Positions 1 through 24,000 of a stretch of 24,000 nucleotides of DNA are shown here, piece by piece. The translations under genes and the position numbers were made by a program. This DNA comes from Sphaerochaeta globosa str. Buddy. Its GTDB lineage: Bacteria; Spirochaetota; Spirochaetia; Sphaerochaetales; Sphaerochaetaceae. The stretch covers positions 230,458 through 254,457 of the forward strand of contig NC_015152.1 in assembly GCF_000190435.1 (NCBI RefSeq). Reading direction: 5' to 3'. Positions within the stretch are counted from its first letter, which is position 1; every line of letters starts with the position of its first letter. The notes below the pieces were generated by a model that was not told the DNA's origin, did no database searches, and worked only from the letters and a program-made list of their open reading frames with translations.

Positions 1-14
1 TCATGCTCTTTCTC

Positions 15-938
15 CTACAAAATCGGTTCGTCGAGGAACCGGGCGCTGAGCTTGTTGGTGGAAAGCACCAACGTCAAGCTTACAATCGAAGTGAACATAC
101 CCACGGCAATCGAGTACCCCAGGTCTCCTGCAAGCACCCCTTCTCGGAATACGTACGTCTGCAGTACATCGGCCACATCGTAGACGGCTGCATTGTACAT
201 GACCAGGACCTGTTCGAAGATCAACAGCACGTGGCTGAGATTAAGCAGCAGCATGGTTACGATGGTACTGCGGATACCGGGCAGTGTGACATGCAACATC
301 TGTCCCCAATGGCCGGCCCCGTCGATGGTTGCAGCCTCGTAGAGCTCGGGCTGCACCGTCGTCAGGCTCGCCACATAAATGACCGCCCCGTAGCCCATTT
401 GCCGCCAGATATAGGAACTGACCAGAACCGGGCGGAAGAATTTCGCACTTGCCATGAAGTAGACCGGCTCCCCTCCGAACTTGGTGATGATATTGTTTAC
501 CAAACCGGTGGAAGGGGAGAGCAGATTGACGAAAATGCTTCCTACCACAACCCAGCTGAAAAAGTAGGGAATGTAGATGAGGAACTGGATGAACCGCTTG
601 GACTTCACACTCTTCAACTCGTTGATCATCAGGGCAACGATGAGGGGTGCGGGGAAGTAGAACACAATGTTTGCCAGGCTTATCACCAAGGTATTGCGGA
701 ATGCATTCCAAAAGATTGTCGAAGACAAGAGGCGCTGGAAGTTCTCCAGCCCCACGAACGAGACCTTTGAGCGGAATCCATAGTCGGTGAACCCGAGGGA
801 CAGTCCCAAAAGGGGCAGGTATCTGAACAACAGGTACCAGACCAAGCCCGGCAGGAGCATCAGAAGCAAAAACTTCTGGCTCTTCAACCGTGTCCAAAGC
901 GGTGGTTTTGTACGAATAACGAGTGGTTTGTCTGCCAT
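15..938 (-). CDS. ABC sugar/polysaccharide transporter permease (LplB/MalF-type inner-membrane component)
   Basis: The ORF 15..968 is a multi-TM protein with the EAA-loop-like segment 'YEAATIDGAGHWGQMLHVTLPGIRST' typical of binding-protein-dependent permeases. I moved the start to the ATG at 938 (MADKPLV) because AAGGAG lies 7 nt upstream. On the minus strand, GGAGAAAGAGCATG at 14..2 looks like the SD and start of a further permease gene running off the window. Confidence 0.85.
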   Translation of the reverse strand: MADKPLVIRTKPPLWTRLKSQKFLLLMLLPGLVWYLLFRYLPLLGLSLGFTDYGFRSKVSFVGLENFQRLLSSTIFWNAFRNTLVISLANIVFYFPAPLIVALMINELKSVKSKRFIQFLIYIPYFFSWVVVGSIFVNLLSPSTGLVNNIITKFGGEPVYFMASAKFFRPVLVSSYIWRQMGYGAVIYVASLTTVQPELYEAATIDGAGHWGQMLHVTLPGIRSTIVTMLLLNLSHVLLIFEQVLVMYNAAVYDVADVLQTYVFREGVLAGDLGYSIAVGMFTSIVSLTLVLSTNKLSARFLDEPIL

Positions 939-952
939 CGCATGACTCCTTC

Positions 953-3049
953 TTAACGAATACAACATAGTGTTGCTGGTTTGTCTGCACCAAGCATCCT
1001 GCTTCGTGCATCCATTTGGCTCGACCCTGCATACAGGGTATATCCCCCACGTACAGCATATCGGTTTCCATCCTCTTGGACAGCGGTGAACTGTTTTTCC
1101 TCGAGGATGAACGTAATCTGAGTTTCCTCACCTGCTTTCAGATGCACACTTTTCATGCCGCACAGCACAGGATGGGGTGGAAGGTCCTTCCCTTCCATGG
1201 CAAGGTACAGCTGCACCACCGTCCTTGCATCGAGTGCTGAAGTATTGCGTACCAAGACAGTTGCTGCAACCCCGTTTTGCTCAGTCTCCTGTGCTGCCGA
1301 CAGGCAGAAGGAGAAGGATGCATAGCTAAGGCCGAAGCCGAAGGGGTAGAGCACATCTGGATCATCGCAGTAGCGGTAGGTCCTTCGTATAAGCGAGTAA
1401 TCGGTGAAGGGGGGAAGCTTTGCCTCGGCCTTGTAAAAGGTTACCGGCAGCTTTCCCGATGGGCACAAAGCGCCATACAACAGGTGAGCGATCGCCTTGC
1501 CTCCCTCTTGTCCGGGATACCACGCTTGGATGAGGGCCTTCACATTGGCATACTGCTCGATTTCAGGGTCGAGGCTTCCTCCGCTGAGCAGCACCACAAT
1601 AATGGGCTTACCGGTTTCGGCTACTGCCTTCAGCAACTTTCGCTGACACAAGGGGAGCCGTAAGTCGTCCTTGTCACCCGCCCAACCTCCGTTGCCGTCG
1701 TCGTGCATCTCGCCTTCCACTGTCTCGTTCAGCCCCAGGCACAGCACCACTACATCACTGGCTTTGGCCATGAAAACAGCCTCGCTGAGTCGGTCGTCAT
1801 CTTTGGCAAGCCGCTCCACCTTGTTCTTTGTCAGATTCGATCCTTCACTGTAGAGAATTCTGGTAGAAGAACCGACATAGTCCCTCAGGCCTTCCAGAAT
1901 GGTCACATACCGGCTGGAAGTTCCGTGGTAGTTACCCCACAATGCCTGGCGGCTGTCGGCATTCGGTCCGATGACTGCAAGACAGGAAACAGCCTCCTTC
2001 TTCAGCGGAAGCAGAGCATCATTCTTCAACAGCACCAATGAGCGGCACGATGCCTCAAAGGCAAGAGCAGCATGCTCATCACTATCCAGACTCTCAAGGC
2101 CAAGCGTGTCATAGGCCGTGCCTTGGTCGAACTGCCCAAGCTTGAAACGGGTGGTCATCACCCGAATTGCTGCTTTTTTAATCTGCTCTCGGGTGATAAG
2201 GCCCTTCTGGAAGGCTTTCTCCAGGGACTGGTATTCACAGCCGCAGGCAAGGTCGCAGCCGCGCTTCAACGCTAGAGCTGCTGACTCCTCTTCGTTTTTG
2301 GTAACCTTGTGATTGAGGTGGAAGTCGCGGATCGCCCAGCAGTCGGAGATGTACATCCCCTCAAAGCCCCATCGGAGGCGAAGCGTTTCTTCCATCAAAA
2401 AGGAGCTTGCACAGCAAGGCTCATCGTTTAATGCACTGTAAGCGCCCATTACTGCATCGGCCTTTGCTTCCTTCACTGCAGATGCAAAGGCGGGAAGGTA
2501 TGTCTCCTCCAAATCCTTCTTGCCCACCACCGCATTAAAGCCGTGGCGCAAGGGTTCCGGCCCGCTGTGGGCGGCAAAGTGCTTTACGCAGGATGCTGTC
2601 TTGAGTACCGGGCCTTCACCCTGCAAACCTCTGATGAAAGCCACAGCAAGGCGGGCTGTCAAATAGGGGTCCTCGCCGAAGGTCTCCTGGCCGCGTCCCC
2701 AGCGGGGGTCGCGGAATATGTTCACATTCGGAGACCAGACGGTCAGGCCCTTGTAGATGTCACGGTCGTTCTCATGGGTAAAGAGGTTGTATTTTGCCCT
2801 TTGCTCGGTCGAGACGACAGAGGCAACAGCATACAGAAAATCGGGGTCGAAGAGGGAGGCAAGGCCGATGGCTTGGGGGAAGACGGTGGCGGTACCGCTT
2901 CTTGCAGAGCCATGCAGGCCCTCGTTCCACCAGTTGTAGGCAGGAATACCCAAGCTTTCGATGGCAGGAGCGTCATGGCGCAACTGGCTCATCATCTGAG
3001 GCAGGTTCATGCGCTCTACCAGCTCTTGTGCTCTCTGTCGTGCAGTCAT
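953..3049 (-). CDS. Glycoside hydrolase family 3 beta-glucosidase/beta-xylosidase
   Basis: The 698-aa ORF carries GH3 hallmarks: 'YNWWNEGLHG', 'KHFAAHSGPE', 'YISDCWAI' (the SDW-type nucleophile Asp context) and a C-terminal Fn3-like region ('VVQLYL'). It has no signal peptide, so it is probably cytoplasmic. Substrate (glucoside or xyloside) cannot be decided by eye. Confidence 0.9.
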   Translation of the reverse strand: MTARQRAQELVERMNLPQMMSQLRHDAPAIESLGIPAYNWWNEGLHGSARSGTATVFPQAIGLASLFDPDFLYAVASVVSTEQRAKYNLFTHENDRDIYKGLTVWSPNVNIFRDPRWGRGQETFGEDPYLTARLAVAFIRGLQGEGPVLKTASCVKHFAAHSGPEPLRHGFNAVVGKKDLEETYLPAFASAVKEAKADAVMGAYSALNDEPCCASSFLMEETLRLRWGFEGMYISDCWAIRDFHLNHKVTKNEEESAALALKRGCDLACGCEYQSLEKAFQKGLITREQIKKAAIRVMTTRFKLGQFDQGTAYDTLGLESLDSDEHAALAFEASCRSLVLLKNDALLPLKKEAVSCLAVIGPNADSRQALWGNYHGTSSRYVTILEGLRDYVGSSTRILYSEGSNLTKNKVERLAKDDDRLSEAVFMAKASDVVVLCLGLNETVEGEMHDDGNGGWAGDKDDLRLPLCQRKLLKAVAETGKPIIVVLLSGGSLDPEIEQYANVKALIQAWYPGQEGGKAIAHLLYGALCPSGKLPVTFYKAEAKLPPFTDYSLIRRTYRYCDDPDVLYPFGFGLSYASFSFCLSAAQETEQNGVAATVLVRNTSALDARTVVQLYLAMEGKDLPPHPVLCGMKSVHLKAGEETQITFILEEKQFTAVQEDGNRYAVRGGYTLYAGSSQMDARSRMLGADKPATLCCIR

Positions 3050-3077
3050 ACAGTCCTCTTCACACCCAATCTAAAGA

Positions 3078-3109
3078 ATCGGTTTCCAGGAGGAGACCCG
3101 GAAACCGAT
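3078..3109 (-). terminator. Intercistronic stem-loop between the SBP and GH3 genes (possible attenuator or mRNA-stabilising hairpin)
   Basis: A perfect 10-bp inverted repeat, ATCGGTTTCC (3078-3087) and GGAAACCGAT (3100-3109), flanks a 12-nt loop. On the minus-strand transcript it is followed only by a weak TCTTT run, so it is not a strong intrinsic terminator. Confidence 0.4.
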
Positions 3110-3133
3110 AAACAGTCGTTGTTCGCGTTTCTC

Positions 3134-4612
3134 TTAGCGAGCTGCGTTCAGTTCCTCAAGAATCTTCGGTCCGTTGATCGATTTCCAGAAGTTCTCGTAC
3201 TCGGCCATACCCTGCTCGAGGGAAACAGTCCCGACGATGATCTTGGTGGCGATGGATTCACGGGTGCTCTTGATCGAGGGAGCAACGCGGTCGTAGGCTA
3301 CCGAAACACCAACGGGGACATCGGCGGCATGGTTCGGGCCGAGGTTGGCCGACATAGCCTTGATGTGCTCGATCTGCTTGGGCAGACCCTGCTGCAATGC
3401 CGGGGTGAGCGCAAAGGCCAGGTTGTTGATGTCGATGTCGATGAACGAGTCGCTGAGGTAGTTGAGCGTATACTTGTATCCGCTGTTGGCTGCCTTGGCG
3501 CTGGGCACGATAGCCTTGTTTGCATCCAAGGTATAGTGCATGCCCTCAAGCCCGATACCGAAGAATGCGGGGTAGACTTCGCTGTCGGTGACGATAGTTT
3601 CCAGCACCTTCACCGCCGCATCGGGGTTCTTGGTTTTGGCAGAGACAACGAAGGCGGTCTGGGTGGCTTCGTTGAGGCTTCCGCCATAGCCCTCGGGACC
3701 TACGATTTTGTAGATCAAGTGCATCTCGGTGTACTTTTTCGCCGCAGTGGTGTTCTGTACGTAGTTGATATAGTTGGTTACATAGTCAATGGAAGAAGCA
3801 GCCTGACCGGTATAGGTCTTCTCACGCATGCCGCTGTTCTCGGTGGTGATGAACTCCTGGTTCAACACACCATCGGCGTACAGCTGGCGCAGGTATGCGA
3901 GGGCGTTCTTCATCTGCTGGGTCTGGAACCCATCAACAAAAGCTCCGTCGTTCAGGTAGACACCGCCCCATGCTCCGAAGGAGTTGTAGAAGAACTGGAA
4001 GTTGTCGACCCACTTGGGGAAGTTGAAGGGAATGATACCCTTGCCGACGAATTTTGCCATCTCGGTGCGGAACTCTTCGGCGGTCGGGGTATTGGAAAGC
4101 TTGACACCATACTGTTCCATCAGGTCCTTACGGATGAAGATGGCCTTGCTCTTGGGGTAGTTGTAGGGAACAAAGTAAGTCTTGCCGTCGATCTGCAGGT
4201 CCTTGAACAGGTTGGGATCGAGCTTGGAAAGGGCGGGACTGTTCTTGATGTAGTCGGTCAAATCAAGAATCTGCTCACGGGCTACCATGGTCGGAATCTT
4301 GGTCATTGCCTGGGCTACGACGAACAAGTCAGGGATGTCGCCGCTGTTTACCAGGGTGGCAAGCTTGTCGGTGTAGGAAGCAAGCGGGGGGATGATGGGA
4401 TTGATTTTCGTCCCGGTCTTCGATTCGATCAGGGCGGTAATGGCTCCCTGAAGTTCCGGGTCGGTACTCAGACCGTAGGTGTTGTCGGCAGTAGCGAGCG
4501 TAAGGGTCGGGATTTCAGCAACGACACTCTCTTTCTGTCCTGCAGCCACAACGGCAGTCAGACACAGTAGCAGGGTTGCAAGGGTAAGCAGTAAACGCTT
4601 GGTGTTCAGCAT
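3134..4612 (-). CDS. Extracellular solute-binding protein of an ABC carbohydrate transporter (large LplA/LipO-like class)
   Basis: This is the ORF 3134..4639 with the start trimmed to the ATG at 4612 (MLNTKRLLL...), which has GGAGG about 7 nt upstream. It has an N-terminal hydrophobic signal sequence with a Cys (LLLCLTAVVAAGQ). The roughly 490-aa size and composition fit the family-1 SBPs that pair with LplB/LplC permeases. Confidence 0.85.
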   Translation of the reverse strand: MLNTKRLLLTLATLLLCLTAVVAAGQKESVVAEIPTLTLATADNTYGLSTDPELQGAITALIESKTGTKINPIIPPLASYTDKLATLVNSGDIPDLFVVAQAMTKIPTMVAREQILDLTDYIKNSPALSKLDPNLFKDLQIDGKTYFVPYNYPKSKAIFIRKDLMEQYGVKLSNTPTAEEFRTEMAKFVGKGIIPFNFPKWVDNFQFFYNSFGAWGGVYLNDGAFVDGFQTQQMKNALAYLRQLYADGVLNQEFITTENSGMREKTYTGQAASSIDYVTNYINYVQNTTAAKKYTEMHLIYKIVGPEGYGGSLNEATQTAFVVSAKTKNPDAAVKVLETIVTDSEVYPAFFGIGLEGMHYTLDANKAIVPSAKAANSGYKYTLNYLSDSFIDIDINNLAFALTPALQQGLPKQIEHIKAMSANLGPNHAADVPVGVSVAYDRVAPSIKSTRESIATKIIVGTVSLEQGMAEYENFWKSINGPKILEELNAAR

Positions 4613-4750
4613 GGGATTCCTCCTCTCAGGTTTGCTCACAATGAGCAGTTGTAGGTAGTATAGGGGTCCTTTTTTCTCCAGTCGTTAGCAGAAAGGGAGA
4701 AATAGTTATACTTTTTCGTAGATACGGTCTTGTTCTTCAAAGCAATTGTT

Positions 4751-4771
4751 TTATAGGATACTACCCTATAA
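4751..4771. promoter_or_regulatory. Perfect 7-7-7 palindrome in the divergent SBP/AraC promoter region (candidate operator)
   Basis: TTATAGG-ATACTAC-CCTATAA lies at 4751-4771, 32 nt upstream of the AraC start. A related element, GGTAGTATAGGG at 4654-4665, shares the GTAGTAT and TATAGG blocks in inverted orientation about 100 bp away, next to the SBP gene start. Confidence 0.35.
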
Positions 4772-4803
4772 AGCCCACCTCGACCAGAGCAAGGAGAACG
4801 AGT

Positions 4804-5640
4804 ATGTATGTGCGCATTACCTCATCGGGAAGGTTCTATTATAAAGAAGGGGAAGGCAAGAGCGAGCACCACCATCTGGACGACTACCAGATCCAACTCG
4901 TCTATGCCGGGACTGCGCGCAACTACTTCGACGGCCAGAGCTATGACCTGCAAAGCGGGGACATAGTCTTCTGCAGGAAAGGCCGCTACCACGCCTTCAG
5001 TGCAACCAGCAAGGAAGGGGCGAAAATGCTCGAAGTGAAGTTTACCTCGGCTGATGAGAGTGTTGAGGAAGTACTGGGGGGCATAGACACGAAGTTTCGT
5101 GACCGGGAGAACCAGCTGTATATGCTGCTCTCCCGCATTGTGCTGGAAGGTCAACGTAAACCCTTGCACTATCGCTCTATGTCCTCAGCCCTTTTAATGG
5201 AGTGCCTGCTCTCCATGAACCGCCTTTGCCTTGAACACTCCCTGCCCATCTATGAATCGAATCCGATCCACCAGCTGCGACGCTCCTCCCTAGCTACCAA
5301 AAGCGAAGTGCTGGACAGTGTCGATGCCTACATTGCATCCCATATCGGGGCTTCCTTCAGCCTCGCCCAAATGGCAGGCGAGTGCGGCTACAACCAGGAC
5401 TACCTCTATCGCGTCATTAAGAAGCAGACCGGTCTTTCTGCCATCAAGTACATAAACCTGGTGAAGTTTGAACGCTCGCTTTCGCTGATTCAGAACACCG
5501 AGCTTTCCCTCAGCGAGATCGGGTACAACCTGGGTTTTGAGAACCTACAGTACTTCTCGCGCTTCTTCAAACAGCATGGAGGCATCGCCCCTTCGGAGTA
5601 TATCGAGAAGGTGAGATACACTACTCGTACCGACTACTAA
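4804..5640 (+). CDS. AraC/XylS-family transcriptional regulator (cupin sensor domain plus C-terminal double HTH)
   Basis: The 278-aa ORF has an N-terminal cupin-like region ('GDIVFCRKGRYHAF'). The C-terminal AraC HTH signature reads 'FSLAQMAGECGYNQDYLYRVIKKQTG...SEIGYNLGFENLQYFSRFFKQHGGIAPSEY'. AAGGAG lies 9 nt upstream of the ATG. Confidence 0.9.
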   Translation: MYVRITSSGRFYYKEGEGKSEHHHLDDYQIQLVYAGTARNYFDGQSYDLQSGDIVFCRKGRYHAFSATSKEGAKMLEVKFTSADESVEEVLGGIDTKFRDRENQLYMLLSRIVLEGQRKPLHYRSMSSALLMECLLSMNRLCLEHSLPIYESNPIHQLRRSSLATKSEVLDSVDAYIASHIGASFSLAQMAGECGYNQDYLYRVIKKQTGLSAIKYINLVKFERSLSLIQNTELSLSEIGYNLGFENLQYFSRFFKQHGGIAPSEYIEKVRYTTRTDY

Positions 5641-5741
5641 TCTACGAAAAAGGATAACTTCTAGAGGCATTCTGCCAACGACAAACACGCTTTGAGGACG
5701 TATACTTTTGTGCAAACAGTGTATGAACAGGAGGTGTGGCT

Positions 5742-7031
5742 ATGGAAAAAAAGCGATATGCCCAAGTCGGGACCGGAGGACGGGCCCGTATGTTCTATGA
5801 AGCGATCGCCACACGGTATAAGGACAGCAGTGTTTTGGTGGCCTTTTGTGATATGAGCCAGGTACGGATGGACTTTTCCAATAAAACGTTGGTACAAAAG
5901 TGCAACCACAGCCCGGTTCCCACCTACAAACATACGGATTTCGACCGTATGATCGACGAGCAGAAGCCCGATGTAATCATTGTCACCACCGTCGACAGAA
6001 TCCACGACCAATACATCATCCGTGCCATGGAAAAAGGCTGTGATGTAATTTGCGAGAAACCCATCACCACCGACAGCCAGAAAGCCCAAGCAATTCTGGA
6101 TGCCCAGAAGCGCTCTGGGAAATCCATCCGGGTTACGTTCAACTATCGCTATGCACCCCACCATTCCAAGGTCCGCGAGCTCATCGCCAGCGGTGTTATC
6201 GGGGATGTATACTCGGTGCATTTCGAGTGGCTGCTCAATACCGAGCATGGAGCCGACTACTACCGCCGCTGGCACCGCAACAAAATCAACAGCGGAGGGT
6301 TGTTGGTCCATAAGTCAACCCATCACTTCGATCTGGTCAACTTCTGGTTGGGCACCCAGCCCAAAACCGTGTTTGCCTTCGGGGCGTTGAACTTCTATGG
6401 CCAGGCTGCCGCCCAGAAGCGGGGTGTTGAACAGTTCTATTATCGCTGCCACAACAGCGAAGCTGCCAAGGGCGACCCGTTTGCCATCGATATTGCAAGC
6501 AATCCCACCCTCAAAGGCCTCTATCTCGATGCAGAAGAGGAGAGCGGCTACATCCGTGACCGTTCAGTCTTCTCCGATGACATCAGCATCGAGGACACCA
6601 TGGCCGTACTGGTTAAGTATAAAAGCGGGGCATTGCTTTCCTACTCGCTGAACTCCTACCTGCCCTGGGAAGGGTTCAATGTGGCGATAAACGGCAGCAA
6701 AGGCCGCCTTGAGTATACGGCCCTCGAAAAGCCGTATATCAATGCAGGGGGCAAGCAGTGTGATGAGGGAGCCACCGTGTTCCACAAGGTGCGGGTCTGT
6801 CCTCTTCTCGATTCTCCCTATGAAGTTGAAGTCCAGACCAAGGAAGGCGGCCATGGCGGGGGCGACCCGACCATGCTCGACGACATTTTCCTGGACAACC
6901 CTCCCTTCGATCCGCTGAAGCGCAGTGCAGACCACACCGATGGACTGCGCTCGATTCTCACCGGCATTGCAGCCAATCAGAGTATTGCCAGCGGCCAGCC
7001 CGTTGATGTTGACACCCTCCTTCACTGGTAG
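5742..7031 (+). CDS. Gfo/Idh/MocA-family NAD(P)-dependent oxidoreductase (about 430-aa long form)
   Basis: The N-terminal Rossmann motif is 'YAQVGTGGRARMFY', and 'EKPI' and 'HKSTHHFD' segments are typical of the family. I set the start at the ATG at 5742 (CAGGAGG 7 nt upstream) rather than the GTG at 5736. Confidence 0.85.
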   Translation: MEKKRYAQVGTGGRARMFYEAIATRYKDSSVLVAFCDMSQVRMDFSNKTLVQKCNHSPVPTYKHTDFDRMIDEQKPDVIIVTTVDRIHDQYIIRAMEKGCDVICEKPITTDSQKAQAILDAQKRSGKSIRVTFNYRYAPHHSKVRELIASGVIGDVYSVHFEWLLNTEHGADYYRRWHRNKINSGGLLVHKSTHHFDLVNFWLGTQPKTVFAFGALNFYGQAAAQKRGVEQFYYRCHNSEAAKGDPFAIDIASNPTLKGLYLDAEEESGYIRDRSVFSDDISIEDTMAVLVKYKSGALLSYSLNSYLPWEGFNVAINGSKGRLEYTALEKPYINAGGKQCDEGATVFHKVRVCPLLDSPYEVEVQTKEGGHGGGDPTMLDDIFLDNPPFDPLKRSADHTDGLRSILTGIAANQSIASGQPVDVDTLLHW

Positions 7032-7048
7032 GGACAAGGAGCCTATTC

Positions 7049-9058
7049 GTGTACGATGTTACGCTTTTTTCAGAAGATTTCTCTTCTTTCCCCTTGGGAG
7101 CCTTCCCCTACGACAGTGATCACTCGGCCATGGGCGAGTACCACTACTTTCCCGAAGTCGGATACAAGGGGCAGTGGCATGACCCCATTGCGAACTACAA
7201 CTACAAGGGACCGTCCTGGGTGGTTACCAACCCCCTGATGGACGGATTCCATATGATGGAGCTCTCCCGCATTCAGGAACCGGTTGAGAAGGGTACGCTT
7301 CCCACGTTGGTAGCCGGTGATGAGAAGTGGCAGGACTACCAAGTCTCATTTCGCCTGCGCCCACTTTCAAAAGAACTTTTCAGTGGAGTGTTGGTGCGCT
7401 ATCAGAGCAGCCTCAGGCACTATGGGATTTTCTTTACCCAAGAGGGTCTTGAGGTGCAGAAAATCGACCTTACCCAGCGCACAACCCTCAAGAAGGCAGC
7501 GCTGAGTTGGTCGACCCAGGAGTACCAGAATCTTACCATCACCGTACAGGGCAACATGATCACCGTCAGCCTGAATGAAAAAGAAGTGCTCAGTGTTGAG
7601 GATGACCGCTACCAAAACGGTGCCATTGCACTATGCGGGTGCATGCCCACCCAGTATGCCAAGGTCGAAGTGAAGGCTACCGGGGCTGAACAGAACAGAC
7701 TTACTGAACAGAAAGCAAAAGAGCAACAGCGCATCCAAGAGAAGCGAACTCTCTATCCTCAGCTGAAAGTCGACAGGAAGATCGACCTGCAGAACTTCGG
7801 AGCCGGCCGACAGATTCGCTTCGGCCACCTTACCGGAACAAAGGAGCTCTTCTTTGTCATGGCGCAGAACCAGAGACGGGTCTACAAGGACCGCTATCCG
7901 GTTATCAGCTGCCTGACGGCAGTAAGCATCCAAACAGGTGCCGTGTTATGGCAGCTCGGAGAGCCCAGAGAGGATGCTGATGTGGTCCAGCTTACCACCG
8001 ATCTTCCCTTCCAAGTCTATGACATCGACAACGATGGCGTTGACGAAGTCATCGCCTCGTGGGACTTCAAGCTCTTCATTCTCGATGGCAGAACCGGGGA
8101 AGTGAAGAAGCAGATGAGCACCCCGATCAACGAGGAGCCCGCCAATGATTTGTGCGGGGTGGAGTTCGGCCACCATGCCTTCGAGCGCTTGAATGTGGAT
8201 GCGATCAGGATTGTGAATGTGACGGGAAAGAGCCGGCCCTCCGACCTGCTGATCAAGGACCGCTATGCACGATTGTGGATTTACGACGATCAGTTCAACC
8301 TGGTGTGGTCGTTCACCCATAACAATACCGGGCACTTCCCTTATGCCTATGACTTCAATGGTGATGGCAAGGACGAGATTTTCAGTTGCTATAATATGAT
8401 CGACTCTGATGGCAAGCTTGCCTGGGAGCTGCCGATATCCATCGACCACACCGATGAGATTGTCATCGGTCCGATAGATCCCGAGCATGCAGACCTTATT
8501 GCCATAGTATCCGGTTGGGAGGGCTTCATGCTCCTCAAGCCCGACGGGACTATGCTGAAGCGCACGATAAACGGCCACGGACAGCGAATCAGCGTAGGCA
8601 ACTACCTACCCCACAATACAGGCCTTGAGATCCTTACCACCACCTACTGGGGCAGCCAGGGAATCCTGTATATGCACAACTGCAAGGCTGAGGAACTCTG
8701 GTCCCGGGAGCTCAGGTGTAACGGTGCTGTCATCGCCCCGGTCAACTGGGATGGGTCGGGACAGGACTTGGTGCTGCTCAGTGCAAGCACAGAGCATGGC
8801 GGCCTGATGGATGGGCAAGGGGATAGGGTAGTTGCATTCCCCGACGACGGCCATCCCGAGCTTTGCTGCGAGGTTTTGGACATTACCGGGGATGAGCGTG
8901 ATGAGATCGTAGTCTGGGACCTGAAGAGCCTTTGGGTCTATACCCAGGACGCAGAACAGCCGAAGCGGGAAAGGACCTACCTCCCGATAAAGTACCCGCA
9001 CTACAATGCTTCCAACTACCGCGGCGAGTTCTGTTTCCCCAGGTGGATTGAAAGCTGA
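7049..9058 (+). CDS. Cytoplasmic two-domain protein: N-terminal concanavalin-A/LamG-like (DUF1080-like) domain plus C-terminal FG-GAP/PL11-like beta-propeller; function unknown
   Basis: The GTG start at 7049 has AAGGAG 7 nt upstream and lies 17 nt after the oxidoreductase stop, so the two genes are probably co-transcribed. The N-terminal roughly 210 aa show the DUF1080/LamG pattern ('KWQDYQVSFRLRP...GVLVRYQ...YQNLTITVQGNMITVSLNEKEV...NGAIAL'). The C-terminal part has repeated Ca-binding-like DxDxDG loops: 'DIDNDGVDEV' (about 8021-8050), 'DFNGDGKDEI' (about 8351-8380) and 'ITGDERDEIVVWD' (about 8882-8920). There is no signal peptide. Confidence 0.7.
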   Translation: MYDVTLFSEDFSSFPLGAFPYDSDHSAMGEYHYFPEVGYKGQWHDPIANYNYKGPSWVVTNPLMDGFHMMELSRIQEPVEKGTLPTLVAGDEKWQDYQVSFRLRPLSKELFSGVLVRYQSSLRHYGIFFTQEGLEVQKIDLTQRTTLKKAALSWSTQEYQNLTITVQGNMITVSLNEKEVLSVEDDRYQNGAIALCGCMPTQYAKVEVKATGAEQNRLTEQKAKEQQRIQEKRTLYPQLKVDRKIDLQNFGAGRQIRFGHLTGTKELFFVMAQNQRRVYKDRYPVISCLTAVSIQTGAVLWQLGEPREDADVVQLTTDLPFQVYDIDNDGVDEVIASWDFKLFILDGRTGEVKKQMSTPINEEPANDLCGVEFGHHAFERLNVDAIRIVNVTGKSRPSDLLIKDRYARLWIYDDQFNLVWSFTHNNTGHFPYAYDFNGDGKDEIFSCYNMIDSDGKLAWELPISIDHTDEIVIGPIDPEHADLIAIVSGWEGFMLLKPDGTMLKRTINGHGQRISVGNYLPHNTGLEILTTTYWGSQGILYMHNCKAEELWSRELRCNGAVIAPVNWDGSGQDLVLLSASTEHGGLMDGQGDRVVAFPDDGHPELCCEVLDITGDERDEIVVWDLKSLWVYTQDAEQPKRERTYLPIKYPHYNASNYRGEFCFPRWIES

Positions 9059-9081
9059 GGCTCTTGTCATGCAGCAAATCA

Positions 9082-9133
9082 GATAAGCTGTTATCTCCTT
9101 CAAGTATGATATAATCGTACTTAGAGGAGATAA
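9082..9133 (+). promoter_or_regulatory. abiEi promoter region with three AGATAA half-sites (candidate autoregulatory operator)
   Basis: AGATAA (9082-9087) and TTATCT (9092-9097) form an inverted repeat with a 4-nt spacer. TTATCTCC (9092-9099) is also the exact reverse complement of GGAGATAA (9126-9133), which overlaps the SD. A TATAAT hexamer lies between them, in 'GTATGATATAATCG'. Confidence 0.35.
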
Positions 9134-9134
9134 A

Positions 9135-9716
9135 ATGCTTAAAACTCGTGACTATGTCATGTACGAGCTACGCTCATATGCCTCCCCAAAGTCCAAGCTT
9201 ACGCAGATGATCAAGAAAGGCGAGATCATTCAGATAGTCCGTACTGTGTATGCCGACTCGCTTTCAGACCCAAAGCTCGCAGCAGCTTCCATGATTCATA
9301 GCCCCTGCTACATCTCATTCGAGACGGCACTGGCATATCACCAGATGATACCCGAGCGCGTGTTTGAAGTAAAAAGCGCAGGGTTTCAACTGAAGAAGGA
9401 GAAGCGCTTCGATACACCCTTCGGCCGTTACAGTTTTTTGTATATTCCTGAAGCAGTGTTTCCTTGGGCTGTTGAACCAGCAATTGAGCAAGGCCATGGA
9501 TTTCGCCTCGCTACCAAGGAGAAAGCATTGCTCGACACACTCTATAAGATCAGGTCTGTTACAAGCAGGAACGCTCTACAGGCCCTGTTGTTCGATGACC
9601 TTCGATTGGAAGAAGAAACCATCATGCAAATGGATTGGCACGTCATCCAATCCTTGGTTCCCTTGTATCGCAGTACAACGCTGAAGACACTGGTTCGATG
9701 GAGGGATGCACAATGA
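9135..9716 (+). CDS. AbiEi-family type IV toxin-antitoxin antitoxin / transcriptional regulator
   Basis: The 193-aa ORF matches the AbiEi/COG5340-like pattern as I recall it: 'KKGEIIQIVRTVYAD', 'SPCYISFETALAYHQMIPERV' and 'ATKEKALLDTLY'. Its stop overlaps (ATGA) the start of an ORF with an AbiEii-type N-terminus. Confidence 0.75.
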   Translation: MLKTRDYVMYELRSYASPKSKLTQMIKKGEIIQIVRTVYADSLSDPKLAAASMIHSPCYISFETALAYHQMIPERVFEVKSAGFQLKKEKRFDTPFGRYSFLYIPEAVFPWAVEPAIEQGHGFRLATKEKALLDTLYKIRSVTSRNALQALLFDDLRLEEETIMQMDWHVIQSLVPLYRSTTLKTLVRWRDAQ

Positions 9717-9814
9717 ATGAGGAAATCCAGGAGGTTGTTCTCCAAATCCTCTCACAGACAGATTTTTTCCAACATGCAGCTTTGTATGGTGGTACAGCAC
9801 TACGAATTTTTTAG
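9713..9814 (+). pseudogene. Truncated AbiEii/DUF1814 nucleotidyltransferase toxin gene (33-codon stump)
   Basis: The ATG at 9713 overlaps the abiEi stop (ATGA). Translation gives MNEEIQEVVLQILSQTDFFQHAALYGGTALRIF* with a TAG at 9812-9814. 'LYGGTALRIF' matches the conserved 'LKGGTALRL' N-terminal motif of AbiEii toxins, which are normally 200-300 aa. The convergent esterase gene ends 2 nt later, at 9817. Confidence 0.65.
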
Positions 9815-9816
9815 CA

Positions 9817-11328
9817 TCACGCAAAAGAAATGGAAAACGGCTTGAGAGGCAAGCCTGATGCATTGAACATGGTAACTTTACCGTACGGTACACAAGCATA
9901 ATTCACCATGGTTTTGACAAACCCTTCGGCGTTCGACTGTATGCGTATCTGGTTGTCTGCAACTTCGATTGAGTGAATGATTATCGGTCTGTCCTTTTGG
10001 AGAATCTCAAAGAGGCTGTAATCTCCATCTGTGGTATACAGACCCGATCCACAGTTTTTGAAGGACAGAATACTACTATTTCCTTCCCAATGTGCCGTAC
10101 AAATCTCAGGGGATTCGCTGAGCACAGGATTGTTATAGACTTTGTCCAATGCAAGAAGGAACAGCCTGCGTGCTAGTTCTTTTTTCTCTTTCGGGTGAAT
10201 ATCATACTGCATGCCGATATCCATGCAGCTTACCATCCAACAGGCAGGGACCTGTGAGGCCACTTTTTCCTGTTGTCTTCTCACTTCAGGATACATGTCC
10301 CCGTTTGAGGTAAGCCACCTATCGTATGACGTCAACTGGACAAACAGGAAGGGAAGTTCCTCATTCCAGGCATTTCTCCACACAGCAATGAGTTTAGAAA
10401 ACAACGCTGAGTACAACGATGCATGATGATGGTCGCTTTCACCCTGATACCAGAGCACCCCTTTGATCCCATAGGGCACGATCGGCTCAAGCATGGTATG
10501 AAAGAGGGCTCCTGGGCGGTTTTTGCTCCATGGTCCCATCGGAACTATGGGATCATCCTTGCTGTCAACCATTCTCTTGAGTTGGGCTTCCCTGCTGATT
10601 CCATACATGACTTTTGCCCACTCAACCAAATGATCGGGGTCAAGTTGGAAGTTCCAGCCGTCGATACTTTTCTTGCGGATTTCCTCACGAGCGATTCCCT
10701 GTATAGCCTGGGCATAATCGTCCAGATACACATGCAACGGAGACTCACAAAGCGCTTCTTGGGGAACCCACGTAGAGGCACTTGTCCCTCCCCAATTGCA
10801 GGATACGATTCCAACGGGAACAGACAATGATTCCTGCAGCATCGTTGCATACCAAAAACCAAGGGAGGAGAACGTTTCAAGTGCCTTGTCATCGGGTTTG
10901 AACCAGTACCCGTAATCCGAGCCATACACAAGATTCGTGTGGCCTTCATAGGCTATTCTTGGGCAGGTATACATGCGTATCAGGGGATTGTTCCTCAAGG
11001 CGAATGTCTCTTCATAGTGTTTTTCAAACCGAACGAAAAACTCCATGTTCGACTGTCCCCCGACAAGCCATACATCGCCGACAAGAACATCCTCAATGGT
11101 AAGGGTGCTGTCGCCCTGAACAATTTCCAGCTTCAAGGGTCCGCCTTCTGCATGAGGCGGCAGATATCGTTTCCATTTCCCTTGTTTCGGGATGCAGGTA
11201 TAGCTACTCCCGTCAAAGGTGATCGTTATCAGTTCATCTGTCTGGCAAGTCCCAAAAACAGGAATGCTTTTGCCACGTTGAAGAACCATCCCATTGCTGA
11301 AAATCGTAGTAACAGACAGAGCGCTCAT
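9817..11328 (-). CDS. Sialate O-acetylesterase-like SGNH/DUF303 carbohydrate esterase
   Basis: This is the ORF 9817..11463 with the start trimmed to the ATG at 11328 (MSALSVTTIFSNGMVLQRGK), which has AAGGGAG upstream. It has the catalytic-Ser block 'VWLVGGQSNMEF', then 'CNWGGTSASTW' and 'VLWYQGESD', all typical of the 9-O-acetylesterase / acetylxylan esterase family. No signal peptide is evident. Confidence 0.8.
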   Translation of the reverse strand: MSALSVTTIFSNGMVLQRGKSIPVFGTCQTDELITITFDGSSYTCIPKQGKWKRYLPPHAEGGPLKLEIVQGDSTLTIEDVLVGDVWLVGGQSNMEFFVRFEKHYEETFALRNNPLIRMYTCPRIAYEGHTNLVYGSDYGYWFKPDDKALETFSSLGFWYATMLQESLSVPVGIVSCNWGGTSASTWVPQEALCESPLHVYLDDYAQAIQGIAREEIRKKSIDGWNFQLDPDHLVEWAKVMYGISREAQLKRMVDSKDDPIVPMGPWSKNRPGALFHTMLEPIVPYGIKGVLWYQGESDHHHASLYSALFSKLIAVWRNAWNEELPFLFVQLTSYDRWLTSNGDMYPEVRRQQEKVASQVPACWMVSCMDIGMQYDIHPKEKKELARRLFLLALDKVYNNPVLSESPEICTAHWEGNSSILSFKNCGSGLYTTDGDYSLFEILQKDRPIIIHSIEVADNQIRIQSNAEGFVKTMVNYACVPYGKVTMFNASGLPLKPFSISFA

Positions 11329-11721
11329 GTTTCTCCCTTGTGTACCACCGGCAGTAACGCTAGCAACGATTTTTTTGACAATAGCACAGAGAGAAAGGTT
11401 GTGGGAGCAGATACAAACGAACTTGCCCGAATTAATTGGCCGATAGCAGTTGGACATAGGCAACCGCGGCTACATGCCCCTATTGGCGCAGTTACCCCCA
11501 CAAATAGCACAAGGGAGAGATTTCTAGTCCCTCCCTTGGTCATCTGATGGTTACCAACACACCAACTGGATTTTCAGTCCTGTCTGCTTGAGGAAACGTT
11601 GGTTCCTCTTGTGTCATACTATACGCTATGATTCCCGAGCGTTCAAGTATTATTTTTACACTTGGTACTCGCTGGTATTTCATCTCTTGACCTCAAGTAG
11701 ATCTGCCTGCAGTATAGCGAT

Positions 11722-12540
11722 ATGAAGAAATGGAAGCGACCGGACAAGAAAAGTCTGAAACAGATGATCGTCCAGCGTGACAGTGCGCGCATCGTGCATT
11801 ATCTGTTGCGCTTGATCGTCATTCTCATCCTTATCGCCCAGGTGTTCAACAAGAATTACGAGAACGTGTTCTTGTGCATCCTGACGCTCATCCTCTTTTC
11901 CCTCCCTTCACTTATTGAAACCAATACCCGTATCGACATTCCCGATACGCTGGAAAACATCATTCTCTTCTTTATTTATGCTGCTGCAATCCTAGGGGAA
12001 ATGGGCTCCTATTATGTGACCTATCCCTTCTGGGATACGGTGCTGCATACAGCCAACGGCTTTCTTGCAGCAGCCATCGGCTTCTCATTGGTGGACATTC
12101 TCAATCAGAGCGAGCGCTTTTCAATCCGCCTCTCCCCACTCTTTGTTGCTATTGTAGCCTTCTGTTTCTCCATGACCATCGGGGTGGTCTGGGAGTTCTT
12201 TGAGTTTTCCATGGACATGTTCTTCGGTATGGACATGCAGAAGGATACCGTGGTAACCACCCTGCGTTCGGTCATGCTCGACCCAACCAAGAGCCAAAAG
12301 ATCGTGGTGATCAAAGGCATTGAGAACGTGATGGTCAACGGCAAGGAACTCGGGGTCGGAGGGTACTTGGACATCGGCCTTATCGACACCATGAAGGACT
12401 TGTTTGTCAACTTCATCGGAGCTCTGGTGTTTTGTGTGGCTGGTTTCTTCTATCTCAAGTACCGTTCCAAAAAAGCTTCCTTCATCAAGCGCTTCATCCC
12501 CACTTTGGTCGATAAGAAGCAGAATACAACAAACGAATAG
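11722..12540 (+). CDS. Multi-pass integral membrane protein of unknown function (possibly YjdF/DUF2238-like; family not securely recognised)
   Basis: The 272-aa ORF has at least 6 hydrophobic segments and a charged N-terminus. The 'PFWDTVLHTANGFLAAAIGF' motif is reminiscent of DUF2238-type proteins. There is no clear SD, so the start is uncertain. Confidence 0.6.
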   Translation: MKKWKRPDKKSLKQMIVQRDSARIVHYLLRLIVILILIAQVFNKNYENVFLCILTLILFSLPSLIETNTRIDIPDTLENIILFFIYAAAILGEMGSYYVTYPFWDTVLHTANGFLAAAIGFSLVDILNQSERFSIRLSPLFVAIVAFCFSMTIGVVWEFFEFSMDMFFGMDMQKDTVVTTLRSVMLDPTKSQKIVVIKGIENVMVNGKELGVGGYLDIGLIDTMKDLFVNFIGALVFCVAGFFYLKYRSKKASFIKRFIPTLVDKKQNTTNE

Positions 12541-12615
12541 CCCAGCAACTTTTCCATTGCATTAATGAACAAATAATGGTTAACTACAAATCAGAACAGA
12601 TTTGTGGAGTGGTAC

Positions 12616-13671
12616 ATGCAGGAAAAGCGGAACCTTATCGTAGCAGGAAGTCTTTTCGGAATCATAGCAGTCGGCCTGGTTGTCTTGGGCAACCCCGCCA
12701 ACATGGGCTTTTGCATCGCTTGTTTTTATCGAGACCTTGCAGGCTCACTGGGCTTGCACGCAGCGGCTCCTGTCCAATATGCCCGCCCCGAGATCATGGG
12801 CCTAATTCTTGGCTCGTTTCTGATCAGCTCCCTCAAAGGCGAGTTCAAGAGCAGGGGAGGTTCCTCTCCTGTTTTGCGTTTCATCATTGCTTTCTTTGTC
12901 ATGATCGGGGCGTTGGTGTTTCTCGGCTGTCCCTTCCGTATGATTCTTCGCCTCGCCGGCGGCGATCTTAATGCGTTGGTAGGCCTCGTTGGGTTTTCAG
13001 CAGGAATCGGGGTAGGAGCGATTCTCCTGAACAAGGGCTTCAGCCTTGGACGCAGTTATTCCCAGTCCAGGGCGGAAGGTAGTGCATTCAGCATGGCGGC
13101 TTTTGTGCTTGTCGGTATTGTCCTGTTCCTGCCCATGCTTCTGAAGGCAAGCACCTCAGGACCGGGCAGCCAGCATGCCCCCCTTCTCATCTCTCTACTC
13201 GCAGGTCTTATCGTAGGCTCTCTCGCCCAGCGTACAAGGCTGTGCATGGCTGGAGGCATTCGCGACCTCTTCCTCTTCAAGGATCCTACGTTGCTGCTAG
13301 GCTCGGCCGCAGTCTTGGTAACCGCCCTCATGCTCAATTTGACCACCGGCTCCTTCAAGCTGGGCTTTACCGGCCAACCCATCGCCCATACCCAATGGCT
13401 GTGGAACTTTTTGGGCATGGGCTTGGTCGGCTACGGATCGGTACTGCTCGGTGGTTGCCCCCTGCGCCAGACCATTCTGGCAGGAGAGGGCAACAGCGAT
13501 AGTGCCGTTACGGTATTGGGCTTTCTCGCAGGAGCTGCAGTAAGCCATAATTTTGGGCTTGCCTCCTCAGCCCAAGGAGCCACCACCGCAGGAAAGATTG
13601 CCACTCTCATCGGCTTTGCTGTCATAACCCTCATTGCCTTTGCCGTGATGAGAAAACAAACAAGGAGCTAA
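12616..13671 (+). CDS. yedE: YedE-family putative selenium/sulfur-compound transporter
   Basis: This polytopic membrane protein has the 'GFCIACFYRD' Cys motif and 'GGCPLRQ' typical of the YedE/FdhT-like family. It lies directly upstream of yedF, DUF3343 and selD. I set the start at the ATG at 12616 (GGAG 6 nt upstream) rather than the GTG at 12604. Confidence 0.8.
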   Translation: MQEKRNLIVAGSLFGIIAVGLVVLGNPANMGFCIACFYRDLAGSLGLHAAAPVQYARPEIMGLILGSFLISSLKGEFKSRGGSSPVLRFIIAFFVMIGALVFLGCPFRMILRLAGGDLNALVGLVGFSAGIGVGAILLNKGFSLGRSYSQSRAEGSAFSMAAFVLVGIVLFLPMLLKASTSGPGSQHAPLLISLLAGLIVGSLAQRTRLCMAGGIRDLFLFKDPTLLLGSAAVLVTALMLNLTTGSFKLGFTGQPIAHTQWLWNFLGMGLVGYGSVLLGGCPLRQTILAGEGNSDSAVTVLGFLAGAAVSHNFGLASSAQGATTAGKIATLIGFAVITLIAFAVMRKQTRS

Positions 13672-13676
13672 CTACC

Positions 13677-13886
13677 ATGCAGATAGTAGACACCCGCGGG
13701 CTTTCCTGCCCCCAACCGGTCATAGAGACCAAGAAAGTCATCGATACCAAGGAAACAGAGCTTCAGGTGTTGGTGGACACCATCGCCGCCAAGGAGAACG
13801 TCAGCCGCTATGCAAAGGCAGCCAAGTTCTCGGTAAGCGATACCAAGACAGCGTACGGCTGGTCGTTGGAACTGAAAAAGCTATGA
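13677..13886 (+). CDS. yedF: YedF/TusA(SirA)-like sulfur/selenium carrier protein
   Basis: The 69-aa ORF has the N-terminal 'DTRGLSCPQPV' CPxP active-site motif of TusA/SirA-like proteins. AAGGAG lies upstream. Confidence 0.85.
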   Translation: MQIVDTRGLSCPQPVIETKKVIDTKETELQVLVDTIAAKENVSRYAKAAKFSVSDTKTAYGWSLELKKL

Positions 13887-14113
13887 AGCAGTACATCGCC
13901 ACCTTCTACGACCATTGGGGAGCTGTGCAGTTCCGATCCCATGCCAAGTCACAGGGTATAGCCTGCACCCTCAAGCCGGTTCCCCGCACTCTTTCCTCCT
14001 CCTGCGGCACCTGTGCCTGGTATGAGGGCGAGGGCTGGGACATTGGTTTTAGCCCTGCAGATTTGGAAGCAGTCTTTAGACAGGAAGGCACGCACTACGT
14101 GAAGGAAGTGTAG
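13883..14113 (+). CDS. DUF3343-family small protein (putative Se/S carrier associated with selD)
   Basis: The 76-aa ORF starts with an ATGA overlap on the yedF stop. The segment 'KPVPRTLSSSCGTC' resembles the conserved Cys-containing core of DUF3343. Its position between yedF and selD is characteristic. Confidence 0.7.
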   Translation: MKQYIATFYDHWGAVQFRSHAKSQGIACTLKPVPRTLSSSCGTCAWYEGEGWDIGFSPADLEAVFRQEGTHYVKEV

Positions 14114-14115
14114 TA

Positions 14116-15141
14116 ATGGAATCAGTCAAACTCACCCAGATGGTGAAAACCAGCGGCTGTGCGGCCAAATTGCCTCCCAAGCTGTTGCATGAAGTACTGG
14201 ACAGTATAGGCTGGATGCATAGCCCGGACCTCGTGGAAGGGTTTGAAGGAAGTGACGATGCTTGTGTGTACCGCCTGCCGATAGGCAATAACCTGGTGAT
14301 GCTGCAGACTGTCGACTTCTTTCCTCCCATGGTCGACGACCCCTACCTGTTTGGTCAGGTAGCGGCTGCAAATGCCCTCAGTGACATCTATGCCATGGGA
14401 GGAGAACCAAAGGTTGCACTGAATCTGGTTTGTTTTCCCTCCTGTTTGGACCTCTCTGTTCTTAGACAGATTCTGCTGGGCGGCCAAAGCAAGGTTACAG
14501 AGAGCGGGGCTGTTATTGCAGGCGGGCATACGATCAGCGACCCGACTCCCAAGTATGGGCTCTGTGTTACCGGCTTTGCCCCTGAAGACAGGGTCTGGGC
14601 AAACCATGGCAGTAAGCCTGGGGATGTGCTCATTCTCACCAAGTCCTTGGGTGTGGGCATTGTCAACACGGCAGTGAAGGCAGGCCTTGCAAGCAAGACA
14701 GCCCAACAGAAAGCCGTCTTAAGCATGACTACCCTGAACAAGGCTGCCTATGAGGCTGCTCGAACCAAAGACGTGCATGCTGCCACTGACATTACCGGCT
14801 TTTCTCTACTGGGCCATGCTCAGGAAATGGCAACAGCCAGTAACGTCACCCTGCTTCTCAATGCTCAGAGCATCCCTGTGATAGAGGAAGCCTTGGAGTA
14901 TGCAAGCATGGGCTTGAACCCAGAAGGGCTCTACAACAACCGAGAGTACCTGCAAGGCTCAGTCCAATTCCAAAGAACACTCGAGCAGGAACTGGAGGAC
15001 ATACTCTACGATCCCCAGACCTCCGGAGGATTGCTGTTGAGCATGAGCAAGGCCGATGGCCTGGCTTATAGCCAAGAAACAGGCTATCCGATCATAGGTG
15101 AGGTGGTAGAGAATGCAGAATCTCCGTTGTTGGTTGTGTGA
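14116..15141 (+). CDS. selD: Selenide, water dikinase (selenophosphate synthetase), Cys-type
   Basis: The 341-aa ORF has the N-terminal active-site loop 'KTSGCAAKLPPKLL', with a Cys codon TGT rather than TGA/Sec. The AIR-synthase-like fold motifs 'DDACVY', 'TVDFFPPMVDDPYLFGQVAAANALSDIYAMGG' and 'GGHTI' are present. Confidence 0.92.
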   Translation: MESVKLTQMVKTSGCAAKLPPKLLHEVLDSIGWMHSPDLVEGFEGSDDACVYRLPIGNNLVMLQTVDFFPPMVDDPYLFGQVAAANALSDIYAMGGEPKVALNLVCFPSCLDLSVLRQILLGGQSKVTESGAVIAGGHTISDPTPKYGLCVTGFAPEDRVWANHGSKPGDVLILTKSLGVGIVNTAVKAGLASKTAQQKAVLSMTTLNKAAYEAARTKDVHAATDITGFSLLGHAQEMATASNVTLLLNAQSIPVIEEALEYASMGLNPEGLYNNREYLQGSVQFQRTLEQELEDILYDPQTSGGLLLSMSKADGLAYSQETGYPIIGEVVENAESPLLVV

Positions 15142-15213
15142 TAAGTCGGGTAAGCATTGCTTCTCGGGGCAGTATATCCATAATTGCCGTGCTGGGTTTC
15201 GGACTGTAGGAAG

Positions 15214-15245
15214 AAGGGTTTCGATACGTCGAGCCCTTATTTTTT
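15214..15245 (+). terminator. Probable rho-independent terminator of the selenium operon
   Basis: The arms AAGGG (15214-15218) and CCCTT (15234-15238) enclose an inner TCGA/TCGA pairing. An A followed by a run of six T (15240-15245) comes next, about 70 nt after the selD stop. Confidence 0.45.
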
Positions 15246-15366
15246 ACTCCAGTGGTCTGTATATCTTACTTGAATTTCCTCCAGCACAAATCCCGGGGAG
15301 GTTGCGTTCTCATCGGCCTTGCTCTTTCCAGCCAATGTGCGCATAGCGGTGGAATGTAAAGATTAA

Positions 15367-15414
15367 TACCTTGCGTGTAGCGGGTTTTTGTGATAATATT
15401 ACCTTGCGTGTAGC
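15367..15414 (+). promoter_or_regulatory. Promoter/operator of the first island ATPase gene: two perfect 15-bp direct repeats flanking an extended -10
   Basis: TACCTTGCGTGTAGC occurs at 15367-15381 and again at 15400-15414, 33 bp apart. Between the copies lies TGTGATAAT (15389-15397), which is an extended -10 of the form TGnGATAAT. The ATG at 15443 follows. Confidence 0.45.
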
Positions 15415-15442
15415 ACAGGATTGAAGCCGGGGGGATGTCCTG

Positions 15443-16813
15443 ATGGAAATTAAAAGAAACACATACAACAGAATCCTTGAGTGGAAGAAGCAGGCCAATG
15501 GAACGAAAGCTCTCTTAATTGAAGGAGCAAGGAGAATTGGGAAATCTACTGTGGTAGAGGAAATAGGAAAGAATGAATATAAATCCTTCATTATGGTTGA
15601 TTTCAATAAAGCAAGCACGAAAGTCAAAGATTGTTTTAATGACTTGAATAACCTAGATCTCTTTTTTCAGACTCTTATGCTGGAATACAATCAGCGACTC
15701 TACAGAAGAGAATCCTTGATAATTTTTGATGAAATCCAAAAGTTTCCAAAGGCAAGGGAAGCCATTAAATATCTTGTTGCAGACGGAAGATATGATTACA
15801 TAGAAACTGGCTCACTGATTTCCATTAGGGAGAATGTAGAAGGGATAACCCTGCCTTCGGAAGAAAGAAAGATTACAATGCATCCTGTGGATTTTAAAGA
15901 ATTCATGATGTATATGGGTGAAGGTATTCTGCTGGAATATATTGGCGACTGCTATAGGAGAAAAGTGCCACTAGAACAGAGATTCCATAGCAAGGCAATG
16001 CATCTCTTCAAAGAGTATCTTCTTGTCGGGGGAATGCCGCAGGCTATTGTAGCTTTTGCTTCAAACGGAAGGGATTTTGAGGCTGCTGACATTGAGAAGC
16101 GGGATATCCTTTCGCTATATCGCGATGACATCAAAAAAGCGGCCAAAAAATACAGCTCACGAGTATCCGCAGTATTTGAAAACATACCAGCTTATCTTTC
16201 AACGCATGAGAAAAGGATTGTTTTGAATGAACTCGAGAAAGATGGTCGTTTTAGTATGTATGATGAGCCTCTGTTCTGGCTGGAAGACTCGATGATGTGC
16301 AATCTCTGCTACAAGTGTAATGATCCAAATGTAGGTCTGGCCCTTAACAAGAATGATTCTTATGTGAAGTGTTATATGGGTGACACCGGTTTGCTGACTT
16401 CCTTGGCATTCAGTGAAAACGAAATCGCTGACCAGCAATTATATAAAGAAATCCTGAATGATAAGCTTTCCTTGAATGAAGGGATGCTGTATGAAAATGC
16501 TATTGCGCAGATGATTACTGCCATGGGAAGGAAACTGTACTTCTACACAAGGTATAGTAATGAAAGGCATCGAAATGACATTGAAATAGATTTTTTGATT
16601 TCAAATGAACGAAAAACCAATTACAGGATTAATCCAATAGAGGTTAAATCATCGAAAAATTACACGTCTACATCTTTAGGAAGATTCAAGGAAGTGTTTG
16701 GTAGGAAGATTGAGTATCAGATGATCATTCATCCAAAAAATTTCTCGGTAGTTGATGACATCATAAGAATTCCTCCTTATATGCTATGGGCGGCCTTTGA
16801 AAACTTTTCTTGA
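15443..16813 (+). CDS. AAA+-type ATPase with C-terminal PD-(D/E)xK-like nuclease-fold domain (AAA_14/DUF4143, COG1373-like)
   Basis: The 456-aa ORF has Walker A 'GARRIGKST' and Walker B 'LIIFDEIQ'. The C-terminal 'DIEIDFLI...(14 aa)...IEVKSS' fits a D...ExK nuclease motif. The coding sequence is AT-rich, roughly 38-40% GC in the lines I sampled. Confidence 0.8.
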   Translation: MEIKRNTYNRILEWKKQANGTKALLIEGARRIGKSTVVEEIGKNEYKSFIMVDFNKASTKVKDCFNDLNNLDLFFQTLMLEYNQRLYRRESLIIFDEIQKFPKAREAIKYLVADGRYDYIETGSLISIRENVEGITLPSEERKITMHPVDFKEFMMYMGEGILLEYIGDCYRRKVPLEQRFHSKAMHLFKEYLLVGGMPQAIVAFASNGRDFEAADIEKRDILSLYRDDIKKAAKKYSSRVSAVFENIPAYLSTHEKRIVLNELEKDGRFSMYDEPLFWLEDSMMCNLCYKCNDPNVGLALNKNDSYVKCYMGDTGLLTSLAFSENEIADQQLYKEILNDKLSLNEGMLYENAIAQMITAMGRKLYFYTRYSNERHRNDIEIDFLISNERKTNYRINPIEVKSSKNYTSTSLGRFKEVFGRKIEYQMIIHPKNFSVVDDIIRIPPYMLWAAFENFS

Positions 16814-16821
16814 CAGGTACA

Positions 16822-17016
16822 AAAAGTCTCCAGTGGATTACCGCAAAAGTCTCCAGTGGATTACCGCAAAAGTCTCCAGTGGATTACCGCAAAAGTCTCC
16901 AGTGGATTACCGCAAAAGTGTCTCCAGTGGATTACCGCAAAAGTCTCCAGTGGATTACCGCAAAAGTCTCCAGTGGATTACCGCAAAAGTCTCCAGTGGA
17001 TTACCGCAAAAGTCTC
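16822..17016. repeat. Tandem array of a 23-bp direct repeat (8 full units plus a 9-bp partial unit)
   Basis: The unit is AAAAGTCTCCAGTGGATTACCGC. Units start at 16822, 16845, 16868, 16891, 16914, 16939, 16962 and 16985, with a partial unit at 17008. All are identical except the fifth, which has a 2-bp GT insertion (25 bp). Each unit contains the palindromic core TCCA-G-TGGA. The array begins 9 nt after the ATPase-1 stop and ends 8 nt before the -35 of the next gene. Confidence 0.97.
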
Positions 17017-17024
17017 TTTTTTTA

Positions 17025-17053
17025 TTGATTAAGTTTCTGTGGGATAGTATGAT
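17025..17053 (+). promoter_or_regulatory. Sigma70-type promoter of the second island ATPase gene
   Basis: TTGATT (17025-17030), a 17-nt spacer and TATGAT (17048-17053) are followed by AGGAG (17068-17072) 5 nt before the ATG at 17078. A T7 run lies immediately upstream, at 17017-17023. Confidence 0.55.
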
Positions 17054-17077
17054 GTAATAGCCAGAGCAGGAGAAAAA

Positions 17078-18343
17078 ATGAGCCAATATCTTCCTCGTGT
17101 GATTGATACATTATTAGAAGAATACTTGGAAACTTTTGGAGCTGTTTATATCCGCGGACCGAAATGGTGCGGAAAAACAACCACCGCAGAGCAGAAAGCA
17201 AAGAGTATTGTTAGATTTCAAGACCCTAAAACTGGGGCATCCAACCAGATGATGGCAGAAATTGATCCATCACTATTGCTGAAAGGAGATAACCCAAGGC
17301 TTCTCGATGAATGGCAACTTGTTCCGCAAATCTGGGATGCAGTAAGGCTGCAAGTTGATGAGTTGAAAGCTGAAGGTTTGTTTATTTTAACTGGCTCTAC
17401 AGTTCCCGTTGATGATGATCAGCGTCATTCTGGAACTGGACGAATTAGTAGGTTAACTATGAGGCCGATGAGTCTCATGGAATCTGGAGATTCTAGTGGA
17501 AAGGTTTCCTTATCTTCTTTGTTTCTTGGTAAGACGTTTGAATCGGGGATATCATCCAGCTTGACAATACCTCAATTAGCGTATGTCATGGTTCGAGGAG
17601 GGTGGCCAGCTTCTATTGGTAAATCTGAAAGAGCTGCAGGACTCATAGCACAAGAATATCTTGTTTCTTTGACGGAAAGCGATCTTTCAAAAACCACAAA
17701 GACTCAAAAAAATCCAGGCCGTGTGCATGCTCTTCTTCGGAGTTATGCACGGAACATTTCGACCCTGGCTACTAATGAGAGTATAATCAAAGATATCTCA
17801 GAAAATGATATATCATTTTCTGAATCTCTTTTTTATGAGTATCTTAATGCATTGCAAAGGCTTTATGTTATAGAGGATGTCTCTGCCTGGAATCCGGCAA
17901 TTCGTTCCAAAACTGCTATTCGGTCACGCTCGAAACGAGAGTTTGTCGACCCTTCTCTCGCTGTTGCAGCACTAGGCCTAAGTCAGGCTATGTTGCTTGA
18001 TAACCTCGAGTATATGGGTTTTGTTTTCGAGACACTCTGTATTCGGGATTTGCGGATATATTCACAACAGTTCGGAGGAACAGTCTCCTACTACCATGAC
18101 AGGTATGAACTTGAATGTGATTGTGTGCTCCATCTTAGGGATGGACGATATGCACTTATTGAATGTAAGTTGGGTGGTAGCCGGATAGACGAAGGCGCTG
18201 CCCACCTGCTTGAGCTCAACTCGCTCATTACCCAGCATGGTATGAAAAAGCCCTCCTTCCTCATGGTGCTTACAGCAACTGACATAGCCTATATCAGAAC
18301 TGACGGTATTCTCGTTGTTCCTATTGGATGTTTGGGGACTTAA
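17078..18343 (+). CDS. AAA+-type ATPase with C-terminal PD-(D/E)xK-like nuclease-fold domain (AAA_14/DUF4143, COG1373-like); divergent paralog of 15443..16813
   Basis: The 421-aa ORF has Walker A 'GPKWCGKTT' and Walker B-like 'PRLLDEWQ'. The C-terminal 'ELECDCVLHLRDGRYALIECKLGG' fits a D...ExK motif. Its last codons and stop (..GGGGACTTAA) lie inside the duplicated flank of the transglutaminase-like gene. Confidence 0.8.
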   Translation: MSQYLPRVIDTLLEEYLETFGAVYIRGPKWCGKTTTAEQKAKSIVRFQDPKTGASNQMMAEIDPSLLLKGDNPRLLDEWQLVPQIWDAVRLQVDELKAEGLFILTGSTVPVDDDQRHSGTGRISRLTMRPMSLMESGDSSGKVSLSSLFLGKTFESGISSSLTIPQLAYVMVRGGWPASIGKSERAAGLIAQEYLVSLTESDLSKTTKTQKNPGRVHALLRSYARNISTLATNESIIKDISENDISFSESLFYEYLNALQRLYVIEDVSAWNPAIRSKTAIRSRSKREFVDPSLAVAALGLSQAMLLDNLEYMGFVFETLCIRDLRIYSQQFGGTVSYYHDRYELECDCVLHLRDGRYALIECKLGGSRIDEGAAHLLELNSLITQHGMKKPSFLMVLTATDIAYIRTDGILVVPIGCLGT

Positions 18344-18570
18344 CTCTGTCTCAACTTTACTATGGATTTATTGATCGTAGGCCTCAGAATCTTCTGATAG
18401 CGTAGGCTTCGGGTTCTCTCTTGTGCTTCTGGATAGCTTGGAAGAAGGCATCCGGATCGTCATAGGTTCCCAGCGTCTCGTGCTTTGGATGAAGGTATCC
18501 CATTCCTTCCAGCGGATCGGGGGGTGAAAGGTCAAAGGTACGGGAGTGCAATGCATACCTGAAGAGGCTT
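18340..18570 (-). pseudogene. Frameshifted remnant of the 3' end (about the last 75 codons) of a transglutaminase-like gene, paralogous to 20413..21129
   Basis: The two overlapping ORFs 18368..18556 and 18384..18590 each carry pieces matching the C-terminus of the 238-aa protein: 'PPIRWKEWDTFIQS' versus 'PPIHWEEGDTFIQS', and 'TLGTYDDPDAFFQA' is identical. The tail reads RYQKILRPTINKSIVKLRQS* versus RYQKILRPALNKSITKLRQL*. Relative to the intact copy there is a 1-bp deletion at 18436/18437 and a 6-bp deletion. Confidence 0.85.
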
Positions 18571-18742
18571 GGTTGTACCTTGCTGAACAAGCTTGAGCGA
18601 GAGGTTCAGTTCAGAAATGCGAAAGAGCCTGCCTTGGCCGAAGTCCAGACACTCTCTTTCGCGTTATTGAATTTTGATTCTCACAACATCTAGTGAAATA
18701 TTCTCAAATCCACTCAGTGTTACAGTTGAGAAGATTTAAGAA

Positions 18743-18823
18743 AATTTGAGAAGAATTTATGAATATTACATAAAATTTATGAAATTGATATTAAATTTGT
18801 GATTTTACCAATTGAATTTGAGA
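18743..18823. repeat. Helically phased 9-bp motif AATTTRWGA (5 copies) in the AT-rich tract upstream of the AlbA_2-type gene
   Basis: The copies are AATTTGAGA at 18743, AATTTATGA at 18754, AATTTATGA at 18774, AATTTGTGA at 18794 and AATTTGAGA at 18815. Spacings are 11, 20, 20 and 21 bp. A TTGACT hexamer follows at 18830-18835. Confidence 0.6.
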
Positions 18824-18878
18824 TTTTGGTTGACTTACCACTCTGGGTGTGCCATGGTAGCAATAGGAGGAGATCCTT

Positions 18879-20342
18879 ATGCTGCCGTGCGAACTTGAAA
18901 CATTGGTTGATGATATCGTTCATCTGCGTTGTGAATCCCAACACATTGAATTGAAGCGTTCACAGACTGAAGCACCCAAACGCCTCTATGACACCTTGTC
19001 GAGTTTTTCCAATCAGAAAGATGGGGGCATAATCATTTTCGGCGTCTATGAACACAATAATTATTCAATAACTGGCGTTGATGACCCTCAGGCTGTCCAA
19101 CAGCAGGTAAACAACCAAGCCAAGCAGATGGTCCCGATAGTCAGACCGGTATTCACGGTGGCAGAGATTGATGGCAAGGAGGTAGTGAGCGCAGAGATTG
19201 CAGAGTGCCCCATCATGGAAAAGCCCTGCTATTATGCTGGAGCCGGACGGTTGAAAGGCTCTTATATCAGGGTTGGTGATTCAGATGAGCCCATGACTGA
19301 ATATGAAGTTTACAGCTTTGAGGCTTTTCGTCAGAACATCCAGGATGAGAAGTTCCCTGCACTGAATGCCACCATGGATGATTTGAGCAGTGATAGGCTG
19401 ACTGAGTATATGCTGAAGATCAAGAGGTTCAAGGAGAATCTCTCCCAGCTTTCGCTGGAAAAAGTGCTGCGACTTCAGGGCATCACAGTCAATGGGGTGC
19501 CCACAGTAGCCGGACTGATGCTTTTCGGAGAATATCCTCAGGCATTCTTCCCGCAGCTCAGCATAACCGCCATGGTTATCGCCGGCAATATGTATTCTGA
19601 TATTAGCCAGAATGATGAACGCTTTGTTGATAACAAGCGTATCGAGGGCACAATTATCCAGATGTATGAAAGTGCCATGAAATTTATAAGCCGCAATACC
19701 CGGCAAGCAACAATCATCAACGAGAACGGGGAGCGCAACGACAGACCGGAATATCCGCTCAAGGCAGTCCGCGAGCTGGTACTCAATGCCCTGATTCACC
19801 GTGACTATAGCATTCATACCATTAATTCGCCGATACGTATTCTGTTGTTTAACAACCGTTTGGAGATTGAGAACCCAGGAGGCCTCTATGGGCGGATTAC
19901 CATTGATGAGTTGGGAAAAATGTCTGCAGATACCCGCAATCCATTCATAGCGGGTGCACTTGAAGTTTTGGTAGAGACAGAGAATCGTTTTTCCGGCATA
20001 CCTACCATCTATGCTGAGATGGAGAAGGCTCATTTGCTTCCGCCTGTATTTGAAAGCCAGCGCGGTGTATTTAGGGCCACGCTCTACAATCAGGGTAGCT
20101 TATCGATGAATCCTGATGCTGCCAATGATAGTGAATCCTCGATCATGAAAAAGATTCTTTCATTCTGCTCAGAGCCGCGTTCAAAGGATGAAATTGCAAA
20201 GCATATCGGCCTTTCCTCTGTGTATTACATCACCGCGAGGTATCTTCATCCCTTGCTTGAAAGTGCTCAGCTGAGAATGACTCTGCCCGATAGGCCCAAG
20301 AGCAAACATCAACGTTATGTTGCAGCACAGAGCAGAATCTGA
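18879..20342 (+). CDS. AlbA_2 (Schlafen-like) DNA-binding domain plus HATPase_c_4 ATPase-like domain plus C-terminal wHTH protein (often annotated as 'RecG-like' or putative transcriptional regulator)
   Basis: The 487-aa ORF has AGGAGGAG upstream of the ATG. The N-terminal 'ESQHIELKRS...LSSFSNQKDGGIIIFGV' matches the AlbA_2 pattern. The central 'LVLNALIHRDYS...IRILLFNNRLEIENPGG' matches HATPase_c_4. The C-terminal 'ILSFCSEPRSKDEIAKHIGLS' looks like a wHTH. Confidence 0.8.
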   Translation: MLPCELETLVDDIVHLRCESQHIELKRSQTEAPKRLYDTLSSFSNQKDGGIIIFGVYEHNNYSITGVDDPQAVQQQVNNQAKQMVPIVRPVFTVAEIDGKEVVSAEIAECPIMEKPCYYAGAGRLKGSYIRVGDSDEPMTEYEVYSFEAFRQNIQDEKFPALNATMDDLSSDRLTEYMLKIKRFKENLSQLSLEKVLRLQGITVNGVPTVAGLMLFGEYPQAFFPQLSITAMVIAGNMYSDISQNDERFVDNKRIEGTIIQMYESAMKFISRNTRQATIINENGERNDRPEYPLKAVRELVLNALIHRDYSIHTINSPIRILLFNNRLEIENPGGLYGRITIDELGKMSADTRNPFIAGALEVLVETENRFSGIPTIYAEMEKAHLLPPVFESQRGVFRATLYNQGSLSMNPDAANDSESSIMKKILSFCSEPRSKDEIAKHIGLSSVYYITARYLHPLLESAQLRMTLPDRPKSKHQRYVAAQSRI

Positions 20343-20406
20343 ATTCATGATGTACAACCACTTCGTCTGTTAATACGAGCACGGATAGCGTCTTGGCCGT
20401 TCCCCT

Positions 20407-20640
20407 GGGGACTTAAAGCTGCCTTAGTTTTGTAATGGACTTGTTGAGTGCAGGCCTCAGAATCTTCTGATAGCGTAGGCTTCGGGTTCTCTCTTGTGCT
20501 TCTGGATAGGCTTGGAAGAAAGCATCCGGATCGTCATAGGTCCCCAGTGTACCTGCACGCGCCTTGCTCTGGATGAAGGTATCCCCTTCTTCCCAGTGGA
20601 TGGGAGGGTTTCGGAAGTTCAACACTGCAATCCCATAGCC
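20407..20640. repeat. Second copy of a roughly 230-bp direct repeat (first copy 18334..~18560; offset 2,073 bp) with a 58-bp identical core
   Basis: The repeat starts at the shared TGGGGACTTAA just outside the stop codon. 20452-20509 is identical to 18379-18436 (58 bp: AGGCCTCAGAATCTTCTGATAGCGTAGGCTTCGGGTTCTCTCTTGTGCTTCTGGATAG). Similarity is lower on both sides of this core and fades by about 20640/18560. Confidence 0.85.
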
Positions 20641-21129
20641 ATAGAAACTGCCCATGTAATCGGGAAACTTTGCTTGGAGCTTGAGAAGGTAGGGACGGTC
20701 GACAATGTGCCCCCCGATCTCAATCCACTTGTCGTTGTAGAAAATATTCACCCAACCATGATAAAGATTATTGGGACTGATGCGGTAGGTAAGTGATCCT
20801 AGGAGGCCTCGATGGAGGACCTTGTCCACCATGCTGGCCTTCATGCGGCAGGGAACTCCCACCGCTCTGAGGATGGTCATAAGCAGGATGGTCTTGGTAA
20901 GGCAGTTGCCCAAACCGAGCTTGAGCACTTCAGAACCGCTGATGGCAAACGCTTGGGAATAACCAAAAGGAATTCCATCTCTTACGAAGGTGTAGACAGC
21001 ATCAATCTGTGCTGTTTTTGAACTGAGATTCTTCCAGCCCTTCTGTTGTACGAGAGTCTGCAGTATCGGGCTTTCGTAGTCGAGCAGCGGTGTTGGACGA
21101 AGGTATTGGTTGTCTTCAAGCGATTCCAC
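20413..21129 (-). CDS. Transglutaminase-like (cysteine-protease fold) domain protein
   Basis: The 238-aa ORF has a GTG start at 21129 with AAGGAAG 4 nt upstream. The core Cys motif is 'GLGNCLTKTILLMTILRAVGVPCR'. 'LYHGWVNIF' and 'GGHIVD' are consistent with the Cys-His-Asp triad spacing of transglutaminase-core proteins. Confidence 0.75.
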   Translation of the reverse strand: MESLEDNQYLRPTPLLDYESPILQTLVQQKGWKNLSSKTAQIDAVYTFVRDGIPFGYSQAFAISGSEVLKLGLGNCLTKTILLMTILRAVGVPCRMKASMVDKVLHRGLLGSLTYRISPNNLYHGWVNIFYNDKWIEIGGHIVDRPYLLKLQAKFPDYMGSFYGYGIAVLNFRNPPIHWEEGDTFIQSKARAGTLGTYDDPDAFFQAYPEAQERTRSLRYQKILRPALNKSITKLRQL

Positions 21130-21277
21130 AACACTTCCTTACTGACTTGGTGCTACACTGAGTATATTCCTCGTGCCTCGTTGTTGCTAGTATATCTTGC
21201 AGGAAATGTTTGGTAATTGCATACTAGAGTTGGACATATTGAGAAGTTTGTCATAAAATAGTGTCAAGGAGTAAGAC

Positions 21278-22162
21278 ATGGACAGGAAAAGTAGCCTACA
21301 AGCTCTGATGAAAGGACCGTTGGCTCCTCTCTATTTCTGCATTGGCAGTCCTGTGGTTGGCAACCCCACGCAGTATATGGTCGAAGCAGCCTTCGATGCT
21401 CTTGGCTACTGTGGCAGGTACCTGACCATCGATGTCGATGCCGAGGAGCTGGACCCAAGTATCTGGGGTCTATTGGCCATGAATTTTGCAGGAGGCAACG
21501 TTACCGCCCCCTTCAAGCAGGAGGTACTCACCTACCTCGATGAGCTTACCGAAAGTGCCAGCTTATGTGATGCGGTAAACTGCATAACCCGCAAAAGCGA
21601 TGGTACCTACATCGGGGACAACACCGACGGCAAGGGCTTTCTCCAGTCTCTGATCGCAGTGGCCCCCGATCTTAAGAAGCGCAAGGTCATGGTATTCGGC
21701 AGTGGAGGGGCTGCCTCTGCAATCGTCACCGAATTGGCTCTCTATGGAGTGCGGGAGGTAGTGGTGGTCAACCGCACCGAAGCACACGCCAAAACGCTGG
21801 TGAACAACCTGGAGGGCATTTCCAGAACCCAGCTGAAGGTCGATCGTTGGGCTGGAACTTATCAGATTGTAGAGAATGACCTGGTGGTGGTACAGGCCAC
21901 CAGTGTCGGCCTGTTCCAACCAGGTGCTTGCATTGATGTTGCCTTTGCCCCGGCACTGCAGAATGTCATTGCCTGTGATGTGGTGTTCAATCCTGTGGAA
22001 ACTGCCTTCCTGAAAAAGGCCAAGAGTGCAGGCTGCCTCACCCTCGACGGGCTTGGCATGCTGGTCAACCAAGGAGCGATTGCCATACAGCTGTGGACCG
22101 GCAAGGAACCGGACAAGGCTCTGATGCGCTCTAGCTTGGAAGAAGCATTCGCTGTATGCTGA
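21278..22162 (+). CDS. Shikimate dehydrogenase-like (AroE/YdiB-family) NAD(P)-dependent dehydrogenase, non-canonical substrate-binding motif
   Basis: The 294-aa ORF has the catalytic blocks 'GGNVTAPFKQ' (Lys) and 'GDNTDGKGF' (Asp) and the glycine-rich loop 'GSGGAASAIV'. The N-terminal motif reads 'GSPVVGNPTQYMVEAAF' where canonical AroE has GxPIxHSxSPxMHNAAF. AAGGAG lies upstream, and TTGGAC-18-TAAAAT is a possible promoter at about 21231-21260. Confidence 0.8.
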   Translation: MDRKSSLQALMKGPLAPLYFCIGSPVVGNPTQYMVEAAFDALGYCGRYLTIDVDAEELDPSIWGLLAMNFAGGNVTAPFKQEVLTYLDELTESASLCDAVNCITRKSDGTYIGDNTDGKGFLQSLIAVAPDLKKRKVMVFGSGGAASAIVTELALYGVREVVVVNRTEAHAKTLVNNLEGISRTQLKVDRWAGTYQIVENDLVVVQATSVGLFQPGACIDVAFAPALQNVIACDVVFNPVETAFLKKAKSAGCLTLDGLGMLVNQGAIAIQLWTGKEPDKALMRSSLEEAFAVC

Positions 22163-22195
22163 CAAAAGAATGCAAGTACTGTACTATGGGCGACT

Positions 22196-22744
22196 ATGAA
22201 CTACTACTTCATTGCATGTAGAACCGGCGGAGAAGAGAAAGTACGGGCTCACCTGAACAAGTTCTTTATCAGAGAACGGGGGGAAATGCATGAAGTGGAT
22301 ATCTTCATTCCCATGCGACGCATGATCGATCGGCGCAAGGGAAAGAAGATTATGTCCGACCATCCCATTCTTCCCGGGTACCTGTTGCTCTCCAGTGAGG
22401 AACCGCTCACTGACTTTGTAATGGATATTCACCGAATTCCGGGTTGCTATGGATTTTTACACAACTTGGACAAGACAATAGAACTCAAGGGACCCGACCA
22501 TCAGTACGCTGCTTGGATTATGCACAACAAAGGAACGATAAAGCCCTCCAAGGTTGTGTATACGCAAGGCGAGCCGATTAAGGTGGTGGAAGGCCCGCTT
22601 CAGGATTTCATGGGGACCGTTATTTCAGTCGACTACCGGCATAATCGGGTTATGGTCGAGTTCCAGTTCGCCGAAGTAATTCGCAAGGTGAGCATGCCCG
22701 TTGAGTTTATTCAGCCCGATAGCGGCACTCCCAATCTCGACTAA
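22196..22744 (+). CDS. NusG-family specialised paralog (RfaH/LoaP/UpxY-like transcription antiterminator)
   Basis: The 182-aa ORF has an NGN-like N-terminus, 'YYFIACRTGGEEKVRAHL...ILPGYLLL', and a C-terminal KOW motif, 'GEPIKVVEGPLQDFMGTVISVD'. It sits immediately upstream of a polysaccharide biosynthesis gene. Confidence 0.75.
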   Translation: MNYYFIACRTGGEEKVRAHLNKFFIRERGEMHEVDIFIPMRRMIDRRKGKKIMSDHPILPGYLLLSSEEPLTDFVMDIHRIPGCYGFLHNLDKTIELKGPDHQYAAWIMHNKGTIKPSKVVYTQGEPIKVVEGPLQDFMGTVISVDYRHNRVMVEFQFAEVIRKVSMPVEFIQPDSGTPNLD

Positions 22745-22848
22745 GACAGACTATTCCTACAGATTCCTAGGACTAAAAGTGGTGACACATCTGCCAAGGT
22801 GTGGTATGAAGGTAGCTACTGGTTGGGTGATCCAAGAGTGAGGTGCAT

Positions 22849-24000
22849 GTGGGCAGCAGTGTGAGGAACCGAATTCAGAGACAGCTTCTCCTAATGGCTA
22901 TTGATGCTATATTGCTATGCATCTGTGCCGCTCTCTCCCTGTGGATAGTGTATGCAACATATGACGCAACTGTGGTGATGTTCACCCTGTTTGCCTCCAT
23001 GATCCTGCTGCTCTCCCTCTCCATGACCCGTTTCTATTACATCCGCGTCAGCGAAGGCTCGCTGGATCTGGTGAACAGGGCTGTGGCGGGCTTTTTGCTC
23101 CCTGCCTTGGTATCGGTCTTGCTTCCCTTGTTCCTGCAAGGCATCCACTCCCTTTGGATTCCCTACTTTGTAGTCTTCTGGGGTTCTTCCTTTCTGACCA
23201 TGCTGGGAATACGGTTTGCGTACAGAAGCTTCCGGAATTATTACACACGCCAGACACACAACAACAATCCCCGCACCGTCATCTATGGGGCAGGTGAGCT
23301 GGGTAACGCATTGGTGCGCCAGTACCAACGGGGTAAACTTCCCTACCACATTGCAGCCTTCATCGACGATAATGCCGCCCTGAAAGGAACCTACTTGTTG
23401 GGCATACGAGTATGGGGAACGGTGGATGACCTGTCCGAAGTTTTGGCACAGGTACATGCCAAAGTCCTCATTATTGCCATCACGCACATAGACCAAGCGC
23501 GCATGCTTACTGCCATCGATGCAGCAAGGGATGCAGGCTGTGACATCAAGGTCATCCCCTCGCTGTTTGAAATGCAGCAGGGTGCCAAGGAACTGGACCT
23601 CAGAAACCTCGACTACGGTGACCTATTGGGACGCTCGTTGATCAGCATCGACAAGGAGCCGATCAAGAAAATGGTCCTGCAGAAGCGGGTGCTCATCACC
23701 GGTGCCGGCGGCTCCATCGGCAGCGAGATCTGCAAGCAGCTGCTGACCTACGGACCCGCCCAGTTGATCCTCCTGGATATCGACGAAACCGAGCTGCACG
23801 ACCTGTCGCTGAGGCTTCACAACTACCAGAAGGAGTGGAGCGACCTGGTCGTCCCGGTGGTCTGCGACATCAAGAACCGCAAGAAGATCGACAGGATCAT
23901 GGAGCAGTACAAGCCGCAGCTGGTTTTCCATGCGGCTGCCTACAAGCACGTGCCGCTTCAGGAACTCTATCCCGAGGAAGCCATCACGACCAACATTCTG
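22849..24000 (+). CDS. CapD/WbpM/PglF-family polysaccharide biosynthesis protein (membrane-anchored NDP-sugar 4,6-dehydratase/epimerase), 3'-truncated by the window end
   Basis: This frame-1 ORF is absent from the supplied track because it runs off the window. Hydrophobic N-terminal segments are followed by 'RTVIYGAGELGNAL' and the SDR Rossmann motif 'VLITGAGGSIGSEICKQLL' (23689 onward), then 'VFHAAAYKHVPL'. It is open from 22831. The start is uncertain: GTG 22849, GTG 22861 or ATG 22894. Confidence 0.85.
   Translation, partial: MGSSVRNRIQRQLLLMAIDAILLCICAALSLWIVYATYDATVVMFTLFASMILLLSLSMTRFYYIRVSEGSLDLVNRAVAGFLLPALVSVLLPLFLQGIHSLWIPYFVVFWGSSFLTMLGIRFAYRSFRNYYTRQTHNNNPRTVIYGAGELGNALVRQYQRGKLPYHIAAFIDDNAALKGTYLLGIRVWGTVDDLSEVLAQVHAKVLIIAITHIDQARMLTAIDAARDAGCDIKVIPSLFEMQQGAKELDLRNLDYGDLLGRSLISIDKEPIKKMVLQKRVLITGAGGSIGSEICKQLLTYGPAQLILLDIDETELHDLSLRLHNYQKEWSDLVVPVVCDIKNRKKIDRIMEQYKPQLVFHAAAYKHVPLQELYPEEAITTNIL

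Follow-up and report, generated by a model that had tools for sequence, protein, structure and literature searches.

The 24,000-nucleotide stretch of DNA analysed here (the window) contains an insert of ~5.3 kb (15142-20412), strain-variable and located between selD and a transglutaminase-like gene. Three genes, all on the same strand, make up its content: G1 and G2, predicted to encode AAA_14 + DUF4143 ATPase-nucleases, and G3, encoding a protein that combines AlbA_2, HATPase_c_4 and wHTH domains. Gene calls and domain searches covering the whole window revealed neither an integrase nor a recombinase.

Genes and repeats between selD and the transglutaminase-like gene

The features are listed below in window coordinates; L numbers denote related loci used for comparison.

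14116..15141, + strand: selD (selenide, water dikinase-like), conserved left flank (Pfam AIRS, AIRS_C)
15142..16821, + strand: G1 cassette (promoter/operator plus G1 gene), absent as a unit in L007, a near-conspecific metagenome contig
15336..15414, + strand: G1 operator-like region, with three C(C/T)TGCG(C/T)(A/G)T cores at 15338, 15372 and 15405 (spacing 34 and 33 nt)
15443..16813, + strand: G1 (456 aa), predicted AAA_14 + DUF4143 ATPase-nuclease of the PDC-S01 family (Pfam, PADLOC)
16822..17016, + strand: 23-bp x8.4 direct-repeat array, unit CAAAAGTCTCCAGTGGATTACCG (TRF score 372, 97% match)
17025..17053, + strand: predicted G2 sigma-70-like promoter, TTGATT, 17 nt, TATGAT (consensus match only)
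17078..18343, + strand: G2 (421 aa), predicted AAA_14 + DUF4143 ATPase-nuclease of the PDC-S01 family (Pfam, PADLOC, AF2)
18333..18525, - strand: degraded copy of the transglutaminase-like gene 3' end (pseudogene fragment, 193 nt), converging on G2 and overlapping its stop codon
18610..18671, no strand assigned: imperfect hairpin downstream of G2 (25-nt arms, 76% complementary)
18700..18830, + strand: G3 promoter module, ATTTGAGAAGA-type motifs phased at ~20-21 nt
18879..20342, + strand: G3 (487 aa), SLFN_AlbA_2 + HATPase_c_4 + C-terminal wHTH (Pfam)
20413..21129, - strand: transglutaminase-like gene, conserved right flank (Pfam Transglut_core)
21278-22162: aroE-like ORF beyond the transglutaminase gene, named from its sequence

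The insert is variable and compositionally foreign. Its computed GC content is 0.433 (0.381 for G1, 0.431 for G2 and 0.471 for G3), compared with 0.524 and 0.518 in the left and right flanks and 0.533 in selD, and GC3 values (0.405, 0.355 and 0.523 for G1, G2 and G3) are to be compared with 0.594 in selD and 0.624 in aroE. The AT shift noted in a preliminary description of this DNA is thus real, but the contrast of 38% against 62% in selD given there was too large.

The domain assignments proposed at that stage are confirmed by Pfam, which detects AAA_14 and DUF4143 in both G1 (7.8e-23 and 7.5e-19) and G2 (9.6e-12 and 9.2e-28), as well as SLFN_AlbA_2, HATPase_c_4 and a Fic-like_C wHTH in G3 (8.6e-17, 4.6e-20 and 6.7e-09). 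What had been taken for an unrecognised system is, in the case of G1 and G2, a match to the catalogued and very common PADLOC family PDC-S01 (PDLC04786, 8.2e-98, for G1; PDLC04790, 1.1e-54, for G2). Sequence and modelling support the view that both proteins are ATPase-nuclease fusions and divergent PDC-S01 members. The Walker A, Walker B and D...ExK motifs are invariant among the homologues of each, corresponding to G33-K34-S35-T36, D96-E97, D383 and E400-x-K402 in G1 (16 homologues), and with K33, D77-E78, E318, D348 and E362-x-K364 invariant in G2 (47 sequences). G2 shows the domain order AAA+, helical lid, wHTH and PD-(D/E)xK, and its AF2 model (pLDDT 90.4, pTM 0.91) matches SSO1545, PABY2304, ORC/Cdc6 and Card1/Cdn1 in Foldseek. 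In this model the D...ExK motif is placed on an alpha-beta-beta-beta-alpha-beta core, and the best fold matches of the C-terminal domain (Card1, Can2, EcoT38I and EndoMS; weak, E 0.01-0.3) are PD-(D/E)xK nucleases, in agreement with the earlier reading of D...ExK as a nuclease motif. G3 is 100% identical to the NCBI entry 'ATP-binding protein [Sphaerochaeta globosa]' and matches PHROG 12156 (4.4e-55); neither of its PDB relatives, 2kyy and 3lmm, has an assigned function, and its only PADLOC matches, to pAgo- and Aga-fused domains, are weak.

Phased repeats upstream of each gene

The repeats previously noticed upstream of each gene (15-bp, 23-bp and phased 9-bp) were all found; their extent had been underestimated, and they are conserved by clade. 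Upstream of G1, 15-bp direct repeats TAATACCTTGCGTGTAGC occur at 15364 and 15397, with a third, degenerate copy at ~15336, and a putative promoter, read by eye, has its -35 (TTGCGT, 15371-15376) and -10 (TAATAT, 15394-15399) elements between and over the repeat cores. Three CTTGCGYAY motifs with 34-nt spacing surround the -35, +1 and leader in 5/5 distinct G1-clade loci; this layout is seen upstream of the G1 homologues in L054, L056, L063 and L067/L071 and, among 76 loci, only upstream of G1-clade genes. A 34-bp-phased CTTTGCGTAT motif also precedes an unrelated AbiEi-like/AbiEii operon in L014, which points to a common host factor, if only in the case of the G1-type motif; no sequence similarity was found between G1 and the AbiEi-like operon protein.

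The unit of the G2 array, CAAAAGTCTCCAGTGGATTACCG, has eight matches against none expected by chance, and the predicted G2 promoter begins 8 nt past the array end, an arrangement with equivalents in L005, L014 and many IMG/VR loci. A 23-bp-period array next to the -35 box was found at 30 of 31 non-redundant G2-clade loci, in at least five phyla and at protein identities down to 33%. Lag 23 ranked first of 33 lags at 25/26 non-redundant G2-clade loci (binomial P ~3e-37, the IMG/VR loci behind this count not being phylogenetically independent) and at all five plasmid loci (from Bacteroides, Collinsella and Prosthecochloris), and never in control regions inside genes. In 17 of the 26 loci the coding strand carries CAAA phased at lag 23; the reverse complement shows such phasing in 0/26. 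The usual G2-clade array comprises 2-5 diverged units, unrelated in sequence from locus to locus, with a CAAA-containing core on one strand, and stops ~3-10 nt before a -35-like hexamer. We read the 23-bp x8.4 array, on the basis of these sequence comparisons, as a probable expanded form of this operator-like array. Copy number varies from 1 (L007) through at least 5.5 (L005), 6.4 (L006) and 8.4 (window) to 13.8 in L014, where the homologous array precedes a G2 homologue (73% identical) at an unrelated locus. The hairpin 3' of G2 is conserved, and better formed, in L005 and L002.

Upstream of G3, the phased 9-bp motif (TTGAGAAGA-type, 18726-18802) shows periods of 10, 20 and 21, and G3 relatives carry ATTTGAG-type motifs ~20-21 bp apart. 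This module is also found upstream of G3 in L006 and, at a different locus, of a solitary 85%-identical G3 homologue in L059 (4.3 Mb contig); it is present without G3 in L002, L005 and L007. A literature search found no report of phased promoter repeats with conserved spacing in these families.

Turnover of genes at the locus

L007 provides the empty site that the preliminary description had envisaged: selD and the transglutaminase gene (95.6% and 96.7% identical to the window at the DNA level) are separated by a gap of 490 bp, with none of the three genes. Junction sequences of island-bearing and empty haplotypes differ in the last ~30 nt of selD, and bases 16802-16821 sit, in L007, 3 nt past the selD ORF end. 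The transglutaminase gene and the ORF at 21278-22162 are syntenic in L002, L005, L006 and L007. Other combinations are found in the same-locus relatives: in L005 and L002 the array is followed by G2, but G3 is missing; L009 and L011 have a window-type selD and G1 (99.8-99.9%) followed by a different second gene region, G1 being paired with a gene called G2x; and L006 has the order G1, G2x (43% aa identity to G2, with its own, different upstream region), an orphan 23-bp array and G3.

The divergence histories of the genes also differ, since G3 is ~86% identical to that of L006 and G2 84% identical to that of L005, whereas G1 differs from the L006 copy at only 8/1371 nt (99.4% DNA identity, where selD reaches 81.9% and the transglutaminase gene 77.5%). 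Sliding identity shows that this near-identical tract stops sharply at 16821 (cassette ~99%, flanks ~80%), a record of horizontal transfer. Outside Sphaerochaeta, the nearest relatives of G1 are Lachnospiraceae and Tyzzerella proteins (75-80% aa identity). Neither G2 nor G3 lies near the G1 homologues of L063 and L067, and the G2 homologues of L014 and L015-L020 stand alone. Because each gene occurs alone at unrelated loci elsewhere, as G3 does in L059, the earlier treatment of the three genes as one module does not hold.

The pseudogene fragment at 18333-18525 derives from the final ~65 codons of the transglutaminase gene; it shows 84-93% identity to 20406-20609 and is frameshifted by indels of 1 and 10 nt. 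L007 has an intact transglutaminase gene joined directly to the terminal ~33 nt of a G2 gene, so the fragment marks an older G2/transglutaminase junction, displaced by recombination import. The duplication earlier called att-like is present, but as a decayed gene fragment and not as a recombination-site pair.

Proposed single-gene cassettes with candidate operators

We propose, with a probability of roughly 0.6 for the whole explanation including its operator and defence parts, that selD and transglutaminase/aroE flank a strain-variable hotspot in a Sphaerochaeta globosa-like chromosome, occupied by three unrelated, self-contained single-gene cassettes. Both G1 and G2 would have AAA+ ATPase, lid, winged-helix and PD-(D/E)xK nuclease domains, in this order. 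Each cassette brings its own promoter with family-specific, same-strand phased repeats, and we infer from sequence that these may be autoregulatory operators bound by the encoded AAA+/wHTH proteins, one protomer per repeat unit, head-to-tail, via the wHTH and an AAA+ surface, as ORC/Cdc6 or DnaA-type AAA+ proteins bind repeated sites. A potentially toxic nuclease would in this way be kept under cooperative, ATP-dependent autoregulation. The 8.4-copy array, with its near-perfect units, would have arisen recently by slipped-strand expansion of an operator that usually has 2-5 units, and cassettes would be gained, swapped and lost by recombination in flanking genes and repeated intergenic modules, with relics such as the transglutaminase 3' fragment left behind.

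The strongest competitor, which we nevertheless consider unlikely, is that the cassettes are selfish, the ATPase-nuclease driving its own spread or retention in a homing- or addiction-like manner and the arrays being recognition sites, not operators. The near-identity of G1 at the same insertion point across lineages with ~20% flank divergence would fit this reading, as would the gene-sized presence/absence differences that leave intergenic modules behind, the solitary homologues inserted among housekeeping genes, on plasmids and in IMG/VR contigs, and a second 23-bp-period array just downstream of the gene in L044. However, the G1 junctions carry no terminal inverted repeats, target-site duplications or flanking core-site copies, the arrays have the geometry of regulatory sites (one-sided, fixed in orientation and next to the -35 box), and homologous recombination via selD and a shared 20-mer explains same-site transfer equally well.

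Slightly less probable still is the view of the arrays as mere unstable minisatellites (VNTR or contingency loci) whose copy number tunes or phase-varies the promoter, with no dedicated binding protein. Their units are near-perfect (97-100% match), their copy number varies among relatives, and orphan arrays outlast their gene and even grow longer in its absence (6.4 units in L006, 20 bp x7.6 for the G3 module in L002), so that slippage alone can maintain arrays and the protein is perhaps not needed. Slippage does not explain, however, why an identical 23-bp period recurs with unrelated unit sequences across those phyla, why the typical array has few, diverged units with a one-strand core, or why its distance to the -35 box is fixed.

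A single defence system in which G1, G2 and G3 work together appears very improbable: although the genes lie close together on one strand, and L006 has the same three families in the same order, its middle gene is the distant G2x beside an orphaned G2-type array, L007 and the other same-locus relatives lack one or more of the three, the trend here is towards no co-occurrence, and each gene has a separate promoter module. Least probable of all is an element spanning 18.3-20.6 kb and integrated at the transglutaminase gene 3' end with the duplication as attL/attR, since the direct repeats bracketing G3, reminiscent of target-restoring islands, are only ~87% identical and frameshifted in one copy, no integrase or recombinase accompanies them, L007 points to an older junction, and G3 with its promoter module lacks such a repeat in L059.

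Returning to the proposed single-gene cassettes, the interpretation in the preliminary description is partly supported, and a defence or selfish role is plausible. PDC-S01, a bioinformatic candidate, ranked fourth among defences across all prokaryotes in one survey (PMC12988326; 10.1101/2024.01.29.577857), and, judging only from family membership, G1 and G2 would most likely act against mobile DNA, in defence or in conflict with it, by cleaving DNA in an ATP-gated manner. The repeat decoration is a clade-specific conserved trait of these gene families, and not a local oddity.

The island and its three genes

Domain annotation of the window shows that the island is flanked on both sides by ordinary sugar-metabolism and housekeeping DNA. 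The genes before it encode a GH3 glycosidase, a solute-binding protein, an AraC regulator, a GFO/IDH oxidoreductase, a SASA esterase, a sulfur-transport protein and selD; after it come a transglutaminase-like gene, aroE (named from sequence only) and a NusG-like gene. GC drops to 0.433, from about 0.52 outside, over the stretch that follows the selD stop codon (15141) and reaches the transglutaminase-like gene at its 3' end (20413). The AT-richness pointed out in the preliminary description thus stands, at a smaller contrast than the 38% and 62% quoted there. GC3 is 0.405 in G1 and 0.355 in G2, as against 0.59-0.62 in the flanking genes. The three genes recovered by the Pfam domain search are those described previously, and all four repeat features (direct repeats, 23-bp array, phased motif and 193-nt duplicate) are present.

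Features of the island, with positions in the window
15364 and 15397: direct repeats of 18 nt, upstream of G1
15443-16813: G1, AAA_14 + DUF4143
16822-17016: 23-bp x8.4 array, 97% match
17078-18343: G2, AAA_14 + DUF4143
18333-18525: 193-nt duplicate of 20406-20609
18726-18802: TTGAGAAGA-type motifs, upstream of G3
18879-20342: G3, SLFN_AlbA_2 (8.6e-17) + HATPase_c_4 (4.6e-20) + Fic-like_C winged helix (6.7e-09), Pfam

G1 and G2 are too divergent to be paired by BLASTP. The system they belong to had been regarded as unrecognised, yet both match HMMs of the PADLOC candidate family PDC-S01 over their full length, G1 with PDLC04786 (8.2e-98, residues 1-451) and G2 with PDLC04790 (1.1e-54, residues 1-419). 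They share the architecture of this family, an AAA_14 ATPase fused to a DUF4143 domain of the PD-(D/E)xK superfamily with invariant Walker A/B and D...ExK motifs, and, as is usual for defence genes, they are located in a variable island. G1 and G2 are thus new members of a catalogued candidate family, and G3 is an unrelated third cassette. Payne et al. (10.1101/2024.01.29.577857) released PDC-S01 as one of 145 candidates. A 2026 survey counts about 39,000 loci, places the family fourth among defences across prokaryotes, and lists it as a candidate, validation pending, in which an ATPase is fused to a PD-(D/E)xK domain (PMC12988326). PDC-S01 proteins correspond to COG1373, annotated as 'predicted AAA+ ATPase'. 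DUF4143/COG1373 had been placed in the PD-(D/E)xK superfamily already in 2012 (PMC3424549). PDB sequence searches returned no solved relative of G1 or G2, PHROGs gave no match for either, and NCBIfam has no model for G1, G2 or G3.

G3 is 100% identical to the NCBI 'ATP-binding protein [Sphaerochaeta globosa]' (P0241) and, with its SLFN_AlbA_2, HATPase_c_4 and C-terminal winged helix-turn-helix domains, belongs to the COG2865 AlbA_2/HATPase_c_4 family. It has exactly the architecture of the 'putative transcriptional regulator / RecG-like' proteins of this COG, whose members 3lmm and 2kyy are uncharacterised structural-genomics entries, and its homologues number in the thousands. It also matches a PHROG labelled 'DNA helicase' and is not a stand-alone system in the PADLOC search. 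In the island G3 simply forms a third cassette, independent of the others and preceded by ATTTGAG promoter motifs of its own, phased at 20-21 bp.

Three further features of the window were recorded. A second, milder low-GC stretch (0.44-0.50) at 9000-12500 holds the SASA-type esterase gene (9817-11463, minus) and two ORFs (9135-9716 and 11722-12540) that lack Pfam matches. The G2 coding sequence contains a perfect palindrome of 13+13 nt, TCAGAAAATGATA/TATCATTTTCTGA (17798-17823), which scores as terminator-like on both strands. An 86-aa ORF running through the 23-bp array (16797-17057) is a translation artefact of the repeat, its DUF1382 match being sub-threshold.

Single-gene cassettes and their variation at the selD locus

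The three genes had been proposed to form one module. Homologues of each occur alone, and variant haplotypes at the selD locus itself miss one or more of them, which rules out an obligate three-gene system. In L014 and L015-L020, G2 homologues stand singly, with sugar-metabolism or housekeeping genes around them, and those on plasmids (L072-L076) have unrelated neighbours. A G3 homologue 85% identical to G3 stands by itself between EF-G paralogues and unrelated genes in L059, a different 4.3-Mb contig of the same assembly. The neighbours of G1 homologues in L063 and L067 are a GIY-YIG protein, a Fic/RhuM protein and a DDE-transposase-like protein. Compared with PDC-S01 at large, two divergent members stand in tandem in the window, and this pairing is not conserved. 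The island shows that PDC-S01-type genes behave as autonomous single-gene cassettes that are exchanged horizontally. At a different locus, a second pairing of related ATPase families was observed: a gene of another AAA+ family (ATPase_2 + DUF234; L014:6096-7493, minus) lies divergently beside an array and a G2 homologue.

The haplotypes that proved decisive came from a metagenome scan anchored on aroE. An exact-protein look-up of selD gave no match, the same look-up with the transglutaminase gene returned a single 1.7-kb contig of the same arrangement, and a genome-contig scan with the transglutaminase protein found one close relative, a 2.4-kb contig informative for the 20-bp array. The best relatives of G2 and of the transglutaminase gene are found in Sphaerochaeta or Spirochaetales MAGs. 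The near-conspecific metagenome contig L007 represents the empty site, because its selD and transglutaminase gene (95.6% and 96.7% identical to the window at the DNA level) are merely 490 bp apart; the view of the island as foreign and variable is upheld. In L006, with flanks 78-82% identical to the window, the order is selD, G1, a different middle gene (G2x, 43% identical to G2), a 23-bp x6.4 array, G3 and the transglutaminase gene. L005 and L002 carry a 23-bp array, G2, a hairpin, a 20-bp array, the transglutaminase gene and aroE, with G3 absent. The short contigs L009 and L011 contain window-type selD and G1 at 99.8-99.9% identity and, past position 16821, run into a G2x-type upstream region instead of the 23-bp array. 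There are therefore at least three haplotypes among sequences with flanks or G1 96-99.9% identical to the window.

Of the 1371 nt of G1, 8 differ between the window and L006, as against 18% of positions in selD and 22% in the transglutaminase gene, and the tract of high identity extends from about 15142 to exactly 16821. Such a near-identical tract amid diverged flanks indicates that a 1.7-kb G1 cassette was exchanged horizontally in recent times. The nearest relatives of G1 outside Sphaerochaeta, Lachnospiraceae and Tyzzerella proteins at 75-80% identity, fit its low GC. The last ~30 nt of selD, encoding its C-terminal residues, differ strongly between the window (15100-15141) and L007 (2626-2667), so that the 3' end of this gene diverges between the island-bearing haplotypes (window and L006) and the empty one; the G1 cassette therefore seems to carry its own version of the selD 3' end.

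The 490-bp spacer of L007 is a mosaic of island intergenic modules. The 20-mer that terminates the G1 cassette sits 3 nt past the end of the selD ORF and is followed by a G2x-type upstream region, a single 23-bp unit and a TTGAGAAGA module; at the right end, an intact transglutaminase gene directly adjoins the final ~33 nt of a G2 gene. The fragment at 18333-18525 is therefore a relic of an older convergent G2/transglutaminase junction, probably displaced on arrival of the G3 segment together with a replacement transglutaminase 3' end. This duplication had been taken for an att-like bracket. However, a recombinase is absent, and the copies agree at just ~87% of positions and contain frameshifts. 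Neither an integrase-like ORF in the window nor a repeat at the G1 junctions was found, and we read the 193-nt duplication as a scar of recombination-mediated cassette turnover, not as an att pair. This turnover would proceed by recombination within selD, the transglutaminase gene and the repeated modules between the genes, and would leave such relics behind. A classical att-site model was also rejected for the G1 cassette, since the 20-mer AACTTTTCTTGACAGGTACA is present once and not on both sides. The 20-mer is a recurrent recombination breakpoint (window 16802-16821; L007:2666-2685; L006:4215-4234), having G1 or the selD stop to its left and the 23-bp array or the G2x upstream region to its right. 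Apart from its repeats, the island as a locus is an ordinary variable defence-type hotspot.

Phased repeats upstream of the three gene families

The unexpected result concerns the repeats, which are conserved, clade-specific promoter elements. Upstream of the G2 homologue of L014, a 3.1-Mb contig, lies a 23-bp x13.8 array whose unit matches that of the window at 19 of 23 positions (manual count), at an unrelated locus and beside a protein 73% identical to G2; this homologue is labelled 'uncultured Sphaerochaeta sp.' in its source. The homologue in L015, from another taxon and 58% identical, has a 23-bp x3.5 array of unrelated sequence. A scan of viral contigs (IMG/VR) added 33 further G2-clade loci at 42-54% identity, and in 15 of these TRF found period-23 arrays ending 50-80 nt upstream of the start codon. 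With a more sensitive autocorrelation test, in which 33 lags (8-40) were compared in upstream regions, lag 23 ranked first in 25 of 26 non-redundant loci (binomial P ~3e-37; the IMG/VR loci are not evolutionarily independent) and in none of the control regions inside genes. The same lag was found at all five plasmid loci, from Bacteroides uniformis, B. ovatus, Collinsella aerofaciens (two) and Prosthecochloris aestuarii (cultured), which extend to 33% protein identity. Overall, lag 23 is seen in 30 of the 31 loci scanned, which belong to Spirochaetota, Bacteroidota, Actinomycetota, Chlorobiota and the unnamed taxa behind the IMG/VR contigs; beyond these scanned loci, source-named homologues also come from Clostridia, Anaerolineae, Bacilli and Proteobacteria.

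The sequence of the 23-bp unit varies between loci, and many units look bipartite (e.g., GCCAAACTGCCGAA, GCCAAATTTCCAAA and CAAAAGTCTCCAG). The tetramer CAAA recurs in 23-nt phase on the coding strand in 17/26 loci and on the other strand in none. The arrays stop a few bases 5' of a -35-like hexamer, which in the window belongs to TTGATT-17-TATGAT at 17025-17053. The usual array consists of 2-5 diverged units, and the near-perfect arrays of 8.4, 13.8 and 7.7 copies are expansions. Copy numbers of 1, at least 5.5, 6.4, 8.4 and 13.8 were recorded at different loci, and orphan arrays are kept without their gene in L006 and L002. Slipped-strand expansion would account both for perfect arrays of many copies and for the variation in copy number. 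At L044, where a 6.6-copy 23-bp array precedes the G2-clade gene, a second tandem repeat of period 22/23 directly follows the gene (1693-1748), the only other period-23 match among the TRF-scanned loci. On both C. aerofaciens plasmids a small Xre-type helix-turn-helix gene (L074:2124-2312; L075:2135-2356) immediately precedes the 23-bp array and the G2-clade gene, and could encode an additional regulator in that lineage.

The G1 clade has a pattern of its own. Three (A/T)C(C/T)TGCG(C/T)A(T/C) motifs spaced 34 nt apart are found at every G1-clade locus examined (window/L006, L054, L056, L063 and L067/L071), about 95, 61 and 27 nt before the start codon (-105, -71 and -38 in the window). Motif 1 overlaps a -35-like hexamer, and motif 2 comes after the -10. 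Among 76 loci this triplet pattern stands solely upstream of G1-clade genes. On L014 (15277-15394), four TAC(T/A)(C/T)TGCGTATTGT copies 34 bp apart precede an AbiEi-like (weak Pfam)/AbiEii operon, and this motif (CTTTGCGTAT/34-bp) has the core and period of the operator-like motif of the G1 clade. Kinship of the two proteins was considered as the reason for the shared motif and rejected, the AbiEi-like protein having no similarity to G1; the sharing suggests a common host regulator or a mobile promoter module serving different defence genes.

Upstream of the G3-family gene, ATTTGAG(AAGA) motifs recur about every 20-21 nt in the window, L006, L059 and L061, and L059, a second genomic location, has kept the promoter module as a whole. 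The module (unit TTGAGAAGATTCAAGGCAAT) also occurs without G3 beside the transglutaminase 3' end (L002:1986-2136; L005:1776-1829; L006:7830-7908). It is expanded to 7.6 perfect 20-bp copies in L002 and occurs twice in L006, upstream of G3 and beside the transglutaminase gene.

The repeats are thus shown to travel with their genes over loci, replicons and phyla, with period, strand and promoter distance kept as the sequence drifts. The published description of PDC-S01 has no 23-bp or 34-bp phased promoter repeats. Searches of the accessible literature on DUF4143, COG1373 and AAA_14 brought up no description of such clade-specific elements, and nothing published was found on the regulation of PDC-S01.

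Protein architecture and what the repeats may do

An AlphaFold2 model of G2, built with 47 homologues as input (pLDDT 90.4, pTM 0.91), predicts an AAA+ core, a helical lid, a winged helix (residues ~233-288, a helix-helix-hairpin in the model) and a C-terminal alpha-beta-beta-beta-alpha-beta domain, which reaches pLDDT 86.8 when modelled alone. In these models helix 310-332 bears E318, strand 346-352 D348 and strand 358-364 E362-x-K364, followed by helix 368-386 and strand 395-399, so that D would lie on strand 2 and (D/E)xK on strand 3, as in a PD-(D/E)xK core. Walker A (G27...K33-T34), Walker B (D77-E78) and the nuclease residues E318, D348 and E362-x-K364 are invariant in 47 clade sequences (54-90% identity to G2); the G1 equivalents K34, D96-E97, D383 and E400-x-K402 are invariant in 16 homologues. 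The nuclease motifs that had been called from the sequence alone are hence borne out at the level of fold and motif.

In Foldseek searches with the whole G2 model, the archaeal AAA+ ATPases SSO1545 and PABY2304 (PDB 2fna and 2qen) lead, followed by ORC/Cdc6 proteins and the CARF-nucleases Cdn1 and Card1. The matches to SSO1545/PABY2304 and the ORC/Cdc6 group have E values of 1.6e-07 to 5e-05, including 7jk6_A, 8s0e_A and 2qby_B at 1e-05 to 5e-05 (prob 0.98-0.99). The isolated C-terminal domain matches Card1, Can2, EcoT38I, EndoMS and Nt.BspD6I best, at weak E values of 0.01-0.3. With the nucleases of CARF effectors and type II restriction endonucleases G2 would share the alpha-beta-beta-beta-alpha-beta core and the invariant E...D...ExK, although the matches to this group are weak (E 0.01-0.03, TMq 0.38-0.52); differently from CARF effectors, it has no CARF sensor, its regulator being the AAA+ ATPase. 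PDC-S01 membership, the behaviour of the island and the predicted nuclease fold speak for a defence or conflict role of G1 and G2, which we regard as evenly balanced with its opposite.

The sole factor common to all array-bearing hosts is the gene product itself, with its winged helix in an ORC/Cdc6-like AAA+ architecture. Orc1/Cdc6-type proteins bind arrays of origin recognition boxes as polar monomers, and the asymmetric 23-bp sites beside the G2-clade gene resemble such arrays. In its model G2 shares the AAA+ core, lid and winged helix with Orc1/Cdc6 and the related AAA+-wHTH proteins SSO1545 and PABY2304, at modest TM-scores (0.2-0.4); it differs in its additional C-terminal PD-(D/E)xK domain and in arrays that abut a promoter without sign of a replication origin. 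From the conserved period, strand and core we infer, with a probability of roughly 55%, that one protomer binds per asymmetric unit and that neighbouring protomers touch via their AAA+ interface, resulting in cooperative, nucleotide-dependent autoregulation. For G1, sites over the -35, the +1 and the leader would lead to repression; for G2, an array just 5' of the -35 could mediate repression or activation. Two observations weigh against this mechanism: arrays are kept in L006 and L002 where their gene is missing, and the 34-bp motif of the G1 type also stands before the AbiEi-like/AbiEii operon of L014.

A bolder version takes the arrays of 23-bp period and the G1-clade triplets of 34-bp spacing for assembly platforms and not ordinary operators, on which ORC/DnaA-like, sequence-specific AAA+ nucleases polymerise head-to-tail. 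The cognate array, carried along with its gene, would then both set expression and keep the nuclease parked as an inactive filament, to be released or redirected by an infection cue. We consider this unlikely; if true, it would constitute a new mechanistic class, an array-nucleated AAA+ nuclease, and would apply to a candidate immune gene that ranks among the most abundant in both bacteria and archaea.

Several other readings of the repeats were rejected. Plasmid iterons are Rep-binding direct repeats spaced ~22 bp upstream of rep, and their array is autoregulatory. The G2 arrays are likewise tandem direct repeats of about two helical turns and variable copy number, directly upstream of the gene of their putative binder. 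However, G2 is an AAA+/wHTH/nuclease protein and not a Rep-fold initiator, the loci are chromosomal single genes among housekeeping genes within multi-megabase contigs, and neither DnaA boxes nor an AT-rich unwinding element could be identified; an iteron-type replication origin was rejected. The reading of the arrays as structured RNA was dropped, since no Rfam family matches 14900-20600 even at permissive thresholds. A CRISPR array does not fit, since the 23-bp units follow one another without spacers, unit length and period being the same, and there are neither cas genes nor an Rfam match. An integron reading was considered and rejected.

The phased repeats provide a cheap experimental handle, as DNA-binding specificity can be read from them and autoregulation can be tested with reporters, and cultured carriers of arrays exist (Bacteroides ovatus, B. 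uniformis, Collinsella aerofaciens ATCC 25986 and Prosthecochloris aestuarii DSM 271). This architecture makes DNA binding and regulation in a very abundant family directly testable.

What the first reader, a model, noticed from the sequence alone, without database searches (positions are those of the whole stretch)
16822..17053. Eight near-perfect 23-bp tandem repeats, each with a TCCA-N-TGGA palindromic core, filling the gap between the two ATPase genes and ending 8 bp before a near-consensus promoter
The unit AAAAGTCTCCAGTGGATTACCGC is repeated 8 times plus a partial unit. Only one variant exists, a GT insertion in unit 5, so the array is either young or under selection. It starts 9 nt after the upstream stop codon. 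It ends at a T7 run directly in front of TTGATT-17-TATGAT and the SD of the second ATPase gene.

Arrays of identical short direct repeats placed against a promoter are the architecture of plasmid iterons and of type Ib/II partition centromeres (parC/parS-like), where a cognate DNA-binding protein polymerises and autoregulates. Here the neighbouring genes are ATPase-nuclease fusions, not Rep or Par proteins. The array could therefore be a cooperative binding platform for one of the island proteins (the wHTH of the AlbA_2 protein or the ATPases), a copy-number-variable expression switch, or a recognition site for the nuclease domains.
Basis: seen in the sequence. Interest (0 to 1): 0.68.

Follow-up and report, generated by a model that had tools for sequence, protein, structure and literature searches.

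The report
Conserved 23-bp repeat operator, ATPase-nuclease gene
The eight 23-bp repeats are an expanded copy of a promoter-side repeat element found in front of this ATPase-nuclease gene family (a very common but untested phage-defence candidate) across several bacterial phyla, and they are most likely the DNA site the protein binds to control its own gene.

Summary
Window 16822-17016 holds 8 full 23-bp units and a 9-nt partial unit, with one GT insertion.

The array belongs to the downstream gene, ATPase-2 (17078-18343; AAA_14 + DUF4143; PADLOC candidate PDC-S01), not to the gap between two genes. Relatives at 33-90% protein identity sit in unrelated genomic contexts in Spirochaetota, Bacteroidota, Actinomycetota, Chlorobiota and others. 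Nearly all carry 3-14 direct repeats spaced exactly 23 bp, ending 40-82 nt before the start codon.

- A 23-bp spacing gave the strongest self-match in 21 of 30 upstream regions, against 1.1% of 914 control windows.
- It was also strongest in 5 of 5 plasmid loci fetched afterwards.

Unit sequences differ between loci, but a core (ACCGCAAAAGT here) persists. The -35 hexamer lies in register with the next, degenerate unit. No RNA structure, Rep, Par or DnaA-box evidence was found.

Best reading (inferred, about 0.5): a tandem binding-site array (iteron-like operator) bound by ATPase-2's own predicted winged-helix segment. Its AAA+ fold resembles Orc1/Cdc6 and STAND ATPases. Unit number varies from 1.7 to 13.8 among relatives. 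I found no published description of this element.

The parts
16802..16821 (+). Left boundary motif AACTTTTCTTGACAGGTACA. It holds the last codons and TGA stop of ATPase-1 and a TTGACA hexamer. Its meaning is unexplained.
   Evidence: A 23-nt stretch running from this motif into the first unit matches 22/23 and abuts the array in L010 (4616-4638), where no ATPase-1 gene or remnant exists. Homology between the window and L069-L076 stops exactly at 16821/16822.
16822..17016 (+). Array of 8 full 23-bp units (unit 5 has a GT insertion) plus a 9-nt partial unit. The conserved core ACCGCAAAAGT occurs 8 times, the first at 16840-16850 and the last at 17003-17013.
   Evidence: The 23-bp period is conserved upstream of homologues.
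17008..17030 (+). Ninth, degenerate unit position AAAAGTCTCTTTTTTTATTGATT. Its last six bases are the -35 hexamer TTGATT (17025-17030).
   Evidence: In L009 the -35 TTGACA occupies the same unit positions 18-23 of the terminal degenerate unit.
17048..17053 (+). -10 hexamer TATGAT, 17 nt after TTGATT. The C of the last core CAAAAG lies 41 nt upstream.
   Evidence: The core-to--10 distance is 40-42 nt in 9 sigma70-type loci.
17069..17072 (+). Shine-Dalgarno GGAG of ATPase-2.
17078..18343 (+). ATPase-2 (421 aa): AAA_14 AAA+ ATPase, then a helical and winged-helix-like segment (about residues 213-290), then a DUF4143 PD-(D/E)XK nuclease. PADLOC PDC-S01. Proposed binder of the array.
   Evidence: Pfam. 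PADLOC 1e-54. Invariant Walker A, Walker B and D348/E362/K364. AF2 pLDDT 90. Foldseek neighbours PAB2304, Orc1/Cdc6-DNA, STAND and Card1.
15443..16813 (+). ATPase-1 (456 aa), a PDC-S01 paralogue of another clade. It is an interchangeable upstream neighbour and is not tied to the array.
   Evidence: It has 77-80% aa relatives, some named Lachnospiraceae or Tyzzerella. Other loci have a different ATPase here.
15367..15414 (+). ATPase-1's own direct repeats, TACCTTGCGTGTAGC twice (15367-15381 and 15400-15414), period 33.
   Evidence: Repeats spaced 33-34 bp occur upstream of ATPase-1-clade genes in other loci.

Best explanation
The array is a lineage-specific expansion of a conserved cis-regulatory element that belongs to the downstream gene, ATPase-2.

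**Shown**
- Genes of this clade of AAA_14-DUF4143 (PDC-S01) ATPase-nucleases carry head-to-tail direct repeats spaced exactly 23 bp. They lie on the coding strand, abut the promoter, and have a locus-specific sequence around a shared core (ACCGCAAAAGT here).
- The -35 hexamer sits in register with the next, degenerate unit.

**Inferred**
- Each unit is a binding site for the winged-helix-like segment of the gene's own product, an Orc1/Cdc6- or STAND-like AAA+ protein.
- Protomers line up every 23 bp up to the -35 box, and occupancy sets transcription of the gene itself. I lean towards autorepression by occlusion of the -35. Activation of the MalT or SARP type is not excluded.
- Unit number changes by slippage or unequal recombination (1.7 to 13.8 units in relatives). 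This would shift the set-point or the amount of protein held at the locus.
For: 1. **The same 23-mer occurs only at the syntenic locus of related genomes.** Copy numbers there are 1.7, 2.6, 5.9, 8.9, at least 6.9 and at least 5.5. The upstream gene differs but the promoter and the ATPase-2 orthologue are kept.
2. **Homologues at another chromosomal site keep the array.** Homologues at 73% aa identity in long-read Sphaerochaeta genomes sit elsewhere, with a divergent upstream gene. They carry 13.8 and 13.7 units of a related 23-mer abutting TTGACA.
3. **More distant homologues keep it too.** Homologues at 62% and 59%, solitary among housekeeping genes, have 4 units of period 23. TRF finds a period-23 array upstream of 17 of about 30 homologues at 42-54% from viral-collection contigs.
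4. **The periodicity is statistically strong.** Lag 23 is the best of lags 8-59 in 21/30 upstream regions, against 10/914 control windows. z >= 3 in 19/30 against 1/914.
5. **An out-of-sample test held.** Five finished plasmids (Bacteroides, Collinsella, Prosthecochloris; 33-50% aa) were fetched afterwards, and lag 23 was best in 5/5.
6. **Units are conserved more than their surroundings.** Window against L009: unit 20/23, gene 71.6% nt, and the spacer between array and ATG 50.8%, the same as shuffled sequence at 51.1%.
7. **Turnover spares the core.** L009 and L010 have genes 99.4% identical, yet 13 of 14 L010 units changed in non-core positions while GCGCAAAAGTCTC stayed fixed.
8. **Position relative to the promoter is fixed.** The array ends 40-82 nt before the start codon. 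The core lies 40-42 nt from the -10 in 9 loci, and 43-44 nt from the Bacteroidetes -7 TTTG in 6 loci. The -35 occupies unit positions 18-23.
9. **The motif is gene-specific within one genome.** ATPase-1 has a different repeat of period 33, and the 'middle' ATPase of L005 has ACCGAWTGAA at 23-bp spacing.
10. **Protein subclades track core motifs**.
11. **The fold suits DNA binding.** AF2 pLDDT is 90, and the Foldseek neighbours are Orc1/Cdc6 bound to origin DNA, PAB2304, MalT and STAND proteins.
Against: - No binding data exist. The winged-helix assignment rests on a predicted model and on low TM-scores to Orc1/Cdc6 (0.24-0.26).
- Co-variation of protein subclade with core motif could be shared ancestry alone.
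- Two clade members show no clear array (L019, L034).
- In two Collinsella plasmids a small HTH regulator gene sits just upstream of the array and could be the binder there.
- Low copy numbers in short-read assemblies may be collapsed repeats.
- The sign of regulation is unknown.
- One PDC-S01 coding sequence tested in E. coli gave no phage protection, so even the defence role of the family is unproven (PMC12881386).
Confidence: 0.5

Rival explanations
1. The array is an operator for a different protein: a host regulator, ATPase-1, the AlbA_2 protein, or a small HTH protein. That protein, not ATPase-2, binds the repeats and controls the ATPase-2 promoter.
For: All evidence that the array is a promoter-coupled cis-element applies equally. 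In L083 and L084 a helix-turn-helix regulator gene lies immediately upstream of the array.
Against: - The array travels with the ATPase gene alone through unrelated contexts and phyla.
- L011 lacks the AlbA_2 gene but keeps the array.
- ATPase-1 is replaced by other genes, or is absent, in L001, L005, L007, L008 and L009.
- Motifs differ between paralogues in one genome, which argues against one shared host factor.
Confidence: 0.2
2. The array is a docking or assembly platform rather than a simple operator. The ATPase-nuclease is stored as an inactive oligomer or filament on its own repeats, or the repeats mark 'self' or serve as a substrate for the PD-(D/E)XK domain. Infection releases or activates the protein.
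For: - The nuclease triad is conserved next to the putative DNA-binding segment.
- Arrays are expanded to 8-14 units in Sphaerochaeta, more than a promoter switch would seem to need.
- Periods of 23 and 33-34 bp in two clades differ by about one helical turn, which would keep the same angular offset between neighbouring sites (inference).
Against: This is purely inferential. Most family members have only 3-5 degenerate units. The fixed phase to the -35 and -10 points to interplay with RNA polymerase.
Confidence: 0.12
3. The array is a neutral minisatellite made by replication slippage that happens to lie in an intergenic gap and has no function.
For: The units are almost identical, as expected for a young expansion. 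Copy number differs among relatives. Short-read assemblies break there.
Against: - The 23-bp period is kept upstream of homologues down to 33% aa identity, with degenerate units that slippage would not maintain.
- The core is conserved while flanking non-coding DNA is randomised.
- The phase to the promoter is fixed.
Confidence: 0.08
4. The element acts as RNA. The repeats are transcribed as a type III antitoxin-like RNA (ToxI-like), as a 5' leader, or as the 3' UTR of ATPase-1.
For: Tandem repeats directly upstream of a defence-type gene recall ToxI/ToxN. No terminator is predicted between ATPase-1 and the array, so read-through is possible in the window. A T7 run follows the array.
Against: - Folding energy is no better than shuffles on either strand (z -0.32 and +0.21).
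- There is no Rfam match.
- Promoter motifs lie between the array and the start codon in both sigma70-type and Bacteroidetes-type loci.
- The upstream gene in L009 is on the opposite strand.
- There is no ToxN/AbiQ-type toxin.
- There is no G+C-rich hairpin before the T run.
Confidence: 0.05
5. The array is plasmid-type iterons of a replication origin, or a parC/parS-like partition centromere of an integrated element.
For: The unit length and spacing (about 22-23 bp) and the head-to-tail arrangement next to a promoter resemble iterons and parC (own knowledge). The island has a lower G+C content than its surroundings.
Against: - No Rep, ParA/ParM or ParR/ParG-type gene is in the island.
- DnaA-box matches are at chance level, and none lies within 2.5 kb of the array.
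- The element is found on chromosomes and on plasmids alike, always in front of the ATPase gene.
Confidence: 0.03

Closest known systems
Plasmid iterons and their Rep initiators (for example R6K, RK2, pPS10; from own knowledge)
   Same: Both are head-to-tail direct repeats with a period of about 22-23 bp. Both lie next to the gene of a protein with winged-helix DNA-binding domains. Both have plasmid- or locus-specific sequences that co-evolve with the protein, and in both the repeat copies can titrate the protein.
   Different: There is no Rep protein and no origin features. The adjacent protein is an AAA+ ATPase fused to a PD-(D/E)XK nuclease. The element occurs on chromosomes in many contexts and is locked in phase to the gene's own promoter.
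Archaeal Orc1/Cdc6 initiators and origin recognition boxes (PDB 2qby)
   Same: Both involve an AAA+ ATPase with a winged-helix segment. Orc1/Cdc6 is among the closest structural neighbours of the ATPase-2 model. In both, repeated recognition boxes lie beside the protein's own gene.
   Different: TM-scores are low (0.24-0.26). ORB elements are usually arranged around an unwinding element rather than as a strict 23-bp tandem array (own knowledge). ATPase-2 carries a nuclease domain and shows no link to replication.
STAND-type ATP-dependent transcription factors binding direct repeats next to the -35 (MalT boxes; SARP heptamer repeats, PMC5930380)
   Same: Both involve an oligomerising P-loop ATPase with a DNA-binding domain and several direct repeats immediately upstream of, or overlapping, the -35. 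MalT appears among the Foldseek hits (8bob).
   Different: Those proteins regulate other operons, use short boxes at 10-11-bp phasing, and have no nuclease. Here the only conserved target is the protein's own promoter.
parC/ParR and omega-type centromere-operators (own knowledge)
   Same: Both are arrays of direct repeats overlapping a promoter. They are bound cooperatively and double as the autoregulatory operator.
   Different: The binders there are small ribbon-helix-helix proteins with a partner NTPase, and the function is segregation. None of these genes is present here.
Type III toxin-antitoxin repeats (ToxI/ToxN; own knowledge)
   Same: Both are tandem repeats placed directly upstream of a defence-associated gene, with variable unit number.
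   Different: ToxI is a transcribed, structured RNA with a terminator before the toxin gene. Here the promoter lies after the repeats and no RNA structure signal is found.

Membership tests
PADLOC PDC-S01 (AAA_14 + DUF4143 single-gene defence candidate) - for the two ATPase genes | Match to the PDC-S01 profile HMMs, with the AAA_14 plus DUF4143 architecture | tested here: met
   ATPase-1 scores 8e-98 and ATPase-2 scores 1e-54. Pfam finds AAA_14 and DUF4143 in both.
PADLOC PDC-S01 | Demonstrated anti-phage activity | not testable with these tools
   The family is a 'guilt-by-embedding' candidate (PMC12988326). One tested member gave no protection against T7, T5 or T4 (PMC12881386).
Plasmid iterons | Tandem direct repeats of about 17-23 bp at about 22-bp spacing | tested here: met
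   Period 23, 8.4 copies.
Plasmid iterons | Cognate Rep initiator gene adjacent | tested here: not met
   The flanking genes are AAA_14/DUF4143 ATPases and an AlbA_2 protein. No Rep family was found.
Plasmid iterons | Origin context (DnaA boxes, an AT-rich unwinding element, replication activity) | tested here: not met
   DnaA-box matches are at chance level and none lies between 12400 and 19600. Replication activity is not testable here.
parC/parS-type partition centromere | Adjacent partition NTPase (ParA/ParM) and a centromere-binding protein (ParB/ParR/ParG) | tested here: not met
   Pfam scans of the island genes show none.
Type III toxin-antitoxin (ToxIN-like) | Repeats transcribed from an upstream promoter, with a terminator before the toxin gene | tested here: not met
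   No terminator-like site lies in or after the array. Promoter motifs lie between the array and the start codon in 20+ loci. This rests on motif inference, not on a mapped TSS.
Type III toxin-antitoxin (ToxIN-like) | Structured repeat RNA and a ToxN/AbiQ/CptN/TenpN-type endoribonuclease | tested here: not met
   Fold z-scores are -0.32 and +0.21. There is no Rfam hit. The protein is an AAA+ ATPase with a PD-(D/E)XK nuclease.
Dispersed REP/minisatellite family | Same unit scattered at many unrelated intergenic sites | tested here: not met
   The exact 19-mer occurs in 1 genome contig and 4 metagenome contigs, all at the syntenic locus. No other copy with up to 3 mismatches occurs in the window. 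Diverged copies would be missed by an exact search.
Contingency (phase-variable) tandem-repeat locus | Unit number varies within a population and changes expression | tested here: inconclusive
   Unit number differs between related genomes, from 1.7 to 13.8. Short-read contigs break at the array. Within-strain variation and any effect on expression are untested.
Orc1/Cdc6-like AAA+ with winged helix binding repeated boxes | AAA+ plus winged-helix fold | tested here: inconclusive
   Foldseek probability is 0.99-1.00 to 2qby and 7jk6, but TM is 0.19-0.26. The three-helix plus beta segment at residues 213-290 of the AF2 model is read as winged-helix by inference.

The most novel reading that the evidence does not exclude
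The repeats are not only an operator. They are the chromosomal assembly site of the ATPase-nuclease. Protomers bound every 23 bp (or every 33-34 bp in the sister clade, which gives the same angular offset of about 1/6 turn) would form a helical AAA+ filament on the protein's own promoter. This would hold a toxic nuclease inactive and dose-controlled until infection releases it. Expansion to 8-14 units would enlarge this reservoir. That would be a new way of licensing an immune nuclease by a dedicated 'self' DNA array.
Probability: 0.12. Interest if true: 0.85.

Novelty: new variant of a known kind. Interest (0 to 1): 0.72.

Why it matters
PDC-S01 (AAA_14-DUF4143, COG1373) is reported as the fourth most common defence candidate across prokaryotes, with roughly 39,000 detected instances. 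Yet it has no known ligand, mechanism or validated activity (PMC12988326). The one construct tested in E. coli was the coding sequence alone, and it gave no protection (PMC12881386).

A conserved, gene-linked DNA element would do three things:
- It gives a specific, testable DNA target for these proteins.
- It predicts autoregulation.
- It suggests that native upstream repeats should be included, or deliberately removed, when the family is assayed.

The strict 23-bp spacing, and the 33-34-bp spacing in a sister clade, also gives geometric constraints on how the protein might oligomerise on DNA. Practically, the arrays explain why short-read assemblies break next to these genes.

Tried and rejected
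- **RNA element.** Both strands fold no better than shuffles, and an Rfam E-value scan of 15100-20500 found nothing.
- **Coding repeat.** An 86-aa ORF (16797-17057) spans the array only because the unit has no stop codon on the + strand. A period of 23 is not a multiple of 3, and other arrays contain stops. Rejected.
- **Origin or partition function.** There are no Rep or Par genes, and DnaA boxes are at chance level.
- **Palindrome as the functional core.** It is not conserved in L012, L015 or most other loci.
- **3' UTR of ATPase-1.** The upstream gene differs or is divergent in relatives.
- **Sequence search of the PDB.** A single sequence and a profile found no solved relative.
- **Viral-collection scan for two cores 23 bp apart.** No hits.
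- **Searching viral contigs with the ATPase-1 protein alone.** This found nothing. An alignment query was needed.
- **Pfam scan of the residue 195-300 fragment at relaxed E-value.** It gave only DUF4143 and no named HTH family. The winged-helix reading therefore stays an inference.
- **Literature searches.** Searches for DUF4143, COG1373, PDC-S01, and AAA_14 with 'direct repeats' found no description of such repeats.
Full report
**1. Observation**

Tandem Repeats Finder reports one strong array in the window: 16822-17016, period 23, 8.4 copies, 97% matches, consensus AAAAGTCTCCAGTGGATTACCGC. A pattern search finds seven exact units plus unit 5, which carries a GT insertion. None is expected in shuffles, and there is no other copy in the 24 kb with up to 3 mismatches.

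Exact coordinates:
- Eight full units span 16822-17007, and unit 5 (16914-16938) is 25 bp.
- A partial unit AAAAGTCTC lies at 17008-17016.
- The T7 run is at 17017-17023.
- TTGATT is at 17025-17030 and TATGAT at 17048-17053.
- GGAG is at 17069-17072 and the ATG at 17078.
- The upstream stop codon is at 16811-16813.

The description is therefore correct. The promoter is a 9/12 match of a kind that is not enriched over shuffles. The GT insertion cannot be told apart from an assembly indel.

**2. Genes and setting**

- Window 15443-16813 (ATPase-1, 456 aa) and 17078-18343 (ATPase-2, 421 aa) both have AAA_14 plus DUF4143.
- Window 18879-20342 has SLFN_AlbA_2, HATPase_c_4 and Fic-like_C.
- Both ATPases match PADLOC's candidate single-gene defence family PDC-S01, at 8e-98 and 1e-54.
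- The island at about 15200-20400 has 40-47% G+C against 50-57% around it.
- It lies after a SelD-like gene in a Sphaerochaeta-like genome, with 81% nt identity to Sphaerochaeta sp. UBA5849 over 11704-15256.

DUF4143/COG1373 is classed as a PD-(D/E)XK nuclease of unknown function (PMC3424549). PDC-S01 is described as the fourth most common defence candidate in prokaryotes and is still unvalidated (PMC12988326). One cloned coding sequence gave no protection against T7, T5 or T4 (PMC12881386).

**3. The array belongs to the downstream gene**

The exact 19-mer GTCTCCAGTGGATTACCGC occurs in one species-representative genome and four metagenome contigs. All five are at the syntenic place.

In L001, L005, L007 and L008 the gene upstream of the array is a different PDC-S01 ATPase (421-432 aa). 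The repeats, the TTGATT-17-TAATAT promoter and the ATPase-2 orthologue are nevertheless kept.

Unit numbers in these and related loci:

| Locus | Units |
|---|---|
| L001 | 1.7 |
| L008 | 2.6 |
| L011 | 5.9 |
| L007 | 8.9 |
| L005 | at least 6.9 (contig end) |
| L006 | at least 5.5 (contig start) |

Contigs carrying a 99% identical ATPase-1 (L069-L076) continue into another ATPase module. Their homology to the window stops exactly at 16821/16822, the left edge of the array. The locus is therefore a string of exchangeable [repeats-promoter-ATPase] modules, and the window lacks the middle one.

**4. The decisive comparison**

Two ATPase-2 homologues at 73% aa identity come from long-read Sphaerochaeta assemblies (contigs of 3.1 and 2.7 Mb). 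They sit at a different chromosomal place, and in L009 the upstream gene is on the opposite strand. Both are preceded by 13.8 and 13.7 units of a related 23-mer (CAAAAGTCTCCGGTGGAATAGCG) that abuts a TTGACA -35.

More distant homologues show the same pattern:
- Homologues at 62% and 59%, solitary among housekeeping genes, carry four units of period 23 with different sequences. The 59% array is degenerate at 75% matches.
- One 57% homologue shows none (L018-L020).
- Thirty-four further loci at 42-54% identity came from the viral-contig collection. TRF finds a period-23 array in 17 of the roughly 30 with enough upstream DNA, with 2.2-7.7 copies.

An autocorrelation test used the 200 bp upstream of 30 non-redundant genes:
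- Lag 23 is the best of lags 8-59 in 21 regions. Two more peak at 24 and two at 46.
- In 914 control windows from the same loci, lag 23 is best in 10 (1.1%).
- z >= 3 in 19/30 upstream regions against 1/914 controls.

Laying the sequences out in rows of 23 shows three or more direct repeats in almost all loci, including those TRF missed.

As a prediction made in advance, I then fetched five homologues from finished plasmids of cultured Bacteroides uniformis, B. ovatus, Collinsella aerofaciens (two) and Prosthecochloris aestuarii (33-50% aa). Lag 23 was the best lag in 5/5, with 3-5 visible repeats.

**5. What is conserved inside the unit**

After rotation, unit consensus sequences share a core around (A)CC(G)CAAA on the coding strand. 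In the window this is ACCGCAAAAGT, which occurs eight times.

Units are more conserved than their surroundings:

| Window against | Unit identity | Gene nt identity | Spacer, array to ATG |
|---|---|---|---|
| L009 | 20/23 | 71.6% | 50.8% (shuffled: 51.1%) |
| L012 | 17/23 | 67.5% | 57.4% |

L009 and L010 have genes 99.4% identical and 14 unit positions each. Even so, 13 of the L010 units carry GGTAAAACAG or GGTGAAACAG in place of GGTGGAATAG, while GCGCAAAAGTCTC is untouched. This is concerted evolution confined to non-core positions.

**6. Coupling to the promoter**

- Arrays end 40-82 nt before the start codon, mostly 44-65 nt.
- In nine sigma70-type loci the C of the last core lies 40-42 nt before the -10 hexamer.
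- In six Bacteroidetes-type loci it lies 43-44 nt before the TTTG of the -7 motif. Other loci are offset by about 11 bp.
- In the window and in L009 the -35 hexamer occupies positions 18-23 of the terminal, degenerate unit.

A recognisable promoter motif therefore lies between the array and the start codon in most of the loci laid out, so the repeats most likely act as DNA upstream of the transcription start. That last step is inferred, because no TSS data exist.

**7. Specificity**

Different PDC-S01 paralogues in one genome have different repeats:
- ATPase-1 has TACCTTGCGTGTAGC twice, 33 bp apart (15367-15381 and 15400-15414). Its clade shows 2-4 repeats spaced 33-34 bp in other loci at 25-78% identity.
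- The 'middle' ATPase of L005 has ACCGAWTGAA three times at 23-bp spacing.

Within the ATPase-2 clade, two protein subclades differ in the predicted helix-wing region (NISTLA...PAIRS against xQGxQ...PNLRSKTAIRTSDTRY). They go with two core types, ACC(G/A)CAAAA and GCCAA(A/C)T. This fits co-evolution but could also reflect common descent.

**8. The protein**

The AF2 model built from 27 aligned sequences is confident (pLDDT 90.1, pTM 0.91). It shows an N-terminal P-loop domain, a helical region, a three-helix plus beta segment at about residues 213-290, and a C-terminal alpha/beta domain.

- Invariant residues include Walker A (G27..K33 T34), D77 E78, and D348/E362/K364.
- The C-terminal fragment weakly matches Card1_endonuc and DUF234.
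- Foldseek's best PDB neighbours are the Pyrococcus Walker ATPase PAB2304, ORC and Orc1/Cdc6 bound to origin DNA, STAND/NLR proteins, MalT and Card1/Cdn1. TM-scores are low.
- No solved relative is found by sequence.

**9. Interpretation**

The only gene that always accompanies the array is the ATPase itself. The motif is gene-specific, and the protein resembles AAA+ proteins that bind repeated DNA boxes through a winged helix. I therefore propose that the units are binding sites for ATPase-2's own product, lined up head-to-tail to the -35 box, and that they give autoregulation. My confidence is about 0.5.

That the array is a conserved, promoter-coupled cis-element I consider close to established. 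The window's eight near-identical units are a recent expansion of a normally 3-5-unit element. Similar expansions occur in L007, L009, L010, L022 and L045.

**10. Rivals**

- Another regulator binds the array (0.2). Small HTH genes precede the array in two Collinsella plasmids.
- The array is a docking or assembly platform or a nuclease substrate (0.12).
- It is a neutral minisatellite (0.08).
- It acts as RNA (0.05). Folding z-scores are -0.32 and +0.21, and there is no Rfam hit.
- It is an iteron origin or a centromere (0.03). There are no Rep or Par genes, and DnaA boxes are at chance level.

**11. Caveats**

- Copy numbers from short-read assemblies may be collapsed. Several contigs simply end at the array.
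- Many comparison loci come from a 'viral' contig collection of uncertain host.
- Unit rotation alignments are imperfect for the most divergent arrays.
- No experiment links protein and DNA.

**12. Novelty**

Full-text searches for DUF4143, COG1373, PDC-S01 and AAA_14 with 'direct repeats' found no description of these repeats. The kind of element, a direct-repeat operator or iteron-like array, is known. Its attachment to this very abundant and uncharacterised ATPase-nuclease family, with a strictly conserved 23-bp spacing across phyla, appears to be new.

Noticed in passing
window 18333-18525 and 20406-20609: A direct repeat of about 200 bp (82% identical, both copies starting TGGGGACTTAA) brackets the AlbA_2/HATPase_c_4/Fic-like_C gene. 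The related locus L011 lacks that gene and goes straight from ATPase-2 to the transglutaminase-like gene. The AlbA_2 gene therefore looks like an insertion flanked by a duplicated piece of the transglutaminase 3' region.
   Followed up: partly
window 18726-18802: Short direct repeats (TRF periods 10, 20 and 21) lie just upstream of the AlbA_2 gene start at 18879. This is another defence-type gene with promoter-side repeats.
   Followed up: no
window 17798-17823: A perfect 26-bp palindrome, TCAGAAAATGATATATCATTTTCTGA, lies inside the ATPase-2 coding sequence. The terminator scan picked it up on both strands.
   Followed up: no
window 15367-15381 and 15400-15414; L005 5075-5165; L077, L055, L058, L066 upstream regions: ATPase-1 and its clade (25-78% aa) carry their own 2-4 direct repeats spaced 33-34 bp in the promoter region. 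This is about one helical turn longer than the 23-bp spacing of the ATPase-2 clade.
   Followed up: partly
window 16802-16821; L010 4616-4638; L069-L076 after ATPase-1: The 20-nt motif AACTTTTCTTGACAGGTACA, which holds the ATPase-1 stop codon and a TTGACA, abuts the array in the window. A 23-nt stretch that includes it matches 22/23 and abuts the array in L010, where no ATPase-1 gene or remnant exists. In L069-L076 the motif ends ATPase-1 but is followed by other DNA. It may be a boundary element or a recombination scar, and it is unexplained.
   Followed up: partly
L009 4634-4951 and L010 4634-4950: Two strains have ATPase genes 99.4% identical and 14 unit positions each. Thirteen of the L010 units carry 2-3 substitutions in non-core positions, arranged in two blocks. 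This shows rapid concerted evolution of the array with length preserved.
   Followed up: yes
L010 2420-2469 and 2961-3881: An IS (rve integrase) sits left of the main array, and a 2.2-unit mini-array lies on its far side. The array region appears to have been split by the insertion.
   Followed up: no
window 15443-16813: ATPase-1 has 77-80% aa identical relatives, some named Lachnospiraceae or Tyzzerella. The island's G+C is about 10 points below its surroundings. Together these suggest recent cross-phylum transfer.
   Followed up: partly
L001 1503-2851: In Sphaerochaeta sp. UBA5849 the 450-aa PDC-S01 gene is split into a 192-aa AAA_14 ORF and a 254-aa DUF4143 ORF. This is a frameshift or a pseudogene.
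   Followed up: no
protein hit lists: Many homologues of both ATPases are known only from contigs barely longer than the gene (1.4-1.8 kb). This would be expected if assemblies break at repeats on either side of these genes.
   Followed up: no
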